From a virus, in IMG/VR virus record IMGVR_UViG_3300049927_000072, positions 11,885-75,884 of that record: 64,000 nucleotides of DNA. The stretch is one strand, 5' to 3'. Below the pieces are notes generated by a model, which ran no database searches, was not told the origin of the DNA, and saw nothing but the letters and a program-made list of their open reading frames with translations. Position 1 is the first letter of the stretch, and each line of letters starts with the position of its first letter. Shown piece by piece: positions 1-64,000 of this stretch. Both the position numbers and the translations under genes were made by a program.

Positions 1-56
1 TGATGTCGAGCACGACAAGCCCGACGAACACGGCGATCCATGATGTGAGATGAAAA

Positions 57-272
57 TTATTTAGCATCGCGGATCGCCTTTGCTACCGCCGCGGGGTCTT
101 CTTGCACGAGATACATCCCCCCGGACGTGCGTATCTGCGTGGCGTTCGGCTGCTTCGAATTATATGACAGTGACACGTCGGCGACTTGCGATGGCGCGAT
201 GTAGACCGGCCTGCCCGCCATGTCGGTGAACTGCAACAGCGCGATGAAGAGGAACGGCAGAAATTTTTTCAT
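57..272 (-). CDS. small FlbD-like protein
   Basis: LQFTDMAGRPVYIAPSQV...TQIRTSGGMYLVQEDPAAV resembles the FlbD/SwrD-type pattern; overlaps its neighbour by 4 nt. Confidence 0.45.
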   Translation of the reverse strand: MKKFLPFLFIALLQFTDMAGRPVYIAPSQVADVSLSYNSKQPNATQIRTSGGMYLVQEDPAAVAKAIRDAK

Positions 273-514
273 GTGAGCGCCACCATTAGTGCATCAAAGT
301 CGGACCACTCTAATGGGGCGTAAAAGTAGATAACCGAGCCACACGAAACCACTCTGCGTTTTGTGTAGTGGTGGCGCGTGTGCGTTTCGCTCACCTTGTC
401 AACCAGACCGGAGTAGACGCTCACCGTGCCGTTATACTTGACAGGGAATGCGTCGCTGCCGCAGTCCGTCATCCCGATCCCGTGGCAAGGGCCGCCAATG
501 CAGCGGATTGTCAT
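269..514 (-). CDS. hypothetical protein
   Basis: ATGA-type overlaps with both neighbours; IGGPCHG motif common in small phage proteins. Confidence 0.6.
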   Translation of the reverse strand: MTIRCIGGPCHGIGMTDCGSDAFPVKYNGTVSVYSGLVDKVSETHTRHHYTKRRVVSCGSVIYFYAPLEWSDFDALMVALT

Positions 515-924
515 GGCGTCACCAAAAGGTTTGTCAGCTTCGGCCGCCGCGTGCGGATGTAAGCTCCAATCAATAAGAAGGCGAACATCTGAACAGTGTA
601 AGCCTTGAATTCGGCGGACGGGTCGCGCTCACCCATCGACACGCACAGAAGATCGAACACGTGCGTAGCCTCGTGCACGAGCAATGCGAATATGGCGAGC
701 GGCGAACTTTTGAGATCGTCCGCCCCAATAAACACGAGCGCGAGCTTTTCGTCATCGCCGCGAGCTAATTCCATCGTGGTGCCGTCCGTCTTCGGGTACG
801 GCGGTGGATTTTGTATGCCAAGCTTTTTAACCGCGCGCTTGTACGCGCGTTCGTTGGGGCAAAACCCATAGGTGAACGGAAAGCAACCGCCGTGATTGTT
901 GAGCCAGACCACTTTGTCGGTCAT
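511..924 (-). CDS. HExxH metallopeptidase-like protein
   Basis: LLVHEATH followed by EFKAY; start moved to MTDKVV (ATG at 924) after a GAGGAAGG-like RBS. Confidence 0.55.
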   Translation of the reverse strand: MTDKVVWLNNHGGCFPFTYGFCPNERAYKRAVKKLGIQNPPPYPKTDGTTMELARGDDEKLALVFIGADDLKSSPLAIFALLVHEATHVFDLLCVSMGERDPSAEFKAYTVQMFAFLLIGAYIRTRRPKLTNLLVTP

Positions 925-1424
925 CGCTTCGCCTTCCTCTGTTTTGGAGGGTACCGAAGCGCGACGGCGTGGATTGGCGCGCGGCAGTGAATATCCCAGT
1001 CGCAAACAATTCGGGCGGCCTCATAGGCTGTCTTGCCCGCTGCCATCGCGCCTATAGCGATCTCTGCGCCTGTCCCGACCGCAGCAAATCCGCGATTGAA
1101 AACACATACGCCAATCTCCGCGTCTTTCTTATCCGGGGTATCGGACGTGGCGACCGTGAAAATGTGGCCGTTCGGCAGCACGAGCAAGCCGGTCCAGTCG
1201 AGCCGCAACTCTTGCAGCTTCGAACGCAACGGCAAATCTTTCTCGTGCTTTACGTTCTCTAGCAACAATTCCACGTCGCGGCTGTCGCCTTCGCCAGCGC
1301 CGCCGAGCAACGCGCCCGACTTGAGACGCCGGATTTTCGTCAGAGAGATTTCCTGCAACCCTTCCGACGTGGCCCAACAACTGTCGCAGGCCATGATGCC
1401 GTGTCGGTACGTGATAACCGTCAT
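921..1424 (-). CDS. Ntn-hydrolase (HslV/proteasome beta-like) peptidase
   Basis: N-terminal MT..., ACDS, GGAG, AVGTGAEIAIGAMAAG and final D..C motifs; GGGGG RBS. Confidence 0.7.
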   Translation of the reverse strand: MTVITYRHGIMACDSCWATSEGLQEISLTKIRRLKSGALLGGAGEGDSRDVELLLENVKHEKDLPLRSKLQELRLDWTGLLVLPNGHIFTVATSDTPDKKDAEIGVCVFNRGFAAVGTGAEIAIGAMAAGKTAYEAARIVCDWDIHCRAPIHAVALRYPPKQRKAKR

Positions 1425-1618
1425 CCCCCGTCCCCTGTCACTTTACCAATTTGGATAGAAGCCGCCACTCCACAAAACAAACTGCACGGCGATCAGGGCG
1501 GCAAGGTTGATCAAATGACTGCGCAGCGTGCTTGCGTAAACCGCGCCGTTCATCTGCCATAGCTCATAGAACACGCCGAGAGCGAAGACCGCGAGTATCG
1601 TGTATTGCTGCCAGTGCA

Positions 1619-1813
1619 TCACGTTGCCTTCGGAAGCGCGCGGATGTTTTCGAGCACCCCTTGCAGAAATCCGAGCACGAAGCTTTGGGAAGGCCCGTCA
1701 CTGTCGCCGTTCTCATTGACAAGAAACACGGTGCGCTCAACAACGGCAGGAAGGTGCATGCCTGCCGCGTACGCATCCTGACCTTCCCGGAATAGTGGTC
1801 CGTCGATTACCAT
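1619..1813 (-). CDS. hypothetical protein
   Basis: coupled to the upstream ORF; in the gene-dense minus-strand arm. Confidence 0.45.
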   Translation of the reverse strand: MVIDGPLFREGQDAYAAGMHLPAVVERTVFLVNENGDSDGPSQSFVLGFLQGVLENIRALPKAT

Positions 1814-2160
1814 TATACTGGTCCTGTCGGTTGACCGAAACCGTGGATTTCTAGCGTGTCATTCGTCGGCATGATCTCGCGGCGCGGCGCGCCGTGAATT
1901 TCCATCGCGGCGACCGCGAGCGCACCAACCTTGCGTACACTTTCGAGTGTCCGCGCATCGCACGCTGGCGACCGATCGGTCGAGCTAGTGAGGATCGCGC
2001 GATCAAGATACACTTTCATGTAGAGCAGGTACGCAGCAAGCTCGTGCTCTGCATTCGTATCTCCGGGATTTGTTCCGCCAGCGCTCTCGCGCAATGCGTC
2101 CTGATAGTTTCGCTCGCTACTCAATGCGGCGAATACTTCCTCACGTGTTGCTTTCGGCAT
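1813..2160 (-). CDS. MazG-like nucleotide pyrophosphohydrolase
   Basis: ERNYQD...HELAAYL...VRKVGALAVAAME helical pattern; start at MPKATREE. Confidence 0.55.
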   Translation of the reverse strand: MPKATREEVFAALSSERNYQDALRESAGGTNPGDTNAEHELAAYLLYMKVYLDRAILTSSTDRSPACDARTLESVRKVGALAVAAMEIHGAPRREIMPTNDTLEIHGFGQPTGPV

Positions 2161-2458
2161 TTGCTGTCTCCCATGTTCGCCAGTCGAGGCGCACAACGCC
2201 CCATGCTTGACCATGTTTCATAACTTTGATTTCGGTGCCTGCATCCATGAGCGGCGCAAGCTCTGCGGCGAGACCGCGCGGCACGTGGCCGATGATGCGG
2301 TTGCCCCAGTTAATTGCGATGGCGTTCTTGTCGTATTTGTTCTCCGGCTGGCGTCGCAGGATCAGCGGACTACCGTTACGCAGTCTGCCGATCAGATTGC
2401 CAGCGCCCGGGTAAAAGGTGCTGCCAACAATGCTTGCGATGCGCAGATGTTCAGCCAT
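2141..2458 (-). CDS. HIRAN domain protein
   Basis: IVGSTFY...LRRQPENKYDKNAIAI...IGHVPRGLAAELAPLMDAG is the HIRAN signature. Confidence 0.85.
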   Translation of the reverse strand: MAEHLRIASIVGSTFYPGAGNLIGRLRNGSPLILRRQPENKYDKNAIAINWGNRIIGHVPRGLAAELAPLMDAGTEIKVMKHGQAWGVVRLDWRTWETANAESNT

Positions 2459-2669
2459 TTGGAGGGCTCTGCTCGACCACTGGCTTCTTGGTCGGCCATG
2501 TTTCGGTGATGAACAGCGCCGAGCTTGTGGTGATCCACAAAGTGATCTCGCTGCCCGGGAAAAGAACTCCCTCTGGGCCGCCGCTCGAAAGGCAGGTGCC
2601 GCGATAATTCACATCGCCGTTGCTGTCTGCCTCGTTTCGAATGGTGATTTTCGTTGTCATATCAGGCAC
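2451..2669 (-). CDS. hypothetical protein
   Basis: AAGGGG RBS upstream; overlaps the HIRAN start. Confidence 0.5.
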   Translation of the reverse strand: MPDMTTKITIRNEADSNGDVNYRGTCLSSGGPEGVLFPGSEITLWITTSSALFITETWPTKKPVVEQSPPNG

Positions 2670-2840
2670 ATCCCTTTTCTATCTGTAGTGCCCGACCGTG
2701 CGCGGCAGGCCGGGTGGAGTGCCGCGCACGGTCAAGCTATCAGGCGGGGAGACCGCCAGATAAATTTAGAGGCGCGCTGTGCGTAACGTCGAGATCGTAC
2801 TGTCGCCGAAGCAACAAATATCGCGACCGCCTCTAACTCA
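2670..2840 (-). ncRNA. candidate structured RNA (intergenic)
   Basis: 14-bp inverted repeat 2694-2707/2720-2733 extended by G-U pairs on the minus strand; UGUUGC-UUCG-GCGACA hairpin; closing stem TTAGAGGCG/CGCCTCTAA. Confidence 0.45.
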
Positions 2841-2878
2841 GTGTGATGAAAAACCCCCCGAAGGACTTTTCCCCGTAA

Positions 2879-3349
2879 TTAGGCCGTCGGATCGAACTCT
2901 TCCGCCGGGACCGCTTCATTTTCAGTTTGACCGCCGACGCCCGCGAGCGCTGTGTTGCACGCTTCGGCAACCTTGTCATAGTCGGCTGGCTTGACCTGAG
3001 AGATTTGCTGCACGCTGGCCTCTTCTTCGAGGATCGCAGACGCTTCCTGCTTTCCGAGCGCATCATTGGTAGCAACCGCACGAATTAGATTTCGCACTTG
3101 TTCGTAGCTGTACTTGCCGACCTTTGCCGGTGGCGGCGCGGCTGGCTTCGCAACCGTTGGCTTGGCAGCCGTGGGTCTCGCGGCCGAAGTGGCCGCAGGC
3201 TTCGTCGTCGCTGGCTTGGTAGTTTGTGCCGTGCTCGCGGCAGTGGCGACAGTCTTCGCAGCACCCGCGACGGCAGCTTTCGCTACGCCGTGTACCGCGG
3301 CAATCCCGTGCGCCGCTGCAATAAGAACTTCTGCTAACTTGTCAGACAT
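2879..3349 (-). CDS. Ala/Pro-rich protein with C-terminal phage helical domain (often mislabelled RRP5-like)
   Basis: EQVRNLI...GKQEASAILEE...ISQVKPADYDKV; GGGGG RBS and a TTGACG -35 box upstream. Confidence 0.6.
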   Translation of the reverse strand: MSDKLAEVLIAAAHGIAAVHGVAKAAVAGAAKTVATAASTAQTTKPATTKPAATSAARPTAAKPTVAKPAAPPPAKVGKYSYEQVRNLIRAVATNDALGKQEASAILEEEASVQQISQVKPADYDKVAEACNTALAGVGGQTENEAVPAEEFDPTA

Positions 3350-3431
3350 TACGTCCCCCCGTTTGGTATTCAGTCAGTGATTGGTGGTAGCAAAACTAAA
3401 TTCGTTTCGTCAAGCATCCTCGAAATATTTT

Positions 3432-3761
3432 TTATCTTTGTTCGGTACAATTTCGGCAGACCGTGGCGAACCAAGGAGAGCACGGATAGCTCACGTCCCT
3501 ATGACAGAATATACACCGCGTCAGTTTTAATTCGGGCGTCGGCCCTTTGAAGCGCAGCGGTGTATCATACAGCGTGCAAAAGTTGCTGCCCAGTGAACCG
3601 GGATGCTCCACAACGCCCTCTTGTCGCATATCCAGTTTCAGGTGCTCGAATGCGCGGCACGCTGTTGCGTGATCCCGAAATGTGATCTCGACGCTGAGGC
3701 CCTCCGCCGGGATGTTGCGTTCGGCGAGCCAGTACCGCAACGCGTACATCATGTCTTTCAT
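3432..3761 (-). CDS. hypothetical protein with C-terminal Cys cluster
   Basis: CIFC...C...CRNC; coupled to the upstream gene. Confidence 0.55.
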   Translation of the reverse strand: MKDMMYALRYWLAERNIPAEGLSVEITFRDHATACRAFEHLKLDMRQEGVVEHPGSLGSNFCTLYDTPLRFKGPTPELKLTRCIFCHRDVSYPCSPWFATVCRNCTEQR

Positions 3762-4099
3762 GATCTCTGCCTCTTTCGAAGCGCGCGCCGTCGCGTCTTG
3801 AGGCCCTTCTGAAATCGTATCACACGATCTTCGAGGTTATTCAGAATTTCGCGTGCTTCAAATCGAAATGCGAACTGCCGCTCCGGCCCGTTATTGTGGA
3901 AAGCTAAGTTCGCCTTTGCGACATAGTCATCTCGCCATGTTCTATGGCCCTGCGTACCGCTATAATGCAGTCGAGCCTCTCTGAAATTTTCCCACCAGCG
4001 GCAGCCTGCGCAGACGTGCAAAAGTTTTCCGGCTTTGCTCAATGTCGCGACGTAGCGATAGCCGCGCAAGTTACTGCGGATTTGAAGTTTGTATGTCAT
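3758..4099 (-). CDS. hypothetical protein
   Basis: start at MTYKLQ; AGCRWW.NFREARLHY motif. Confidence 0.55.
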   Translation of the reverse strand: MTYKLQIRSNLRGYRYVATLSKAGKLLHVCAGCRWWENFREARLHYSGTQGHRTWRDDYVAKANLAFHNNGPERQFAFRFEAREILNNLEDRVIRFQKGLKTRRRALRKRQRS

Positions 4100-4480
4100 T
4101 TTATCAACGCCGCCGATAGCAGCGCGCTCGCAAGAACAAACTGCCCGACCAGAAGATCGACAATCACCCAAAGAGGCACCGCCTCATGAATTGTGGGTGT
4201 CGCGGTCCACAGCAAAACCACAAGGGCGACCGCCATCACAATGCCATGCGCCAAGATATTTCGCCTGCGATTTGTCATCGGCAAAACATCGCTTGCATCA
4301 GTATCCCAACTAAGAATGCCGCATAAGAAAATGCGAACACAACTGGGATTAAACTAGCATAGCGCGACGGCACCCAGAGCCAAGGCCAAAACGATAACAG
4401 CGTCTCAATGCTGCCGTAGCGGTGCGCTAACCAATCCTGATAGCGACTTGAGCTTGGGTCTCTTTCGCCGTCGCGTAAGA

Positions 4481-4921
4481 TCATATGCCCTCTCCATCGG
4501 TCTTCCATCGCGGCTCGCCGTGCTTCAGGTAGTTGTCAATCGCGCGGGCGGCCTGCTTTGGCGTGACCTTATTATAGTTCATAATGTTGTCAGGATAGAA
4601 GAGCAAATGTGCATGCTCGAAAAAACTCGGGCGCAGAGTTTGCTTTAGTCGCCCTTCGACCCACCCGCCGATGCAACACACCGCGCCGCAACCGTCACGT
4701 GAGGCCCAGTAGCCCATATTGAAATAGCGCGTAAAAGACAGTCGCGTCTTTATCCTGAGACCTCTTGTCCAGCCCTGAAAAGACGGGGTGTGCTTGATTG
4801 TGCCGCGGCGAAGATTGTCGCGCAGCCATCGGAGCGCGTTAATTTCTTTTTTGGTCAGTTTGAATGGCGTGCTCATGTCGTCTACCTTTTGCTTGCCGCC
4901 CAAAATATCGCGCCGAGACAA
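4481..4921 (-). CDS. hypothetical protein
   Basis: FNMGYW..CGAVCCIGGW...LFYP...VTPKQAARAIDNYL pattern seen in alphaproteobacterial phage proteins; start may be 4876. Confidence 0.6.
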   Translation of the reverse strand: MSRRDILGGKQKVDDMSTPFKLTKKEINALRWLRDNLRRGTIKHTPSFQGWTRGLRIKTRLSFTRYFNMGYWASRDGCGAVCCIGGWVEGRLKQTLRPSFFEHAHLLFYPDNIMNYNKVTPKQAARAIDNYLKHGEPRWKTDGEGI

Positions 4922-5505
4922 GCCAACATAGTCAACGGCACGAGCCCGGGGAAATGGATTATTGGCATTTCAGGTTGCACGACCAGAAACGCGGTCGACA
5001 GCGCCACGAGCGCCACGAGCCCGCAGACGATAATCACAATCCTGTTCATCGACCTTGCTCCGCTTCTGCACCATCGGCGAGCGCAACTATCCGCGCAGCT
5101 TCCTGAAGATTAAAGGCACGCGCGCGGCATGTCAGGGCGTCTTCGCGCGCTTTCGCACACAGCAGTGCGTGTTCGTCGGCTTTCTGGTCATGACACTGGG
5201 CTTGGAACAATTGAAGCTCGCGCACGAGCCAAAGCGTTTCACGAATACGAGTGCTCATGATGGCTGCGCCTTTATGAGATCGTCCAACATTTTCATGCGG
5301 ATGCGCGTGAGAACTATTTGTCGAAACTTTTTTGCCGTGAGGACTTTACCATTGTACTCAATCTCGTCGCCCAAGAACGTCGGCGGCTTGGTACCGCGCG
5401 TCAAGATGCGGCTGCACGCAATCTGATCGGAAATTTGGTCGAACGTCATGATCGTTGCGAAGTCGCGCATGGGTGAACGTAGCCCCTCGTGACGCCGCGG
5501 CTTTC

Positions 5506-5871
5506 TCATAACCCTAGCCGCTTTGCAACATCGCGCGCACAAATATAATCGTAAAGCGCCGCGCATTTGCTCTTGCCGTGTTTCTTTTCGAACTCAGTGA
5601 GGGCGAGCCGACCGCGAATGCGCTCCATCTGGCTTTGTGAGCACGCTTGCGCCGACAATTTATCAAACTCGGTGTACTCGTGCCACTTGAATGGCAGAAG
5701 TTTTGCACTGAGTACGAGCAGCGGTCCGGCATGTTTGATGCCAGTTAGGTTATCCACCATCTCGCGACGAATGCCGGTGACCTGCGTCATTGCGAACGAG
5801 CCGCGAGGTTTAGCCTTTACCCGGGTACGCTTTATAACGTTCTTTGTCGATCTCGGATGTCGGTGTGTCAT
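5506..5871 (-). CDS. hypothetical protein
   Basis: coupled ORF in the minus-strand arm. Confidence 0.5.
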   Translation of the reverse strand: MTHRHPRSTKNVIKRTRVKAKPRGSFAMTQVTGIRREMVDNLTGIKHAGPLLVLSAKLLPFKWHEYTEFDKLSAQACSQSQMERIRGRLALTEFEKKHGKSKCAALYDYICARDVAKRLGL

Positions 5872-6407
5872 CCGAACGCCCCAAAGGCGGCAGAAAAAGG
5901 TGGCGCGGGAAAACTACCACTCCCTGAGCCTGCGGAGCTAGTGCCGCCACCGTTGTCAGGTGACGGCGGAGGGCTTCCATGTCCGCCGCCAGAATGGTGT
6001 GAGCTTCCTCCGTGCTTATGATTGTCAGGCTTGCTCCGGTGTAATGCTCCTGATTTCTTGTGAGTTTTTTTATGCAGTAGCGCTGCAAACTTCTTCGGTA
6101 CCGGAAGCGGCGCAACCGCCGGATCAGATTTTGGAGCATCGTCGGTCACCTGTGAACAGTTTGCGCCCGCACGCATCGCATCATAGCGGCCGGGTGTGTC
6201 GCAGCGACTTTCATCGTCGTCTGCAATTTTCGTTTCGATTTGTTTGATTGCTGGCAAGACACCGTGACTGATTTCGTACCGCACGCTCGGGAGCGGGTTC
6301 GGTGTTGCGACATGTTTGTTCTGCGGCATGCTGTATAAGACAGCGATGACGAGCACGGCCCAACAGGCGAACAAGAAAGTGAGAGACTTCCAGTTGTGTG
6401 TCTGCAT
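5868..6407 (-). CDS. membrane-anchored protein with Gly/Ser/His/Pro-rich tail
   Basis: start MQTHNW just after a TTGACA-N17-TAGACC promoter; N-terminal hydrophobic helix; low-complexity C-terminus. Confidence 0.55.
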   Translation of the reverse strand: MQTHNWKSLTFLFACWAVLVIAVLYSMPQNKHVATPNPLPSVRYEISHGVLPAIKQIETKIADDDESRCDTPGRYDAMRAGANCSQVTDDAPKSDPAVAPLPVPKKFAALLHKKTHKKSGALHRSKPDNHKHGGSSHHSGGGHGSPPPSPDNGGGTSSAGSGSGSFPAPPFSAAFGAFG

Positions 6408-6409
6408 GA

Positions 6410-6480
6410 GGACAGGGTCTACGGAAAAGTCGGCAGCACTGTCAAGTCTTGCTAAAAAAAAATTCTTCGCGTACAGGTGC
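6410..6480. promoter_or_regulatory. divergent sigma70-type promoters
   Basis: minus strand TTGACA-N17-TAGACC; plus strand TTGCTA-N17-TACAGG; back-to-back at the strand switch. Confidence 0.55.
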
Positions 6481-6506
6481 ATTTCGATTTCAGTCCGGGG
6501 GGACAC

Positions 6507-8747
6507 ATGACATCACTCGATATCGCGCTCGACTTTCTCGATCTCAATCCCGACTGCTACATATTCCCTATCAAGGCCAAAAAGAAAACGCCACCGCTGA
6601 TCAAGGATAACCTTAACGCGGCGAGCAACGATACCGATCAAATCAAAGTCTGGTCCGCCAAGTGGCCCAATTGCTCATGGGGCCTCGCGCTCAAAAAGTC
6701 TAAGCGCCTCGTCGTCGACATTGACCGCAGGCCCGGCAACGTCGGGCAAGATACCTACAATATGCACGATCTTGAGTACGGCTGGCCTGAAACGATGCGC
6801 GTCAAGACGCCATCGGGCGGTTACCATCTGCATTACGCTGGCGAGCACGTGTTCGCGCTCGGCAAGGACGGCTTCGGTCTCGACATCGATAGTCCGAACT
6901 ATGTTTTGCTGCCCGGCTGCGAATTGGAAGACGGCACCAAATACGAAGAGGAAGGCGCAATGCAAGTTGTGCCTGCGCCACAGTGGTTTTATGACTTATT
7001 GGGCGCGCCGCGCGAGCGCGACGCAAACGAAACCGCGCTCGCCGTTGTCGATCTCGATCAAGCACACAACGTCGAATGGGCTATCCACTATCTCAAGAAC
7101 GACGCGCCGCCCGCGATTGAAGGTCAAGGCGGCGAGAGCACAACGCTCAAAGTCGCAATGACGCTACGTGACCACGGGATCAGCGAAGAGCGTGCGCTCG
7201 AATTGATGTCGGACCATTACAATATTCTCGGCATCTGCGATCCGCTTTGGGATATTGACGGCGATCACGGTCTGGCGAAGAAAGTCGCGAACGCTTATGC
7301 GTATGCCAATTTGAAAGCGCCGGGCGCATCGACCGCCGAAGCCGATTTTGCTGACAGCCCGTACATTGGCACGCTGCCGGAATTGAAGCCCGCAGTTGCT
7401 GAAGTCATCGCCGACGACAAGAAAGCGCGCGACAAGGTCAAAGGCCGCAAGCCTGAAAAGCGCTACACCCCTGCGATGCTCGCCGACGAGTGGGTCTACA
7501 TCGCACAGCAAGAACAATTCGTGCGCAGGAAAGACAGTTTCACGCTGTCTACCAAGGCTTTTAACGCGCGTTACGCTTACACGACGAAGCAAGGGCCGAT
7601 CAGCACCAAATTGCTCAAGAGCAATGCCAATTCGATCCGCAAATTCGACAGCTATTGCTACGAGCCGGGTTCGGGCGAGCTTGAATGCGCCAGCTACAAC
7701 TTGTATCGGCCGGGGGCTATCGTGCCGACCGCGGGCGATACATCGACTTGGAACGAGCATCTAGCGTTCCTGTTCCCGGACGAAGCTGATCGGGCGCATG
7801 TGCTCAATTGGCTTGCGTGGGTCTACCAAAACCCGGGCAAGAAACCCAAGCACATGCTGATTATACAGGGCGAACAGCAAGGAACCGGGAAAAGCTTTAT
7901 CGGCGACGTGTTCGGCGCGATCCTCGGCCACCACAACGTCACGCAATTGCGCGACGAGATCACGAAAAGCTCGTTCAACGGATGGGCCAAGCACACCAAG
8001 CTGATCGTGATCGAGGAAGTGCGTCAGGCAGGCCGCAATGACGTTGCCAGAGCCCTGCACGACATGATCACGCAGGAATGGATCACGATCAATGAAAAGA
8101 ACGTGCCGCACTTCCGGATGCGCGATTATATCGCGTGGCTTGGCTTCACAAACCGCGACGACGCGATGTCGATGGATGACAGCGACCGTCGCTACCTCGT
8201 AGTCCGGACGCCAGCCGAGCGCAAGGACACAGGGTACTACGTCGATCTCTACGCGACGCTCGAAGACAAAGCCGCGCTGGCCGCTATCGCCGCGCAACTC
8301 GGGTCGCGCGATCTCGGGGCCTATAATGGTCAAGCGCGAGCGCCCCTCACTAATGCCAAGCAGGACATGATCGAGGCCGGGCATGGTGATCTTGAGACGT
8401 GGTTCAAGGACAATCTCGGTGTGCCGCCGCTGTCATGGAAACTAGTCACCGTCGGCGACGTGATAGCAAATTTGCCGACCTATGTCACGCGCGGCAACGG
8501 CGGCATCCGGCTGCAAAAGCGGATCATGGAATGCCTCAAAAGGTTCGCCAAGGGTCAGACATGGCCAGATCAATGTCGACTTTCGAATGGAGAAAAGGTG
8601 CGTTTATGGGCACTTAGCGGATCGTTTTCCATCCTAAATAACGTCGATCCGCGCGAGCGGGCGAAGGTGTACGAAGCGCAACGCGACCGCTCGAAAGCGC
8701 AGGAAGTCACTGCGGCCGTTGACGATTTCGGCAACGAAGCCGAGTAG
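6507..8747 (+). CDS. bifunctional primase-polymerase fused to a P-loop NTPase/helicase (DUF5906-like)
   Basis: Prim-Pol motifs VVDID and TPSGGYHLHY; PPAIEGQGG PriCT-like region; Walker A GEQQGTGKS, Walker B IVIEE, DSDRRY; GGGGGG RBS before ATG 6507. Confidence 0.9.
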   Translation: MTSLDIALDFLDLNPDCYIFPIKAKKKTPPLIKDNLNAASNDTDQIKVWSAKWPNCSWGLALKKSKRLVVDIDRRPGNVGQDTYNMHDLEYGWPETMRVKTPSGGYHLHYAGEHVFALGKDGFGLDIDSPNYVLLPGCELEDGTKYEEEGAMQVVPAPQWFYDLLGAPRERDANETALAVVDLDQAHNVEWAIHYLKNDAPPAIEGQGGESTTLKVAMTLRDHGISEERALELMSDHYNILGICDPLWDIDGDHGLAKKVANAYAYANLKAPGASTAEADFADSPYIGTLPELKPAVAEVIADDKKARDKVKGRKPEKRYTPAMLADEWVYIAQQEQFVRRKDSFTLSTKAFNARYAYTTKQGPISTKLLKSNANSIRKFDSYCYEPGSGELECASYNLYRPGAIVPTAGDTSTWNEHLAFLFPDEADRAHVLNWLAWVYQNPGKKPKHMLIIQGEQQGTGKSFIGDVFGAILGHHNVTQLRDEITKSSFNGWAKHTKLIVIEEVRQAGRNDVARALHDMITQEWITINEKNVPHFRMRDYIAWLGFTNRDDAMSMDDSDRRYLVVRTPAERKDTGYYVDLYATLEDKAALAAIAAQLGSRDLGAYNGQARAPLTNAKQDMIEAGHGDLETWFKDNLGVPPLSWKLVTVGDVIANLPTYVTRGNGGIRLQKRIMECLKRFAKGQTWPDQCRLSNGEKVRLWALSGSFSILNNVDPRERAKVYEAQRDRSKAQEVTAAVDDFGNEAE

Positions 8748-8761
8748 GCGGGGCGCAGGCT

Positions 8762-8930
8762 TGCCTCAGTCTGCCTCGGTCCTGCCTCAGATGTAGTGAG
8801 GCACATATCATCCTACTCTCACAGTCACTTTAGTGCCCTTGCCTCAGTGCCTCAGTATTATTTAACTCTTTAAGAGAGAAAGATAGTATTAGCAATGTCC
8901 GACGTACTGAGGCACGAGGCAGTGAGGCAG
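8762..8930. repeat. TGCCTCAG iteron-like repeats flanking an AT-rich core (putative replication origin)
   Basis: TGCCTC(A/G)G at 8762, 8772, 8783, 8840, 8848; inverted (C/T)GAGGCA at 8797, 8908, 8915, 8923; AT-rich stretch 8856-8892. Confidence 0.7.
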
Positions 8931-9009
8931 ACGCGCCCCTGTAAGTGATGGTCGGGCTACCGCCTTGAAAATGCGGTCTTTTGGGCGCGTTTTTTAATTT
9001 TCGCTTTGC

Positions 9010-9245
9010 AAAATACGCGCACGTACCAAGGGTTTCTTGCATTCGAACGCGAGAAGTGCCTGTGCCGCAGCGACTTTCTTCATTGCACCAAAAGTGCCCA
9101 TTTTATAAGGGTTTCTTGCTGTTGCAGCGCAACTAATCGCACTGCCGCAGTGCTTTTCGAGCATATACAAGAAGTCCCTGTGCCGCAAGGGCTTTCTGCA
9201 TTAAGCACTGCTAAGTGACGCCTAGAACCGCAGCCACTTCTGCAT
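9010..9245. repeat. degenerate ~40-bp tandem array
   Basis: AAGTGCCTGTGCCGCAGCGACTT (9054), AAGTGCCCATTTTATAAGGGTTT (9092), AAGTCCCTGTGCCGCAAGGGCTT (9172); AAGGGTTTCTTGC occurs twice. Confidence 0.55.
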
Positions 9246-9606
9246 GGTTAATATCGAGTGATCTCAATGGCTTAGATGGTTAACGTTCCGACCGCATCAT
9301 GGTAAATAATTAACGTTAACGCATTGATACTGCTGCATTAACCATGTTCATTAACCCTAACGCGGCCGAGTAGGTGCTGTTAACGTTAATTCGTAGGGTT
9401 AATGCCTACTACCAATAGTGTGTTGACAGATGTCCACACTACTAACTGTGGTAGATGCGTGCATTAACATTAATTAGTAGGGTTAACGTATCAAGTTCCA
9501 CACCAGTTGTTAACCATGTTCCTTAACTATCTCCATTCATCATGTGCATTAACGTTAACTATTAAGCATGCCGCTCGAAGGTTGGTGCCCCGGCGTTAAC
9601 CTTAAC
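9244..9606. promoter_or_regulatory. dense TTAA-box array (CtrA-like half-sites)
   Basis: 19 TTAA in ~360 bp; TTAACCAT/ATGGTTAA at 9244, 9276, 9338, 9510. Confidence 0.6.
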
Positions 9607-9810
9607 GGCCGGTCACGAGCTATGGGGTAGGGTTCCAATTCGGAATGATTTGCAAAAACGTGGTGTGTGCTTCTGTGCTCACTCTCTCCCAATTTTTCAC
9701 CTTAAAATCGAAAAAATAAAAAAGACGTTGACAAATAAAGTTCGCTGTCCGTTCCGCCTGCCGGGCCCCTGCCTGTTAACTCGAAATTCACCAAGTTCCG
9801 TGATCCAGCT

Positions 9811-9840
9811 TGCAACCTTCCCGGCCGCGTGTAGTTTGGC
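9811..9840 (+). promoter_or_regulatory. early sigma70-type promoter
   Basis: TTGCAA-N17-TAGTTT immediately before the first plus-strand early gene. Confidence 0.5.
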
Positions 9841-9843
9841 ATC

Positions 9844-10041
9844 ATGAACGGGAGACAACCGATGCCGACGCACTACGTGCAGGCAGACTATGAGCGGCGC
9901 GAGTATTACGTGATCGAGCACGCCACCGGTCGGCGCGTGGCGATCTATCGCTACGGAGTGCCAACCATAAGTTCGCGCCCCTCTGCGCAGGCGAGTGCGA
10001 ACGCGCACTGCAATACTTTGAACCGTGGGCGCACGTCATGA
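9844..10041 (+). CDS. hypothetical early protein
   Basis: first gene after the promoter; likely start at 9862 with a GGGAG RBS. Confidence 0.55.
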   Translation: MNGRQPMPTHYVQADYERREYYVIEHATGRRVAIYRYGVPTISSRPSAQASANAHCNTLNRGRTS

Positions 10042-10301
10042 GCTTTCACCTTGAGCGCTTCGAGGAATTTGCAGCTGGCGACGTGATCCGCGTCCTGCCA
10101 GAAGTGGATACCGCGTTCGGCGACGCTATCATCCTTGGTTTCAATACCAATGGCGACGCCAAGCTCTCGCGGCCTTACGGCTACGCACATAATGTCGGCA
10201 CGACTGCGCCCGTGTCATTGCTTGGCAGTGAGATTTATTCGCTGCCGCTGCGAACGATCCGGGTCTTGCAGCGTGTCGAGAGCGGCGGGAGGCGCGCGTG
10301 A
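10038..10301 (+). CDS. hypothetical early protein
   Basis: ATGA overlap with the previous gene. Confidence 0.6.
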   Translation: MSFHLERFEEFAAGDVIRVLPEVDTAFGDAIILGFNTNGDAKLSRPYGYAHNVGTTAPVSLLGSEIYSLPLRTIRVLQRVESGGRRA

Positions 10302-10519
10302 GTAACCCGGCATTCCAGAAACGTCATTACGAAAAAATCGCTGAGGCAATTCAAGAGGCGCGCGGCGACGCTTGCATCCACACCGCGCAGCATCCCGAAG
10401 CGATCAACGTTGTCGTCAATGAACTGGCCGACGCCTTCGCTCGCGATAATGGACAATTCCAGCGGGGCAGGTTCATCGCGGCTTGCGAATGCGGCGCGAA
10501 CGTGAGAGCGCGGTCATGA
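10298..10519 (+). CDS. small phage protein, RH(Y/F)..IA...LA..F..DN..F...RF..AC family
   Basis: FQKRHYEKIAEAI...LADAFARDNGQFQRGRFIAAC; paralogous to the cargo of 24055..24297. Confidence 0.7.
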   Translation: MSNPAFQKRHYEKIAEAIQEARGDACIHTAQHPEAINVVVNELADAFARDNGQFQRGRFIAACECGANVRARS

Positions 10520-10818
10520 CTGATCTAAGAAACATGACGCCCGAAGAAATTGCACGTCGGCGCGCGAGCGCTTACGAAGGTCGCGCCGAAGTCGGGCGCT
10601 TCGCACGAGCCCCGGGCTTCTACTCGCCGACCGTCATGGCCGAAAACATTCCGGATTGGTGGCCGACGTTCTACTATCGGCGGCGGCACATCAAGATGGC
10701 GGGGACCGAGAGCAAGCACCCGGTGCGAACACCGGACCGCCTCGTCTTTCTCGAAGTGCTCGCCCTTTGGAGCAAGTCGGCTCCCGACGATTGGCAGTAT
10801 TGGGAATGCGGACCATGA
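10516..10818 (+). CDS. hypothetical early protein
   Basis: start MTDLRN overlaps the previous stop. Confidence 0.55.
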   Translation: MTDLRNMTPEEIARRRASAYEGRAEVGRFARAPGFYSPTVMAENIPDWWPTFYYRRRHIKMAGTESKHPVRTPDRLVFLEVLALWSKSAPDDWQYWECGP

Positions 10819-11110
10819 GCAAAATGTATCGCAAGAACCCGCTGCCGGGCCACGCTTACCACACGAAGACGGATGACGAGCTTCGCACGCTCATGTTGGC
10901 AGACGACTACGAAGCGCTCGTGATCCTGCACTGGCACATCGCGCCGCCGGGAGATTGAACCATGAGCGAACGGCTGACACGTTTTTATGTCATGTGCCCG
11001 AAGTGCGCCAAGACGAGTGAGATCGTGTGCACGACGGCGCAACCGCCTGCGGTCAACTGCGGCGACTGCCTTGTGCAGATGAAAGTCATGGGCTCGAAGG
11101 CGTTCCGCGA

Positions 11111-11374
11111 ATGATTGTCTATCGTGTCTCAGTACGCGCGGCGACGTTGCATGCTCTCACGTGGGAGCAAGAGAACCCGCAAGCGACAGCGCGGCAGAAG
11201 CTTGCGGAATTTAATTCGTACGCCGCGATAGAGCGCGAGCAATTCGAGGCGATGCTCAGCGCGGGCTTCGAGCCAAAAGATTTTCCGACGCGATTGAGCG
11301 CGACGGTTTATGCAAATACGATTGCGCTCGCGTGCGGCTTTCAGCCGGACGTGACTGAAGTGAGCGCACTATGA
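11111..11374 (+). CDS. hypothetical early protein
   Basis: start MIVYRV inside a track ORF. Confidence 0.45.
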   Translation: MIVYRVSVRAATLHALTWEQENPQATARQKLAEFNSYAAIEREQFEAMLSAGFEPKDFPTRLSATVYANTIALACGFQPDVTEVSAL

Positions 11375-11422
11375 GTGCCGTGCTCGTGACAATACGTCCC
11401 CCGTTTGACACGAGCATGACCG

Positions 11423-11460
11423 GACGGGCGGGGAGTTGCAACTTCCCGTCCGTCTTTAAT
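11423..11460 (+). terminator. hairpin, likely intrinsic terminator or processing site
   Basis: GACGGGCGGGGAGT-TGCA-ACTTCCCGTCCGTC followed by TTTAATT. Confidence 0.55.
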
Positions 11461-11481
11461 TCGGGGACATAGGAGCGCTTT

Positions 11482-11940
11482 ATGGGCACGCGATCTCTGA
11501 CAATCATTATGCACAATAATGACGAGCTTTGCCGCATCTACCGGCAGAATGACGGATACCCATCCGGCCATGGGTACGAACTCGCCGAACTTTGCGACCG
11601 ATTGATTGTCAACGGCTATAGCGGCTCAATGACGAGTGCCGCAGGCAAGAGCTATCCGCGTGAGCAGCAAGCCAACGGCATGGGTTGTCTCGCCGCATCC
11701 GTCATTGCCGGACTGAAGGATGGCATCGGCGGCACCTATATCGAAAGGACCGGCGGCGAGATCAATGATTGGTGCGAGTACATCTACATCGTGCGCGGGA
11801 AAGAGGGCGACATCCCGACTATCGAGTGCACGACGCAGACCGGCCCGTGGCCGTTCAACGCCCAAGAGATCAGCAAGCACATTTTCACACTGCCCGCCGA
11901 TCAGGTAGTCGAGTACGTCAAAAAAATCGGAGCTTTGTGA
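11482..11940 (+). CDS. conserved phage protein (MGTRS...YRQxDGYP family)
   Basis: MGTRSLT...IYRQNDGYPSGHG...NGMGCLAA...EYIYIV; AGGAG RBS. Confidence 0.75.
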   Translation: MGTRSLTIIMHNNDELCRIYRQNDGYPSGHGYELAELCDRLIVNGYSGSMTSAAGKSYPREQQANGMGCLAASVIAGLKDGIGGTYIERTGGEINDWCEYIYIVRGKEGDIPTIECTTQTGPWPFNAQEISKHIFTLPADQVVEYVKKIGAL

Positions 11941-12207
11941 ATGATAGCTCCCCGGTGGATGACAATTCCACGATGGAAAGAATATCTCAAGCTGCTCACA
12001 CTTAACGTGGCGATTGGTGTGGCGGCTGTCATTGTTGCCCCATGGGTCGGGGTGTTGATAAACCGATACTGGGAATGGGTGTACTGGCTATTTGACCGGG
12101 GGCACGTATGACGCTGTACGACTACGTGAGATACCACATCGAGCGCCAGTACCGGCCGCGGTCGAATATTAAGCAAGCAAATGATGATCGCATAAACGAG
12201 ATGTCCG

Positions 12208-12492
12208 ATGTCAAACTATTACAATGGATCAGCGATTATCTGGATCGGAGCGAGTAACATGCTGACGCACGAAGCGGCCATCATACACCTGACAAAGCTT
12301 CGCAACATCTCCGCCGAAGCGGCGAAGGCTGCGCAGCGGCATAACAGGCGGCGACGATTTACTCAACGTCGTGAGGCGATGGCCGTCGTGAGTTACTTGC
12401 GCGATGTCGAAGCTCTTGACTTCGCGATTGCGGAGTTGACCGATTGGTGGCTGACGGCGGACCCGGAGGCAAGAAAGGCTGCGAGGAAATAA
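12208..12492 (+). CDS. hypothetical early protein
   Basis: in the early array; start may be 12259. Confidence 0.5.
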   Translation: MSNYYNGSAIIWIGASNMLTHEAAIIHLTKLRNISAEAAKAAQRHNRRRRFTQRREAMAVVSYLRDVEALDFAIAELTDWWLTADPEARKAARK

Positions 12493-12701
12493 TGGCGACA
12501 ACTTACACACTGAACGAGGCCGTCGGCCGCGCCATCGAGCGCGCTCGACAGGATGTCGACAGCTACTGCGTATTTCGCAATCGCGAGAGAGATTGCATCG
12601 TACGCCATGCTTGGGCTACTCCGCCGCGCGGTGATTTCGAACGCGTCTGCACCGCGTCATGCAGCGACACGACTAGCACGGTCGTAGTGAGGTTTTCGTG
12701 A
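12492..12701 (+). CDS. hypothetical early protein
   Basis: GAGG RBS; start MATTYT overlaps the previous stop. Confidence 0.5.
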   Translation: MATTYTLNEAVGRAIERARQDVDSYCVFRNRERDCIVRHAWATPPRGDFERVCTASCSDTTSTVVVRFS

Positions 12702-12922
12702 ACAGTAGCCCGGCCCGATATCAGTTCAAAGCAGTCAAGGCGTCGCCGCACGGTGGTCAAGAGGCGTTCTACGCTCAGGTGCGGCGCAATGACTGGGCCG
12801 ACGGCTACTGGCTCACGATTGCCAACCGCTTCGGAAATAAAATCTCATACATGACGCGCGAGTACGCTATCGCCGCCGCGGAATATTGGGCCGTGCAGCA
12901 TGGGATGAATGTCAATGAATAG
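12698..12922 (+). CDS. hypothetical early protein
   Basis: coupled ORF. Confidence 0.5.
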   Translation: MNSSPARYQFKAVKASPHGGQEAFYAQVRRNDWADGYWLTIANRFGNKISYMTREYAIAAAEYWAVQHGMNVNE

Positions 12923-13142
12923 GCGCGCCTTCCTGCTCGGATCGGCCGCGGTGCTTACCGCCGCGGCAATCCCTGCGGCGATCCCTGCAAGCAATCTCGG
13001 CATCCTTGGTGGCGAGGCCCTCAGCATCGCTGTGGATTTGTCCGGGCCGGTTTGGTATGCGAAGAATGGCGGCCCGTGGATGCTTCTCGAAGAAGTGGTC
13101 CCTACAGGAAAAAGGTATTTCGAAGGGAAGGTAACCCAATGA
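12909..13142 (+). CDS. small protein with twin-arginine-like N-terminus
   Basis: MNRRAFLLGSAAVLTAAA. Confidence 0.55.
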   Translation: MSMNRRAFLLGSAAVLTAAAIPAAIPASNLGILGGEALSIAVDLSGPVWYAKNGGPWMLLEEVVPTGKRYFEGKVTQ

Positions 13143-13363
13143 GCAGCCTGTACATCATCATCCGACAAGCGCCGATGTCATGCGACAACGGCGAAGACTG
13201 GCCTGCAATGTTCGCGGTATGGGAACGGCCGCACAATGGTCGCGGCGGGGTCAAGGTCAGTCAACACGCAACCGAAGACGCAGCGCTCGAAGCGAAGGCG
13301 CGGTACGAGATCGGCGACATGCGGCAACACCGCAATGGTCAGAAGGTCGGCATAGCTAAATGA
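13139..13363 (+). CDS. hypothetical early protein
   Basis: start MSSLYI, ATGA overlap. Confidence 0.5.
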   Translation: MSSLYIIIRQAPMSCDNGEDWPAMFAVWERPHNGRGGVKVSQHATEDAALEAKARYEIGDMRQHRNGQKVGIAK

Positions 13364-13635
13364 CAAACGCGCTCAAGTCGAAAGACGACGTGTTTATCGG
13401 CTTGTCTCTGTACGAACGTCTCTATCTCGTGAGCGTGCTCGGCTCATGGAAAAAGAACTTCTCGCCGCACGGCGCGCAATGGGAAGCCGAGATGTGCGAT
13501 GCGCTGATTGCGAAGTTCACGCCCACAGGGAAATAAGTCCTATGCTGAAAATTTTAATCGCGCTTCGCGCAGCTATTAACGATGTATCCCCAGATGCCTT
13601 GACAGACCGCGGACAGGCAAGTTAGACGAGCAAGC

Positions 13636-13902
13636 ATGAAAAACCGGGGGGCAGAACGCTACGACGATTACGGGCACCCGCGCCCTATTGATCCGGTCCG
13701 GCTCCGCCGTCCGCTCGGAAAATTTCTTCGCATCCTCACGCTATGCGCCGCCCTTGCCTTCGTGCTCGCTGTTCTCGTCCGCTGCGAGACGGTCGAATGC
13801 AATAAGCGCACGCAGTGGTGTCCGGCTGATCCGCGCGCCGAAGTGCCAGCGCCTGACAAGTTTTTTGTCGGGCCATCATCAACCCCAAAGAGGTTCAAAT
13901 GA
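13636..13902 (+). CDS. small membrane protein
   Basis: one hydrophobic helix; TTGACA box at about 13599. Confidence 0.5.
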   Translation: MKNRGAERYDDYGHPRPIDPVRLRRPLGKFLRILTLCAALAFVLAVLVRCETVECNKRTQWCPADPRAEVPAPDKFFVGPSSTPKRFK

Positions 13903-14228
13903 AACGACGCGGCCGGAAAAAGCGCCACTACAAGACGCGCACCAAGCTTGAAAAACCTTTCTGCGTAATTGCGGCAACCTCGGTCAACCGCTCGTGGTTC
14001 GAAACTGAAGCGGAAGCTATCGAGCACGCAAGCACGCTTCATAAAGGAAGCGCGAAATTGGAATGGTTGACCCGCCACTACGGCGGCAAAGAGAACATTC
14101 CCCCGTGGACAATGGATAAACTAAAACGGGATGCAGACGGGCCGCAGCCGACTTTTGCAGTCGTGCGCGTTACGGCAAAGGTTGGGTCGCCACCTGCGCC
14201 GCCGCGCTTGGTCACGTTATATAAATGA
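13899..14228 (+). CDS. hypothetical protein
   Basis: coupled ORF with GAGG RBS. Confidence 0.5.
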   Translation: MKRRGRKKRHYKTRTKLEKPFCVIAATSVNRSWFETEAEAIEHASTLHKGSAKLEWLTRHYGGKENIPPWTMDKLKRDADGPQPTFAVVRVTAKVGSPPAPPRLVTLYK

Positions 14229-14625
14229 GCACGGGTCTCCCATACGTCGTGGTCTGGACCGAGATCGGTGACGACTGCACTCACGTGCGGCACATCAAAG
14301 TCTCGACCGAAAAGGCAGCGAAGAGGATCGCGAAACTATTGCTCGCCAAGGACCACGAAGGCTTTGTGGAGGTTGTCAGTGACAACTAGACGGAAGATCA
14401 GCACATCACCTGCACTGGGCGCGCCGTACTGCGGTATGCGAATGCACGTGAGTGACGAAGAGCGCGCGGTCTACATGGAGAAAAACGGCTGGCCGTGTTC
14501 AAGCCGCGGTAACCTAAAAACAATTCCCGACTTGAGTATTCCTGAGTTGCGCGCTATTGCTGGCCTGTACGCAAAAGTTCTCGCAGACGAAGCGCAGAAT
14601 ATTTATCAACTCGAAAGGGCAGTCC

Positions 14626-14826
14626 GTGAGCGCGTCTAGGCCAACAAAGCAGGAAAGCATTCATCCGCGCGCGTACCGCGGCGACGGTGTCAAGAAAAAC
14701 ACGTGCGCCTCGAAAAATAAAGGCGTGACCGCTCGGAAAATTGCTGCGCTCGAAAAGCACCTTGAAGTTCACCCGACGGACAGGCATTCGCAATCGCATG
14801 TTCAGGCGCTGAGGGGCGCGTTGTAA
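14626..14826 (+). CDS. small basic protein with a ribosomal protein uS15-like motif
   Basis: KIAALEKHLEVHPTDRHS resembles the uS15 pattern I..L..H...H..D.HS; GTG start after AAGGG. Confidence 0.4.
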   Translation: MSASRPTKQESIHPRAYRGDGVKKNTCASKNKGVTARKIAALEKHLEVHPTDRHSQSHVQALRGAL

Positions 14827-14914
14827 TGGGTGCGCTATGGTGGTTCGAAACTATTTTGATATTCGCGCTGTTCGCATCGTACCTGACTAGCCTCGCTCTG
14901 CAACTCGGCTGGAT

Positions 14915-15016
14915 ATGAAACGCTCGGCGATCAAAAAAGATTTGAGGTCACCGAAGTACCGGCAGCGCGTCGTGCGAAATAAGAAACGGTACACGAGGAA
15001 GGGAAAGCAAAGATGA
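14915..15016 (+). CDS. 33-aa ArfA-like basic peptide
   Basis: manual translation MKRSAIKKDLRSPKYRQRVVRNKKRYTRKGKQR; below the ORF-track length cut-off. Confidence 0.6.
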   Translation: MKRSAIKKDLRSPKYRQRVVRNKKRYTRKGKQR

Positions 15017-15157
15017 CGTACTCTGCACGCGATAATCAGGTTTTCGCTCTCGATGAATTGTTCTTGACAGTGCACGAGACCGAACCAAATCGCATGGGCC
15101 TCATAACCGTCCGCGAGCAGGCTGCGCTCGTCGCAGATGTCTTGAACGGCACACCGC

Positions 15158-15340
15158 ATGCCGAATAGAGGCAATCACGTTCCGCGCGAAAGCAAGAGCA
15201 AATGCGTGCGCAACCTGACCACGGGCGACGTTCGGCGCGTCACGAACGCAGAGGCTGATCAGCTAACTCAAGACGGTTGGAATTTCGTGCCCAAGAGCGC
15301 GTGGCGCGCCGATATTCGCAAACCAGTTGTAGAGGCTTAA
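15158..15340 (+). CDS. small conserved phage protein
   Basis: KCVRNLTTGDVRRVTNAEA...GWNFVPKSAW pattern. Confidence 0.6.
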   Translation: MPNRGNHVPRESKSKCVRNLTTGDVRRVTNAEADQLTQDGWNFVPKSAWRADIRKPVVEA

Positions 15341-15342
15341 AA

Positions 15343-15555
15343 ATGGCGCAAAATAAAATTCCTACGAGCGCAGTGAGCATGTCGTGCGAGAAACTTCTCG
15401 CCTGTGCCAAAGCCGCAAAAGCTGCTTTGATCGATGAAATCAACGCTGGCAATCGAGACTGGGCAAAGCTGCAAATGCTGCTAGACGCTTATTCAGACTA
15501 TCAGACCGGGGCCGATGCGCTCGGTTACGGCGGATCAATCGAAAACCACGCTTAA
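15343..15555 (+). CDS. hypothetical protein
   Basis: start MAQNKI after GAGG. Confidence 0.5.
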   Translation: MAQNKIPTSAVSMSCEKLLACAKAAKAALIDEINAGNRDWAKLQMLLDAYSDYQTGADALGYGGSIENHA

Positions 15556-15585
15556 ACTCTTACCAAAATTTGAACCGGGGGGTTC

Positions 15586-16026
15586 ATGGACAATAATATT
15601 CTCGGGCCCGGCGATTGCGATTTTTCGCGCGTGCTGGCGACGGTCTACGGCCGCTCAATCTATCTAGGCGAGCACAACGGCATCGCGATATTCACACGCG
15701 TGAGCGTAGAGGATTACGAGTGGGCCTGTCAGTGGCGCTGGCGGTTCACGATGGATAAGCGCAAAAAGAAATACTACGCGACACGTAACACCCGCATCCG
15801 TTCCGAACACCGGCAAGTCACGCTCTTCCTGCACAAAGAAATTCTGATAGATCGTATGCACGCTGGACAGCCTTCCTACGAGCATCACATCGGGGATCAC
15901 GGCGACGGCGACAGTCTCAACAATGTCCGGACAAATCTGTCATGGGCAACCGCGTCCGACAATTGCAAATCGGCCAAGAGCCGCGCCGCGCAATGCCCGG
16001 TGACGAAGAGGTTCATCGCAGCATGA
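15586..16026 (+). CDS. HNH endonuclease
   Basis: FLHKEIL...GDHGDGDSLNNVRTNLSWATASDN. Confidence 0.8.
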   Translation: MDNNILGPGDCDFSRVLATVYGRSIYLGEHNGIAIFTRVSVEDYEWACQWRWRFTMDKRKKKYYATRNTRIRSEHRQVTLFLHKEILIDRMHAGQPSYEHHIGDHGDGDSLNNVRTNLSWATASDNCKSAKSRAAQCPVTKRFIAA

Positions 16027-16442
16027 CGCACCCCAGTTTTATCCGAGTGCTCGCCCGCGCCGACGCTGCTATGGAAGCGCGCGTCCAAACGCCAGAGTGT
16101 CAAATCGTTCCCCCGCTGCGTGAGATCGTGCATGCCGCGCAACTTGCGGTGATCGGCTCCGGCGATACGTCGCAGGCTCTGATCGACGAGAGCGAAAAGC
16201 TCGGATGGTGGATGTCAGCTGCGCTTGATGATAAAAATGTCTGCGCCGAAATGAAATCCAACATCAACGCATGGTTTGTCGCGCTCGAAAATTTTAACAA
16301 CGTGAGGCGCATTGCAGCCGCGCTGCCGAAAGCATACGCGCAGGTCTATGCGGAGATGCCGTTCGAAGTGAAACCGACTACCAAACGCAACAGCAAACGG
16401 GGGGTACCCAATGCTAAACGTAGGAAGAAGCGGAAAGCGTAA
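16023..16442 (+). CDS. hypothetical protein
   Basis: start MTHPSF, ATGA overlap; LGWWMSAALDD..VC.EMK motif. Confidence 0.55.
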   Translation: MTHPSFIRVLARADAAMEARVQTPECQIVPPLREIVHAAQLAVIGSGDTSQALIDESEKLGWWMSAALDDKNVCAEMKSNINAWFVALENFNNVRRIAAALPKAYAQVYAEMPFEVKPTTKRNSKRGVPNAKRRKKRKA

Positions 16443-16923
16443 GCCTACCTCGCTCTCGCGAGCGGTTTTCTATCTCGTCGTTCTTGCGATCCTGATAATC
16501 TTCGCTCAAATATTCGGCTCTAAGGCGCACGCCAGCCCGCGCTCGATGCAAGGCGTCGCCAATGTGGGGACGATTGCGCACCCGGCCGGGTGCCCGCGTA
16601 GCCTTTTCTGTGCGTGCGGTCTCGCGCAATACTGGGGCATCTGGCGTGCCGAATTGAACAAGGTGAGCAACTGGCCACACGAGTTCAGTCGCGCTAGTGG
16701 CCCGGGCGTCGGCGTCGCGGCCGTACGCATAGGTGGCGGCCATCATGATCACGTCATCGGTATCGTTGGCGGCTCGCCCGGCGCTTGGGAAGTCGTTGAC
16801 TTCAACTCAGGCAAGGGACAGTCTCACCACTACACCGCCGCAGGCTTTCCCGGATATATTTTCCTCAACGTCAAAGGGCAGGGGTTCGCATCAAATGACA
16901 ATTCACGCGCAAACAATTATTGA
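16411..16923 (+). CDS. exported CHAP/NlpC-like Cys-His hydrolase
   Basis: signal/TM segment ending AHA; HPAGCPRSLFCACG; AAVR...HVIGIV...VVDFNSG. Confidence 0.6.
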   Translation: MLNVGRSGKRKPTSLSRAVFYLVVLAILIIFAQIFGSKAHASPRSMQGVANVGTIAHPAGCPRSLFCACGLAQYWGIWRAELNKVSNWPHEFSRASGPGVGVAAVRIGGGHHDHVIGIVGGSPGAWEVVDFNSGKGQSHHYTAAGFPGYIFLNVKGQGFASNDNSRANNY

Positions 16924-17560
16924 TCGACAAGAAAGTCTCAAGCGTGAACTACTCGATGCGCCGCAATGCAGCTGGTCTGAAGCGGTCTTAAAAAACTACC
17001 GCTTCTACTTCACAGGCGTGCCGTGCGTACGCGGGCACATCTCGAAACGCAGCACATCGGACAAGGTGTGCGTGGAATGCAAACGAACTCGCAAGAACTA
17101 CTACCAGCCTAAAAAGAAGACAGACCTGCCAGCCGCGATCCTGTGCGGCGTCGAAGTGCGGATCGGCGAGCTTCGCGAATACGCCCGGAGCGGCAGATTG
17201 CCGTTCCAAGTTTTAGAGAAATCCGGTCTATTGTCGCCGGGCCTCGATAGCGAGATCGCCGGATATTACATTCGGGAAGGGATGGATCATAAGACCGGGC
17301 GCGTCTCGTGGGGCATATTCCAGCGCAACTGCGGCACGCGCATTGCATCATTCCTGCCGGGCTTCCCGCGTGTGGTATCAAACGTGAAAGACCTATACGA
17401 TGTCGCCTGCGAAAACCGAAGAGAGAACATCGCCGGACGAGTTGAGAAATTATCTGCGCGACAATTACGGGACATGCTTGAGAGGCACGGCATGCACGTG
17501 TGCTCGACTAGGGTGGCTCGGGACGGCGTGCCCTCACTGGCAGCCACTGGAAGTTTCTAA
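16895..17560 (+). CDS. protein with Zn-finger-like YFTGxPCxxGH...CxxC motif
   Basis: YFTGVPCVRGHISKRSTSDKVCVEC. Confidence 0.55.
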   Translation: MTIHAQTIIDRQESLKRELLDAPQCSWSEAVLKNYRFYFTGVPCVRGHISKRSTSDKVCVECKRTRKNYYQPKKKTDLPAAILCGVEVRIGELREYARSGRLPFQVLEKSGLLSPGLDSEIAGYYIREGMDHKTGRVSWGIFQRNCGTRIASFLPGFPRVVSNVKDLYDVACENRRENIAGRVEKLSARQLRDMLERHGMHVCSTRVARDGVPSLAATGSF

Positions 17561-17588
17561 CTACGCAACTCAGAAAGGAAATGCAAAA

Positions 17589-17783
17589 ATGTTCGACACA
17601 CCCCTCAAAGTGATGCTCTGGATTACGGTCGCGATACTTGCCCTCGCTTTCTTTTTCGGGCACGCCTCGGCACAGGTGATCGGGATCACTGATGCGAATG
17701 GCGGCACGACAATTGTAGTACCGCTCGGTTCGGCCGCGCCGCACATTATCGACGTGGAAGCGAAGCGCAAAGGGTGCGAGTAA
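17589..17783 (+). CDS. small exported/membrane protein
   Basis: AAAGGA RBS; hydrophobic N-terminus ending ASA. Confidence 0.5.
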   Translation: MFDTPLKVMLWITVAILALAFFFGHASAQVIGITDANGGTTIVVPLGSAAPHIIDVEAKRKGCE

Positions 17784-19147
17784 TGTCAGAGACCATGACC
17801 CGCCGCCCTGATCTGTACCAAGTTCGCGCGCGTGAGATCGCGATAGAGAAAGGTCTCGACCCCGATGCGCGCGTCGGTGACGGGCGCGGCGCTCCGCAGT
17901 GGTGCTCATTCCGGCAAGCCGCTCGCGACGAGCACAGCGCACGCGAAGCGAAAGCAGCATCCGGGCAAATCGCAGCGATGCCCGCGTATCAAGCGCCTGA
18001 ATACACGAACGCACCGTTGGCGATCTTCGGTGAGGACCACGACGAGAACACGATCCTGCAAATGAAGAATTGCATGTCAGTCGGCAATGTGGTCGGCGGG
18101 GTGATTTGCGCCGACGGTCATCTTGGCTACGCGCAGCCGGTCGGCGGAGTGATCGCCTATGATAAGCAAATCAGCATCTCAGGCGTCGGCTTCGATATCG
18201 GCTGCGGTAACATGGCCGTGAGGCTTGCCAGAAATTTCTTCGATATATCCAACGATGAAATTGGGATGTTTGCGCGCGATATCGCCAGCGAGATTTCGTT
18301 CGGTGTCGGCCGCATCAACGAAACGAAAGTTGAGCATGAATTGTTCGACGATGTTGAGGCGTGGCGCGCGAGTGGCATGGAAGACTACAAACCGAAAGCA
18401 CGGGCGCAACTCGGCACGGTTGGTTCAGGCAATCACTACGTGGACTTGATGCGCGACGAGCTAGGCTTTGTCTGGATCGGCGTGCACTTCGGATCACGCG
18501 GTCTCGGCCACACGAGTGCAACAAAATATCTCAAAGCGGCTGGCGGCAAAGATGGGATGCACGTGCCGCCCGCCGTGGTCGACGAGAGCAGTGAGATCGG
18601 CGTGCGGTACCTTGCGGCGATGGAACTTGCCGGGCGCTACGCTTATGCCGGGCGCGAGTGGGTCGTAGAACACGTGCGACAGATTGTCGGCGGCGAAGTT
18701 CTCGACAGCGTGCACAATCATCACAACTACGCGTGGAGGGAATTGCACAACGGGCGCGAGCTTTGGGTCGTACGCAAAGGCGCAACGCCAGCATTTCCGG
18801 GACAGCGAGGATTTGTCGGTGGCAGCATGGGCGACGATGCTGTGATTATTGAAGGCGTCGAAAGCGATTGGTCACGTCGTGCGCTTTTCTCGACAGTGCA
18901 CGGTGCGGGCCGTTTGTTCGGCCGCAAGGAAGCCAAGCGACGTTTCACTAAAGATGAAATGGATGGATGGCTACAGCGGCGCGGCGTGACGTTGGTTGGT
19001 GCTGATCTCGATGAAAGCCCGATGGCATATCGCCGCCTACCAGAAGTGCTCGCCGAACATTTAGATACGATCATCGTACGTCATGTGCTGCGGCCGTTCG
19101 CGGTCGTCATGGCGGGGGAAGGCGAGTTCGATCCATTTAAGGATTGA
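17783..19147 (+). CDS. rtcB: RtcB-family RNA ligase (tRNA repair)
   Basis: DGHLGYAQPVGGV, VGFDIGCG, LGTVGSGNHY, HFGSRGLG, HNHHNYA, VRKGATPA, STVHGAGR, DESPMAYR. Confidence 0.95.
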   Translation: MSETMTRRPDLYQVRAREIAIEKGLDPDARVGDGRGAPQWCSFRQAARDEHSAREAKAASGQIAAMPAYQAPEYTNAPLAIFGEDHDENTILQMKNCMSVGNVVGGVICADGHLGYAQPVGGVIAYDKQISISGVGFDIGCGNMAVRLARNFFDISNDEIGMFARDIASEISFGVGRINETKVEHELFDDVEAWRASGMEDYKPKARAQLGTVGSGNHYVDLMRDELGFVWIGVHFGSRGLGHTSATKYLKAAGGKDGMHVPPAVVDESSEIGVRYLAAMELAGRYAYAGREWVVEHVRQIVGGEVLDSVHNHHNYAWRELHNGRELWVVRKGATPAFPGQRGFVGGSMGDDAVIIEGVESDWSRRALFSTVHGAGRLFGRKEAKRRFTKDEMDGWLQRRGVTLVGADLDESPMAYRRLPEVLAEHLDTIIVRHVLRPFAVVMAGEGEFDPFKD

Positions 19148-19228
19148 TTAACTCTGGCCGCAAGTTTGGCTTGATCGAACCTGCGGCTTTGCTATGGTCA
19201 CGGTGCAAATAAAAACGGGAGACACAGA

Positions 19229-19411
19229 ATGCAGATTGATAACGCACGACAGGATCGAGCGGCGGAAGCTCAGACCGCTGCCCGCTCACAAGCCTACCGT
19301 AACGCCTTCGAATGGAAAAAGCGCGCGATCCGTGCGCAGCGCGAAGGTGACCTCGAATTGGGTGCACGGCTCAATGCACAGGTCAAACTTGAGATCGGCA
19401 AGTATCAATAA
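19229..19411 (+). CDS. hypothetical protein
   Basis: TTGATC...TATGGT promoter and GGGAG RBS upstream; terminator downstream. Confidence 0.55.
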   Translation: MQIDNARQDRAAEAQTAARSQAYRNAFEWKKRAIRAQREGDLELGARLNAQVKLEIGKYQ

Positions 19412-19420
19412 CAGGGAAAC

Positions 19421-19449
19421 CGCCCGGGGCAACCCGGGCGGCTTTGTTT
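19421..19449 (+). terminator. intrinsic terminator
   Basis: CCGCCCGGG-GCAA-CCCGGGCGG followed by CTTTGTTT. Confidence 0.65.
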
Positions 19450-19782
19450 ATGACGAAACCGAAGAAACCCCCAATGTGCAAGATAAATCATTCAGACCCG
19501 GATAGCATTCCTGCGTTCCTTTGCTTGGCGTGCAATCCGCGCGAGCCTGACAGGAAATTTATTGCCGAAGCGACCGAGCGCGTCGAAAGCGATGCACGAC
19601 TTCAGCTAGACACAGCGCGGCGCAGGGTGCACAAACTGCGCTCGCAAGTAGGAAGCCTTGAGCGGCATATAAAAGGCGCGAGCGATCCGAAGAGCCGCGC
19701 CATCTCTGACAATGCAATCGATGGAAAGAGAAAGCGACTTGCAGAAGCCGAAGCGGCGCTCGCGGAGCTTGAGGCAACATGA
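19450..19782 (+). CDS. hypothetical coiled-coil protein
   Basis: N-terminal C..NH...C..C then heptad repeats. Confidence 0.55.
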   Translation: MTKPKKPPMCKINHSDPDSIPAFLCLACNPREPDRKFIAEATERVESDARLQLDTARRRVHKLRSQVGSLERHIKGASDPKSRAISDNAIDGKRKRLAEAEAALAELEAT

Positions 19783-20138
19783 GCAGGAAACAATACAGCG
19801 AGCGCGACGCGGCATGGGGTCAATACGCCGCGGGCGACGAGGGCAAGAACGCACGGGACGCGTTCAATGCCGGATGGCGTGCGCGCAAGCAAGTTGATTA
19901 TAGGCAGTTCGCAGTAGGGCCGCGGCATCTGTCGCCAATCGAGAAGATCGCAGCCGAGATTGCAATCGCGGTGCCTGAGAAGCGCGGCATGTGGTCCGCA
20001 TCGGCGCGCGTGCACTGGGTTTTTATCGAGGCGCTGCGCGAGAAGTTTTCGAAGCTCGGCTACGACTGGCGCGAAGGGCGGCGCGAATACCTCAGATTGA
20101 AAGCAGACAGCAACGCGCCAGTATGGGGCAACAAATGA
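19779..20138 (+). CDS. hypothetical protein
   Basis: coupled ORF. Confidence 0.55.
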   Translation: MSRKQYSERDAAWGQYAAGDEGKNARDAFNAGWRARKQVDYRQFAVGPRHLSPIEKIAAEIAIAVPEKRGMWSASARVHWVFIEALREKFSKLGYDWREGRREYLRLKADSNAPVWGNK

Positions 20139-20392
20139 CAAAATTTGTAGATTTTGTTTTCGAGAGCAATGAGCATAATTCGGAGCTTACTTTTATCGAA
20201 GTTGAAAACGATGCAGGTAAAAGTATCGCTCTCGGAGAATGGGTACAGCGGCCCGATGGCTACGTGGTGTTGCGCGTCCCGCTTCCGATAGAGATCGCAA
20301 GCCCGCTCCCGGCGCTGATCTATAAAGGATCGGCCGCGCCAAAACTTCTTCCCGAGCAATTCAAGGAAGACGATCCGAAATGGACGATCTAA
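20135..20392 (+). CDS. hypothetical protein
   Basis: FIEVENDAGKSI..GEWVQRPDGY motif. Confidence 0.55.
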   Translation: MTKFVDFVFESNEHNSELTFIEVENDAGKSIALGEWVQRPDGYVVLRVPLPIEIASPLPALIYKGSAAPKLLPEQFKEDDPKWTI

Positions 20393-20631
20393 AACGGATA
20401 AAGTTGCTTTCTTTTAGCTTGCACCGCTGGTACCGCAGTGAGCTACGGTTGAACCGCGCTATCCAACTGCGTGACCGTGAGCTAGATCGTGTTCGGCTTG
20501 AGCGTCACACGTGCCGATGGGTTGACAGGGTCACAGCTTTAACCGTACCGGCAAAATCGGCTTGAATTAAATTTCTGAAGCTGCCAAATGTCTCGTGTAA
20601 CTTCATCATTGTAAAAAGGATACACTCGGAC

Positions 20632-21399
20632 ATGATTAAACTAGCGAAGCTCGCGACGGTGTCGGCTCTGGCGATCAGTCTCGCCTTGCCAGCATACGCC
20701 GCGCCCCCGTCGGGTAGTAACGCCGGGGGAAACTCCGGCAGTAACTCAAATGCCGGTGGATCGAACGCTGGCGGCAATTCTGGTAGCAACGGCACGCCTC
20801 CCGGGCAGGGCGGCGGATCACCGAGCAACTCCGGCAGCAACATCGGCAACGTCGGAAATACAGGCAACGGAAATTCCGGCAACGGAATTGGAAACACCGG
20901 CCCGGGCAATCCCGGCCAAGGGAGCGGCGGCACGCAAGGCAACGCTGGCGGCAGTCCCGGCGGTGGCGGTGGCGGTGGCGGTGGCGGTGGGGGTGGCGGT
21001 GGCGGCGGTGGTGGCGGTCACGGACATGGCCATCACCCGCACGGCAAGCCAGCGGCGACCAATCATTCATCCGGTGGCCGTAGCGGCGGACACGGCTCAG
21101 CGGCGGCGGCCTACGTCGGCGCGGCAGTCGGGTGTTCGGCTGTATTTCTGATCGCGGGCGGGGCCGTCAAGGCCGCGCGCGAGAATAAAGAGCTTTCATT
21201 CGAGGAAGCCTATTCTATCGTCGGAAATTGCTTTCTGCCATTCTTAGGCGGGATGGCAATGGCAAAGCTCGGCCGCGATACCGACAAAGCGGTCTGCAAA
21301 AACCCTCACATGCTCGACAGCTATTTCCCTGAAACGGCTGGCGAGGTTCGGGCGCGTTTCGTCCGGCAGCATTGCAAGGGAACGCAACTAGCTCAGTAA
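20632..21399 (+). CDS. secreted Gly/Asn-rich protein (moron-like)
   Basis: signal peptide ending AYA; NAGGNSGSN repeats, poly-Gly, His-rich linker, C-terminal hydrophobic domain; own terminator. Confidence 0.7.
   Translation: MIKLAKLATVSALAISLALPAYAAPPSGSNAGGNSGSNSNAGGSNAGGNSGSNGTPPGQGGGSPSNSGSNIGNVGNTGNGNSGNGIGNTGPGNPGQGSGGTQGNAGGSPGGGGGGGGGGGGGGGGGGGGHGHGHHPHGKPAATNHSSGGRSGGHGSAAAAYVGAAVGCSAVFLIAGGAVKAARENKELSFEEAYSIVGNCFLPFLGGMAMAKLGRDTDKAVCKNPHMLDSYFPETAGEVRARFVRQHCKGTQLAQ
20958..21017 (+). repeat. GGY codon run encoding ~20 Gly
   Basis: GGCGGTGGCGGT... repeats within the CDS. Confidence 0.8.
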
Positions 21400-21416
21400 A
21401 CCAGCGGGGCGTGACG

Positions 21417-21453
21417 AAGCCCGGGGCATGAGCGTGCCCCGGGCTTTTGCTTT
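21417..21453 (+). terminator. intrinsic terminator
   Basis: AAGCCCGGGGCATG/CGTGCCCCGGGCTT followed by TTGCTTT. Confidence 0.7.
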
Positions 21454-21454
21454 G

Positions 21455-21470
21455 TTAACTCGGCATTAAC
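21455..21470. promoter_or_regulatory. perfect CtrA box TTAA-N7-TTAAC
   Basis: TTAACTCGGCATTAAC in an intergenic position. Confidence 0.55.
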
Positions 21471-21832
21471 CGCGCGGCCAGTTTGGGCTTTGCGGCCCGG
21501 CTGGCCGGGGGTAGTATCTCCGTCATGAACATTCTCAAGGTTTTCGCAGCCCTCTACGTGATCCAAGCCGCGACAGGCTTCGCGGTCGGCTTCACTATCC
21601 CGTGGCTGCACTTTTTCGGAGTGCTGTGACATGACGTGCCTCATAGTGCTCGCAGGTCTCATAATCGCGACGGCGCTCGTGCCATCTCTGCAACAGAAAG
21701 TGCTCTAATGCGCGTCGTTTTATGTGCAGCCTTGCTACTTGTTTTCGAGGCTGCTAGTGCTGGCATCGTCGCCGACTTTGTCGGCCATCACATCACGCTC
21801 CCGCCGCTCGAAAAAGTCTTGAGGGCATTGCA

Positions 21833-22030
21833 ATGAAATACCGAGTAGTTTACGGCGAGACGATGCCAAGTTGGGAGCGGACATTTCCGACAATGCGCGA
21901 AGCCACGGCGTTCGCCAAAAAGCACCGGAACTTCGGTGACCGGATTTTCAGCATCGCAAAAGTGGTCCCCGGCGAACCGCCAAGGTCGATAACGGCGGCA
22001 TTGGAATTGGACAGGCTCGACCAAACATGA
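21833..22030 (+). CDS. hypothetical protein
   Basis: GAGGG RBS. Confidence 0.5.
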   Translation: MKYRVVYGETMPSWERTFPTMREATAFAKKHRNFGDRIFSIAKVVPGEPPRSITAALELDRLDQT

Positions 22031-22175
22031 ACACGTTTGATAATAATCCAGAAGAGCAGCGGCGTCGAAATATGGTACTCGCCTCGCAGCGCAGGCTCCC
22101 ACGTGTGCGCGAGCGTGCGTATGCAGAGGCGCTGTTCTACATTGCTGCGCCGCTTATTGTGCTCGCCATCTGCGC

Positions 22176-22577
22176 GTGGTTCCTGTGAACCAAAATACAG
22201 GTTGGCCGACTTTCGATGACCTCTTGAGGGACATCCGTCTCCGGCGGATAATTCTGGCACAAGAACGACAAAGTCGGGGGCGTGCCGTGAAACATTTTCA
22301 ATTCCAAATAGCGTCAGAGATCGCAAGCACGAAAGTGCCGGGCGGTTGGACGAAAGCCGATCTCGCGCAGGTCGTGCTTGTGCACATGCGTGCGTTCTCA
22401 CCAGAGCAAACCGAGCGCTCGCTGCGCAAGCACGCGGGTTGGCGCACGGTCGCAAATATAAAGCCAGAGCAATACGGCACATGCATTGCGCATCTTTGCT
22501 ACGAGATGACGCGACGCCCGCATCTCATGACGCAACCCCTCTTACCGAAAAAAGGAACCGATGACAATCTCACATAA
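22176..22577 (+). CDS. protein with a helical domain similar to 2879..3349
   Basis: TKADLAQ...EQTERSLRKHAGWRTVANIKPEQY; start uncertain. Confidence 0.45.
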   Translation: MVPVNQNTGWPTFDDLLRDIRLRRIILAQERQSRGRAVKHFQFQIASEIASTKVPGGWTKADLAQVVLVHMRAFSPEQTERSLRKHAGWRTVANIKPEQYGTCIAHLCYEMTRRPHLMTQPLLPKKGTDDNLT

Positions 22578-23010
22578 CGATATGCTGCTCGCGCTCGCGG
22601 GCGAGCCGAAAGCAGAGGAAGCGATTTTCTGGTTTGCGTTCGCATGGCACAGCGGAAAAGGCTCCGACCTCTATCGCATCTTATGTGAAAGTCCGTACGT
22701 GGCTACACTTGACCGCAAGTGGCACGAAGACCCGGACATCGTGCGAATGTTCGAAGTGCTTGAGAAACATTTCAAGCCAGCAATTGAGGCGGCGTATCGA
22801 CCAGTTCAATTGCACGAAGTTGAGGACGGCGATATTCTAATCGCTGGCACTAGCTTCCTGTGCATCCCGAACCGATGGCCGTGCCGCGTGTTCAAAAATG
22901 AGGGTGAACTTGTCGTCATGTGCCGCGGCAAACATGAGGATGAAAAGTGGGCGGGCGTCCACACGCTGCGCGCCGACGGCGATGGCAACGTAATTGGCTT
23001 TCGACGCTAA
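22561..23010 (+). CDS. hypothetical protein
   Basis: EEAIFWFA..WHSGKGSDLY..L..SPY motif; AAGGA RBS. Confidence 0.6.
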   Translation: MTISHNDMLLALAGEPKAEEAIFWFAFAWHSGKGSDLYRILCESPYVATLDRKWHEDPDIVRMFEVLEKHFKPAIEAAYRPVQLHEVEDGDILIAGTSFLCIPNRWPCRVFKNEGELVVMCRGKHEDEKWAGVHTLRADGDGNVIGFRR

Positions 23011-23020
23011 AGGGCCGCAC

Positions 23021-23194
23021 ATGGGCTACGTTTTGATAACACGCAATCCATCGAATAAAAAGCTTGTCGCTATTGTCGATAATGACGGCGACGCTATTGC
23101 CGAGTTCAGTACCGAAGATGCCGCCACTGAAGCCGCGCACAACACCACACTTTGCAAGGCGTGGGGTTATGAGATAATTCACGTCGACGCTTGA
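23021..23194 (+). CDS. hypothetical protein
   Basis: start MGYVLI. Confidence 0.45.
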   Translation: MGYVLITRNPSNKKLVAIVDNDGDAIAEFSTEDAATEAAHNTTLCKAWGYEIIHVDA

Positions 23195-23504
23195 TGCGCC
23201 AACAACGGCAGGGAGATTGATATGGAAACAGCTGTGACACCAGCCGAGGCATTGAGGCTGCTTTTAGATCATGTCGATTACACGAAAGATGCGTGTAGTC
23301 TTACGGAAAAGGTCGGCGCTGTTTTGCCGCCAGAGGTTATAAAAATCTGTCACGAAGCATTGTCCGCCGCACTGTGAGGAACAGATGGAAAATTGTGGTC
23401 CGCTAACTTGGTGTCTTCTTTGGCAACTTATTGTGGGGTTTTTATTCTGGCCGACTGTGTTCGCGATAATGGCCGGGATAGCGCGGCTCTTTTACGGTAA
23501 ATGG

Positions 23505-23545
23505 CCGGTTGCGAGTTTTCTGAAACGGCGATAAACACGGCGGCT
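23505..23545 (+). promoter_or_regulatory. late promoter motif CCGGTTGC-N19-TAAAC
   Basis: CCGGTTGC...GAAACGGCGATAAACACGGCGGCT, nearly identical to the copy at 25110. Confidence 0.7.
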
Positions 23546-23568
23546 CAATTCGGGGGGGGGAGACCGCC

Positions 23569-23805
23569 ATGGGTGTATTAAAAGCCAAGTCGCGCAACGC
23601 GCTGCCGTCGAAAGATTTCGGCCTGCCGGATACGCGCCAGTATCCAATTGAGAATAAGGCTCACGCGCGCGATGCACTGGCCCGGGACAGTGAAGAGCTT
23701 GCCAAGGGCAAATTGACCCCGGCACAGGCGGCTCAAATCAGGCACCGGGCCGACGTAGTGCTCGGCGAGACTGACAGCAACTACCACAATCACAGCAAGA
23801 AATAA
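23569..23805 (+). CDS. DUF6582-like capsid-associated small protein
   Basis: RNALPSKDFGLPDTRQYPIENKAHARDALAR. Confidence 0.7.
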   Translation: MGVLKAKSRNALPSKDFGLPDTRQYPIENKAHARDALARDSEELAKGKLTPAQAAQIRHRADVVLGETDSNYHNHSKK

Positions 23806-23833
23806 TTAACTTTTACTGTGGTAGGTTCAGGCC

Positions 23834-24058
23834 ATGAAAGATGCACAGGGACACGGCAGCGATAGCACTGGCAACCTCGCCCAGACAGGGCGCGGCCCGG
23901 CGGCTCATTCGTCGTTTCTGATCCAGAAATTAAACCCGGCGCTCGTGGGCAACCCGTGGCAGACGGTCGCGCGCATGAAAAACCAAGCGACGGCCGAGCG
24001 TGTCGCGCAGCACATGCGAACCGATGACCGCAGTATAACGAATAGGGTGAGACGATGA
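23834..24058 (+). CDS. MKDAQGHGS-leader protein 1
   Basis: shared leader plus unique cargo. Confidence 0.75.
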   Translation: MKDAQGHGSDSTGNLAQTGRGPAAHSSFLIQKLNPALVGNPWQTVARMKNQATAERVAQHMRTDDRSITNRVRR

Positions 24059-24297
24059 AAGACGCACAGGGACACGGCAGCGAAGGCTCCGGCGCTGCGC
24101 ATCAACGCGGCGTCGAGAAAGCATCGGCCACGATGACGCGCCAGCATTTCGAGATGATCGCGAGTACGCTCGCGAGCAGTGGAGCGAGTGCGGAGATTGT
24201 TAAAAATTTCGCTGACAAACTCGCGGCGACAAATCCGCGATTTGATGCGGCTAGGTTCACCGCTGCGGCATCGAAAAGCTCCGGAGCAAAGAAATGA
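24055..24297 (+). CDS. MKDAQGHGS-leader protein 2 (cargo paralogous to 10298..10519)
   Basis: leader + MTRQHFEMIA...FADKLAATNPRFDAARF. Confidence 0.8.
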   Translation: MKDAQGHGSEGSGAAHQRGVEKASATMTRQHFEMIASTLASSGASAEIVKNFADKLAATNPRFDAARFTAAASKSSGAKK

Positions 24298-24545
24298 AAG
24301 ACGCACAAGGACACGGCAGCGACGGCAGCGGTAGCTTTATGCCGAAGTCTATCAGCGATGCTCGCGCGGCAGCGGCGCTCGCGCAAAATCATCCGAAGTC
24401 CGACACTAGCCCCGTCACCGGACGACTTCCGGGTTCCGGAATTGGCATGAGCGCGAATGCGAGCTTCTCGGCTCCGGCGCGTGGTATGAGTTTCTCCGGC
24501 AACACCGCAGCGATGCTCATGCGTCAGAAGATGACAGGGCGATGA
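24294..24545 (+). CDS. MKDAQGHGS-leader protein 3
   Basis: shared leader, ATGA coupling. Confidence 0.75.
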   Translation: MKDAQGHGSDGSGSFMPKSISDARAAAALAQNHPKSDTSPVTGRLPGSGIGMSANASFSAPARGMSFSGNTAAMLMRQKMTGR

Positions 24546-24895
24546 AAGACGAACGCGGGCACGGTAGCGATGCGCGCGGGGATATGGCTCGTCAAAATCC
24601 GACAGTCGTTTCTATTTCTGCCATACGCCCGTCTCAAGAAAATCTAGCTTGGATTGCAAAAGGATTAGCCGCCGCCGTTGAGGGTGCTAAGGCTGCACAG
24701 GCTGCGTACGGTGGAAAACTTGTTCCGATAGAAACAGGCGTGGATATGTACCGTCAACAAATTCGGTCTGGCGCGTATATTGCCCCGCTCAGCGTTGACA
24801 CGAAAATGAACTTGATCGACGGGCATACTCGGCTATTAGCCTACAAGGCCGAAGGAATTGCAAAAGTGCCGGTACAAGTCGTTCGAGGGAAATAG
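24542..24895 (+). CDS. MKDERGHGS-leader protein 4 with ParB/Srx domain
   Basis: ISAIRPSQ...PLSVD...LIDGHTRLLAYKAEG..KVPV. Confidence 0.8.
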   Translation: MKDERGHGSDARGDMARQNPTVVSISAIRPSQENLAWIAKGLAAAVEGAKAAQAAYGGKLVPIETGVDMYRQQIRSGAYIAPLSVDTKMNLIDGHTRLLAYKAEGIAKVPVQVVRGK

Positions 24896-24898
24896 GTC

Positions 24899-25102
24899 AT
24901 GGCAAAAAGCAAAGGCGGGGCAAACGCAAAGTTTGGTCTCAAGAGCGGCAAAGGTGCACCGAGTTCAACCGTGCAAGTGAAGCCGACATATCAGCACGAT
25001 GTAGTCGAGTGGCTGAAGCAGGAAGCGGATCGCAACGCGCTCGCGGTCAAACTCGGTCGCACAAAGACGAAAAGCAAATTCGCTCCGAAGTCTTCCCTAT
25101 AA
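24899..25102 (+). CDS. small basic protein
   Basis: Lys-rich; directly follows the leader array. Confidence 0.55.
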   Translation: MAKSKGGANAKFGLKSGKGAPSSTVQVKPTYQHDVVEWLKQEADRNALAVKLGRTKTKSKFAPKSSL

Positions 25103-25109
25103 TAAATTG

Positions 25110-25150
25110 CCGGTTGCGGCAATATTGAAACGGCGATAAACACGGCGGCT
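25110..25150 (+). promoter_or_regulatory. late promoter motif
   Basis: CCGGTTGCGG...GAAACGGCGATAAACACGGCGGCT. Confidence 0.7.
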
Positions 25151-25168
25151 TAAATCGGGGGACCGCTC

Positions 25169-25456
25169 ATGAATATCGCACGTTCCGGCGCGCCCAAAGC
25201 GCCGCAGACCGAATTTGCTCCGCGCGACACCATGAAAGACATGACCGAGTATTCGGCCGGTCCGGCGACGCCCGGCTCTGGCCCGGATGCGTCGGCCGCA
25301 AATCCGCTTGAGAGTGAACCTCGCGGGAAGCTTCTGACCAAACAGCCCGGCGCTGTTGGCGCTGCATGGGATATGACGGACGGAGACGGCGACGGCGTCG
25401 ATCCGACTATTGGTGGTGACGTGCTCAAGGAAGGCAAGCTGACAGGACGGCCATAA
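25169..25456 (+). CDS. small disordered late protein
   Basis: GGGGGA RBS; Pro/Gly/Asp-rich. Confidence 0.6.
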   Translation: MNIARSGAPKAPQTEFAPRDTMKDMTEYSAGPATPGSGPDASAANPLESEPRGKLLTKQPGAVGAAWDMTDGDGDGVDPTIGGDVLKEGKLTGRP

Positions 25457-25457
25457 G

Positions 25458-25703
25458 ATGAAAGACGAGCGGGGCCACGGGTCAGACAGTCAAGGGGGCG
25501 CGGGCATATCGCATCAAAGCGCAGTGCAGCGGATCGGTGCAACACTCGGAGCGTTCGCAAAAGATGAAAGCGGTTCCGGCAAAACAGTCGGAGAAGCAGC
25601 CTTCGAGAAAATGCACGACCCGGCGATGATCGCTAACTTAGTCGCCGAACTTGGGTCGCCAGAATTGGCGACCGTTGCGCATCTCGCGCACCTTTTGATT
25701 TAA
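25458..25703 (+). CDS. MKDERGHGS-leader protein 5
   Basis: leader MKDERGHGSDSQG. Confidence 0.75.
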   Translation: MKDERGHGSDSQGGAGISHQSAVQRIGATLGAFAKDESGSGKTVGEAAFEKMHDPAMIANLVAELGSPELATVAHLAHLLI

Positions 25704-25710
25704 CGGGGAG

Positions 25711-25941
25711 ATGAACATGGCGACGAACGTTTACGGATCAGACATGCCAGCCGACAATTGCTACGGCGAGAATGGCTACACCGGCCAGTCGAGCGTAGTG
25801 CCCGGCCAGCCCGCGGTTAGCTGCGATCTCGAAGCGAGCAAAGGGCTCGGCTCCGTTCCCGCCATCTCGCAGACCCGCCAAGTAAGCGCAAAGCCGCTCG
25901 CGACCCGCGTTGGACGCGGCGCGTCGGCTCAGTGGAAATAA
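25711..25941 (+). CDS. small late protein
   Basis: GGGGAG RBS; YGENGYTGQSS motif. Confidence 0.6.
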   Translation: MNMATNVYGSDMPADNCYGENGYTGQSSVVPGQPAVSCDLEASKGLGSVPAISQTRQVSAKPLATRVGRGASAQWK

Positions 25942-25993
25942 TCAGCCTGTAGGTTGATTTCGAAAATGCAAAATCAGCCCGCAGGCTGATTTT
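25940..25993. promoter_or_regulatory. two palindromic operator-like sites before terS
   Basis: AATCAGCCT-GT-AGGTTGATT and AAAATCAGCC-CGCA-GGCTGATTTT, 32 bp apart. Confidence 0.55.
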
Positions 25994-26059
25994 GTCCGTC
26001 ACCGAGCGCATGGGCGCTCACACTCGGCATGGGCCGGTGCGACAAAAAGGAATACCGGC

Positions 26060-26749
26060 ATGAGCCGCTCAAGCGATTTGGCGAAAGCGCCCGTGAGCTT
26101 GCGAACGCGCGAGCCGGGCAGACGATATAATCCCAAAACATTGCGGAATGTGGTCAAATGGGCGCGAGAGATGCCCGTCATTCGCGTGATATGCGAGCGC
26201 GCTCGGGTCACCCGTGCTGGTCTAGCCTACTGGATCAAGAAGAGCGCCGCGGGTGAGATTGGGTGTGGTGATGGTTTCGACGTGACTATCAATGGCGAGA
26301 CGCGCCGTTTTCACGATTGGTATTACGATGCGTTCAGCGACGGTGTTGATCGCGTCGAAGAAGCCGCATTCAAACTCGCGAACGGCACGCACATGGAAGC
26401 GCTCTCTTACCGGGGCCGCGTGAATTATCAGGAAGACCCGGACTTGCTCGCGCTCGGCTTCGAAGGGCCGGAAGCGTGGAAGCGAGACAAGAACAATCGT
26501 CCAATACCAGAGGCAATAGCAAAACTCGACCCGGATATGACGCGCTTCATTCTAAAAGCGCATCGGCCGGAACGGTACATCAATACGCAGAAAATAGATG
26601 TAACGCACAAGGGCGGCGTGCTTGTGGTCGGAACGCAAATGAAGCGCGAAGATTTCGAGAAAAAGTTTGTCGGCAAGTCCGGCACCGCAGACGTATTGGA
26701 TGTTGAGTTCGAAGTTGTACCCACTGACGCCCCAGACCCGACGGCCTGA
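26060..26749 (+). CDS. terS: terminase small subunit
   Basis: N-terminal HTH; DRVEEAAFKLA..G; FILKAHRPERY; GGVLVV; directly before terL. Confidence 0.8.
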   Translation: MSRSSDLAKAPVSLRTREPGRRYNPKTLRNVVKWAREMPVIRVICERARVTRAGLAYWIKKSAAGEIGCGDGFDVTINGETRRFHDWYYDAFSDGVDRVEEAAFKLANGTHMEALSYRGRVNYQEDPDLLALGFEGPEAWKRDKNNRPIPEAIAKLDPDMTRFILKAHRPERYINTQKIDVTHKGGVLVVGTQMKREDFEKKFVGKSGTADVLDVEFEVVPTDAPDPTA

Positions 26750-26750
26750 C

Positions 26751-28307
26751 ATGGGTGTGACCGTAGAAAAATGGCGGCTGAAGGATGGTGTGTGGCGGCC
26801 GTGGGTCCGCAACAACGAAGGCGAATTGATTGAAGCCATCTGGGCCGCGCAAGCTGGATCGCAAGACGCATTTCTCTCGTGCCCTACATTCGAAACTCTC
26901 TACTCCGGAACACGTGGACCGGGAAAAACTGACGCGCTCTTGATGGACTTCGCGCAGGATGTCGGCAAAGGCTTCGGCTCTAACTGGGTTGGCATTCTCT
27001 TCCGGCAGTCGCATCCGGCGCTGCGAGACGTGATCGAGAAGAGCAAGCGCTGGTATAAGCAAATCTGGGGCGATGCTGCGTTCTACAATGAGATCAAATT
27101 TTTCTGGGAATGGGATACCGGCGAGCGGTTGTACTTCTCGCACTTTGCGACCATCTCGGACTACGACAAGTACCACGGCCACGCGTACCCGTGGATCGGT
27201 TGGGAAGAATTGACCTCATGGGCCATGCCGGATTGCTATAAGTCTGCATTCTCACTTTGTCGCTCGCCTGTGCCGGGCATCCCGAAGAGGATACGCGCGA
27301 CGACCAACCCGCACGGTGTCGGCCACAACTGGGTCAAGGGTCGTTTCCGGATCATTACAGTATCGCCGGATAAAATCGCAGACCCTGTGATAACGGATGC
27401 GAAAGACGAACAAGGTCGGCCCGAGCCACCGCGTCAAGTAATCTTCGGCTTCCTTGAAGAAAATAAAATCCTGCTACGCGAAGACCCGGAGTATGTCACC
27501 AACCTGCGAACAGCGGCGCGAAGTGAAGCGCAACTGCAAGCGTGGCTTTACGGTTCATGGGACATCGTCGCCGGTGGCATGTTCGACGACATCTGGCACG
27601 GCTACAAGACGGACATCATCGTTGAGAATTTCCAAATACCGCCAGAGTGGCCAATCTATCGCGCGTACGATCACGGAAGCTCGAAGCCGTTTAGCGTCGG
27701 CTGGTATACGGTGAGTGATGGCTCCGATGTCATTGTCAACGGCAAGGTTCGGGCAACTGTGCCGGGCGATCTATTCCGGATCGCCGAATGGTACGGCTGG
27801 CGCGGTGTAGAAAACGAAGGCACGCGCATGCTCGTCGCAGATATCGCGCGCGGAATTATCCAGCGGGAGATCGATTGGGGATGGCGCTCACGCGACGGCA
27901 AGCACGTGCGAGTGAAACGCGGACCGGCGGACACGTCCATATTTGACGAAAACAATGGCGTATGTGTCGCGGATGATTTCGAAAAGCCTGTGTTTATCAA
28001 CGGCATCAAACATCGCGGCGTCGTATGGGAGCGCGCCGATAAAGGCCCCGGCTCACGCGTGCAAGGTTGGGAGCAAGTCCGGCGACGCTTGAAAGCAACG
28101 AAACGGCCGGACGGCGGCATCCGGGAAGTGCCGAGCCTGTTTATCGATGCCAAATGCAAACAATGGCTGCGCACTGTGCCAAATCTGCCGCGAGACGAAG
28201 ATAAGATCGATGATGTGAACACAGAGGCAGAGGATCACGTCGGGGACGAGACACGCTACATGCTGCGCTTCGAGCCAAGAACAATGAAATCGGGGCGCAC
28301 AATCTAA
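26751..28307 (+). CDS. terL: terminase large subunit
   Basis: Walker A GTRGPGKT, Walker B WIGWEE, ATTNPHGVGHNWVK, nuclease motifs YDHGSSKPF and EDHVGDETRY. Confidence 0.95.
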   Translation: MGVTVEKWRLKDGVWRPWVRNNEGELIEAIWAAQAGSQDAFLSCPTFETLYSGTRGPGKTDALLMDFAQDVGKGFGSNWVGILFRQSHPALRDVIEKSKRWYKQIWGDAAFYNEIKFFWEWDTGERLYFSHFATISDYDKYHGHAYPWIGWEELTSWAMPDCYKSAFSLCRSPVPGIPKRIRATTNPHGVGHNWVKGRFRIITVSPDKIADPVITDAKDEQGRPEPPRQVIFGFLEENKILLREDPEYVTNLRTAARSEAQLQAWLYGSWDIVAGGMFDDIWHGYKTDIIVENFQIPPEWPIYRAYDHGSSKPFSVGWYTVSDGSDVIVNGKVRATVPGDLFRIAEWYGWRGVENEGTRMLVADIARGIIQREIDWGWRSRDGKHVRVKRGPADTSIFDENNGVCVADDFEKPVFINGIKHRGVVWERADKGPGSRVQGWEQVRRRLKATKRPDGGIREVPSLFIDAKCKQWLRTVPNLPRDEDKIDDVNTEAEDHVGDETRYMLRFEPRTMKSGRTI

Positions 28308-28363
28308 AGGCCGGTTGCTAATAAAACTGGAACGTGATTTATCGCAAATTCGCGGGGGACACC

Positions 28364-30016
28364 ATGAGCCTTGAAGACAAACATCCGGAATATATCAATC
28401 GCCTAGGTGAATGGATACAAATGGGCGACACCTACGCGGGTGAGCGCGAAATAAAGCGCAAGCGCGTAGACTACCTGCCCCCATGCGAAGGAATGATTGC
28501 GGACGGCATGTCCAATCCGCAGTCTCCCGGCTGGAAAGACTACGAAGCGTATTTGATGCGGGCCGTGTATCCTGACGTGGTCAAGGATGCGGTTAAGGCG
28601 ATGGTCGGCATTATGCACATGCGACCCGCTACGATCACGCTCCCGAAAAAACTGCAAGGCATGTTCACCAAAGCCACCGCTCAGGGCGAGGGCTTGCAAA
28701 TGCTTTTGCGTCGGATCAATGAGGCGCAACTCAAAAACGGTCGCTGCGGATTGCTGGTCGAAGTGCCGACAGGCAAGGACGCGGCGAGTGCGCTCCCGTA
28801 TATCGCGTTCTACGATGCCGAACGCATCACGAATTGGGACGCTGGCCGATATGAAGAGGGCCAGAACGATTTGGAAATGGTTGTGCTCGACGAGAGCGGA
28901 CCATCGCGCAAAGGTTTCACATGGCAGACGGAGCGTAAATTTCGCGTCCTTACGCGCGGGGCTTTGAGCGCTATAAATGCCGACGGAGAATGGCGACCCA
29001 CCGATACCGACGAATACGTGGTCGCAGTGAAAATCAATGAAGTCAACACTCCGACCGCGGGCGATTTTATCACACCACAAATCGCTGGCCGCACACTGAA
29101 AAAAATTCCGTTTGTGTTTATCGGCGCAAACGATCTCGTACCAGAGCCGGAAGTCCCCCCACTAATTGGTCTCAGCAATCTAGCTCTCGCGATCTATCGT
29201 GGCGAGGCTGACTATCGTCAGACCCTGTATTATCAGGGCCAGCAAACGCTCGTTATCATCGGCGGCAACGCTGGTGACACTGACGAGCAAATTCGCACCG
29301 GCAATAAGGGCGTGATCGACCTCAAGCTTGGCGGCGATGCAAAATTCATTGGCGTTTCCGCGACTGGCCTTGGCGAGATGCGTCAAGCGGTCGAGAATGA
29401 CAAGGCCAAAGCCGACAGTATGGGCGTCGCATTCATGGATGTCGGCAATGCGCGCGGCGAGAGTGGCGAAGCTCTCCGTATTCGAGTGGCCGCACGCACC
29501 ACGACAATATCATCGACCAACCAAGCTGCGGGCGCTGGCCTCGAAGCTGCGTTGAAATTCTGCGCGGAGTGGGTCGGAGAAAATCCGGACGAAGTGAAAG
29601 TCGAAGTGCAAACCGACTTCGCGGATCAGAGTGTCGCGGGTGCTGCATTGCTTGCGTTCATGCAGGCGAAGCAACTTGGCTTGCCGCTGTCTCTCAAGTC
29701 GTTACATCGCACTATGAAGGCGAACGACTTGACCGACATGACCTTCGAAGAAGAGAGCGACCAAATCAAGGAAGAAGCCGTGACCGCGGTCGAGGATATG
29801 GCCGATCTCACGCAAGTGGCGAGCGACAATAACTTCCTTGACGAGCCAGCCGACACGACAGATGCGACGGCAGGGAATGTGAAAACCACTCCGCCCATCG
29901 CTCCCGCCGGGCTTATCAAGCCCGGCCAGAGCGTCCCGGTAACCCCGCACGCGCGCGGAACGCCAGTCCCCATGAAAGGCAAAGTCGGCAAAAAAGGTGC
30001 GTCGGCTGGAAAGTAA
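28364..30016 (+). CDS. portal protein (DUF4055 type)
   Basis: follows terL; YEAYLMRA, IPFVFIG...PPLIGLSNL, ESGEALRIR. Confidence 0.9.
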   Translation: MSLEDKHPEYINRLGEWIQMGDTYAGEREIKRKRVDYLPPCEGMIADGMSNPQSPGWKDYEAYLMRAVYPDVVKDAVKAMVGIMHMRPATITLPKKLQGMFTKATAQGEGLQMLLRRINEAQLKNGRCGLLVEVPTGKDAASALPYIAFYDAERITNWDAGRYEEGQNDLEMVVLDESGPSRKGFTWQTERKFRVLTRGALSAINADGEWRPTDTDEYVVAVKINEVNTPTAGDFITPQIAGRTLKKIPFVFIGANDLVPEPEVPPLIGLSNLALAIYRGEADYRQTLYYQGQQTLVIIGGNAGDTDEQIRTGNKGVIDLKLGGDAKFIGVSATGLGEMRQAVENDKAKADSMGVAFMDVGNARGESGEALRIRVAARTTTISSTNQAAGAGLEAALKFCAEWVGENPDEVKVEVQTDFADQSVAGAALLAFMQAKQLGLPLSLKSLHRTMKANDLTDMTFEEESDQIKEEAVTAVEDMADLTQVASDNNFLDEPADTTDATAGNVKTTPPIAPAGLIKPGQSVPVTPHARGTPVPMKGKVGKKGASAGK

Positions 30017-30022
30017 AACATC

Positions 30023-30895
30023 ATGGCCTTCGACCCGGATCAACTCCGAGACGAGCATGGCCAGTGGACGAGCGGGGGAGCTTCAACGCCTGAAAAGGCG
30101 CAAGAGCAAGCCAACCGCGTCGCCGCTGGCGCGAAGCCTATTGAGAGCCTCCCGCAAAAGCCAATCAACATAGGCGGCAAGTGGTACGTGCCGGGACCGA
30201 TAGGTTCGCTGCGCGACGCTGCATCCAAGTACATGGCTGAGAGCAAGCTCGACTACAGTCCGGTCACGAAATATGAAAAGCTCGACGAAGAGCGTGCAAC
30301 CAATATCGCGCAAGCCTTTGAAGAGATGAAAAACGATCCGACCAATCCGGAAGTGAAAGCATCCTACGAAGCAATGGCGCACGAAGTCATGGGCCAATAC
30401 CAAGCGCTCGTGGACAGTGGTGTGAAAGTCGAATGGATCAAGCCGGGCCAACCGGACCCATATGCAGCAACGCCGCGACTTGCTGCGGTGGATGTGAGCG
30501 AAAACAAGCATTGGTGGGGCTTTCCGACCGATCTCGGCTATGGCTCCGGCGATCATACGGACACAAAAGACAATCCGATGCTGCAAAAAGTCGGCATTAA
30601 AATTGACGGGCGCGATGTCGTGCTTAACGACGTGTTTCGCGTCGTGCATGATATGTATGGTCATTTCAAAGAGGGCAACGGTTTTCGCGCCGCAGGCGAA
30701 GATAACGCTTGGCGATCTCACGCCTCGATGTTTTCGGAGAAAGCTTTGCCAGCAATGACCGCGGAAACGCGCGGGCAAAATTCGTGGGTAAATTACGGGC
30801 CATACGGCTCATACAATCGCACGGCGAGCGCGGGAGACACGCATTATGCTCCGCAGAAAATCGGCATCATGCCCAAGTGGACACAGGCGCGATGA
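30023..30895 (+). CDS. putative virion/ejection protein with RDxxGxW leader and HDxxGH domain
   Basis: MAFDPDQLRDEHGQWTSGG; NDVFRVVHDMYGH...GEDNAW..H...ETRGQNSWVN. Confidence 0.65.
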   Translation: MAFDPDQLRDEHGQWTSGGASTPEKAQEQANRVAAGAKPIESLPQKPINIGGKWYVPGPIGSLRDAASKYMAESKLDYSPVTKYEKLDEERATNIAQAFEEMKNDPTNPEVKASYEAMAHEVMGQYQALVDSGVKVEWIKPGQPDPYAATPRLAAVDVSENKHWWGFPTDLGYGSGDHTDTKDNPMLQKVGIKIDGRDVVLNDVFRVVHDMYGHFKEGNGFRAAGEDNAWRSHASMFSEKALPAMTAETRGQNSWVNYGPYGSYNRTASAGDTHYAPQKIGIMPKWTQAR

Positions 30896-31242
30896 CCAAC
30901 CTAGACAACTCCGCCGCGCGCCCGAGAAAGCAAGTTCCTGAAGAGGAAGCTTGGCGCAAACATCGAGCATTGCAGCAACTGCCGCGCACAACTTTCTCTA
31001 TATCGCCGCGCGACACATCGACAGCGCGCGTCGGTCGGGCAGAAGCGTGGAAAGACGCGGTCAAGATCATTGACGCCACTGAGCCGGAAGTACGGGATAT
31101 CATCGAGCGCGGTCTTGCATTTCGTGCGGCGACGTACGGTGAACGAATGTTACAAGTCATGTCCGTTGTGGATCAGGTCGCAACTGTGCGGATCAAGGCG
31201 TTCAAAAAAGCATTTCGTCTTGTGCGAACGCGTGGTGTGTGA
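30892..31242 (+). CDS. MuF/minor head protein N-terminal-like fragment
   Basis: IIDATEPEVRDII...QVATVR..AF; position after portal. Confidence 0.45.
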   Translation: MTNLDNSAARPRKQVPEEEAWRKHRALQQLPRTTFSISPRDTSTARVGRAEAWKDAVKIIDATEPEVRDIIERGLAFRAATYGERMLQVMSVVDQVATVRIKAFKKAFRLVRTRGV

Positions 31243-31508
31243 TGGATGACATGATGCAGATGCGTCCGAAACAAATTGCGCGACTGACAGTCGCGCAGTG
31301 GGCGAAATATTTTGCAGAAAAAGATCGCACTCTTATTGACAACGCCATACGAGGCGGTGTAATAGCCGGACTTGAGAGCACTGAGATCGCGCGCAAGGTG
31401 ATCGGCAGTTTGCAACTGAACGGTCTCGACGGCGCGACTGAAAACACCCGACAGCAAATTATGAAATTAGCGAGGGTCGCCGTAGCGCGGCGTAAAAAGC
31501 GCGAATAA
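31239..31508 (+). CDS. MuF/minor head protein middle fragment (truncated)
   Basis: QWA.....DRTLIDNAIRGGVIAG.ESTEIARKVIG....G.DG...TR; C-terminal TLD.RT/Cys region absent. Confidence 0.55.
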   Translation: MMDDMMQMRPKQIARLTVAQWAKYFAEKDRTLIDNAIRGGVIAGLESTEIARKVIGSLQLNGLDGATENTRQQIMKLARVAVARRKKRE

Positions 31509-31571
31509 GTTTCCGACGCATGGGCGTCACTCGGGGGCATGTGCATCCGGGACTGAGAGGGGGACTACACC

Positions 31572-32432
31572 ATGGCTAAGCTGAAAACCATCTATGAGAC
31601 CGCAGAGGAAATTCCCGAAGGCTTCGCGGACTTGTTCACCGAGCGAAACGGGAAGTTCGAACTAACCGGCATCGAAAACGTCAAAACACAAGGTGACGTT
31701 GACCGAGTGGCCGAAGCTCTCCGTAAAGAAAAGGCCGATCACAAGGCCACCAAAGAGAGCCTTGTAAAATTTCACGGCATCGATCCTGAGACCGTCAATG
31801 CTCAACTCGAAGAGCTTGAGAGCACCAAGACCCAACTCGAAACCCTCACGAAAGGTGGCGCACTCGACGAGGCCAAGCTTGAGCCGATTATCGAGGCTCG
31901 CGTCAAGCGCGCTCTCGGCCCAGTCGAGCGCGAGAAAACTCAGTTGACGCGTGCGCTCGAAGTGTCGAAAAACGAAACCGTAGCTGCACGAACGGAAGTG
32001 GATAAGCTCTCTGGCGTGCTACAGTCTGGCACGATTGAGCGCGCGATCCGCGATGCAGCCATCGCCGCGAAGGTTATCAGCCCTGCCATTGAAGACGCTG
32101 TTATGCAGGGCCTTAGTGTCCTAACTGCCGCCGAAGACGGCGCGATTGTCACCAAGGACAACGTTGCGGGTGTGACCCCGGGCATCAGCGCTGCCGATTG
32201 GCTCAAGGACATGCAGGACAAGCGTCCGCATTGGTGGCCCGTCTCGCAAGGCGGCGGTTCACGCGGCGGCTCGGGCGGCGCGGTTAATCGCGCGGACAAC
32301 CCGTGGACAAAGGAAGGCTGGAACATGACCAAGCAAGGTCAGACGGTGAAAACTCTCGGCGAGGCGAAAGCGAAAGCGATGGCTGAGAGCGTCGGCAGCT
32401 ATATCGGCGCTACCAGCGCGGCGAAAGTCTGA
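31572..32432 (+). CDS. capsid scaffolding protein
   Basis: LKT.YET.EEIPEGF..LFTERNGKF, coiled coil, RPHWWP.SQGGGS, C-terminal NPW....WNMT.QG. Confidence 0.85.
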   Translation: MAKLKTIYETAEEIPEGFADLFTERNGKFELTGIENVKTQGDVDRVAEALRKEKADHKATKESLVKFHGIDPETVNAQLEELESTKTQLETLTKGGALDEAKLEPIIEARVKRALGPVEREKTQLTRALEVSKNETVAARTEVDKLSGVLQSGTIERAIRDAAIAAKVISPAIEDAVMQGLSVLTAAEDGAIVTKDNVAGVTPGISAADWLKDMQDKRPHWWPVSQGGGSRGGSGGAVNRADNPWTKEGWNMTKQGQTVKTLGEAKAKAMAESVGSYIGATSAAKV

Positions 32433-32459
32433 CCGAACTAACCGCTTGCAAAAACAATA

Positions 32460-32489
32460 GGCCCCGGATAATACCGGGGCCTTCTTTTT
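32460..32489 (+). terminator. terminator overlapping a late-promoter -10
   Basis: GGCCCCGG-ATAATA-CCGGGGCC followed by TTCTTTTT. Confidence 0.6.
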
Positions 32490-32502
32490 ACTGGGGGACG
32501 TA

Positions 32503-33099
32503 ATGGCCGACATCCTAAGCAACCCGTGGGCCGCAGACACGTGGCACCTAGGCCAGCAAGCACAGTATGAGCAGCGCTACGGCACTCCGGCGGCAGAGCG
32601 CATGGCGCGCATCGCCGGTACGAAAATCGGCGGACTGCCGAAAAAGCCTGCGGGACAGAACAAAATCTACATCATTCAAGGCAAGCGTGGACCGGCCGGG
32701 CGTGACGGTTCATCTGGCGCTGGCGCGGGCACGCACGAGTTTCTCGGCTTTTACGCCGCGGGCACATTCGGCGATGCGCAGGTATTCACGGCATCCGCAA
32801 CACCGCGCGCGACTTCATTTCCGACGATCAGCCCGCCAGATGAGAGCCGCGCAACGTGTCGCGTCGCACCGACAAGTGATGTGAGTTTTTATCTCGTCAG
32901 TGATGTTGCAGAATTTATGGGCGACGGATCGACGCTAATTTGCACAATCACGTTCGCTGCCAACTCGCTCGCCGGATCGTTTGTCTACGGCTCGCCAATA
33001 AGCGTTCCTATCGATACTGCACTTTTTATCGTGTGCCCACTCACTGCCGATCCCGCGATCACAGATGTGCAGATCGTGTTTTGTGGTGATCCGACGTGA
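32503..33099 (+). CDS. virion protein: scaffold-C-terminus-like N-domain + beta domain paralogous to 48817..49656
   Basis: NPWAADTWHLGQQAQ...AGTKIG; GPAGRDG collagen-like linker; SRATC...TITFAA. Confidence 0.7.
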   Translation: MADILSNPWAADTWHLGQQAQYEQRYGTPAAERMARIAGTKIGGLPKKPAGQNKIYIIQGKRGPAGRDGSSGAGAGTHEFLGFYAAGTFGDAQVFTASATPRATSFPTISPPDESRATCRVAPTSDVSFYLVSDVAEFMGDGSTLICTITFAANSLAGSFVYGSPISVPIDTALFIVCPLTADPAITDVQIVFCGDPT

Positions 33100-34508
33100 C
33101 AGCTTCATTCGTATCGGCCGGTGCTTTTACCAATTCCGCCGGAGCAACATCAAGCTCGCCTGCGCTGCCAGCCGGTTACACCGGGAGCGCGCTGCTTATT
33201 GCATATGTCGTCACTGCAAATGCGAAGACGATTGCTGTATCCGCCGGATGGACAAAAGGTCAAGCCGAGCCGTCCGGCGCAACTTTGCAAAAGTCATGTT
33301 GGGCGTGGCGCGTCGCCGACGGATCGGAAACGGCCTGCGTGTTCTCGTGGACGAGCAACACCGCGTGCGTATCCGGCTGTAATGCCTATACAGGCGCGCC
33401 CGCAACTTCGCCGATAGCAGGATCAGCGACCCCGGCTGACGGTACATCAAATCCGAACGTCGGTACTTATACGACAACTGTGGCAAACGCGCTGCTAGTA
33501 GAGATTGCACTTAGCCAAGCGGCGAACGTCACCATCACGGAAGCAAATACCGGCTGGTCAGCGGCAGACAGTTCTTTCAAAGCAGCATCGCGGCAATCGG
33601 TCTACACCTTCCACGACATCGTTTCAACCTCTGGTACGGTTGTCAGTTTCGGCACAGGCGACGGGACAGGTTCGCAGAAAATCGATTTCGTTGTCGAACT
33701 GAAGGCCGACCTTGTTACTGAGACTTCAACCATCGACATGACGTTCGCGGCTATGACGCAAGCGGCTACCGTGGCCGAAGCCGAACCATCGACAATCGGC
33801 ATGACCCTTGCAAACACTCTCTTGCAAGAGATCGACGCGTCGAATGATGGCCTTAATGTAACAATCGCCACGACGTTAGCGAATATCTCGCAAGAGATAG
33901 ACGCGACTGAAGTCGTGACTGGCACAGTTGACCAAACTTTTCCGGTTATGCAAGAAGAGATCGATGTGGCCGACAGCCCCGATGCCAGCATTGGGATGAC
34001 GCTCTCTGGCGCGCTGCAAGAACTGCTCATAACGACGGAGATCGTGATCGAGAGCATAGACCAGACGCTTCCGGGGGCGCTGCAAGAGTTACTAGCCGCG
34101 ACGGAAGTTGAAATAACGTCGGTAAATACAGTGCTTTTCTCGCTCTCGGATCAAGAGCTAGACGGGAGCGTCAGCGGCCCCGCTCGCATTACGCAGATAC
34201 TGCCGGGCGTACTACAAGAGGTTTTCGCGGCTACCGAGATCGAGATCACGGCGTTGGATCAAGTGCTGCCGGGTTTGATTGTCCTCGACTTCGAGGCGGA
34301 TCAATCGCCTCCGGTAGTTATAAGATCGAATATCCCGTTCGCCTTGTCGATGGATGTCGAAGCAATAATTGCTGACGACGCGCAGATCGACATGACCTTC
34401 GTGAGCATCTCTGCTCCGCCGGTGGGCATGCACGTTGACATGACGCTCGGCGGCTCGATCTCTTGCGCGAGCGGCGTGTCACGTTCCGGATGGTGGGCCG
34501 GAGAGTAA
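33096..34508 (+). CDS. Ser/Thr-rich fibre/appendage protein with ~20-aa repeats
   Basis: lectin-like N-domain; repeats of IDQTLPGALQELLAATEVEI type. Confidence 0.7.
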   Translation: MTASFVSAGAFTNSAGATSSSPALPAGYTGSALLIAYVVTANAKTIAVSAGWTKGQAEPSGATLQKSCWAWRVADGSETACVFSWTSNTACVSGCNAYTGAPATSPIAGSATPADGTSNPNVGTYTTTVANALLVEIALSQAANVTITEANTGWSAADSSFKAASRQSVYTFHDIVSTSGTVVSFGTGDGTGSQKIDFVVELKADLVTETSTIDMTFAAMTQAATVAEAEPSTIGMTLANTLLQEIDASNDGLNVTIATTLANISQEIDATEVVTGTVDQTFPVMQEEIDVADSPDASIGMTLSGALQELLITTEIVIESIDQTLPGALQELLAATEVEITSVNTVLFSLSDQELDGSVSGPARITQILPGVLQEVFAATEIEITALDQVLPGLIVLDFEADQSPPVVIRSNIPFALSMDVEAIIADDAQIDMTFVSISAPPVGMHVDMTLGGSISCASGVSRSGWWAGE

Positions 34509-34568
34509 ACACCCGTTGCGAATTTCTGAAACCGACGATAAAACGCCAAGCTCAATTAGGGGGACATC

Positions 34569-35003
34569 ATGACAGCCGCACCACAATACAGCGAAGCCGC
34601 AGCACAGGCGGCCCTTGACGCACTTCTCGCCAAACTCAATGTCGGCGGTGCGGGCGTGATCAAAATTTTCGACGGCACCATCCCGGCCAACTGCGAAGCC
34701 GCAGATGCTGGTACCCGGCTCGCCACGTTGACGCTCAGTGCAACGGCATTCCCATCTTCAGCGACAAATGCCTCGCCGCGCGGTGCGAAAGCAACTGCAA
34801 GCGCAATTACGTCGGATACCAACGCCGCAGCCACGGGCACCGCTCAGTATTTTCGGGCCTATGATCACACTGGCACCACGTGCGTCATTCAAGGCAATTG
34901 CGGCACTTCTAGCGCCGACATGATCCTGAATACCACATCCATCGCGTCCGGCTCGACCGTCTCGTGCTCGTCGTGGACGGTAACGCTCCCGGACGGCGGC
35001 TAA
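34569..35003 (+). CDS. small virion appendage protein (paralog of 50766..51140)
   Basis: GAGVIKIFDG...LATLTL...DTNAAATGTA.YFR...ADMILNTTSI..G.TV. Confidence 0.75.
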   Translation: MTAAPQYSEAAAQAALDALLAKLNVGGAGVIKIFDGTIPANCEAADAGTRLATLTLSATAFPSSATNASPRGAKATASAITSDTNAAATGTAQYFRAYDHTGTTCVIQGNCGTSSADMILNTTSIASGSTVSCSSWTVTLPDGG

Positions 35004-35028
35004 TAAGAACACCCGTTGCGAGTTGCAA

Positions 35029-35058
35029 AGGCGCGGGCACAATGTCCGCGCCTTTTTG
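35029..35058 (+). terminator. intrinsic terminator
   Basis: AGGCGCGGGCA-CAA-TGTCCGCGCCT followed by TTTT. Confidence 0.6.
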
Positions 35059-35075
35059 TTAGGGGGTTGAGAAAA

Positions 35076-35363
35076 ATGTACAAAGTTATTTTGGTCCTCG
35101 TGCATATAACTCTTGGGCCTGCGACTGTCGGGTCTCCGTCCGATCAAACGTTTGCGACGAAAGCAGAATGTATCGCGGGCATCTCGGGCGAAGTCGAGCG
35201 CGCTCAGATAATAATCGACACCGATATGCGTTTGGAAAAAGAAACAATGAAAGTTGTAGGCGGCCGATGTTTTTCGCTCGACGAGATCAATCAAATGTCA
35301 GGCGGCAAGAGTGCTGAAAATTTTCTTTTCAAATTGCCGGTTGCTCAGAATAATTTCGCGTGA
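35076..35363 (+). CDS. hypothetical exported protein
   Basis: start MYKVIL after AGGGGG; F.TKAEC...GRC pattern. Confidence 0.55.
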   Translation: MYKVILVLVHITLGPATVGSPSDQTFATKAECIAGISGEVERAQIIIDTDMRLEKETMKVVGGRCFSLDEINQMSGGKSAENFLFKLPVAQNNFA

Positions 35364-35505
35364 TAATTCTGCGAACACAATGAGTGATCCCCGCACTTGA
35401 GAGAGCGATGACGCGATCTCGTTCGGGCTTTCATCAACGCCAGTTCTCCGACATGGGTCGGCGACGGATCAATTTTTTCGTAGCCAAAACCCAAGGGGAA
35501 CGCAC

Positions 35506-36603
35506 ATGACTACCGTCTCCACCACCATTTCTGACGTTATCGTCCCGTCAGTCTTTACGCCCTACACTCAGCAACTTACGATGGAAAAGACTGCTCTTAT
35601 CCAGAGCGGCATCGCTTCGCGCGATGATTTCCTCGACAAGCTGCTCGCGGGCGGGGGCCTGACCTTCACCGTTCCGTCATGGCAGGACATCGGCGATCCC
35701 GCCGAAAACGTGTCCAGCGATGACCCGGACACTCTCTCTACCCCGAACAAGACGCAGGCTTCGGCCGAAGTCGCGGTGCGCCTCTCGCGTAACGCCTCTT
35801 GGAGCACGATGCGTCTCGCCACGGCCCTTGCCGGTGCCGACCCGATGCAGTCAATTGCATCGCGCGTCTCCGACTACTGGGTCCGTCGCCTTCAGCGCGC
35901 CTTCGTGGCGGTTGCTAACGGCGTGTTCGCGGACAACGCTCAAGCCGATCCGACCAATGGTCGCTCTGGCAACGTCGGCCTGACTGCCGCTTATGGCACG
36001 CAGAATGACTTGACGCACTCGATCATCGGTGGCTCGTTCTCCGATGGCGTGACAAACTTCTCGGCTGCGGCGTTCATTGACACCGCAACCCTGCTCGGCG
36101 ACGCGGCCGAAGACGTGACGGCAGTTGTAATGCACTCGGTTGTTTACAGCCGTGCGCAAAAGAACAACCTGATCGACTTCATCCCGGACAGCGAAGGGAA
36201 AATCAACATCCCGACGTTCCTTGGACGGCGCGTGATCGTTGACGACGGCATGCCTAACCCGGCTGGCGACAGCGGAAACGGTGCGCAGACTGCTTCGGGC
36301 ATCTATCACACTTGGCTTGTTGGCCCGGGCGCGTTCCGCCTCGGCGTCGGCACCCCGGTTGTGCCTACCGAAGTGTTCCGCTACCCGGATCGCGGCAACG
36401 GCGCTGGATCGGACATCCTCTATAACCGTGTCGAGTGGTCTATCCACCCGGTCGGCCACGCCTACATCGGAACGCCTTCAACCGAAGGTGGCCCGACGAA
36501 CGCTTCGACGAGCAACAACCTCGCCGCTGCGGCTTCGTGGGTCCGTGTGTTCCCCGAGCGCAAGCAAATCAAGCTTGCTCGGCTAATCACTCGCGAGAGC
36601 TAG
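35506..36603 (+). CDS. major capsid protein
   Basis: TTISDVIVPSVFTPY...LAGGG..F.VPSW.D, LAGADPM.SIASRV.DYW, MHSVVY, IPTFLGRRVIVDDGMP, W.RV..RKQI. Confidence 0.95.
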   Translation: MTTVSTTISDVIVPSVFTPYTQQLTMEKTALIQSGIASRDDFLDKLLAGGGLTFTVPSWQDIGDPAENVSSDDPDTLSTPNKTQASAEVAVRLSRNASWSTMRLATALAGADPMQSIASRVSDYWVRRLQRAFVAVANGVFADNAQADPTNGRSGNVGLTAAYGTQNDLTHSIIGGSFSDGVTNFSAAAFIDTATLLGDAAEDVTAVVMHSVVYSRAQKNNLIDFIPDSEGKINIPTFLGRRVIVDDGMPNPAGDSGNGAQTASGIYHTWLVGPGAFRLGVGTPVVPTEVFRYPDRGNGAGSDILYNRVEWSIHPVGHAYIGTPSTEGGPTNASTSNNLAAAASWVRVFPERKQIKLARLITRES

Positions 36604-36627
36604 ACCTCTCACGGCTGAAAACTGAAA

Positions 36628-36662
36628 CAGGGGCGCGAGGTATAAGCCTCGCGCCCCTCTTG
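36628..36662 (+). terminator. terminator after the capsid gene
   Basis: AGGGGCGCGAGGT-ATAA-GCCTCGCGCCCCT. Confidence 0.6.
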
Positions 36663-36679
36663 CTGAAAGGGATCGGAAC

Positions 36680-36913
36680 ATGGCTTATGTATTCAAAGGC
36701 GCGTCGCCTCAATCGCACGCAAAGCACAAGCGGTATGCGCAAGCCTCGCGCCACCGTAACTCGCAGAACTTCAACGCCTTCCTTGGCGTGCAGGCCGCGC
36801 GCTTGAGCACCACGGCGGCGAATATTTTCGCTCTCTTTGCCGCGAAAAAGCGCATTGCAGAACAAATTCAAGTTGCGACCAGCTACTCCGCTTCGGACGT
36901 GCACGGCTTCTAA
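36680..36913 (+). CDS. small basic protein
   Basis: AAAGGGA RBS; between capsid and neck genes. Confidence 0.55.
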   Translation: MAYVFKGASPQSHAKHKRYAQASRHRNSQNFNAFLGVQAARLSTTAANIFALFAAKKRIAEQIQVATSYSASDVHGF

Positions 36914-37032
36914 TCGGAAGGATTGAAGCAAGGTGCGGCCCAGAGGGGGGACTTCCGGACGTACTAAGCTTTGATCTAACCGACCCGGCGGAGCGGTTGA
37001 AAGCCGCTCCGCCACCATCTCTCGCCCCCTCT
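36914..37032 (+). ncRNA. candidate pseudoknotted cis-regulatory RNA
   Basis: nested stems with G-U pairs; loop AGAGGGGG (36942-36949) complementary to CCCCCTCT (37025-37032). Confidence 0.45.
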
Positions 37033-37051
37033 ATGATGAAAGGAAAATACC

Positions 37052-37696
37052 ATGTCTAACCAGTACGCCGAAAAAATCACCGAAGCGCTCGCGAAACTTG
37101 ACACCCAAAATCCAGACCATTGGACAGACGACGGGCTTCCTGTAACCCGCGTTGTGCAGATGCTCGCGGGCGAGCCCGCGATCAAGCGTTCAGACTTGAA
37201 CGAAGTCGCTCCGGGATTTTCGCGCGATAGTGTAGACGGTGCGGGCCTCGGAGTTGATGGCGGCACCGTGCTCGAAGCAGCAACGCCTATCGAGCCGCTT
37301 GGCCCGTCGATTGATCCAGTGACCGGTCTGACGACCACTCTCGCCGTGAGCAATCCGTCTGACATGCCAGACGAGACCAAAGCTGAGTTTCAGGCAGCGT
37401 TCGAAGATGCCGATCAAGCGCTCGTCGATGCCCGGAAAGCGACCGTTGATGCGCGGACGGCAGAGCAAAAAGCGCAGAAGGCGCGAGATGCAGCCCTTAT
37501 CAAGATGAACGCTGCTTTCCCGCCACTGACTGCGGCTGAGAATATCCAGCAATACCTCAAGCACGAAAACGAACAGCGGGCCAAGAAGTTTGGCGCGCTC
37601 GGGGTTTACGCGCAGAGCCAACTCGATCAGGTCATGGGTGCACGGCGCGGACGGCATAACACGCGCCCGCAACGTGGGCAGACTGTCGCAAGGTAA
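37052..37696 (+). CDS. head-associated virion protein
   Basis: ALAKLD..NPDHWTDDGLP domain plus coiled coil. Confidence 0.65.
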   Translation: MSNQYAEKITEALAKLDTQNPDHWTDDGLPVTRVVQMLAGEPAIKRSDLNEVAPGFSRDSVDGAGLGVDGGTVLEAATPIEPLGPSIDPVTGLTTTLAVSNPSDMPDETKAEFQAAFEDADQALVDARKATVDARTAEQKAQKARDAALIKMNAAFPPLTAAENIQQYLKHENEQRAKKFGALGVYAQSQLDQVMGARRGRHNTRPQRGQTVAR

Positions 37697-37699
37697 AAT

Positions 37700-38143
37700 A
37701 TGGGCAACCCATTCGAGACATTTGCAAAAAGAACGGGGCCGCAAAACGCGGCCCTGTTTTACGCAAGCAAGCGCAACTACGCGGCGCGAGATGCCACGGC
37801 TGTGACCGACCCGACTTCGCTTGCGAGAGGCTCGATCTCGTTTTCCGGACAACCGGGCAATTCCGACACTGTCACGCTTGGCGGGACGGTTGTAACGTTT
37901 GGCTCGGGTCACAACGTTGCCATCGGCGCAACGCTTGCTGCAACGCTCGTGACGCTGGCTGCGTTTCTGAACGCGAGCGCCGACGTGAATATCTCGAAGT
38001 GCACATACACTGTAACCGATGCAGCCCTGCAAATAGCCTATAAAACGCCGGGTGTTGCGACCTTCACATTGGCCGCGTCGGCCGCGACACGCTCGGCTGC
38101 GACGCTGGCTCTCGGCACCATTCACGCGAGGGTGGCACTATGA
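37700..38143 (+). CDS. virion structural protein
   Basis: GSISFSGQP..SDTVTLGG...IGATLAATL domain. Confidence 0.6.
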   Translation: MGNPFETFAKRTGPQNAALFYASKRNYAARDATAVTDPTSLARGSISFSGQPGNSDTVTLGGTVVTFGSGHNVAIGATLAATLVTLAAFLNASADVNISKCTYTVTDAALQIAYKTPGVATFTLAASAATRSAATLALGTIHARVAL

Positions 38144-38991
38144 TTGACCCAGTTTTCAGCGTGCAGGACGCCACCGGCTCCGTACAGCAACTTGAAATTG
38201 CGGATCATCCGACGACCGAGATCGCCGCGGGCGATACCGGTACGCTTGCAGATATCCTGTTTACGGTCACGGATGTCGTGAGCACTGTGCAGTTCAGCGT
38301 TTCGACGAATGGTGAAGATACTGACTTCCCGGCCACTGGTACGATCACGTGGCTAACCGGCGCGAACGCCACGACCACTTCAGACGTGATCGAGAAAGAT
38401 GGCGCAAACGCCTACATGACGGTGGCTCAGTTCAAGGCGTATCACGATGCGCGCGGAAATTCCTATGCGGGCAGCCCGGAAGAGGCCGTTCGGTTCGCCA
38501 TTGTCAAGGCGACGGACTATCTCGATCAAAAGTACCGCTATAAAGGGGTCAAGAAGGTCTCCGTAATTGCGAACCTCGTGGACCCGAACCTCGCGTTTAT
38601 CGACCCTTTCCTGTCACCATTCGGCGTTGGCACGATCCCGTTTCTGTCGTCGAGCACTTCTTCGCAGTCGACAGAGTGGCCGCGGCAAGGCGTGACAGAC
38701 AATAACGGCAATTTGGTTGTCGGCATCCCGAAGCAAATCATATGGGCGTGCGCAGAACTAGCGAACCGCGTGCTCAATGATACCGATTTGCAGCCGGACT
38801 ACGATGGCGATCTCATAAATAACGGCGGCGTTGTGCAGGCGATCAGCGAAGAAGTCGGACCGATAAAAACGAGCAGAACATTTGACACTCGGCTCGGTCT
38901 CGGATTTTTTCCATCGTTCCCGCACATCGACAGGATGTTGGCGAAAGCCGGTATCTTGATGGCGGGCGGCGGACGAACTGTTCTCCGATAA
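38140..38991 (+). CDS. head-tail connector (DnaT-like family)
   Basis: ANAYMTVAQF.AYH..RG, IVKATDYLD, EWPR, ACAELA, EEVGPI. Confidence 0.8.
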   Translation: MIDPVFSVQDATGSVQQLEIADHPTTEIAAGDTGTLADILFTVTDVVSTVQFSVSTNGEDTDFPATGTITWLTGANATTTSDVIEKDGANAYMTVAQFKAYHDARGNSYAGSPEEAVRFAIVKATDYLDQKYRYKGVKKVSVIANLVDPNLAFIDPFLSPFGVGTIPFLSSSTSSQSTEWPRQGVTDNNGNLVVGIPKQIIWACAELANRVLNDTDLQPDYDGDLINNGGVVQAISEEVGPIKTSRTFDTRLGLGFFPSFPHIDRMLAKAGILMAGGGRTVLR

Positions 38992-39024
38992 TTGCCGGTT
39001 GCCACGACGACGGGGATTTGTAAT

Positions 39025-39381
39025 ATGGCCGCGAAATTCGACTACCTCGGTTCACGTGCAACCGCTGACAGGCTGATAAAGAAATTCGGCATGCGGGCGG
39101 TTTTGCGTCGAGGCACAACGGATCGCGAATGCTTCGTCGTCATAGTTGACTACGAGCCAAGCGATAAGCAGGCGATGCTTGCGAACCCGACGGATCGGAA
39201 AGTTGTTATGTCCGCTGTCGGTCTCGAAAGTCAACCGCCTGATAATGAGCAGGATATGCTCGTGACCTTTGTGCAACCGGCCGGAGTAGTCGAGCACGAG
39301 TTGCTGCCTTTCACGTGTCCCGTGAAACCGACAGCGCCAGCGGGCGTCGTTGCAGTGTACGAATTTACGGTGCGCCGATGA
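39025..39381 (+). CDS. head-closure/adaptor protein
   Basis: FDY...RATADRLIKKFG...DRKV...PAGVV.VYE..VRR. Confidence 0.75.
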   Translation: MAAKFDYLGSRATADRLIKKFGMRAVLRRGTTDRECFVVIVDYEPSDKQAMLANPTDRKVVMSAVGLESQPPDNEQDMLVTFVQPAGVVEHELLPFTCPVKPTAPAGVVAVYEFTVRR

Positions 39382-39887
39382 CTGCGAACAAAGATAGGCG
39401 ACAAGAGATTTTGACGAGGCTCGATACGCTCCTAAGTGGGCTAACGATCACTCTGTCGACGGGAGCGATACCGGCGGGCAGCTTTGTCCACAACCGGAAT
39501 GAACTCCCAAAAGATTTGGTACCGGGCATCATCTTGCTCGATGCTGACGAAGTGCAAGACCCCCGGGGCATCAGGCTTCCGGACGGTCGCCAGCTTCCGA
39601 TGGGCATCCAGCTTATGAAAATGACCCCGGAGATTTATGTGGTGCTCGACGTGCGCAAGCCGAAGAACATCGACGTAGGGGAAGACTTGAACACCGCGCG
39701 AGCCGCAATTCTCGCCGCAATATTTATCGATGCCGAACTACGCGCTATCTGTGGTTCGAACGGGGGGATTACTTACGACGGATGCGTGACAGACTTGGCG
39801 CGCAACCGAACGATGCAAGGCCAACTCGGATTGAGCATTTCTTTCACGTACATGCTCTCCCCGACGGAACTACAGACGAACGCGTGA
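39378..39887 (+). CDS. tail terminator/completion protein
   Basis: DRRQEIL..L; precedes the tail tube gene. Confidence 0.6.
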   Translation: MTANKDRRQEILTRLDTLLSGLTITLSTGAIPAGSFVHNRNELPKDLVPGIILLDADEVQDPRGIRLPDGRQLPMGIQLMKMTPEIYVVLDVRKPKNIDVGEDLNTARAAILAAIFIDAELRAICGSNGGITYDGCVTDLARNRTMQGQLGLSISFTYMLSPTELQTNA

Positions 39888-39911
39888 TTTTAATTTCAGG
39901 GGGAGACACCA

Positions 39912-40472
39912 ATGCCCGGCCAATTCAACGTAGAGGGTTCGCTACTCAGCCCGAACATCGGCAACTATTACATCGGCAAAGGCTTGGTTTCTGTCAAGCT
40001 GCTCGGTGAGACCGATTTTACCGAGTGCGGCAACTGCCCGACATTCGAGTTCATGGCGAAGGTGACACAACTCGATCACTTTTCCAGCATGACCGGCGTC
40101 AAGGTGAAAGATTTCACCGCTGTGACGGAAATTTCTGGCACGCTGACGATGGTACTCGAAGAGTACACCGCGCGCAACGTCGGCTTCGCCCTACTTGGTA
40201 TCCCGAGCGGCGGCCCATCGCCAGCGTCAGATACCATTGACATTTTCTCCGATCCCGTAATTTACGGTGCGGTGAAATTCGTCGGCGCGAATGACATCGG
40301 CCCAGTGTGGACGGTTCAGTTCCCTCTCGTGAAACTTTCGCCGAACAAGGCGCTCAGCCTGATCGGTAACACGTGGGGCACCATCGATCTCGAAGGTGAT
40401 GTGCTGTTCGACCAAGCTTCTGGCGGGTTCGGCACGGCTGTCGTGTCACTGCCGGAAAGCCCGACCAGCTAA
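39912..40472 (+). CDS. major tail (tube) protein
   Basis: NYYIGKG.V...GNCPTFEF...LDHFSS..GVK.KD...LEE.T..N. Confidence 0.8.
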   Translation: MPGQFNVEGSLLSPNIGNYYIGKGLVSVKLLGETDFTECGNCPTFEFMAKVTQLDHFSSMTGVKVKDFTAVTEISGTLTMVLEEYTARNVGFALLGIPSGGPSPASDTIDIFSDPVIYGAVKFVGANDIGPVWTVQFPLVKLSPNKALSLIGNTWGTIDLEGDVLFDQASGGFGTAVVSLPESPTS

Positions 40473-40481
40473 TTGCTCTCA

Positions 40482-40514
40482 AGCGTCGGCGCGCAAGCGC
40501 CGACGCGCTCTTTT
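40482..40514 (+). terminator. terminator after the tail tube gene
   Basis: GCGTCGGCGC-GCAA-GCGCCGACGC followed by GCTCTTTT. Confidence 0.6.
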
Positions 40515-40537
40515 CCCTGAAAAAGTGAGGCTGACCC

Positions 40538-40765
40538 ATGCGCGAGGAATTTCTCGTCGAGGAAAAGACCTCGTCCGGCGTTCACCCCTTTCCCGTGAGA
40601 CGCCCGCGCGCAGCACCAGTGGCCGTGCAAGTGCAACACCCTAGCAACCCAAATATCCTGCGCGGTATTCAGAGCGCGCCAGAAAATCATCCCGACACTC
40701 CGGCCGCGCACAAAGTTGCCGAGCCGGAACCATCACGAACGGGGCTAAAAGCAGATAGCCCATAA
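40538..40765 (+). CDS. hypothetical protein
   Basis: GAGG RBS; Pro-rich. Confidence 0.4.
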   Translation: MREEFLVEEKTSSGVHPFPVRRPRAAPVAVQVQHPSNPNILRGIQSAPENHPDTPAAHKVAEPEPSRTGLKADSP

Positions 40766-40781
40766 CACAGAGGAAGTCCCC

Positions 40782-41261
40782 ATGAGCCAAGGTTTAAGTC
40801 TACTCGACATCGCACCAGCGAGCGAGAACGTGCTGATAAGCACGGATACTTCGTTGGCAGTCTACGGAATTTCAGTGAGGGATATCATCGCGCTCCTTCA
40901 ACGTTTTCCGGAAGCGCAACAGTGGATCAGCGGCGGCAAGTTGGATACGGCACACTTTATCCAGACAGCGCCGAACGCAATTGCGGCAGTGATCGCCGCC
41001 GGTTGTAAAAAGTTTGGAAACGAAGAAGCAGAGGCACGAGCGGCAGAACTCACTATCGAGACACAACTCGACATTCTCGAAGCGGTCAGTCGATTGACGT
41101 TTAGGAGTGGTTTCGGCCCTTTCGTGCAACGGATAACCGGGGCCGCAAATCTCGCGGCAGCGCTATCCGGAAACTCTGGAAAGGCCCCGGATACGAACTC
41201 GCCGCAAGTGTCGACGCCCTTGCCGCAGACTGGGGCGGACCCGGACAAGTCTGGGAACTGA
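40782..41261 (+). CDS. tail assembly chaperone (G)
   Basis: SLLDIAP...V.GIS..I..LL.RFPE...QL.IL.A..RLTF..G.GPFV; between tube and tape measure genes. Confidence 0.75.
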   Translation: MSQGLSLLDIAPASENVLISTDTSLAVYGISVRDIIALLQRFPEAQQWISGGKLDTAHFIQTAPNAIAAVIAAGCKKFGNEEAEARAAELTIETQLDILEAVSRLTFRSGFGPFVQRITGAANLAAALSGNSGKAPDTNSPQVSTPLPQTGADPDKSGN

Positions 41262-41410
41262 CGCCAGCCCAGATTAACGCTTTTCTGTTTCTGGCCGAGC
41301 GTCGGCACGAGCGCGAACTGCACGCCCAGTTGGCAACGCAATCTCTCGCAGCAAGTGGTGATGGGAAGCAGATACAAAAGCAGTTGGATAGTTGGGAGCG
41401 CGATCAGTGA
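41177..41410 (+). CDS. tail chaperone -1 frameshift extension (GT)
   Basis: T GGA AAG slippery-like site at 41177-41183; the -1 frame reads GPGYELAASVDALAADW...VWELTPAQINAFL...RDQ*. Confidence 0.65.
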   Translation, partial: WKGPGYELAASVDALAADWGGPGQVWELTPAQINAFLFLAERRHERELHAQLATQSLAASGDGKQIQKQLDSWERDQ

Positions 41411-41940
41411 TCCGTATAGAAGTCAGGCGAGTAAGCGGCGACATCAAAAAGAATATGGCGTACGTGCGCGACCGTATGAACAAAGCCATCACGGCTTCTG
41501 CAAACATGCTCACGTCAATGATGCGCGATCAATTCAAGGCAAACATCGCTTCGTCCGATGGCAAACTTGGCACTTTGTCGGAAGGTCTGACCGTTGTCTG
41601 CACCACGAGTGACCTGCGCGCGACAATCGAAACGTTCCATGATCGCCCTTACGCTGGTATTTTCGAAGAGGGTGGCCAGATAACTGGCGACCTCTTGTGG
41701 GTGCCACTAAGCGGCACCGATGCGGAAGGGGTGCAGCCGAAAGAATATCCGGGCGGTCTGTTCTCGATCAAGCGCGAGAGTAGCGGACGGCCGCTCTTAT
41801 TCAGTATAGCAGATAAAAAGCCAAAATATTTCGGCATCGAGGCTGTGACCATTCCCCCCAAGTGGAATTTACGAGGCATCCAAGCGAGTGTTCTCGCGAA
41901 CTATCGCGAGCTTTATGATGCCGCATATAAGAGTGCATAA
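41407..41940 (+). CDS. tail completion/neck (HK97 gp10-like) protein
   Basis: YAGIFEEGG.I.G..LWVPL...YFG...VTIP.KW. Confidence 0.6.
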   Translation: MIRIEVRRVSGDIKKNMAYVRDRMNKAITASANMLTSMMRDQFKANIASSDGKLGTLSEGLTVVCTTSDLRATIETFHDRPYAGIFEEGGQITGDLLWVPLSGTDAEGVQPKEYPGGLFSIKRESSGRPLLFSIADKKPKYFGIEAVTIPPKWNLRGIQASVLANYRELYDAAYKSA

Positions 41941-41942
41941 CC

Positions 41943-43871
41943 ATGGCTGGCGCGTTAGATGACATTGTCCAAAAAGTAGTTATCGAAGGTACCGGCGAAG
42001 TCGGCGGCTTGCTCGGCGAGATGGCCGGTATTGCCGAAACGGCATTCGGCCGGATCAGTACCGCTGCGACTTTGCTCAACTCTGCCCTCTCTGGCCCTAT
42101 CGGGATTATTCTGGCGGTTGTCGGCGCGGTCACCGCGCTCGCTGAAGCGACAACGAAATTCGCAGAGAGCCAAGCACGAGCGCAAGTTGCATTGAATGCA
42201 ACAGCGAAAGTTTATGGCGCGACGCGCGACGAGATCGTCGGCTTGCGCGTGGCTCTTTCGCAATCCGGCCTGACGGGCGAAGAGATCAACCGCGGCTTGC
42301 AGCGTATGGCTCGCCAGATGGCGAACTCATGGAGCGAAGTCACGTCGGAAATCCGCAAAGGCCCGACCGCGATGGCGGAAGCGCGCAACGGTATCGAAAG
42401 CGCACAACTCGGCATCGCTACCGCGATGACGAATAATAAGTTTGCCGCGGCTGAATGGGCGAACAAATTAAAAGGTGACGCGCTTTCTGTTGCGGAAGCG
42501 TACAATAAAGTCAAATTTGCCGCAGAGGACGCGGCCTCAACCTCAAACAATGATTTCCTGTCGGTACAGGGTGCGCAACTTGGTGCGAAAGAGGCCGAAA
42601 TCAATTTCCGCAAGTCACAAGGATACGGCGGCTACGAGCAAGACGAAGCTCAGCTAAAAGTCGATAAGGCTGCCAACGCATTTTATCAAGCGCAACAACG
42701 CGTGCAGGATGCGCAGACGAAACAACTCAAGGATATGGCGAACGCTCCAATTGAGCGCCAACGCGCCGAGCTTGGCTTGTCGGAAGCGCAAAATAAACAA
42801 GCGAAAGATCAAGAGAGCGAAGGCCCGGCGATTGCAAAGGCGGCGGTTGATTTCCGCAGCGCAGTGAACGCATTCGAGCAAGCCGTCGAAAAGATGCACG
42901 ACACCGAGCTAAAAGATTTGCCGACTATCATAAACGCCATCAAGGATAAGAATGGCGATGCGCTGCGAGATATGAAGCCGACCGATATTGTTCATGCCAT
43001 CGACGCCCAGACGCGGCAACAGGTGGAGCAACTCGGAAAGGTCGCTACGGATTTAGACCTTTTGAAAGGTCGCGGCGAGGCAGTTAAGAGCTTAGAGGGC
43101 ACGATCAGCGAAGGTCAGATGCAAGGTGTGTTGCAAGCCGGTGGCCTGCCTGCGCGGGGCGGTCAAGCCGCACAGTGGGTGGACGCGATCAAGAACCTTG
43201 GCGAGCGGCTTCCGGAAGCGTTGAAGTTGTCACAGGGTGCGGGCGGCACAGACCAAAATCAGGCGAATGCAGAAAATACATTGAAGATGGTCGCAGCCAC
43301 CGACGAAATGAAATCAACGATGGCACGTCTGGCTGGAACTAGCGACATAGCGTCTGCCACTGCTCAAGCCACGCTCGAAGTGCAGCAAGGTATTTTGATT
43401 GGTGTCAGGGAAGCACCCGCTAAGTTCGCAGAAGCATTGAAAGGTCTACAGACGCCCGTGCAAGGACTGTCGGACGCGGCGGCGGCCGGTGCAGGGCTTG
43501 CGGGCGGCGGTCAGATTTTCGGCGCTGGCACTTCCACGAGCGACAGCATTCCCGCGCGCCTTTCGCACGGTGAATTTGTCGTCAAAGCAGCGGCGGTCAA
43601 GGCTTACGGCGCGGACCTCTTTCACTCGCTCAACAGCATGGCGATCCGCGGCTTCGCGATGGGTGGCCTCGTGCCGGGGCCGGGCATGGCTCCGATCCGT
43701 TTCGCCGATGGCGGAGCGGTCAAAGCTCAGCATTCGGTCGTCAACCTCTCAATCGACGGCAACCGCTTCGAGGGTCTGAAGGCTCCGGCGGATGTCGCGC
43801 AGAAACTAACGTCCTATGCGGTCAGTCGGCAAACTTCGCAGACCGGCCGTCGACCATCATGGGTGAGATAA
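41943..43871 (+). CDS. tape measure protein
   Basis: Ala/Gln-rich helical body; C-terminal GAGTSTSDSIPARLSHGEFVV and FA.GG. Confidence 0.9.
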   Translation: MAGALDDIVQKVVIEGTGEVGGLLGEMAGIAETAFGRISTAATLLNSALSGPIGIILAVVGAVTALAEATTKFAESQARAQVALNATAKVYGATRDEIVGLRVALSQSGLTGEEINRGLQRMARQMANSWSEVTSEIRKGPTAMAEARNGIESAQLGIATAMTNNKFAAAEWANKLKGDALSVAEAYNKVKFAAEDAASTSNNDFLSVQGAQLGAKEAEINFRKSQGYGGYEQDEAQLKVDKAANAFYQAQQRVQDAQTKQLKDMANAPIERQRAELGLSEAQNKQAKDQESEGPAIAKAAVDFRSAVNAFEQAVEKMHDTELKDLPTIINAIKDKNGDALRDMKPTDIVHAIDAQTRQQVEQLGKVATDLDLLKGRGEAVKSLEGTISEGQMQGVLQAGGLPARGGQAAQWVDAIKNLGERLPEALKLSQGAGGTDQNQANAENTLKMVAATDEMKSTMARLAGTSDIASATAQATLEVQQGILIGVREAPAKFAEALKGLQTPVQGLSDAAAAGAGLAGGGQIFGAGTSTSDSIPARLSHGEFVVKAAAVKAYGADLFHSLNSMAIRGFAMGGLVPGPGMAPIRFADGGAVKAQHSVVNLSIDGNRFEGLKAPADVAQKLTSYAVSRQTSQTGRRPSWVR

Positions 43872-43872
43872 C

Positions 43873-44325
43873 ATGCCATTCGAGAACTCACTTCCTTCGG
43901 GAGCAGACACGCTTCTTTCGATCTCCGGCCTCGGAGGTTTCCAATATCAGGCTCGCGGCCTGATCCAAACGCTGTCGCCGATCAAGCAATCATCGCAACT
44001 CGCACGCACAGTCAATGCCTTGCTGATCGACATGAGTGCGCCGCAGTTTCAGAAATACTCGTCGAAGATTTCATGCACCGACGTGAATGCTCCGCCGCTC
44101 GATGGTGTGTGGCCGGGATTAGAAGTAACAGTGCATTGCGCAGCTTCGCTTTGCTATCCAATCGGAGGATCAGCCGGGCGCACCGAAGTGAGCGGATCAA
44201 GCTCTACCGAAGGTCACATGACGTTCTATCGTCCGGTGCTCTTGATGCGCGTTGTGAACTTCGAGCAACACTTCGATGAGTGGAAGGCGGCGAATGGTTG
44301 GGATTTGGAATTAGAGGAAGTCTGA
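43873..44325 (+). CDS. distal tail protein
   Basis: ARGLIQTL.PI...RTVN..L.D.S..QF.KY; follows the tape measure gene. Confidence 0.65.
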   Translation: MPFENSLPSGADTLLSISGLGGFQYQARGLIQTLSPIKQSSQLARTVNALLIDMSAPQFQKYSSKISCTDVNAPPLDGVWPGLEVTVHCAASLCYPIGGSAGRTEVSGSSSTEGHMTFYRPVLLMRVVNFEQHFDEWKAANGWDLELEEV

Positions 44326-44326
44326 C

Positions 44327-46945
44327 GTGGCAAGCCCGCAATTCCCATTTTATTTTGCGTGGGTCAACTCCACGGAAACAACGTTCGGTCCCGAACATGA
44401 GATCGTGGACGAGAACGTGATTTCGTTTGACCTCAAGCACGACGAGGGACAGTACCCGACGTGTGAGATCACTGTCAAAAATCCGCGCGTCGGCTTACTC
44501 GCCCCCGGACGAAAAGTTTGGGCGTGGCTTTCATGGCAAGGGCCGTCAAGTGTCGTGCCGCTTTTCTTCGGCGTGCTTGTCGGCATTCCGCAGAACATTT
44601 TCGCCGAAAGCGTTACTCTGAAATTTATCGCGCAACCGGAGAACTACATCGAGCAGCGGCAAGCAATCGCCGAGACGATGAAAGTTCGGCCGTTCTATGA
44701 TCCGGTATTTACTGACGAGCGGCATCGCGATGATCCGGACACAGTTCTCGAAGGCTGGTCATCGCTGTGGCATGTGGACCGCACGACACTCGTGACCACT
44801 GCGAGTGACATCCTTGTCGGCGAAGACGGCACAATCGATTTCCCGAGCGATATTGTCCTATACGACAGCTTGCAGATGCAACTCTCGCAACCGCCGCTCA
44901 GCATGGTCGAGGTCAAGGCCCGCGTGAATTGGACGCAGCGCCAGAGCGGCTACGTCGATATGGGTCAGTATAATTTTGTCTCCTACACTGGCGAGACGAT
45001 CATGTCGGACTGGCCGAAGCCCGGCCACGGGCTTGGCAGCGGCTGGCGCGTTGAGAGTAGCTTCGTGGTGGATGTGTATGCGGTTGCGCAAACGCCGACA
45101 GCGCAGTCACACGGCGACTGGCACAATAGCAGCGAGAACAAACTGCAATGCACTCCTGATAGTTCGAACTTCTCCGCCTCTTGGCCAGCGCTTCTATCTC
45201 CGAACAGCATTCAAGCGACGCTCACGAGCCAATGGCAGACCGGAATTTGCGATCCGTTCTCTGATCCGCAAACCAATCGGCCCGCGTCCGTCCACGACAC
45301 GGGCGTTATCATTCCGCTGTGGTACATCTCGGCGAATATGTTGCTGCGCTACGATGCGAAGCGTCAGCGCACGGAAGAGCTTTATTTCGTCGTCACCACG
45401 GATCAGCAAGCGGTGTTGACATCTCCGACAATCGAGCAGCGCACGGAAGTGATCTCAATCCAAGGTGCGGATGTAGGTGAGCCGCTCTTCGACCCGCTCG
45501 CGTGGTCTGATTTCACCGAAGAGGCTGTCGGCATCGGACAAGTTATTTTCCCGAACGATCCGACAACGGTCGGCGGTAAGAGTTATCAGATTTGCGTGGT
45601 TGCCGGAGTGGCTGGCTCAATCGAACCGGCATTTAGCGACATCGTCGGCGTTGTAACTATCGATGGCACTGTGCACTGGGCGAGCATGGGTGAAACACCA
45701 CTCACGACGCAGCCCGACTGGTCGCCCGCTTCACCCGTACCATTCGGCGAGGTTATCTGTTTCAAAGAAGTGGTGTTCAATCCGGCGACGGCAACGCTCG
45801 AAGATGTAGCAAATTCGACAAGTTATTATATCTGCACCGCGGCGGGCACGACGAACTCGACTTACACGACCATCAACTACGTGCCGCCGCCGTTCACGAG
45901 CAACGACGCTCCGCAGCCTGTGGCGCATTTCACCTATATCCCGCGTCCGGCATTTTCACCAAACGCGGGCACGCAGATTGTTGACGGCTCTGTCACGTGG
46001 ACTGTGCTCGGTGCTGCCCCGGCGCTTCTTGGTATTCCAATCGGCGGCACGGCAGAGAATGTCCCGGCACGTGCATATTTCCCGACAGACCGCGGCCTGT
46101 GGAGCGTCGAACATCTTATTTGCAAAGCGCGGGCACTTCTGCGGCACCGCTCGCGCGCGGTTACGATCTCGTTCGAAGTACCATTCCCGGAAGCGATTGA
46201 TCTCTCGTGTCGGCTTAGCGGAACCATCCATGATGACCGCCTGCCCGGTGGCGTCGCCACTGGCAAGATCATCGCCTACGATATGAAATGCAATGGTCAG
46301 ACTGGCGAATACTGTGGACACATAACGATTGGTTGCGCGGTTGGCCGTGGCGGATCGGCCGCCGCGGTCGACGGTGCTGGCGTCTATGCTTCTCCGGGCT
46401 ACACGCTGCCCGGCTATCAAATCATGGAAGGCGAAATGCCGACGCTCGGTGACATCTCCTACTCGAAGCCGGTATTTGCGCCCGATGACGATGGCCTCTC
46501 GTTCCCGCTCACGAAAGGCCAGATCATAATTTCAGAGAACGTCAATGGCGACGCGAACAGCCAAGCTGAAGCGATCAATGCTGCGATCCCGGCCTCGCAA
46601 ATGCTCGCGAGCGGCGCGAGCGATGATATGGGCTTTTCTCTCATACCTTCGGGTGGCACGGGCGGCAGTCGCAGCTTCGCAGGTGGCAGCGGCACGGCGG
46701 ATTTCACCGGTTTAACGACGCATGGCGGCATCGTCGGCGGCGGGCCGTCCGGCGCGTGGGCGCTTGAGCAGTCGCAACGATATTGGACGGCGTTCGCAAT
46801 CCCTGCGGTCATGGAAGCGAATGCGGTGTGGTATGAACTCGTTCTCAAGCCGGTGCAGAACGGGCCGTTCTCTGCGGAGTATACGATCAACGTTTCCCCG
46901 CTCAGCATTCCGCAAGGGATTAACTTAGAGGCTCCGTCGCTATGA
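44327..46945 (+). CDS. tail tip/baseplate hub protein
   Basis: large protein; two DG(T/S)V.W carbohydrate-binding-like motifs. Confidence 0.7.
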   Translation: MASPQFPFYFAWVNSTETTFGPEHEIVDENVISFDLKHDEGQYPTCEITVKNPRVGLLAPGRKVWAWLSWQGPSSVVPLFFGVLVGIPQNIFAESVTLKFIAQPENYIEQRQAIAETMKVRPFYDPVFTDERHRDDPDTVLEGWSSLWHVDRTTLVTTASDILVGEDGTIDFPSDIVLYDSLQMQLSQPPLSMVEVKARVNWTQRQSGYVDMGQYNFVSYTGETIMSDWPKPGHGLGSGWRVESSFVVDVYAVAQTPTAQSHGDWHNSSENKLQCTPDSSNFSASWPALLSPNSIQATLTSQWQTGICDPFSDPQTNRPASVHDTGVIIPLWYISANMLLRYDAKRQRTEELYFVVTTDQQAVLTSPTIEQRTEVISIQGADVGEPLFDPLAWSDFTEEAVGIGQVIFPNDPTTVGGKSYQICVVAGVAGSIEPAFSDIVGVVTIDGTVHWASMGETPLTTQPDWSPASPVPFGEVICFKEVVFNPATATLEDVANSTSYYICTAAGTTNSTYTTINYVPPPFTSNDAPQPVAHFTYIPRPAFSPNAGTQIVDGSVTWTVLGAAPALLGIPIGGTAENVPARAYFPTDRGLWSVEHLICKARALLRHRSRAVTISFEVPFPEAIDLSCRLSGTIHDDRLPGGVATGKIIAYDMKCNGQTGEYCGHITIGCAVGRGGSAAAVDGAGVYASPGYTLPGYQIMEGEMPTLGDISYSKPVFAPDDDGLSFPLTKGQIIISENVNGDANSQAEAINAAIPASQMLASGASDDMGFSLIPSGGTGGSRSFAGGSGTADFTGLTTHGGIVGGGPSGAWALEQSQRYWTAFAIPAVMEANAVWYELVLKPVQNGPFSAEYTINVSPLSIPQGINLEAPSL

Positions 46946-47166
46946 CAATCGAAACCATCGTACGGCCATTTATCGGCCAAGACACGACACCGGTTCGCAC
47001 AGTAAGAGCCGGGCAATCCTCAGTCGAGCCGGTGCTTGTAGTGGCGGGCCGCAAAGGCGGCGCGCGTACGTTCGCATGGTCCGGCTCAGCAAGCATGACT
47101 TCCTACCTCATTCGTATTCACCGCGAACGCGGCAACGTCCGGTCTGCACTCAACGGCGGCGGCTAA
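46942..47166 (+). CDS. small tail protein
   Basis: ETIVRPF motif; coupled on both sides. Confidence 0.6.
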   Translation: MTIETIVRPFIGQDTTPVRTVRAGQSSVEPVLVVAGRKGGARTFAWSGSASMTSYLIRIHRERGNVRSALNGGG

Positions 47167-48767
47167 TGTCAACACGCATCGTGCATCATGTTCGGATCAC
47201 AAATCCGAACGACAAAGATATGTGGGTGGAGGTAAAAGTTCACGACACGATTATGTACAAGGGGCCGAACGGGCAAGATATGGTGCTCGACTTTCGGCAA
47301 CGGAACGTCGTCGCCGACATAGATGACCGTTCGGGCGACGGCAATGGTGTGCAGAACTCGAATGCCACACGTCTCTCAACCATCTATCGTATGACAAATC
47401 CAGACGACGATACATATTATCTTGACGTGGAAGTTCTCGACGGCATTCGCTTCAAAGGGCCGAACGGGAAAGACGGCGTGCTGCACATGCCAAGTTCGAT
47501 CTCCGGCATCAATGTGGATGATACGGATGGTACGGGCGCGACAGGTAACGGCGGCACAACGCAATTTGCGCACACGTTGAAAGTGGTCGACCCGCTCAGC
47601 ACGACTGCAAAAGAAGACGAGAGCGACGAGTTTATTGGTGTCACTATTACGGATGCGATCCGTTTCAAAGGCACCAACGCGCAAGAGAGCGTTCTCTATT
47701 TCCCGAACGTTGACGAGGAAGACACGACGGCGTGGGAGACCGACGACGACGGCAATCAAAAAGCACCGGAGAATACGGACGCTAATAAATATGTGACGTT
47801 TGCCGACAGCACTACAGACAACCCGGACGGAGGCCCGGAGGGACCATGGCTTAAGAATGGCTCCCAAGGGTTCGGAATTTCGCAAGGCATTCTCTGGCAC
47901 ATCACCAAAGCATCCGGCGGACATACGAAACCGTGGTGGGTCTGGGTGCCGACGCAGCAACCGATGCAAATCTCTGGCTATCTCTTCGCGGATCGGTTGA
48001 TCGTGGATGGCTCGTGGATCGGCTATACAAACTTCGACCTCCGGAAGCAGCGAAATAAGCAACTTTCGCATTTCGAGGACTATGCCGTGCCGGACCCGCC
48101 GCATTGGCCTAGCCTCGGCGACATTCCGCTGCAAGGTTTCGACAGCCTCGACATCAATGCGCGTCAGTTTGTGGCTGGCACCACAAAGGGCGTCGATAAC
48201 CCGCCGATAAAGGTCAACTTTCTTTTATATCCGGACGAGCCACATTTTATTCTGTTCGGCGGACAAAACTGCGGCGTGTATCAGCCTAACATATTCCAGA
48301 TCGTCGGACGCGCGGACGAGCAACCATTTAAGAAAAATCCAGACGGCAGCGACTTCATTGATCCTGACACTGGCAAGAAAGTGCCAAAGATGCCGTCGAA
48401 GAAACTTGCGAAAGACATAGTGCAGGACTTCGTGGATCAATGGACGGAAAGCTCTGACCTGTACAACGAAGATGCGAGCACGGTCGATACGCTGGAATTT
48501 CTCGGCAACCCGATCCAGTACATGCCGTATCCGACTTGGGCGTTCAAAGACCCGCTGCTCGTGACGGTGCCAAATCCGTCGTCAGTGGCGCAGCGCTTCT
48601 GGTTTATCGGCGGCATCCCCGCAGGCTTCTGGTTTTTCAATGGCGAGTTTGACGCTGCATTCGATACGTTCTCCGCGTACGCATCCTACATTGGTGCTGA
48701 TCAGCTTGACGAAAAAGTCTGGGATACAAGCGGCGATGAGCCAGTCCTGCGACCACCGCCTGCGTAA
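47166..48767 (+). CDS. tail protein with three N-terminal ~60-aa repeats
   Basis: D.I.(Y/F)KG(P/T)N(G/A)..VL repeated three times. Confidence 0.65.
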   Translation: MSTRIVHHVRITNPNDKDMWVEVKVHDTIMYKGPNGQDMVLDFRQRNVVADIDDRSGDGNGVQNSNATRLSTIYRMTNPDDDTYYLDVEVLDGIRFKGPNGKDGVLHMPSSISGINVDDTDGTGATGNGGTTQFAHTLKVVDPLSTTAKEDESDEFIGVTITDAIRFKGTNAQESVLYFPNVDEEDTTAWETDDDGNQKAPENTDANKYVTFADSTTDNPDGGPEGPWLKNGSQGFGISQGILWHITKASGGHTKPWWVWVPTQQPMQISGYLFADRLIVDGSWIGYTNFDLRKQRNKQLSHFEDYAVPDPPHWPSLGDIPLQGFDSLDINARQFVAGTTKGVDNPPIKVNFLLYPDEPHFILFGGQNCGVYQPNIFQIVGRADEQPFKKNPDGSDFIDPDTGKKVPKMPSKKLAKDIVQDFVDQWTESSDLYNEDASTVDTLEFLGNPIQYMPYPTWAFKDPLLVTVPNPSSVAQRFWFIGGIPAGFWFFNGEFDAAFDTFSAYASYIGADQLDEKVWDTSGDEPVLRPPPA

Positions 48768-48816
48768 TAATTCACCCGTTGCGACTTCAAACTCTCTGAC
48801 GTAAGGATCACGCACC

Positions 48817-49656
48817 ATGACAATCACATATCGCACAAACGACAACACCCGGTGGGGCAGCGGTCAGGGCACTGACCTTTCTGCGGCTCAGGTCGACATC
48901 AATTTCTGGGAACTGTTTAGCGCGATCAGTGCGCTACAGGACCATTCGAACAATGGTGCGTTTATCGACTTCTTCGCCGTGAGCGGTAACAATCTTTTCG
49001 TGCACATGACCGATCACTCGGTGCTCGGTCCCTACTCGCTTCCCGTTGCACAGTGGAATTTCCGGGGCCAATGGCAGCCGAGCACGGCTTACGCGATCAT
49101 GGACACTTTCAATGGTCCGGATGGTGGTGTCTATCTTACTATTTTTGCACACACGAGCGACCTCACATTCTCCGCCGGAGCGAACGATGGCCTAGGGCAC
49201 GACTTCTACGCCGCGCTGCTCAATCCGCCGATCAGTCTCATGCCCGCAGGCGGCACGATTGCGCAACGGCTCGCGAAGGTCGACAGCACGGATTACAACG
49301 CCGCGTGGGTCAACGATCCTATAAAGATCGCGGTGTACGTCGAAGGACAGCCGACATCGGGCGAAAAGCTCATGGTGTACACGTCGGTCGATACTTTCAT
49401 CCTGCCAGCGGGTCTGACAACCTCGCGCGCGTCATGTCAGGCGTCCGGTGCAGGTGCGATCTCGTACAACCTCTTCAAGAATGGCTCTTCAATCGGTACC
49501 GTCAACTTCGCGGCTGCGGCCGTAGTGGCAACGTTCGCATTTTCGGCCGATGTGCAATTCGTGCCGGGTGATGTGCTCACGCTGACCGGCCCTGCTTCGC
49601 CAAGCGCGACGCAGAGCGGCATCGCGGTCACGATTGTCGGCCTAATCAACGGCTAA
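48817..49656 (+). CDS. tail fibre base/adaptor protein
   Basis: ITYRT....WG.G.G..L....VD.NFW anchor; FRGQWQPSTAY; C-domain paralogous to 32503..33099. Confidence 0.7.
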   Translation: MTITYRTNDNTRWGSGQGTDLSAAQVDINFWELFSAISALQDHSNNGAFIDFFAVSGNNLFVHMTDHSVLGPYSLPVAQWNFRGQWQPSTAYAIMDTFNGPDGGVYLTIFAHTSDLTFSAGANDGLGHDFYAALLNPPISLMPAGGTIAQRLAKVDSTDYNAAWVNDPIKIAVYVEGQPTSGEKLMVYTSVDTFILPAGLTTSRASCQASGAGAISYNLFKNGSSIGTVNFAAAAVVATFAFSADVQFVPGDVLTLTGPASPSATQSGIAVTIVGLING

Positions 49657-49663
49657 ATGAGCC

Positions 49664-50737
49664 ATGAGCAATACCACATTTAATCCGAGCGATAAAAGTG
49701 CCAACATCGTACTGAGTAACGGTAACCACACGTATACTCAGTCTTCGTCGGGCGAGCAGGGCGTCCGGACCGTGCTCGGCGTGAACACCGGCAAGTTTTA
49801 CACCGAGACGAACTGGGATAATACGCCGTCGGGCACCGATACTGGCGCTGGATTTTGTACAGCGGGTGCGACCCTCACGAGCTTAGGGTCTACAGTTACC
49901 AATGCGTGCATCGCCTTTAAGAGCGGCTCGATATGGGTCAACGGGAGCAGCCCCGGCAACGTCGGCGGAGCTTTCGCAATCAATGATAAAATATGCTGCG
50001 CGATAGACCTAGTTAACTCGAAAGTCTGGTTCAGAAAGAACGGTGGCAATTGGAATAACAGCGGCACCGCAGACCCGGCGACTAATACCGGCGGCTTCTC
50101 AATCTCTGGCTTCCAGACGAACAATTCGACCGTGATGCACGGCTGTGGTTGCGTCAACGTAAGCGCCGACACGCTCACGTCAAACTTTGGTGACACGTCA
50201 TTCTCATTCACAGTGCCGTCGGGCTTTCAACCGGGCCTGCCGGGCACAGTTACTGAGACCTCTACAATCGACATGATCTTCTCGACCATGGCGCAAGCGG
50301 TCACCGTCACCGTGCACTTTGGTACGCTGGCTGTCACGGAAGGGACCGATACGTTCGCAGGAACCGGCGACGCATTCCCGGGCTTGGTCGCAGGCTTCGA
50401 CGGCCTCGAAACGAGCGATATATTCGACGGCGCAGGCTATGCAGACATTGTCGGACCGATGGTCACGACAGAAGCGGGCGATGTCTTCCACGGAATTTTG
50501 GTATCTCCGAAGAATGTCACGTTCGCTATCACAGAAACGAAAGATATTTTTAGTGGAATTGGTTTTGTCGTCGGTATAAGTGGACTGTTCGCTACGACAG
50601 AACCTGTTGACAGAATGACTGCGACAGGATTTATCAAGCCGAAAGGTCCGCTTGTGGCGACCGAATTGGCCGATAGGTTCTCGGCTCGTGCGCCGGGTGT
50701 GGTCACGATCATACGACGCCTGATCTCAGTGAACTGA
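49664..50737 (+). CDS. fibre protein with SPRY/concanavalin-like domain and ~22-aa repeats
   Basis: FNPSDKS.NI.LSNGN, GKFY.E, AIDL....VWFRKNG; TE..D.F...G repeats. Confidence 0.75.
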   Translation: MSNTTFNPSDKSANIVLSNGNHTYTQSSSGEQGVRTVLGVNTGKFYTETNWDNTPSGTDTGAGFCTAGATLTSLGSTVTNACIAFKSGSIWVNGSSPGNVGGAFAINDKICCAIDLVNSKVWFRKNGGNWNNSGTADPATNTGGFSISGFQTNNSTVMHGCGCVNVSADTLTSNFGDTSFSFTVPSGFQPGLPGTVTETSTIDMIFSTMAQAVTVTVHFGTLAVTEGTDTFAGTGDAFPGLVAGFDGLETSDIFDGAGYADIVGPMVTTEAGDVFHGILVSPKNVTFAITETKDIFSGIGFVVGISGLFATTEPVDRMTATGFIKPKGPLVATELADRFSARAPGVVTIIRRLISVN

Positions 50738-50765
50738 CGCAAGTTGAAACCGAAGGGGGACTACC

Positions 50766-51140
50766 ATGTCTATCGTATACAATACGACGTTGAAAAATAC
50801 GCGCCTCACCGATGTGGTGACCGCGATTGATACTGGCGGCGCTGGTGCTCTTAAGATCGGCACGACTGCCATGGGCACCGTGCTATCGACCATCACGCTG
50901 GCAAACCCTGTCGGCTCTGTCTCCGGTGGCGTGCTCACATTCTCTGGCACTCCGTTGAGCGATAGCTCTGCGGCGAACTCCGGTACGGCGGCTGCGGCTG
51001 CCATTTACTCCGGCGGATCGACACTGATTATCTCGTCGCTCACCGTGAACACAAGCGGCGCGGATATCAATCTGTCGTCCGTTGCTGTAGTCGCTGGCGA
51101 ACCGGTCACGTTGACCTCTGCATCCATCACACACGGCTAG
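50766..51140 (+). CDS. small virion appendage protein
   Basis: YNTTLKN.RL...AID..GAG.LKIG...DSSA.NSGTAAAA...GADINLSS. Confidence 0.75.
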   Translation: MSIVYNTTLKNTRLTDVVTAIDTGGAGALKIGTTAMGTVLSTITLANPVGSVSGGVLTFSGTPLSDSSAANSGTAAAAAIYSGGSTLIISSLTVNTSGADINLSSVAVVAGEPVTLTSASITHG

Positions 51141-51144
51141 TGCC

Positions 51145-52011
51145 GTGATGTTGAAAGTCCCCGCCGTCACGCTCGTCATAGCCGAGACGCGAGCTTATGA
51201 GCTTGCCGCGCGCGCGATCAACGATCTCGTGAGCCGCGTGCAATTCGGCGACATCCTGATTTATTCTGACGATTGCTGGCGCATCGACGTGCCGGGTGCA
51301 CGTTACATTCATGTCAAGGATTGGGGTGACAAGATTGCTTCCGGCCGCTTTTACTATACTGAGGCGGCGACGAAGATCAAAACCTCACACGCGCTGCTCA
51401 TGGAATGGGATGCTGGCCTCAACGATCCGAGCGCGTGGGATGACGAGTTTCTCAGCTATGATTGCGTCGGAGCACCGTGGCGCGGCGAACATCCAAATCT
51501 GACAGGCGGGCGCAACGTTGGCAATGGCGGTTTCATGCTTCTGTCGAAACGCCTAATCGATTTCCTCTACCAAAAACGCGATAAATACCTGATCGCGACC
51601 GACGTGCATCTCTGTTGCGAGCATCGCCGCCAAATCGAGGCCGAAGGGGCCTTCCTATGGGCGAGAGCCGATGTTGCCGAGAGATTTTCTTATGAAGGCT
51701 GGCATTGGGTGGAGAACAAAATCACGCTTAAAGAACGTCCGCGCAGTTTTGGCTTTCATGGTGTCTTTAACTGGCCTTACATGCTCTCAAGAGCAGAATT
51801 GCTCACGCGCCGTGACATGCTCGTTGCTAACGAGTTTACGCGGCGGACCAAGCTTGATTTGCTCTTGAAATACGCGCCGGAGCTTCGCGCCACTTTACCG
51901 GCGATGCAACGTCCACTCAATCCAATTGACAAGGCGCGGCAAGCTCGTGCTCGCCAGCGCACGGATGCAATGCGCGTATACCGCGGCGGCAACAGAGGAT
52001 TGAAAGCATGA
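51145..52011 (+). CDS. DUF5672-like putative glycosyltransferase
   Basis: TSHALLMEWDA..ND...W.DEFL.YD.VGAPW...VGNGGF.L.S...FGFHG. Confidence 0.75.
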   Translation: MMLKVPAVTLVIAETRAYELAARAINDLVSRVQFGDILIYSDDCWRIDVPGARYIHVKDWGDKIASGRFYYTEAATKIKTSHALLMEWDAGLNDPSAWDDEFLSYDCVGAPWRGEHPNLTGGRNVGNGGFMLLSKRLIDFLYQKRDKYLIATDVHLCCEHRRQIEAEGAFLWARADVAERFSYEGWHWVENKITLKERPRSFGFHGVFNWPYMLSRAELLTRRDMLVANEFTRRTKLDLLLKYAPELRATLPAMQRPLNPIDKARQARARQRTDAMRVYRGGNRGLKA

Positions 52012-52844
52012 ACCCTGACACTCGCATATCTGTGCACTGCTACGAAGGCGACGCGCACCAAGTGGTATCGGCGCTCGGTCTCTACACGCATCATCAATGT
52101 CCAGTGACTGTGATTTCGCCGATTGATAGCCCCGTCACTATTGACGGTGTTGACTGTAGGTTTGCTGGCGTGCGCGAGGGAAGCACAGGTAGGTGGGCGG
52201 CAGATTTCAATCAAGAAGGCTCCAATCGCATCGTAACCGGCGGCCCGATTGCGAACGCGCGGCAGATTGCGCAGATGAAAAAGCTTCTGGAATGCCCGGA
52301 AAACTTTTTCCTTATGAACGACAGCGACAGCATGTGTCTCGATGCGAAAATTCCGGACTACCTCTACGCAGAACCGGACATCGTATGGTCTAATCTCGTG
52401 CACGATCCGATGCCAATAAATCAGCCGGGATACCCGCACGGCTTTCCACGGCTCGCTTTACAGCCGCCTTATTTCCTGTCGCGCCGGACTATCGGAGCGA
52501 TGATCTCTGTAGCTCACAAAGTAGTCACAAATTCTATCATGCCGTGGATTGACCATTATATGTTGCAACTCGCGGTCGAGGCGAAGCTCGTATGGAAAGG
52601 TTTCCCCGACGGAGTGTCTACTGATCTCCGTCATCCGGGACACTTGGAGTGGGCGCAGGTACAAGTCCGACACCTTGGCCGCATCATGCTCCACTCCGCG
52701 AAGAGCACCGAAGACTGGGGGCCACTCGTCCACGCGCATAATCAATTCGTCGCGGACTACCGCGGCGCTGGTGATCACCGGCTAAACCCTGACACGAACA
52801 CTACAGCTGATATCGCGCCTCCGGGAAAATGGAGACGAGGATGA
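52008..52844 (+). CDS. putative glycosyltransferase-like protein
   Basis: FFLMNDSDS (DxD-like motif), QPPYF; context. Confidence 0.45.
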   Translation: MNPDTRISVHCYEGDAHQVVSALGLYTHHQCPVTVISPIDSPVTIDGVDCRFAGVREGSTGRWAADFNQEGSNRIVTGGPIANARQIAQMKKLLECPENFFLMNDSDSMCLDAKIPDYLYAEPDIVWSNLVHDPMPINQPGYPHGFPRLALQPPYFLSRRTIGAMISVAHKVVTNSIMPWIDHYMLQLAVEAKLVWKGFPDGVSTDLRHPGHLEWAQVQVRHLGRIMLHSAKSTEDWGPLVHAHNQFVADYRGAGDHRLNPDTNTTADIAPPGKWRRG

Positions 52845-53257
52845 GCGCTCGACAGTACCTGCCAACACTCAGCGAGCTTGTGGATCGGCTGTCCATTGTA
52901 CAGCTTAAAATGATTTTCATTCCAGAGCATGCCACCGAGTACGGCAAAGAGCGTGCAATGATTGAGCACGACATCGACTTAATACTGTCAGAGATCGGCA
53001 AGCTCGACGCACGAGCCGTCCGCGCCATTCTCGTTATCATGCTCGCCAACCGCTTCATATGGGAAAACGAGAGCAAGGCTCGCGCTGGTGGCACCGAACA
53101 GGACAAAGTCCTGAAGCTCACGCACTCGATCAACGGTATCCGCAATCTCGCAAAAAATGTTCTCGCTGAGACTGAAGGTGGCCGCAAAGACTACAAGCTC
53201 GATTGTCTTGCATCGGAGATGGATGCGGACACTGGAAACTGGAAAGGGATTTTCTAG
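52841..53257 (+). CDS. DUF6165-like helical protein
   Basis: SELVDRLSIVQLK...N..IW..E...R...N..R...KN. Confidence 0.6.
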   Translation: MSARQYLPTLSELVDRLSIVQLKMIFIPEHATEYGKERAMIEHDIDLILSEIGKLDARAVRAILVIMLANRFIWENESKARAGGTEQDKVLKLTHSINGIRNLAKNVLAETEGGRKDYKLDCLASEMDADTGNWKGIF

Positions 53258-53277
53258 TTTATCGACGGGGGCAACTT

Positions 53278-54219
53278 ATGAAAAAATCAGATACTATTCT
53301 TGTCACCGGGGCAAACGGCCTCGTCGGTTCAGCCGTAGTCGAGCATTTGACTGCGCTTGGCTATTCGAATGTGCTCAGCGTATCGCGTGAGAATTGTGAT
53401 CTCCGGGATGCAGAAAAAACCCTAACTGTGTTCAAGATCGCGCGGCCTAAGTATGTCTTTCATGCGGCTGCGCGGGTGCACGGCATCCTCGGCAACATGA
53501 ACCATCAAGCGCAATCGTATCTCGAAAATACCCAGATAAGTTGCAGCGTAGTTGACGCGGCGGCAAAATGCGGTGTTGAGAAAATCGTCGTCATGGGCAC
53601 TGGCGCGGTCTACCCGTTCCCTCACACATTCATGCACGATAGCCGCTTCCCGATGCGCGAGGAAATGATTTTCAACGGACGGCCGCACCCGAGCGAGAGC
53701 GGCTACGCCCACGCGAAGCGCGGCACGCTGGCAATGCTCGAAGCCTATGAAACAACCTACGGTCTCGACTGGGCTTACATCGTCTCGTGCAATCTGTTCG
53801 GACCGCGCGACAAGTTTGACATGATCAACGGCCATATCGTGCCTTCACTCATTGCGAAATTCTATAACGCCTTCCTGTCGGATGACCCTGTCACGGTCTG
53901 GGGCGATGGGTCGGCGCAGCGCGACTTCCTGTACGTCAAGGATGTCGCACGCGCCGTGCATCTCGTTTTACAAAACGGCGGTGGTGCGATCAACATGGGC
54001 GGCGGCCTCATTTATAGCATCCGCAGCATTGTCGAGATGCTCATAGATTTCACCGGCTGCCCGAGCGAGCGCATTGAGTGGGACGCAAGCAAGCCGAACG
54101 GGCAAGCCTATCGTGCCTACGATCTCACGCAAATAAAAGCCCTCGGTTTCCGGCCGATCTATAGCATTGAAGACGGGCTTCGTGAGACTTGGGACTGGTA
54201 TACGCGAAACCCACGGTAG
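53278..54219 (+). CDS. fcl: GDP-L-fucose synthase-like NDP-sugar epimerase/reductase
   Basis: VTGANGLVGS, VFHAAARV.GI..N, GYAHAKR (YxxxK), NLFGP.D.F...H..P.LI.KF, VWGDGS..RDFLY. Confidence 0.8.
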   Translation: MKKSDTILVTGANGLVGSAVVEHLTALGYSNVLSVSRENCDLRDAEKTLTVFKIARPKYVFHAAARVHGILGNMNHQAQSYLENTQISCSVVDAAAKCGVEKIVVMGTGAVYPFPHTFMHDSRFPMREEMIFNGRPHPSESGYAHAKRGTLAMLEAYETTYGLDWAYIVSCNLFGPRDKFDMINGHIVPSLIAKFYNAFLSDDPVTVWGDGSAQRDFLYVKDVARAVHLVLQNGGGAINMGGGLIYSIRSIVEMLIDFTGCPSERIEWDASKPNGQAYRAYDLTQIKALGFRPIYSIEDGLRETWDWYTRNPR

Positions 54220-54224
54220 GAAAA

Positions 54225-55211
54225 ATGAAGTCCCCTCTTTTAGTTCAAGGCCATCACGGTCTCGGCGACAACCTGCACCAACGCGGCGTCATCCGCCAAC
54301 TTATGCAGCACCACGAAGTGTGGCTCGAAACCTCATGGGCGTCACTGTATCACGACATGATACAAGATGGTTTGCACGTGATCGGCAAGCCGACATCTCT
54401 TCGAACACAATGCAAGAACGCGCAACGGCCGAGCGAACGTGCTCTCTTCTCACCGCAGCCACCGCCGCGCACGCCGCGCATCCGACTGCACTACCACGGC
54501 AGCGTCGCAGCGAGCACCAAGAGCCAAACAATTCTGGAAGCGATGTGCCGCTGCGCACCGGGCACGTCATACGAGAATGCGGACTACAGCCTGCCAATTC
54601 CCGGTGGCTGGTTCAAACTCATTGCCGATCTCCCAATACCAGATAACAGGCCCGTGCTGATCTATCGCCCCCTCGTGGCCCGGCGAGAGTGGCGCGGCAG
54701 TGAAAAGCGCAACGCGCAGCCTAATGCCTACGCGCAACTGTTCGCCAGCATACGTGCAGGTTTCTTTGTCGTGTCAATCGCTGATCTCGTGCCGAATATG
54801 GAGTGGATCGTCGGCCCGCACCTGAAGGCTGACCTCGAATTGCACGCTGGCGAGCTTTCCTTCGAAGCGCTGGCGGCGCTTTTTGCTTACGCCGATCTCA
54901 CCTACACATCCTCAGGCTTCGCCGCCGTGCTCGCGCTGGCCGTCAATACGCCGGTGATCTCAATCGTCGGGGGCTATGAGCGCGCTCAATGGCACAATAC
55001 GAAGCCGGACCTGTACTGCGGTATCGAGCCAATAAAACCGTGCGCGTGTTCTCGCTCGAATTGCATGACACCTTGCACGAAAGAGATCGACATCACCAGC
55101 GCTGCGGACAAGATCGCGAGTTTTCTACGCACGCGCGGATTGCCGGTTGAAGATGCAAAAGTCTCCGATCTATATTCCGCGCCAACACCAAAGATCGGAT
55201 TGCGTGCGTGA
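54225..55211 (+). CDS. GT-B glycosyltransferase (GT9/heptosyltransferase-like)
   Basis: HGLGDNL, L..LAALF..ADL....SGF..VLALA..TP.I. Confidence 0.7.
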   Translation: MKSPLLVQGHHGLGDNLHQRGVIRQLMQHHEVWLETSWASLYHDMIQDGLHVIGKPTSLRTQCKNAQRPSERALFSPQPPPRTPRIRLHYHGSVAASTKSQTILEAMCRCAPGTSYENADYSLPIPGGWFKLIADLPIPDNRPVLIYRPLVARREWRGSEKRNAQPNAYAQLFASIRAGFFVVSIADLVPNMEWIVGPHLKADLELHAGELSFEALAALFAYADLTYTSSGFAAVLALAVNTPVISIVGGYERAQWHNTKPDLYCGIEPIKPCACSRSNCMTPCTKEIDITSAADKIASFLRTRGLPVEDAKVSDLYSAPTPKIGLRA

Positions 55212-55337
55212 GTGAACAGAATAAGGCGGGGCCTGATGATTGGGAGCTACGCGCAATCGCGCGGCATCCACTCACGCAACGCCTCAATCGAGAACTATTA
55301 GAGTGCTTTCGGCGAAACTCGCCGAACTGGGGGAAAC

Positions 55338-55547
55338 ATGATGCGACAACTCGAAGTCCGGTGGACCGGCACGGATGATTTTACGGACGTAGATTATTGC
55401 GCATCGTTCGACGAGGCCAAATCAAAAGCTATAGCGCATCAACTCAACTTTCACATCCGTGCACCGATCCTGTGGACGGTGGATGATGCGAGCGCGATTT
55501 GTTGGGGTCGCAATAAGCACGCGACGTATCGGCTGCGCCCGATATGA
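55338..55547 (+). CDS. hypothetical protein
   Basis: GGGGA RBS. Confidence 0.45.
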   Translation: MMRQLEVRWTGTDDFTDVDYCASFDEAKSKAIAHQLNFHIRAPILWTVDDASAICWGRNKHATYRLRPI

Positions 55548-56125
55548 GGGACGAAGTCGCGCTCATTTTTGGCGGCAGCGAAAACGTGTACGCGGAATAC
55601 GAAGCCGCGCTCGCGCTCTGCAAGCTATATAGTAGAACCACTATAACTGCGGTCTGCAATTCTGCACTCGCTGAGTTTCCCGGCGAGATCGACTATTTCA
55701 TGACACTGCATCCGGACCAGATTTCCTCTTGGGCGCCGCATCGGCTCGCCAAAGGTCTACCGCCGCCGAAAGTAACATGGGCACACCGGCCTGCGACCAA
55801 CGTGCACCGGTATACCCGCGACTGGGGCGGCTCGTGCAGCCTCTTCGCCGTCAAGGTGCTCCGACAGGAAGGTTTTACCCAGATTATTTTGTGCGGCTGC
55901 CCGATGACGGTCGAGGATGGCCACTTTCGTCGGCACGAACGTTGGAACGCCGCAACCGCATTCCAGCGGGGATGGCGCTCGCATAAATATCAGCTTCCGC
56001 CGCAATGCGTTCGGTCGATGTCAGGTTGGACGCAGAGAGAATTTGAAGCCCCCGACGGGACTTGGCTCGAAAGCCGCATCAATGTTCCGCCGCTGCGTAC
56101 GGCGCGACCAAGTGTCCGCGCCTAG
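55544..56125 (+). CDS. putative sugar-transferase-like protein (MptE/Maf/GT29-like fold)
   Basis: ALIFGG, TAVCN, TLHPD, GGS.SLFAVK, IILCGCPM, VRSMSGWT. Confidence 0.55.
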   Translation: MRDEVALIFGGSENVYAEYEAALALCKLYSRTTITAVCNSALAEFPGEIDYFMTLHPDQISSWAPHRLAKGLPPPKVTWAHRPATNVHRYTRDWGGSCSLFAVKVLRQEGFTQIILCGCPMTVEDGHFRRHERWNAATAFQRGWRSHKYQLPPQCVRSMSGWTQREFEAPDGTWLESRINVPPLRTARPSVRA

Positions 56126-56203
56126 AAGATCACCCGTTGCCAACTAGGCTGTTCCCGTTGCATACCCGCAGGCTCAAAATTCCACCCCCTCGGAGGATGA
56201 ACC

Positions 56204-56485
56204 ATGCTGCGCATTCTATTCGATAACATCGTGCTGGTTGCTGTCGCGTTCGGTTTTTTCACGGCTGGCGTTTTCCTTAGCTCGCAATGGCTCAAGGACA
56301 AGCTCAATGGCATCCCGCCGGAGCTTCGCAAAGCCCTGAAAGAGACTGAGGCGCTCGCGGTCCGTGCGGTTGCGCACTTCTCAACTACCAAGGCCATCCC
56401 GTCCACTACAATGCCAACACCGCCTGCCGCTCCGGCTGTTGCGTCGACGATTGCGCCCGTGACAATGCCCTCGGTGCCGCAATGA
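56204..56485 (+). CDS. membrane protein (lysis region)
   Basis: N-terminal TM; GGAGG RBS after a late-promoter motif. Confidence 0.6.
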   Translation: MLRILFDNIVLVAVAFGFFTAGVFLSSQWLKDKLNGIPPELRKALKETEALAVRAVAHFSTTKAIPSTTMPTPPAAPAVASTIAPVTMPSVPQ

Positions 56486-56775
56486 GCGACCAGCACGGCC
56501 CAGATATTCCGCAGCAAGTTGCGCCCGATAATTCCTTCGAGCGCATGATCGCGAAGTATTTGGACAAGCATGCAGTGGTCGACTGGCGGCTCGTGCATCG
56601 GATGCGATCAATGCAGATTGCATTCTTCTGGGCGATCATCGCTGGCCTGTGGGTTGCGCTGCCTGCATTCCAATCTTGGGTCAAGCCCGTTCCGTTCGCA
56701 ATTCTCTGCGTTGCATTCTCGATTGCGATTTGTATCGCGCGTCTGACGAAGCAAAAAGGTCTCCCCGATGTCTGA
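56482..56775 (+). CDS. holin-like protein
   Basis: DWR.....SMQ, two TM helices, ARL.KQ; directly before the endolysin. Confidence 0.65.
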   Translation: MSDQHGPDIPQQVAPDNSFERMIAKYLDKHAVVDWRLVHRMRSMQIAFFWAIIAGLWVALPAFQSWVKPVPFAILCVAFSIAICIARLTKQKGLPDV

Positions 56776-57442
56776 GACACCGCGCACCGGCAATATGAAA
56801 GGTGGATGGGTCGCCATAGCGGTCACCGTCATCTGCGGCTTTGAAGGTTTTCAAGCAGTCGGCTGGCACGACAAGATCGACCCGCCGGGCGTCAACACCG
56901 TATGTTATGGACACATCGAAAATGTTGAAATCGGAGAACGACACACCAAGATCGAATGCCAAGAGATGCTCGCCACCGACCTTCCGCGATACGAAGCGAT
57001 GGTCGAAAAGTGCATCCACGTACCCATGCCTGACTATCGCCATGCGGCTATTATTTCTTTTACTTATAATGTCGGCGGTGGTGCGCTGTGTAAGTCAAGC
57101 GTGGCTCGAAAACTCAACGCAGGCGATGTTCAAGGTGGCTGCGATGCGCTTCTACTTTACGACAAAGCGAACGGAAAAGTTATCAAGGGCCTCCAAACTC
57201 GGCGTCAATCTGAAAGAAAGCTTTGCCTACGCAATGATAATGCTCCGCCGAGCAGCGACAGCACTCCGGTCCGGACTGCGGAAGCATCGAAAGTCGCGAA
57301 GCCCACTCGACCAGCCAGTGTCAATGAACCTACCCGAGCGCCCGCGCGATCAGTCGCTGTGGCGAAGAGCGAACAGTCTCCCGCCAAAGTCGAGCGCCAC
57401 GGGCTCTCGAAATTCTGGCACGAACAAATCCTAGGATGGTGA
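56768..57442 (+). CDS. endolysin, GH24 lysozyme (SAR-type N-terminus)
   Basis: FEG....W.D...V.TVCYGH, AIISFTYNVG.GA.C.S, GL..RR..E..LC. Confidence 0.9.
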   Translation: MSETPRTGNMKGGWVAIAVTVICGFEGFQAVGWHDKIDPPGVNTVCYGHIENVEIGERHTKIECQEMLATDLPRYEAMVEKCIHVPMPDYRHAAIISFTYNVGGGALCKSSVARKLNAGDVQGGCDALLLYDKANGKVIKGLQTRRQSERKLCLRNDNAPPSSDSTPVRTAEASKVAKPTRPASVNEPTRAPARSVAVAKSEQSPAKVERHGLSKFWHEQILGW

Positions 57443-57443
57443 A

Positions 57444-57788
57444 ATGCTAAGTTATATTTTTGAGCACGCCGTCGCTGGCATCTGGGATCAAATATGGCAC
57501 TGGGGCACCGCTGTCGGCCTGATCATCTTACTCGTCGCGGCTGCATACTTCACTACGGCCATTCCGGTCATCGGGCCGTATCTGCAAGACGCGCGGAAGG
57601 ATTTGCTGTGGGCCGCGCTCGGCATTTTCCTGTTCACGTTCGGCATGGGTGTCGGCACCAAGGACGAAAAGAAAATCTGCACCGCGCAAACCGTCGTAGT
57701 CACCAAGTTTGTGGACAAAGCAGTTGCGAAGACGAAGTTGCCGAAAGCTCACGCCGAAAAAGACCCCTTCGATAACCCGGAGAATTAA
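57444..57788 (+). CDS. putative i-spanin
   Basis: TM helices plus periplasmic tail; follows the endolysin. Confidence 0.5.
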   Translation: MLSYIFEHAVAGIWDQIWHWGTAVGLIILLVAAAYFTTAIPVIGPYLQDARKDLLWAALGIFLFTFGMGVGTKDEKKICTAQTVVVTKFVDKAVAKTKLPKAHAEKDPFDNPEN

Positions 57789-57790
57789 AT

Positions 57791-58027
57791 ATGCGAAGAG
57801 AGATCGTAATTTTCGCGCTCGTGCTCGCGGCGATAGTTCTCGGTGCCTGCGACAAGGATGCGCTTCCACCCGCGACCATAGCGCCAATATGTCAGGCGCT
57901 GATCGGTCCTATCAAATACAACTCTACTGTCCCCGGCAGCAAGCGGTTCGCCGCTGCGTTGCTCGCGATGGATTTGAAAGAGCGTAACCAAGTCGGGCGC
58001 AATCTCGGTTGCCCGTCATACAAGTGA
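57791..58027 (+). CDS. putative o-spanin lipoprotein
   Basis: lipobox VLGAC; IC.AL..PI.Y. Confidence 0.65.
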   Translation: MRREIVIFALVLAAIVLGACDKDALPPATIAPICQALIGPIKYNSTVPGSKRFAAALLAMDLKERNQVGRNLGCPSYK

Positions 58028-58192
58028 GGCCGTCATGAAGACGATCCTTGCAATCGATTTTGTCGCGCTCATAGTCTCGCTCGGGGCTTGGCTGAGTTAC
58101 ATCCCGCCAGTGTTCACAGTGATCGCGTTTATATGGTTTGTCATGCAGATTGCACGCTGCAAACACGTCAAGGCTTTTATGTCCGGGGGATA

Positions 58193-58579
58193 ATGATGGA
58201 AGACTTCTCGGCGTTGAAGGCCGTCGGCCACTTTTTTGCGACCGGCGGCATAGTCGGGAGCATCTTTAGCATTTTTCCGTTCATCGCCGCTTTCGTGGCG
58301 TTCATCTGGTATTTGATCCAGATTTACGAGAGCCGAACTTTCCAACATTGGCGAGCGAATTTTCTAATGCGGCGACGCGCGAAGAAGCTCGCGCGCCTGC
58401 ATGCGAAAGAGAAAATTGTCGCCGCCCAGATTGCAGCGCTTGAGAAAGTTCGGCAAGCGCGCGCCGAAGCCCGCGACATTGTTGCTGATGCGGCGACGGA
58501 AGCCGCGAACCTAATCAACACGGAGACGACAAGGGCAAATGCCGCTAGCATCGTGGAAGCGGCGAAGCCTTTGAAGTGA
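58193..58579 (+). CDS. holin-like membrane protein
   Basis: P.IAA....IWY.IQIYES.TFQ motif plus basic coiled tail. Confidence 0.55.
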   Translation: MMEDFSALKAVGHFFATGGIVGSIFSIFPFIAAFVAFIWYLIQIYESRTFQHWRANFLMRRRAKKLARLHAKEKIVAAQIAALEKVRQARAEARDIVADAATEAANLINTETTRANAASIVEAAKPLK

Positions 58580-58588
58580 TCCAGCCGT

Positions 58589-58768
58589 TTATTCGTTGGA
58601 TGCGCTATCCTGCTCGCGAGGCAAAAGACCGAGCGCAATTTCGCGCAATCTGTCCGCGTTCGCATTGTCTCCCCGCGTGGCGGCGTCATTCGCCTTGCTG
58701 AGATAGATGTCCCGTAGCGCGAACCTACGATGCAAAGCTTTGTTGAGATCAATTGCAGCGTTTGGCAT
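58589..58768 (-). CDS. hypothetical protein
   Basis: GAGGGG RBS before MPNAAI. Confidence 0.4.
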   Translation of the reverse strand: MPNAAIDLNKALHRRFALRDIYLSKANDAATRGDNANADRLREIALGLLPREQDSASNE

Positions 58769-58878
58769 ACAAACCCCTCGATTTATTTTCGACGAGGCCG
58801 TGTAGCAAAAAGTTCTCACGCAAGCAAACTTAATCTTTCATATGGTTAATTTGGAACTTAGCCCCGGCGATCTACTCA

Positions 58879-59202
58879 TTATACTATGCGCTTAGCGCTA
58901 TCCGCATCGATCAGGTCTCGCCAAATCTTATCTTGCGCTTTTTCTTGGCGAAGATAGTAGAGCATCTGCAAGAGCCAGACCGCGTTCGTGGCGACGAGCA
59001 ACACGCCGCCCGCAAACGAGAGCCACTGATCGAGCGCCGGGTAGAAATATAAATTCCAGAGACCCCACGTCGTGAAAAACGCGACTGGCTGCCAAGCCAC
59101 GCCGCGCACTTTCTTGTCTCGATGCAATCGGCGGATCGACAGCGCAATGAAAAATCCGCCGGAGCACTCGAAGATACCGTTTATGAGATCAGGAAGCGTC
59201 AT
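58879..59202 (-). CDS. PQ-loop/SemiSWEET-like 3-TM membrane protein
   Basis: DLINGIFE..GG...RL.RDK.VRGV.W...FF..WG.WNLYFYP.L.QWLSF.GG. Confidence 0.6.
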   Translation of the reverse strand: MTLPDLINGIFECSGGFFIALSIRRLHRDKKVRGVAWQPVAFFTTWGLWNLYFYPALDQWLSFAGGVLLVATNAVWLLQMLYYLRQEKAQDKIWRDLIDADSAKRIV

Positions 59203-59489
59203 GCCGTCCTCTTTTGTCTCGGGTGCACATGCGGCGATGCTGGAAATGTCGCCGACACTTTCTTGAGGTAGCGCGCCCAACGTTTGACGCTGTGATAGTT
59301 CACAGCACCGATTGGCTCTGGCTCTTCGCCCTGCATGCGCTGCAAGGTGTTGCGAGCTTGACGCGCGATCTTGCCGACCCTGATCCGGCTGCGCAAGATC
59401 AATGCCTTCAACGCGGCGATGATCTTGCTGTCGGTCGCTGATGGCGCGAGATTTATAGGAAGCTCCGTTCCCGCGGGGACTTCGATCAT
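59199..59489 (-). CDS. hypothetical protein
   Basis: coupled between neighbours. Confidence 0.45.
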   Translation of the reverse strand: MIEVPAGTELPINLAPSATDSKIIAALKALILRSRIRVGKIARQARNTLQRMQGEEPEPIGAVNYHSVKRWARYLKKVSATFPASPHVHPRQKRTA

Positions 59490-60611
59490 TTACGCAACTC
59501 CCAGTTTGGCTAGATCAGGAAAAGAAATCCACGGGGCCGAGCGACCTTTCTTGAGACCTTCAAGGAAGATTTCCCAACGTGCGGTCACGCCGTGCTCAGG
59601 ATGTTCGAACCATAGCGCTTGCGACGGGCGCGAGTACGGAGCGCGAAGCTTCAGCATCGCGTATTCGTCGTAGCCCTTGACTGCGTTGTTGACTGTGAGG
59701 TTCGGCAGCCAGAGCATTTGATGCCAATGACCCATAACAAGATGATCGAAGTCGCGGCCCATCTGCGCTTCGGCACGGCCGATCTTAATCGCACCCCGCA
59801 TGATCGGGCCAATCGCGCCGATGATGCCGTCTCCGCCAGCGACACCCATGCTATCGCCGTGCGTGAGCAGATAGCGCGAATGGAAAATCTTGAATTGCGC
59901 ATCGGCGCTCGGTGGCACGTAGAGTTGGATATGCTTTTCTTTTCGGAAGTAGCGCTCAAGGTTGGTATAGATCGACCAATCGTAATTGGTATACACACGA
60001 CCTTTCATGCGCGGCTTGCGCGTCGAGCGTCCGTGGTTGCCGACGACCGACGGCACGAACACCTTGCCAAACTTGCTCGCCATCTTTTCGAGGCCAGCGC
60101 CGAGAATGTCCGTGAGATCATTCACAGCTTGCTGCGGGGTGCGGTCATTGGTGGCGAGCAACTCTTCATGGATGTCGCCGCCGATCATGTCGCCGCCGAG
60201 CATCACAACAATGCCGGGGTATTCAGTCTTCGCGCGGCCCATGTGATTGAATGCGAGATCGACCGTCGTATCGAAGAGACGGAACATGCGCTTTTTTGCG
60301 ATGTCCTTATTGTATTTGTTCACGCCATTGGTTTCGTCGAGGCTGACTTGCTCGCCGTAGTGAGTGTCAGACCACATCGTCACCGGGCAGCCGCGCGATC
60401 CAATCTTGCCGCCGCGCCCGCTGATCCAAGTCGGCGGCTCGGGACTGTGTGCCGAGAGGCCGTAAAGCTCTTGTCGGATGGCTTGCGCCGTATCTTCTTC
60501 GCGCTGTAGCGCTGCGATGGTGCGCTTGTAGTCAATTTCTTGCGCGTTCTTGCGTCGGATGATTTCGTTTGCGTCGACGAGTTGCTCTTCGAGCGTCTTC
60601 AGTTTTGGCAT
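59490..60611 (-). CDS. calcineurin-like metallophosphoesterase
   Basis: SDTH, GGDMI.G.IH, VGNHGR, THGD, MGHWH. Confidence 0.85.
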   Translation of the reverse strand: MPKLKTLEEQLVDANEIIRRKNAQEIDYKRTIAALQREEDTAQAIRQELYGLSAHSPEPPTWISGRGGKIGSRGCPVTMWSDTHYGEQVSLDETNGVNKYNKDIAKKRMFRLFDTTVDLAFNHMGRAKTEYPGIVVMLGGDMIGGDIHEELLATNDRTPQQAVNDLTDILGAGLEKMASKFGKVFVPSVVGNHGRSTRKPRMKGRVYTNYDWSIYTNLERYFRKEKHIQLYVPPSADAQFKIFHSRYLLTHGDSMGVAGGDGIIGAIGPIMRGAIKIGRAEAQMGRDFDHLVMGHWHQMLWLPNLTVNNAVKGYDEYAMLKLRAPYSRPSQALWFEHPEHGVTARWEIFLEGLKKGRSAPWISFPDLAKLGVA

Positions 60612-60710
60612 GGTAGCTCCCCCGTGTAGTTTCGCGCCCTTTGGGCGATATTTGGTATCGGCGTTTGGCTTCGAGATAGCGGCGCGTGTGCCGCATCCGG
60701 CGATTGCGTT

Positions 60711-61070
60711 CTAACCCTTTCGGCGTGCGGTTGTAGCGGCGCTTACGCTCGCGACCTTTTTCGGAGATGTTGCCGCGATGGATGCGAGCTTTTTCTTTTT
60801 CCTGTCGGACCGTGGCCGCACTGGCAACCGCAGCGTCCTGTCGTTGCTCTGCATGGTGTAGGCGATCTCGCGTAGCTGTTTTATGGTCATCCTGATCGGA
60901 TTGCCCTTGTGCGGGCCGCTGTACTCGATCACGGGAAACCGCTGTCGAAGGCGCGTCAGAATTTGCCGGTACGTGTGACCGACGGATCGGCCGTCCTCGT
61001 CTTCGTTTACCTTGCGCAGCAAGAGTGCGTTTGCGTACTCTTTGACGCTGCCCCACTGTTTCTTTTTCAT
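60711..61070 (-). CDS. hypothetical basic protein
   Basis: GAGGGGG RBS; possible -1 frameshift extension. Confidence 0.55.
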   Translation of the reverse strand: MKKKQWGSVKEYANALLLRKVNEDEDGRSVGHTYRQILTRLRQRFPVIEYSGPHKGNPIRMTIKQLREIAYTMQSNDRTLRLPVRPRSDRKKKKLASIAATSPKKVASVSAATTARRKG

Positions 61071-61082
61071 TCGTCCCCCTCA

Positions 61083-61523
61083 TCAAAACCCGTCGCAAGC
61101 CCTCAGTAGAATTTCAGTCATCGGCAGGCGCGCGTGGGTGAGCATACTCATACTCGCCAGCGCGTCTTCGGTCGCCACGATGTCTTCGTATTTATTCCCC
61201 GGGATCAGATAGAACTTAGCGTCGTGCAGTGTGCCAACCTGTGCCAGAACCCACGCCGTTCGGCAACCGGCAGTAACTCTATCGTGCATCCAGATCGCTT
61301 GGCTCGACCGCACTTTGAAACGGATTTTCGTGCTCGTCCGCTTAGGCCGCTCTTCGGCTTTCAACTCAATGTCAATGGTCACCGCATCGACGCAGGCGTT
61401 GACATCGGGTCGCCCGACCCCGACGCCATTTTCGATCCGTTCCATGTGAACCAGATATCGGCGAAATCGTAGCTCCATGCCAGCGGTCCGCACGCGCGAC
61501 CAAAGATTGCTTTCAAGACCCAT
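61083..61523 (-). CDS. PD-(D/E)xK nuclease (VRR-NUC/resolvase-like)
   Basis: ES.LW...RIEN.VG.G.PDV......IELK...Q..W. Confidence 0.8.
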   Translation of the reverse strand: MGLESNLWSRVRTAGMELRFRRYLVHMERIENGVGVGRPDVNACVDAVTIDIELKAEERPKRTSTKIRFKVRSSQAIWMHDRVTAGCRTAWVLAQVGTLHDAKFYLIPGNKYEDIVATEDALASMSMLTHARLPMTEILLRACDGF

Positions 61524-61839
61524 CGGCGGGCCTCATGCCATGGACGAGTAAATCAAAATCGGTGTCTGGCTTGCGAGATTTTTTTCCGTAGTTCATGGAT
61601 GCGAGCGCCTTGGCGACAAGATTGAGAACGTGGTCTCGTAGTCTCGCATGGCCTCTGACAGTGCCCGTGCGGTTTGTTTTTCTTTTTCCGAGCGCAGTAC
61701 GAGAGCGTCCGATGTAGCTCGCACAGTCGTAATCACCGAGATCGCGGTCCCCGCTCGCGACGTTCCAGATGTCGCAGCGGGCGATCTCAGTAACGATGCC
61801 TGTGATAGCGGAATGAAGCTCGACACGAACGACGATCAT
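61513..61839 (-). CDS. hypothetical protein
   Basis: MIVVRVELHSAITG...I.N...GDY...G.V.GH.R. Confidence 0.6.
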   Translation of the reverse strand: MIVVRVELHSAITGIVTEIARCDIWNVASGDRDLGDYDCASYIGRSRTALGKRKTNRTGTVRGHARLRDHVLNLVAKALASMNYGKKSRKPDTDFDLLVHGMRPADGS

Positions 61840-62300
61840 GTTTCGCTGCGAGTGGCATACTCGCCAGCCGCGAGCGCGAGTTGTGTGCACGGTGCCTTCG
61901 GCTCTGGATATTTCTCCATGAGTGCCTCGATTTTTTTATTGAGATCGTTTTGCCATCCAGCCTTCGTCGCGGGCGGCCTGTCGTCAACCCAGTTGCCCCG
62001 GATCATACTATCGCGAAGCACGACGAGAGAGGCTATGGCTTTCGTTATGTGATTGAGGCCGCTATCAGGATCAAGGTCTTCCCCTTCCCACCATAGCTGC
62101 ATGTGCCGTCCGACTGCGTCGTAATAGACGCTCGCGCGCACGCCGACGATCCGGTAGTTGTGGCGCGCGTACTTCATCGCGCCTTCGAGCATGGCGACAC
62201 CAAGCTCGGCAATGACGGGAGCGGGAACGGTAGACATCGGCACCTTGCGAATGCCGAGCACGTCCTTTGGATTGGACGCCTTGCGCAACTCTTCTGACAT
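61836..62300 (-). CDS. dATP/dGTP diphosphohydrolase (DUF5664-like)
   Basis: NPKD.LG..K.P...VP...GA.KY..NYR..GV.AS.Y.DA..RH...WWEGED.DPDSGL.H. Confidence 0.85.
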   Translation of the reverse strand: MSEELRKASNPKDVLGIRKVPMSTVPAPVIAELGVAMLEGAMKYARHNYRIVGVRASVYYDAVGRHMQLWWEGEDLDPDSGLNHITKAIASLVVLRDSMIRGNWVDDRPPATKAGWQNDLNKKIEALMEKYPEPKAPCTQLALAAGEYATRSET

Positions 62301-62371
62301 TGTGGAAAGTCCCCCGACTACCCCGGCCGATCCTTACCTACCCGTTGCCTCCGGTTGCGTCAAGGCAGCCA

Positions 62372-62410
62372 CAAAAAGAAAAACCCCGGGGGACTAGCGA
62401 CCCGGGGCCT
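62372..62410 (-). terminator. intrinsic terminator after DUF932 gene
   Basis: CCCCGGGG...CCCCGGGG hairpin followed by a T-run on the minus strand. Confidence 0.55.
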
Positions 62411-62437
62411 TCCTTCGTCTCGCGTACCTCGCCACTA

Positions 62438-63463
62438 TCAGGCCGCGATCAGAACCTTGTCCTTAATGAGCGGCAGAAGCAAGCTAACCGCTCGGCCTTT
62501 CAGCGCGGCACCCGTGCCGAACTGGTTAGAGTGGAATACTGCCTCGTCGGCCTTCGAACCGCCGCGGTCGTGGTCGACGTAGCGAGTGATCGCCTGCAAA
62601 GCCGTCCACGCGTCCGGCTTGTCCGTATTCCGCTCTTTCGCGGTGGTCCGGAATGCAGCCTGCAACGCAGTGAACTGATTTTGTTTGCGACCTGACAAAT
62701 CTTCGAATTTGCTTTCGAATGGGATGTCAAGACAGGTCTTGAAAAACGCCGAAACCTGCTCTTTCGCCATCTCAGTTTGCGCGAGCGCGTCACCGACTTG
62801 CTTGTAGGTGGCAACGCCCTGCGCCAGCGCCGCCAATTCCTTGCCGACGCGAGCCGCGTCAAACTTCTGGCGGTGTGTCGTACGCACGCACGCCCGACCG
62901 TCGGCGGTTGCAACGTCGAGAGTGTTATTGCAAACGACGCGGGTAGTGGTCATGCGGTTGGTGGTGGCGGCCGATGCGTCAAAGGTCGTCGACATAAGGA
63001 TGCGAGCCTTGTGACTGTCGCCAGCGATTGAAACGTCGCCATTGAACTTGGCCGTCGCCCAGATGATCGCGCCGCCCTTGAGTGAGCCAGCAACATCCAG
63101 CTGGAAACGGTCGTCGACCGAGATGTAGCGTTTGAACCAATCGAGCACTTCGGACGGCTGATGTAGCTGATACTGATCCGACCCAATACCGAGAACCGAG
63201 CCAGTGTCAGACCGTGCAATGAAGTGGGTGTTGGCAACTTCGGCGAAACGCAGGCCCGCCGGGATGTGGTCGAAGCGGCTATCCGACAAGGATGCAACCG
63301 CCGGAACTTTAATCGCCTCCCAATTGAGACCGGCTTGTTTTGCCCATTCCTCAATTGACTGGCCGGGCTTCATTTCCTGCCCAAGCCGATGCCATACATC
63401 CTCACGCGATCCAAGGAACGCGATGTTAGCCTGATTATTGGAGAAATCGAGATTGTGAGCCAT
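62438..63463 (-). CDS. DUF932/DUF945 family protein
   Basis: MAHNL...WHRLG...AGLNW, AGSL.GG..IWA, RVVCNNTL, W.A.QA.T.YVDH. Confidence 0.9.
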   Translation of the reverse strand: MAHNLDFSNNQANIAFLGSREDVWHRLGQEMKPGQSIEEWAKQAGLNWEAIKVPAVASLSDSRFDHIPAGLRFAEVANTHFIARSDTGSVLGIGSDQYQLHQPSEVLDWFKRYISVDDRFQLDVAGSLKGGAIIWATAKFNGDVSIAGDSHKARILMSTTFDASAATTNRMTTTRVVCNNTLDVATADGRACVRTTHRQKFDAARVGKELAALAQGVATYKQVGDALAQTEMAKEQVSAFFKTCLDIPFESKFEDLSGRKQNQFTALQAAFRTTAKERNTDKPDAWTALQAITRYVDHDRGGSKADEAVFHSNQFGTGAALKGRAVSLLLPLIKDKVLIAA

Positions 63464-63536
63464 CGTGGTAGTCCTTTTATGGGGCGATACGCCCTCTGAG
63501 TTCGGCCCGATACGGGCACGAACGGACACTACCACG
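63464..63536 (-). promoter_or_regulatory. structured leader sequestering the DUF932 RBS
   Basis: outer stem CGTGGTAGTCC/GGAC..TACCACG enclosing two hairpins that share CGATACG. Confidence 0.5.
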
Positions 63537-63815
63537 GGGCGCGGGCCGGGCAAGGCATTTCGGTGCACTTGGTTAATAGGGGGTAAAGGTCGCCACCGGG
63601 AGCCCAATGGAACGATATTCCCGGGCCAGAGTTAGCTCAAATGGCCCGCCTGCGGCCCATGAGGCCCGGCAGCGCCTAAAACCGCTGTACGGGCTTCTGT
63701 GGCCTTTTTCGCTCCGCCGCTATGTATAATGAGTGGGGTAGGCTTGCCGGTCCCAGTTTCTACCCGGCCTTGCGAGGGCGGACCCTTACGGCACCGCTCG
63801 CCTCCCCTAGTTCCT

Positions 63816-63968
63816 CTAAGCACCGAACCATGCCGGGTGCAAGGTGATCGCGGCAATGGTGCAAGCGAAAATCAAAATGATAATGATGCAGATTTGCAGC
63901 CCTGTCAGGTCGTCCAGCGGCTCGTCGTCATAGTCATTGTCGTTCGGCGGGATCGGATAGCTCGGCAT
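63816..63968 (-). CDS. 50-aa membrane protein
   Basis: manual translation MPSYPIPPNDNDYDDEPLDDLTGLQICIIIILIFACTIAAITLHPAWFGA; G-rich RBS. Confidence 0.55.
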   Translation of the reverse strand: MPSYPIPPNDNDYDDEPLDDLTGLQICIIIILIFACTIAAITLHPAWFGA

Positions 63969-64000
63969 TGATTGCCCCCCCCAGTGTGCCGAGAATGTTC

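Follow-up and report, generated by a model that had tools for sequence, protein, structure and literature searches.

A short N-terminal peptide on unrelated small phage proteins: a candidate label for capsid loading

Five small genes lying shortly before the terminase genes of an uncultured soil phage begin with the same peptide, MKD[AE][QR]GHGS[DE], and then continue into unrelated sequences. We suggest, with moderate confidence, that this tag is a portable mark on proteins that are carried inside the virion and injected. Its role would be analogous to that of the capsid-targeting sequence (CTS) of phage T4, to which it is unrelated in sequence, and it would act here without a protease. The genes are part of what we call the window, the whole 64,000-nucleotide stretch that was analysed (positions 11,885 to 75,884 of IMG/VR record IMGVR_UViG_3300049927_000072). 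An earlier sequence-only reading of the window had described five open reading frames (at 23834, 24055, 24294, 24542 and 25458) with a common leader, and they are present as described; the proteins part after about residue 13.

If the tag is a capsid-loading label, then a nine-residue signature would turn hundreds of small soil-phage proteins into candidate injected effectors. To our knowledge, very few proteins of this kind are known outside T4-like, P1-like, N4-like and jumbo phages. It would further mean that proteins are loaded in an SPP1-like siphophage which has neither a maturation protease nor MuF, and in laboratory strains a short tag that brings proteins into siphophage heads would be useful for delivery.

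The tag and its array

The back-translated pattern ATGAARGAYNNNNNNGGNCAYGGNWSNGA matches five times in the 64 kb, precisely at the five genes, and not once in 100 shuffles. Likewise, six-frame translation of the window reveals GHGS preceded by MKD only at those five sites. Among about 55 related viral loci, all 189 distinct copies of the tag are located at a start codon (position -1 or -2); K2, D3, G6, H7, G8 and S9 are invariant in all of them and the attached cargos are fully divergent. The general form of the tag is MKDAxGHGS(D/E/N)xRGG, often followed by AH[QSA]xGVxx[VI]G. The latter had been noticed in the window as a weak second motif and turns out to be real and general: it occurs in about 40% of tagged proteins of related phages, usually at residues 10-17, and 44 of its 50 distinct occurrences lie downstream of a tag in the same ORF. 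Being very hydrophilic and rich in Gly, the tag itself resembles linkers or enzyme recognition sites more than typical amphipathic docking peptides.

Table 1. Features of the window discussed in the text, in window coordinates
Feature	Coordinates	Strand	Remarks
Untagged paralog of gene 2 cargo	10298..10519	+	early region, 73 aa, 3 Cys; starts at domain core
Promoter-like element 1	23498..23556	+	CCGGTTGC-N17-GATAAA; before DUF6582-like gene and array
DUF6582-like gene	23569..23805	+	conserved; array opener across whole clade; phrog_16160
Tagged gene 1	23834..24058	+	74 aa, pI 11.6, no Cys; MKDAQGHGSD
Tagged gene 2	24055..24297	+	80 aa; MKDAQGHGSE, then second motif AAHQRGVEKA
Tagged gene 3	24294..24545	+	83 aa; MKDAQGHGSD
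Tagged gene 4	24542..24895	+	117 aa; MKDERGHGSD on single ParB-N/sulfiredoxin-fold domain, DGHxR motif
Untagged ORF within array	24899..25102	+	67 aa, small, basic, Cys-free
Promoter-like element 2	25103..25161	+	before X95, tagged gene 5, Y76 and terS
X95	25169..25456	+	conserved, acidic, disordered-looking; closes main array
Tagged gene 5	25458..25703	+	81 aa, acidic; MKDERGHGSD, then second motif ISHQSAVQRIG
Y76	25711..25941	+	conserved, small, clade-specific; between last tagged gene and terS
Probable small terminase subunit (terS)	26060..26749	+	phrog_4044 at 6e-5; upstream of terL
Large terminase subunit (terL)	26667..28307	+	52-55% identical to TerL of Roseobacter phage RDJL3, Pseudomonas phage Ab18 and Bordetella phage MW2
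Portal	28334..30016	+	phrog_145
Post-portal protein	30023..30895	+	290 aa, no Cys; second related N-terminal leader MAFDPDQLRDEHGQWTSGG

The sequence-only reading had also claimed that selection acts on the peptide. Within the window the copies differ synonymously (GAT/GAC, CAG/CAA, GGA/GGG/GGC, GGC/GGT/GGG, AGC/TCA), and among related copies the first and second codon positions are invariant and the third is near-random, with Ser encoded both as AGC and as TCN. Because third positions vary so freely, the selected entity is the peptide, and the claim holds. As DNA, copies 1-3 of the window are nearly identical.

One could imagine that the tag is a nucleic-acid feature instead, such as a recombination linker for cassette exchange or an element of translation initiation or coupling, and that the peptide is incidental. 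This near-identity of three copies would fit such a role, as would the ATGA overlap of start codon with the stop of the upstream ORF in 86 of 183 copies; AAA or AAG as second codon also generally favours initiation. The randomness of third positions and the two kinds of Ser codon nevertheless speak against it, conservation upstream of the tags is limited to the Shine-Dalgarno sequence and ATG, and the motif is also found inside long ORFs, where initiation is irrelevant. We therefore consider this explanation extremely unlikely.

All tagged genes of the window are single modules of 74-117 aa. The reported ATGA coupling applies to genes 1-4, which are joined by three overlaps; gene 5 follows a TAA stop after a gap of one base. 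The order of DUF6582-like gene, array, X95, Y76, terS, terL and portal is fixed, which bears out the reported position of the array next to terS, and X95 ends the main array in every clade member with sequence at that place. The name of the opening gene is weakly founded, since its match to DUF6582 (PF20223, E 0.007) reaches 17.1 bits and the Pfam gathering score is 27.3; its assignment to phrog_16160 has an E-value of 5e-19. Two segments of X95 that looked like internal tag copies (GMKDQT, WGMKDANGQGV) were rejected: they score at most 4 bits with the tag HMM, and shuffled sequences score up to 5.5.

The two promoter-like elements are 85% identical. Further copies precede the portal gene, a virion gene at 34569, the capsid gene and tail genes, and the element is conserved upstream of homologous genes in the clade. 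It resembles sigma-70-type promoters of the host (alphaproteobacterial consensus), so late expression of the array is suggested by the distribution of the element.

Cargos

A leader that always accompanies the same cargo would contradict the idea of a portable tag. The cargos are far too diverse for this, as BLAST sorts 323 tagged proteins into 127 clusters (96 singletons). About nine in ten carry no recognisable domain, and the anti-defence function proposed for them is thus a guess in most cases. Those that can be recognised comprise four ART-PolyVal domains, one Arr-type ART, about four GNATs, ParB_N and HNH. ARTs, GNATs and DdrB-like ParB are named in PMC5512222 among domain types of phage polyvalent proteins predicted to be packaged. 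The recognisable cargos (ART-PolyVal, GNAT, ParB/Srx) are of the enzyme types found in virion-delivered polyvalent proteins.

In the window, the cargo of gene 4 had been taken for a ParB/Srx domain, and rightly so. It matches ParB-like PHROG families at 4e-6, its alignment contains the DGxHR-type motif of the ParB/sulfiredoxin superfamily, conserved as (I/L)xDGHHR, and the AlphaFold2 model (mean pLDDT 81.7) confirms the fold; a PDB sequence search gave no match. The best Foldseek match of this model is the ParB-N domain of pNOB8 at 2e-5, followed by sulfiredoxin, Noc and ParB. Residues 1-20 of the model, which include the tag, are unstructured (pLDDT about 60). Gene 1 carries a cargo of the "GNPWQ" family, which has 10 tagged members. 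The cargo of gene 2 is of a two-helix family, "RRHFExIA...TTNPgF", and that of gene 3 looks low-complexity and contains the short motif ALAQNHPKS, which recurs in other array genes. ESM Atlas look-ups for genes 5 and 1 returned only scores below 0.9 and hence nothing usable.

The cargo of gene 2 and the leaderless early protein encoded at 10298 form one family, as had been supposed: a profile built from tagged relatives matches them at 1e-16 and 1e-10, respectively. Pairwise BLASTP between the two gives no match, the family profile alone connects them. This pair is important for another possible explanation, namely that the tagged genes are simply paralogs of one ordinary family that evolves fast, with an N-terminal segment that is the sole recognisable remnant and has no addressing function. 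The tandem arrangement of the genes and the tendency of tag variants to agree inside one genome would be expected in such a family. Since the cargo folds are unrelated (ParB/Srx, GNAT, ART, HNH) and the untagged paralog begins exactly at the domain core, the tag is an add-on module rather than a remnant of a shared ancestor, and we regard descent from one family as very improbable.

Tagged proteins are poor in cysteine and rich in positive charge. No Cys is present in 166 of 168 of them (0.05% Cys, versus 0.99% in 34 likely genes of the window) and 94% have a pI above 8, although the cysteine and charge background is rough and Cys poverty is typical of disordered proteins as well. Cys is likewise missing from the tape measure, the scaffold, the capsid protein and the post-portal protein of 290 aa. 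In the family of gene 2 the tagged members lack Cys and the untagged 10298 protein has three.

Head type and possible routes into the virion

The phage has an SPP1-like head. Neither a prohead protease (S77, S78, XkdF, S49; PF03420, PF04586, PF14550, PF01343) nor a Phage_Mu_F domain was detected in the 75.9-kb record, which is estimated to be 71% complete and whose head module lies within the window. The portable tag proposed by the sequence-only reading is partly supported, by N-terminal position, selection on the peptide, exchangeable cargos with enzyme types of polyvalent proteins, linkage to head genes, recurrence in polyproteins with a head protease and near absence of cysteine, but the T4-style scheme of loading followed by clipping cannot be simply transferred to a phage without detectable prohead protease.

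We imagine the tag as a portable unstructured N-terminal address borne by many unrelated small proteins. These would be made alongside the structural proteins, encapsidated and delivered together with DNA to the next host. The tag might dock its cargo on a component of the procapsid. Candidates are the scaffold, the capsid protein (on its inner face) and a C-terminal tail of the portal that is specific to the clade. This tail, about 70-90 aa long, ends with HARGTPVPMKGKVGKKGASAGK; a complex prediction of portal and tag peptide, run without controls, scored 0.00 and speaks neither for nor against docking. Where a phage has an XkdF-type protease, the motif may mark polyprotein processing sites as well, whereas in the protease-less phage of the window each module would simply be translated separately. 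The cargos, such as ParB/Srx in the window or ARTs and GNATs elsewhere, would presumably act early in the next infection.

The connection with polyproteins comes from three XkdF-protease polyproteins, P0138, P0161 and P0162, which contain three, three and one internal tag copies at module joints; P0138 is a Logan-only record with no relative in IMG/VR. The copies fall precisely on the borders between modules and immediately behind the XkdF domain, and one of them retains its Met (IKMKDAQGHGSN). A fourth polyprotein, P0174 (2H, ART-PolyVal, XkdF, ATLF-like), has the related motif HDxxGRF at its joints. This link between arrays and joints suggests a route by which phages could switch between chained and separate effectors.

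A pure processing site would account just as well for the position at polyprotein joints. In this view the motif is a mere joint signal, which a head-maturation protease such as XkdF would cleave or recognise, or need as a flexible linker, with no targeting involved; free-standing genes would then carry it as a leftover from polyproteins that were split, or as the site of some unrecognised peptidase of phage or host. Copies adjoining XkdF, the separation of 2H, ART-XkdF and ATLF-like modules by HDxxGRF in P0174, and the hydrophilic, Gly-rich character of the motif are all in accord with this, and a retained Met is to be expected if array genes and polyproteins interconvert. Yet the SPP1-like clade keeps six residues invariant in 189 copies with no detectable protease, where a relic would decay, and clipping nine residues from a free N-terminus is pointless unless those residues had a prior role. 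Processing as the only function thus seems unlikely to us.

Another possibility is that the tag is a short linear motif which docks, in the cell, to a conserved host factor (chaperone, protease or hub protein), whether or not the protein is packaged; one docking peptide would then serve many effectors. The motif is highly conserved in spite of differing portal families (phrog_145 in the window, phrog_146 in locus L015), which fits a receptor other than a fast-evolving phage protein. The presence of further short conserved motifs in the arrays (ALAQGHPKS, WSDEAR) also agrees with docking of this kind. It leaves unexplained the strict N-terminal position, the use at joints of head-protease polyproteins, the fixed location beside packaging and head genes and the near-total loss of cysteine, and we judge it quite improbable.

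Loading into the virion, our preferred reading, has its closest precedent in T4, where 10 N-terminal residues are enough to bring a foreign protein into the head (PMC9026906; PMC3012670). Like the tag, the CTS of IPI, IPII, IPIII and Alt is a peptide of about 10 residues at the extreme N-terminus of small proteins that are mostly basic and otherwise unrelated; in both systems the genes differ among related phages and an ADP-ribosyltransferase is among the cargos. The two peptides have no sequence similarity (MKTYQEFIAE in T4, MKDAKGHGSD here). Further, the CTS terminates in L/I-x-E, the cleavage motif of the gp21 protease (PMC9026906), which the tag does not contain, and acts via the gp22 scaffold core of a myovirus, unlike in the SPP1-like phage of the window. 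At up to 11 genes the arrays are also much larger, and the tag often has a second motif behind it.

Polyvalent proteins and MuF-fused polymorphic toxins of phages (Iyer et al. 2017, PMC5512222; Jamet et al. 2017, PMC5576092) share with the tagged proteins the repertoire of ART-PolyVal, GNAT, ParB/Srx, 2H and metallopeptidase domains. Their genes similarly adjoin late or head genes, and the tag or its relative stands at the joints of the four polyproteins above. The tag motif is not described in the searched passages of PMC5512222. Polyvalent and MuF effectors form covalent chains or are attached by fusion to an anchor, MuF or portal, whereas the modules of the window are separate genes with short tags of their own. 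The tags are absent from relatives with more distant TerL (at most 56% identity), and those relatives, in contrast to the record studied here, carry full-length MuF.

A bolder extension, which we find doubtful, is that KDAxGHGS and its relative [RH]DxxG[RKQ][WF] constitute a general code of tailed phages, "module start / load me", that needs no protease. Whatever protein or polyprotein module it heads would be encapsidated and injected, and in this clade the MuF anchor would be replaced by docking to the C-terminal tail of the portal or to another part of the procapsid. Should this doubtful code exist, injected effectors could be predicted from sequence and foreign proteins brought into SPP1-like heads via a tag of 10-30 residues.

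Encapsulins offer a parallel outside phages. Their HK97-fold shell takes up diverse cargo by means of a short unstructured peptide at one terminus of the cargo protein; this peptide is usually C-terminal, hydrophobic or Gly-rich, and binds to the inner face of the shell protein. The tag, unstructured in the model of gene 4, is likewise a short terminal peptide on diverse cargo.

Distribution

A profile search with the leader, as the sequence-only reading had proposed, found 340 clusters at E<=1e-3 among 1.84 billion protein representatives, and the match begins at residue 1 in 146 of the best 150 representatives. In 45 IMG/VR loci a single contig carries as many as 8 exact and 11 relaxed copies, and in related loci the arrays, of up to 11 genes, lie just upstream of terS. 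Copies are also found beside a MuF gene (L044), near the portal gene (L015) and between tail genes (L003, L019, L022). Tags co-occur with X95, Y76 and the C-terminal extension of the portal; as all this concerns a single clade, the co-occurrence amounts to one evolutionary event.

A pattern scan of 596 Gb of prokaryotic genomes gave 27 matches, a number near the chance level of about 35 according to our own estimate, and true tags number only five (four contigs, three Hyphomicrobiales or alphaproteobacterial MAGs). Among cultured phages, blastn with the array region found no match, tblastn with a tagged protein found untagged cargo homologues only, and no phage with a virion proteome was found to carry the tag. 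Literature searches and family libraries returned no description of it. A word-index search on the 40 tag residues alone retrieved just five proteins for the class A tag and one for the class B leader, too few to be informative, and a search of sequencing runs listed one DNA run, a soil metagenome that is probably the source sample, and no RNA run. The carriers are a clade of uncultured SPP1-like soil siphophages, with Hyphomicrobiales and other Alphaproteobacteria as probable hosts. Tag variants tend to be alike within each genome, for example MKDAQ and MKDER in the window, MAKDAL in locus L017 and GHGSN in loci L083 and L084.

The tag and its distribution

The sequence-only reading had described five ORFs that share an N-terminal MKD(A/E)(Q/R)GHGS(D/E) leader and then diverge, and this stands: a degenerate DNA pattern for the peptide (hereafter the tag) has five matches in 64 kb, all at the start codons of these ORFs, with none in 100 shuffles, and no further copy occurs in the six-frame translation of the window. 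The ATGA coupling ascribed to four of the genes is likewise present, in the form of three overlaps that link the first four. The window is a portion of a 75.9-kb IMG/VR virus record; its large terminase shares 52-55% identity with the enzymes of Roseobacter phage RDJL3, Pseudomonas phage Ab18-like phages and Bordetella phage MW2.

The same DNA pattern is present in 45 IMG/VR loci, with at most eight exact copies per contig; once the peptide is relaxed to [KR]DxxGHGS, so as to take in MAKD, MPKD and GTG starts too, arrays extend to 10-11 genes. A start codon adjoins the tag in all 189 distinct copies (position -1 in 152, -2 in 37, giving MA, MP, MG or MS), and 86 of 183 copies are ATGA-coupled to the upstream ORF. 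Across 188 distinct contexts, codon positions 1 and 2 are fixed and third positions almost free, both AGC and TCN codons specify Ser, and conservation 5' of the tag is limited to the Shine-Dalgarno sequence and ATG. Selection therefore acts on the peptide, as had been proposed from synonymous variation, and a nucleic-acid-level element is scarcely credible.

The consensus is MKDAxGHGS[DEN]xRGG. A weak second motif noticed behind the leader proved genuine: AH[QSA]xGVxx[VI]G(Q/R)P (motif 2) is found in ~40% of copies, mostly at residues 10-17 and at times 30-90 residues in, and 44 of its 50 distinct occurrences lie downstream of the tag within one ORF. When a profile built from the tag and motif 2 was run against 1.84 billion cluster representatives, 340 clusters matched at E<=1e-3; the N-terminal position expected of a leader was recovered, since the match begins at residue 1 in 146 of the best 150. 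These 150 proteins measure 29 to 256 aa, with a single exception of 664 aa.

Prokaryotic genomes (596 Gb) gave 27 pattern matches, about chance level (~35 expected by our estimate), and only five true tags, on four contigs from three Hyphomicrobiales or alphaproteobacterial MAGs. Two tagged ORFs on large contigs (1.96 Mb and 469 kb) of one alphaproteobacterial MAG, L057:1474 and L062:6377(-), have cargos with long poly-Gly/Ser runs, the latter near a scaffold homologue; they may derive from decayed prophages or have been domesticated. The tag is absent from the cultured relatives examined, it falls within no Pfam or PHROG family, and the literature searched contained no paper on it. The observation holds: the tag is widespread, and the libraries and papers searched do not describe it.

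Coordinates of features (window, and loci on other contigs, L)
Feature	Position	Strand	Description
Tagged ORFs	starts 23834, 24055, 24294, 24542, 25458	+	74-117 aa, MKD[AE][QR]GHGS[DE] N-terminus, divergent beyond
Promoter-like element CC(G)GTTGC-N17-GATAAA/TAAGGA	23505, 25110, 28311, 34512, 35337, 38995, 48775	+	often directly 3' of TAA stop codon
Portal C-terminal extension	29800-30013 (portal residues ~490-560)		acidic FLD stretch, Pro-rich linker, conserved basic end RGSPVPLKxKVGKKGASAGK
Second-leader copies	30023-30895; L012:7461, L032:8838, L038:8162, L043:3727(-), L081:13517 and 14398, L083:13492, L084:9165, L085:11836 and 13012		directly after portal gene
Carriers of A(L/Q)(A/G)QGHPKSxxxP(I/L)HP	24294-24545; L040:8106, L033:4056, L083:5473, L013:779, L030:5718 (L strand-oriented)
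Cys-free proteins	30023-30895; 31572-32432; 35506-36603; 41943-43871		290-aa post-portal protein; scaffold; major capsid protein; 642-aa putative tape measure

Cargos

Cargo diversity behind the leader is high: 323 distinct tagged proteins form 127 BLAST clusters, and 96 of these have a single member. Recognisable domains are rare (four ART-PolyVal, one Arr-type ART, about four GNAT, one ParB_N and one DUF6098 among 150 representatives; an HNH domain in the locus set). Both cargo assignments of the sequence-only reading were upheld. The 24542 product, from one of the largest families (24 members), had been taken for a ParB/Srx domain; a DGHHR motif is visible in the family alignment, and the AlphaFold2 model (mean pLDDT 81.7) resembles known structures of ParB-N and sulfiredoxin (5k5d, 2e-5), with residues 1-20, tag included, lacking secondary structure (pLDDT ~60). 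A two-helix family (RRHFExIA...TTNPgFrR) takes in both the 24055 cargo and its suspected paralog, the untagged early gene 10298. Because 10298 begins exactly at the domain core, the tag and motif 2 form an add-on module, and it is very improbable that the tagged genes are a plain paralog family. A short motif, A(L/Q)(A/G)QGHPKSxxxP(I/L)HP, recurs in small array genes, tagged and untagged.

Cysteine is absent from 166 of 168 tagged proteins (0.05% Cys), 94% of which have a pI above 8; the mean for 34 likely window genes is 0.99% Cys. Untagged 10298 contains three Cys among its 73 residues, its tagged relatives none. Such poverty fits proteins that have to move through narrow channels or out of the cytoplasm, but the evidence is indirect, disordered proteins being Cys-poor as well.

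Gene neighbourhood

In all members of the clade (tag-bearing SPP1-like relatives) with enough sequence, the order is g22561, the DUF6582-like gene (phrog_16160), tag array, X95, at times another tagged gene, Y76, terS, terL, portal, variable post-portal genes, scaffold and capsid gene. Relatives with TerL at most 56% identical possess full-length MuF and lack the tags, X95, Y76 and the DUF6582-like gene. X95 (25169-25456, acidic) and Y76 (25711-25941) are conserved, clade-specific, small, disordered-looking proteins, invariably encoded between array and terS; adaptor, chaperone or internal protein are possible roles. Tagged genes also occur singly: upstream of a MuF gene (L044), at ~1 kb from a portal gene belonging to another family (L015) and between tail genes (L003:120-783, L019:439-819, L022:985). 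At these tail loci, tagged genes of two other contigs are inserted between the counterparts of 43873-44325 and 44327-46945, homologous tail-tip genes that follow the tape measure.

A 59-nt element, CCGGTTGC-N17-GATAAA, precedes the DUF6582-like gene and again X95, and similar ones stand ahead of the portal gene, the 34569 virion gene, the capsid gene, 38992 and 48817. This promoter-like element resembles alphaproteobacterial sigma-70-type promoters. Since it is common to array and structural genes, and conserved upstream of homologous genes in other clade members, its sequence supports their co-regulation. Of the late promoters first placed before the array, the shared promoter-like element is retained; its distribution points to late timing but does not measure it. 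The strong form stands ahead of late/structural genes, and the early region has only weaker CCAGTTGT variants.

Proposed capsid loading, related leaders and polyprotein joints

Capsid loading is the best available interpretation of the tag, unproven and in our estimate somewhat better than an even bet. The head type is SPP1-like (portal phrog_145, scaffold phrog_206, Gp13-like capsid protein). S77, S78, XkdF and S49 proteases and the Phage_Mu_F domain were not detectable in the 75.9-kb record, and without a recognisable maturation protease the tag of this phage cannot act through one. Six core residues are invariant across hundreds of copies, and the most economical reading would be that the tag, at a free N-terminus, serves for docking or as an address; that it is instead aimed at a host factor is rather improbable. 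One receptor candidate is a portal C-terminal extension of ~70-90 residues (...FLD...NVPVTPH.RGSPVPLK.KVGKKGASAGK), present in 17/17 clade portals and 0/4 outgroup portals, a co-occurrence with the tag that counts as no more than one phylogenetic event.

The 664-aa exception among the best 150 profile matches, P0138, contains an XkdF-type putative prohead serine protease domain (PF14550, 2e-15) followed by three internal tags, each with (V/L)MFDD(L/I)I before it and a His-/Ala-rich helical-looking segment after it. Its relative P0161 has three internal tags, and P0162 one tag and an HDAKGRF motif. In P0174 (1143 aa; 2H phosphoesterase, ART-PolyVal + XkdF, ATLF-like peptidase), the recognisable domains are set apart by NPYHDxxGRF motifs (residues 202, 570 and 871). 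HDxxGRF motifs, related to the second leader class described below, were observed at joints of the XkdF/ART polyproteins P0162, P0166, P0170 and P0174. A pure processing or joint motif would suit such proteins; with no protease detected in the record of the window phage, we consider it unlikely. Under capsid loading, the same motif might also delimit modules in phages with a protease; the capsid targeting sequence of T4 has a comparable dual role (PMC9026906).

A second leader class, M[AT]FDPxE[PA]RDxHG[RQ]W[TG]SGG, heads all clade post-portal genes (cargos 53 to 752 aa). It has the pattern [KR]D-x-[KH]-G-x-[GWF]-[ST] in common with the tag, and the two classes interchange at gene starts and polyprotein joints alike. 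Upstream of the MuF gene in L044 (86-1788), two of three adjoining small genes start MNENHDPK[ST]G[QE]FSSG and the third MKDAKGHGS; as PRQHP.AS..AH follows the leader in all three, leader types have been swapped on related bodies. In some array genes (L035 and L085, ~6059; L040:7015, strand-oriented) an M(A)WSDEAR.AS start replaces the tag, and motif 2 (AHQTGVNQIGRP) behind it in L035 and L085 suggests a third interchangeable leader.

Follow-up and report, generated by a model that had tools for sequence, protein, structure and literature searches.

The gene that follows the head scaffold gene in the viral DNA analysed here (the window: 64,000 nt, positions 11,885 to 75,884 of IMG/VR record IMGVR_UViG_3300049927_000072) codes for a protein of 198 residues, ORF198. 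As judged by sequence comparison, its N-terminal ~45 residues are a true homologue of the C-terminal module of the scaffold. ORF198 carries this scaffold module but is no scaffolding protein: the module is N-terminal, and the remainder of the protein is not scaffold-like, whereas scaffolds of this kind are coiled-coil proteins with the module at their extreme C-terminus, behind a Gly-rich linker. The NPW module (~45 residues, two predicted helices) is an old and mobile unit found in many phages, and it heads a swappable set of fibre genes located between the scaffold and capsid genes. This arrangement suggests that phages possess a reusable mount for fibres on their heads. Among the readings considered below, we favour, with some reservation, one in which a head-mounted fibre has ORF198 as its base or adaptor subunit and is anchored via the scaffold-derived, putative capsid-binding module.

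Capsid fibres and decoration proteins aid phages in finding their host, but the way they attach to the shell is known for few of them, and in many cases the proteins themselves lack assignment. If the scaffold module were a general anchor for head fibres, its sequence would serve as a signature of head-fibre genes in metagenomes, and it could be used as a ready-made tag to display foreign domains on capsids like that of SPP1. The hot spot of recombination located between the scaffold and capsid genes would be accounted for as well. The module is also relevant to the question of which end of the scaffold contacts the capsid protein in assembly of the SPP1 type. The features of the window are compiled in Table 1.

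Table 1. Coordinates of the features discussed, given as positions in the window
Feature	Coordinates	Strand	Evidence or remark
Head scaffolding protein, 286 aa	31572..32432	+	phrog_206, E 4.6e-36
Scaffold: Gly-rich flexible linker, ~residues 225-242	32244..32297	+	Conserved G-rich stretch after PHWWP motif (alignment A2)
Scaffold: C-terminal NPW module, residues 243-285	32298..32426	+	Module HMM, E 4.1e-21
Terminator-like hairpin (9 bp, 8 G-C) followed by T-run, between scaffold stop and ORF198 start	32459..32490	+	Consensus scan
ORF198, 198 aa: module, linker, GXY, jelly-roll; proposed head-fibre base/adaptor	32503..33099	+	ORF
ORF198: N-terminal NPW module, residues 7-43	32521..32631	+	BLASTP, E 8e-6; scaffold-only profile
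ORF198: basic, proline-rich linker and short hydrophobic strand (IYIIQ), residues 44-59	32632..32679	+	Low pLDDT at 51-54
ORF198: short collagen-like stretch, 4-5 GXY triplets, residues 60-76	32680..32730	+	Read from sequence
ORF198: C-terminal jelly-roll domain, residues 78-198	32734..33096	+	pLDDT above 93
ORF470, cassette gene 2: globular N-terminal domain, then degenerate repeats	33096..34508	+	GTG start overlaps ORF198 stop (GTGA)
ORF144, cassette gene 3, "virion structural protein"	34569..35003	+	phrog_3758, E 4.9e-31
Major capsid protein, 365 aa, SPP1 gp13-like	35506..36603	+	phrog_247, E 3.4e-103; PF20036
Tail-tip paralogue of ORF198, 279 aa: shares the C-terminal jelly-roll but not the N-terminal region	48817..49656	+	hhalign
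Tail-tip counterpart of ORF470, 357 aa	49664..50737	+	20-residue junction shared with ORF470, 75% identical, E 4e-5
Tail-tip counterpart of ORF144, 124 aa	50766..51140	+	phrog_3758, E 3.4e-11

The start of ORF198 is homologous to the end of the scaffold

A gap-free alignment between the scaffold end and the start of the gene at 32503 was part of the original prediction and is borne out by BLASTP (E 8e-6 in a single comparison): residues 7-43 of ORF198 correspond to residues 243-279 of the scaffold, with 13 of 37 positions identical and 20 of 37 positive. For a non-circular test, an HMM was built from 46 unique scaffold C-terminal modules of other phages, the window and its nearest relative being left out. 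When the 638 six-frame ORFs of the window were searched with this scaffold-only HMM, it matched the scaffold (E 8.5e-22) and residues 7-45 of ORF198 (E 1.2e-11), while the next best match was at E 0.25. A reciprocal profile, made only from proteins that start with the module (anchors), matched the scaffold at E 1.6e-13 and ORF198 at E 1.9e-14.

The profile of the module reads NP[WF]-x4-[WF]-N-x-T-x-Q-G ... A-x3-A-x2-A-G-x3-G. Residues N243, P244, W250, Q255, A267, A271, and G275 are invariant in the scaffold family (scaffold alignment A2). For six of them (N243, P244, W250, Q255, A271, and G275), the equivalents N7, P8, W14, Q19, A35, and G39 are invariant across the five ORF198-type proteins. 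ORF198 departs from the motif at three positions (H15 for N, G17 for T, A20 for G).

The motif had been described as duplicated. This is correct with respect to homology but not in the sense of a copy of the neighbouring gene's end. The coding DNA of the two module copies in the window shows 53% identity (49% at third codon positions). At the protein level, the ORF198 module is 33% identical to that of its own scaffold, compared to a mean of 36% for foreign scaffold modules, 39 of 60 of which are closer to it than the module of its own scaffold. A recent tandem or local duplication is thus ruled out by the level of DNA identity and by the lack of excess likeness to the cognate scaffold.

The scaffold of the window is 37-46% identical to those from RDJL3, NP1, PhiJL001, and Vibrio and Klebsiella phages. 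The terminator-like hairpin behind its gene has a predicted RNA fold of -26.1 kcal/mol (z -3.4), and a GGGGGA Shine-Dalgarno-like sequence is found upstream of ORF198.

Spread and conservation of the NPW module

The NPW module ends the scaffolds of SPP1-like phages, including SPP1 gp11, where it falls outside the region covered by Pfam model PF06810 (gp11 residues 4-171). A profile search of 1.84 billion representatives resulted in 219 matches to the module. A search for homologues with the same fusion had been proposed together with the original prediction. Among the 150 matches listed, about 35 small proteins (46-140 aa; our count) begin with the module, and 5 long proteins (299-929 aa) begin with one or two copies of it. 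About 12 scaffolds of roughly 270-430 aa among these 150 end with the module, and some scaffold-like proteins among the listed matches have 2-3 tandem copies. The small proteins with an N-terminal module are Gly-rich or collagen-like and form dozens of clusters; some long fibre proteins begin with the module as well.

Proteins of the anchor subfamily share a common layout, in which the module occupies the first ~50 residues and is followed by a P/K-rich linker, a hydrophobic strand (h-h-I-Q-K), and a Gly-rich or GXY stretch. Upon alignment with 32 other such proteins, ORF198 fits this layout (residues 7-43, 44-54, 55-59 [IYIIQ], and 60-76). Four close homologues of ORF198 were found. An anchor-type gene was not found in 50,697 deposited phage records, in which an 81-residue anchor query returned scaffold ends only and neither ORF198 nor ORF470 had a tblastn match. 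The evidence thus comes entirely from uncultivated phages. A search for related loci with alignment A1 yielded nothing from viral and genome contigs and one 2-kb contig, L008, from metagenome contigs. Searches of PDB chain sequences, in which the scaffold profile and the module profile served as queries, returned noise only.

The likeness might be a recombination scar, left when an inserted fibre cassette dragged along a 3' piece of the scaffold gene that is now functionless. The cassette does sit exactly at the scaffold 3' end, and relatives without a cassette exist. Also, the anchor module of L008 is unusually close to that of its own scaffold (53% identity; a single one of the 60 foreign modules is closer). 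We nevertheless consider a scar very improbable. In dozens of 50%-identity clusters, the N-terminal copies show no variation at the motif positions that are invariant in scaffolds, and an intact start is retained just before NPW in every copy. The N-terminal copies group on the tree (0 of 500 label shuffles were as low; a single clade is not rejected, p-AU 0.49). Furthermore, no more than 49% of third codon positions agree with those of the neighbouring scaffold gene in the window, so the module must have been kept for a long time. This conservation supports the view that the module is functional and under selection in its N-terminal setting.

Domain architecture and fold of ORF198

The AF2 model of ORF198 was built from 80 sequences (mean pLDDT 85.7) and consists of a helix hairpin (residues 16-37) and a beta-sandwich (residues 79-197). 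Within the module, helix 16-26, a turn, and helix 28-37 are predicted (block pLDDT 83-93). Scaffolds, too, have a P/K-rich tail after the module, and the h-h-I-Q-K strand is conserved in anchors. A Pfam search of ORF198 itself gave no match. Relatives have longer GXY runs: Pfam Collagen is matched by P0134 (E 2.2e-5) and by P0100, a fibre protein with the C-domain (E 9.1e-10).

The C-terminal domain had been considered fibre-base-like. We find it to be, instead, a jelly-roll which resembles the distal knob of a trimeric tail fibre. Its best structural match is to residues 470-582 of 9rkv_M, the tail fibre of phage 7-7-1 (VIA Z 11.8, rmsd 2.6 Å over 110 residues), with the runner-up well below this (Z 7.4). 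Foldseek gave E 3.4e-4 and probability 1.00 for the domain, with an rmsd of 2.2-3.3 Å, and its BFVD matches are phage tail-fibre and collagen-repeat proteins. By analogy to this trimeric knob, and considering its GXY triplets, ORF198 is probably a trimer.

Fibre cassettes between the scaffold and capsid genes

We compared 50 distinct scaffold-to-capsid intervals, which were taken from 42 IMG/VR loci (with three identical pairs counted once), 6 reference phages, the window, and L008. Inserted genes are present in 17 of the 50 intervals (the L008 insert is cut off by the contig end), and 16 of these 17 inserts have an ORF with an N-terminal module, usually as the first gene. The remaining 33 intervals are about 480 nt or shorter or, in three loci which have small unannotated ORFs only, up to 0.9 kb. 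Close relatives, whose capsid proteins show 80% identity or more, have either a short gap of about 110-480 nt or one which contains inserted genes (1.4-6.6 kb). An anchor gene thus placed, ahead of fibre-like genes, is found in the window, in L008 (where the gene order scaffold, ORF198-type, ORF470-type is kept), and in 14 distinct IMG/VR cassettes. The genes after the anchor gene code for collagen-like, carbohydrate-binding, or beta-propeller proteins or for glycosyltransferases. Domains detected in these partners are long Collagen repeats (E down to 2.8e-59), CBM_5_12, beta-propeller, and GT1 glycosyltransferases; tail-fibre PHROGs are also matched.

The cassette of the window is not distinct in composition (GC 0.54-0.60, compared to 0.53-0.62 in the flanks). 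Its second protein, ORF470, has no match in Pfam, PHROG, or the phage database, and Tandem Repeats Finder detected no repeats at the DNA level. By eye, its N-terminal domain resembles the domains which follow the NPW module in the fusion proteins P0129, P0082, and P0084, and also the products of third or fourth genes of L010, L022, L030, and L008. Homologues of ORF144 are encoded directly upstream of the capsid gene in L010, L011, L022, L026, and L030, and ORF144 also matches gene 24 of the Mycobacterium cluster of Charlie-like phages. The capsid protein of the window matches PDB entries 4an5 and 6r3a (E about 1e-53).

On the evidence of the sequences, a paralogous three-gene cassette, headed by another N-terminal region, is present at the tail tip. 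The relationship between ORF198 and the 279-aa protein is visible by profile comparison only (hhalign with profile A3: probability 94.9%, E 4.5e-8, 108 columns; BLASTP not significant, E 0.21), and the C-terminus of the latter matches the tail-fibre PHROGs 7049 and 11660. The 357-aa protein has a weak match to SPRY, and the 124-aa protein aligns with ORF144 over 134 columns at 30% identity (E 0.021).

These cassettes bear on whether the module might be an encapsidation signal, by which ORF198 and its partners would be carried inside the procapsid together with the scaffold, as internal or ejected proteins. CpmB, the capsid-targeting sequences of T4, and the cargo-loading peptides of encapsulins are comparable cases. 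The homologous module does belong to an internal scaffold, and there is precedent for a shared scaffold end which targets the capsid interior (PMC5644958). However, what follows the module is fibre-like: there are collagen repeats that extend over hundreds of residues, a beta-propeller, a carbohydrate-binding module, and the knob of a trimeric tail fibre. Glycosyltransferases are encoded beside these proteins, and the paralogous cassette is found at the tail tip. In addition, Pfam and PHROGs reveal no enzyme of the known ejected-protein kinds in the cassettes. We thus consider encapsidation quite unlikely.

Does the module bind the capsid protein?

The original prediction considered the shared motif a capsid-binding module. 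While the homology of the peptides holds, binding itself achieved a weak in silico pass. The predicted complex of the capsid protein with ORF198 residues 1-55 reached ipSAE values of 0.46, 0.42, and 0.46 (best of 3 controls: 0.00), which we rate as weak support; the three runs share at least 91% of their contacts, and partner pLDDT is at least 77. Of 80 solved complexes, 58 pass the mark set for this score, as do 2 of 110 mismatched pairs. Passing scores of 0.60 or below were obtained for only 7 of the 80 solved complexes and for both of the passing mismatches.

The underlying premise, that the scaffold C-terminus binds the coat protein, is valid for 80alpha and P22, where the C-terminal end of the scaffold is the capsid-binding part (PMC5644958). 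It is at odds with the nearest system, SPP1, for which a published low-resolution fit places the N-terminus of scaffold gp11, not the C-terminus, on the capsid protein (PMC6813328). The premise is thus borrowed from P22 and 80alpha rather than established for this scaffold family.

With the scaffold N-terminus on the capsid protein, the C-terminal module would be free for another role. It could be a docking or oligomerisation unit for a non-capsid partner, with the portal, a host chaperone, and the scaffold's own C-terminal module (homotypic interaction) as candidates. In that case, ORF198 would join an assembly intermediate, or it would be mounted at the neck and not on the shell. The tandem module copies in some scaffold-like proteins would suit any multivalent interaction, and there is no sign of cognate co-variation (identity of anchor modules to own and foreign scaffolds is 0.448 and 0.427, respectively, Wilcoxon p 0.16, with the capsid proteins being too conserved for an informative test). 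On the other hand, the in silico pass was obtained with the capsid protein, the scaffold C-terminal end does bind the capsid in 80alpha and P22, and a fibre could not be held permanently by a partner which departs together with the scaffold. We therefore regard a non-capsid partner as unlikely.

Attachment of the fibre to the procapsid had also been proposed. A fibre-like protein is indeed encoded in a fibre cassette of the head module, but a site in the procapsid interior conflicts with external cassette proteins. Scaffolds act inside the procapsid, while collagen-like and carbohydrate-binding fibres must be outside. This also weighs against the head-fibre reading, since for a fibre on the outside the same module would need to reach its site from the other side, after expansion, or via a tether through a pore.

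Proposed arrangement of the head fibre

In the arrangement that we favour, with ORF198 as the base of a head fibre, each chain would begin with a two-helix module descended from the C-terminal module of an SPP1-type scaffold. This module would recognize the major capsid protein and so fix the fibre to the shell. The basic, proline-rich tether and the short GXY stalk would lead to the jelly-roll knob, where the co-translated ORF470 (globular head and repeats) and ORF144 may join. The fibre would be exposed on the outside and may have a role in adsorption. Because the capsid proteins of this lineage would already have to recognize the scaffold module, a fibre with the same module should fit any of them, which would explain why the gap between the scaffold and capsid genes is a hot spot for the exchange of fibre cassettes.

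A more specific version, which we put forward only tentatively, is that one capsid epitope is read twice, from inside by the scaffold module and, after expansion, from outside by the homologous module of the fibre anchor. Once the scaffold has left and the shell has expanded, an element such as the N-arm would be reachable from outside; in SPP1, the N-arm of the capsid protein refolds and moves outwards (PMC6813328). If true, every capsid of the lineage would have a universal socket, and the hypervariable and exchangeable head-fibre locus would be explained. Capsid fibres, the proteins of which lack assignment even in well-imaged phages such as 7-7-1, would thereby gain a molecular anchor.

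Comparison with known systems

A precedent for the proposal is the pair of 80alpha and SaPI1, in which a second protein has a homologue of the capsid-binding end of the scaffold and uses the same site on the capsid N-arm (PMC5644958). The 80alpha scaffold gp46 and SaPI1 CpmB share a C-terminal helix-and-hook with an RIIK motif, and their ends are interchangeable (PMC5644958). However, CpmB is a helical internal scaffold of 72 residues which is satellite-encoded and alters the capsid size, and its motif is C-terminal and comprises 16-21 residues. In contrast, ORF198 has a module of ~45 residues with a different sequence, which is N-terminal, phage-encoded, and heads fibre proteins. An alternative internal scaffold of the CpmB type was rejected for ORF198, given its beta-sandwich knob, its GXY triplets, and its fibre-like cassette partners.

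In P22 gp8, the scaffold C-terminal end is also a small two-helix hairpin, as predicted for the module of the window. This helix-turn-helix domain binds the coat protein (PMC6813328, PMC5644958). A sequence relationship between the gp8 C-terminal domain and the NPW module was not found.

Bacillus anthracis BclA has a three-part build like that of ORF198: an N-terminal targeting region is followed by a collagen-like GXY stalk and by a C-terminal jelly-roll (C1q-like knob) that forms a trimer, as is probable for ORF198. It is, however, a bacterial spore-surface protein without sequence relationship to ORF198, and the weak structural match (1wck, Z 5.9) is within the chance range of this common fold.

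The trimeric long tail fibre protein of Agrobacterium phage 7-7-1, gp015 (PDB 9rkv), has a C-terminal "triple jelly roll" (473-587 in the paper) which matches the C-terminal domain of ORF198. It differs from ORF198 in being a baseplate-anchored fibre of 570 residues with a beta-helical shaft, and sequence identity is 17%. The proteins which form the capsid fibres of 7-7-1 itself are still unidentified.

Gene 12 of SPP1 occupies the same position as ORF198, between scaffold gene 11 and capsid gene 13 in a phage with a homologous capsid protein, and its product is likewise small and collagen-like. Unlike ORF198, gp12 has a GXY core without NPW module (the gp11 end has one), knob, or partner genes (NC_004166). 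A decoration protein of the gp12 type was rejected for ORF198, since there is no sequence relationship and only the locus and the GXY character are common to both. SPP1 gp12 has been reported to bind as a trimer to sites which are uncovered by capsid expansion (PMC6316719).

Gene order of the head module

The head module found in the window is that of an SPP1-like siphophage, and its capsid protein matches the SPP1 gp13 structures 4an5 and 6r3a (E about 1e-53). Inserted between the scaffold gene and the capsid gene is a cassette consisting of ORF198, ORF470, and ORF144. Putative transcription signals are found on either side of it, and its expression may be lower than that of the neighbouring genes.

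Features of the head module and of the tail-tip region
Feature	Position	Remarks
Large terminase	26667-28307	
Portal	28334-30016	
290-aa protein and 89-aa head-morphogenesis gene fragment	30023-31508	between portal and scaffold; 290-aa protein: phrog_3170, E 2.6e-15
Scaffold	31572-32432	phrog_206, E 4.6e-36
Terminator-like hairpin	32459-32490	between scaffold stop and ORF198 start; strong, 9-bp, G+C-rich, with T-run; readable on both strands
ORF198	32503-33099	
ORF470	33096-34508	
ORF144	34569-35003	phrog_3758
Promoter-like site	35326-35354	weak; upstream of capsid gene
Major capsid protein	35506-36603	phrog_247; PF20036
Tail-tip cassette, first gene	48817-49656	parallels ORF198; 279 aa
Tail-tip cassette, second gene	49664-50737	parallels ORF470
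Tail-tip cassette, third gene	50766-51140	parallels ORF144; phrog_3758
Sugar-related genes	51145-54219	DUF5672 protein (E 1.7e-10); NAD-dependent epimerase/dehydratase (PF01370, E 7e-50)

Phages NP1, RDJL3, and PhiJL001 have one morphogenesis gene (MuF/SPP1 gp7-like, about 340-400 aa) between portal and scaffold. The match of the 89-aa ORF at this place in the window is confined to positions 140-206 of the 679-position head-morphogenesis profile phrog_241, and the morphogenesis gene looks replaced or split.

The scaffold end recurs at the N-terminus of ORF198

As stated in the original prediction, the scaffold end aligns without gaps to the start of ORF198 (scaffold 243-279 vs. ORF198 7-43, 13/37 identical, BLASTP E 8e-6). 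A non-circular HMM, trained only on scaffold C-termini from other phages (46 unique sequences), was run against the full set of 638 six-frame ORFs in the window. It detected the scaffold (E 8.5e-22) and ORF198 residues 7-45 (E 1.2e-11), with no third ORF below E 0.25 in this set. The reverse profile, made from N-terminal copies only, retrieved the scaffold at E 1.6e-13.

The scaffolds of RDJL3, NP1, PhiJL001, a Vibrio phage, Vid5, and a Klebsiella phage share this ending. A PHWWP motif and a Gly-rich linker lead into what we call the NPW module, with the pattern NPW/F-x4-W-N-x-T-x-Q-G ... A..MA..AG...G; a short P/K-rich tail comes last. The C-terminus of the SPP1 scaffold gp11 is a shorter form of the module; the Pfam scaffold model PF06810 spans gp11 residues 4-171 only. 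No sequence match to the module was found among solved chains.

The two regions had been described as duplicated. In the sense of a recent local copy this does not hold, as base identity between the two module-coding stretches of the window is 53% overall and 49% at third positions. Modules of anchors (proteins with an N-terminal module) show 44.8% identity to the module of their own scaffold vs. 42.7% to foreign ones (17 distinct anchor-scaffold pairs, Wilcoxon p 0.16), the pair from the window being below average. On a tree of 65 modules (44 columns), the anchors cluster (two label changes; 0/500 shuffles as low), and a single anchor clade is not rejected (p-AU 0.49). The picture is that the scaffold end was recruited once or a few times, long ago, and then spread with the cassettes.

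Distribution of the module among proteins

Among 5.8 billion proteins, ORF198 has only four close homologues (54-72% identical). The positions that are invariant in scaffolds are likewise invariant in these four; that the module of ORF198 is a functionless scar is considered highly improbable. With a profile, 219 matches were obtained among 1.84 billion representatives; classes were assigned by reading the 150 listed ones and fetched sequences. Among these 150 are full-length relatives with module and C-terminal jelly-roll (C-domain) and proteins, one of them a collagen-rich fibre protein, in which the C-domain follows a different N-terminal region. Scaffolds of about 270-430 aa have the module alone, at the C-terminus, and some scaffold-like proteins have two or three modules in tandem. 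In a further class, of about 35 clusters, small proteins (46-140 aa) start with the module and continue with Gly-rich or GXY sequence. Long proteins with N-terminal modules are also represented (299, 357, and 400 aa, and two with 748 and 929 aa that have two copies each). In proteins P0129, P0082, and P0084, the module precedes domains which resemble the ORF470 N-domain by eye.

The tandem modules (P0054, P0058, P0062, P0087, P0089, P0077; 155-275 aa, P/T-rich linkers between the modules) imply that scaffolds with multivalent ends exist. Some mini-ORFs are hardly more than the module: P0083 (48 aa), P0145 (46 aa), P0096 (66 aa), and 6499-6714 of locus L051, the last lying inside a short scaffold-capsid gap and matched only by the wider profile A3 (E 8e-9). 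Such ORFs could be what is left of lost cassettes, or could compete with the scaffold end as free modules.

The scaffold-capsid gap as insertion hot spot

Scaffold and capsid genes are 11-180 nt apart in deposited relatives. We obtained 80 IMG/VR loci via the capsid protein, scanned them with the module HMM, and classified 50 distinct intervals (42 IMG/VR loci, with three identical pairs counted once each, six reference phages, the window, and the metagenome contig L008). Inserted genes, spanning 1.4-6.6 kb, occur in 17 of the 50, the L008 insert ending at the contig end. In 16 of these 17, an ORF with N-terminal module is present, usually as the first gene after the scaffold; L040 is the single exception. 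L073, with two unannotated ORFs devoid of the module, was counted among the other 33 intervals. Insert presence varies even among phages with capsid proteins 80-89% identical to that of the window.

L010, L011, L022, L026, and L030 each have a four-gene cassette. It opens with a small anchor of about 80-130 aa and a C-domain protein encoded on its own (about 154-160 aa), which are followed by a large protein and a homologue of ORF144. In the window and in L008, ORF198 unites the first two in one chain. In other cassettes, genes for proteins of 430-925 aa come directly after the anchor gene, with starts that adjoin or overlap its stop; L018 has the anchor fused to a protein of 1294 aa.

Most proteins encoded after an anchor open with a GDFYID..D.W.....G.W..KG-type motif (e.g., L010 3736-4200, L013 3361-5634, L027 685-2652, L038 4754-6778, L042 4339-6159, L025 3410-6187). 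The starts of these genes, too, adjoin or overlap the anchor stop; in L052, the motif is fused onto the anchor itself. Judged from sequence, the motif may be a plug for the Gly-rich tail of the anchor. In the more distant L080 (capsid protein 57% identical), a fibre gene resembling P0129 (10283-11587), which has the module at residues 40-81 of the ORF as listed, lies past the capsid gene, some 2.2 kb downstream, and not in the scaffold-capsid gap.

We found no description of the module as a named unit, of its N-terminal use on fibre proteins, or of a module-marked cassette hot spot. When an 81-residue anchor was compared by tblastn with 50,697 deposited phage records, only scaffold ends matched. 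SPP1 gp12, a collagen-like capsid protein, is also encoded between scaffold and capsid genes but lacks the module.

Cassette products resemble fibre parts

Pfam detected long collagen repeats (E 2.8e-59, 1.3e-51, 1.7e-13, 1.6e-16), a CBM_5_12 carbohydrate-binding module, beta-propeller repeats, and GT1 glycosyltransferases in the cassettes, and collagen-like tail-fibre and minor-tail families are represented according to PHROGs. Deposited relatives of ORF144 are restricted to gene 24 of Charlie-like Mycobacterium phages and two Caulobacter, one Pseudanabaena, and one Vibrio record. To judge from Pfam and PHROGs, the cassette products are parts of external fibres, and no enzyme of a type known from ejected proteins was among them. 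This argues against ORF198 being internal cargo, a reading we consider improbable.

The AF2 model of ORF198 (80 aligned sequences, mean pLDDT 85.7) has helices at 16-26 and 28-37, disorder at about 45-75, and a beta-sandwich at 79-197 (pLDDT above 93). The best structural match of this C-domain (Z 11.8) is the "triple jelly roll" (473-587) of gp015, the trimeric long tail fibre of phage 7-7-1 (PMC12796354). The second-best row scores 7.4; rows at Z 6-7 (TNF/C1q-like heads, BclA, capsid cement jelly-rolls) indicate a common fold only. BFVD matches are phage tail-fibre and collagen-repeat proteins.

Capsid binding and placement

Scaffolds act inside the procapsid. The cassette fibres must sit outside the capsid, which is at odds with this.

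Binding of the module to the capsid protein, as originally predicted, is weakly supported by complex modelling; published analogies are split. For the capsid protein (32-row alignment) with ORF198 residues 1-55 (33-row alignment), ipSAE was 0.46, 0.42, and 0.46 (best of three controls 0.00), with contact agreement of at least 91% and partner pLDDT of at least 77. The ipSAE mark is passed by 58/80 solved complexes and 2/110 mismatched pairs, but passes at 0.60 or under come from only seven of the solved complexes and from both mismatches, and the result was graded as "weak support". In 80alpha, the last 16-21 scaffold residues bind the N-arm of the capsid protein and are copied by CpmB (PMC5644958), which is, as here, a second protein carrying a scaffold end. 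For SPP1, fitting at low resolution put the N-terminal hook of gp11 on gp13 (PMC6813328).

On balance, we think it somewhat more likely than not that ORF198 is anchored on the capsid via its module. That the module binds something other than the capsid protein is possible, though we regard it as rather unlikely. For capsid anchoring, it is possible that a short basic tether threads through the shell. By analogy to SPP1, where the scaffold-contacting N-terminal helix of the capsid protein unfolds and the N-arm shifts outwards on expansion (PMC6813328), a capsid epitope could possibly become exposed to the outside.

A paralogous cassette at the tail tip

The tail-tip cassette parallels the head cassette gene by gene. 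Its 279-aa protein is matched by the C-domain profile (hhalign 94.9%, E 4.5e-8), its C-terminus matching tail-fibre PHROGs. The second gene and ORF470 have a common 20-residue junction (75% identical), and the third genes belong to one family. The two first genes are set apart chiefly by their N-terminal regions, which fits a role of that region in setting where the fibre is mounted.

Sugar-related genes adjoin the tail fibre cassette, and GT1 glycosyltransferases are encoded inside head cassettes of relatives (L013 5680-6816, L052 4912-6204); the fibres may be glycosylated.
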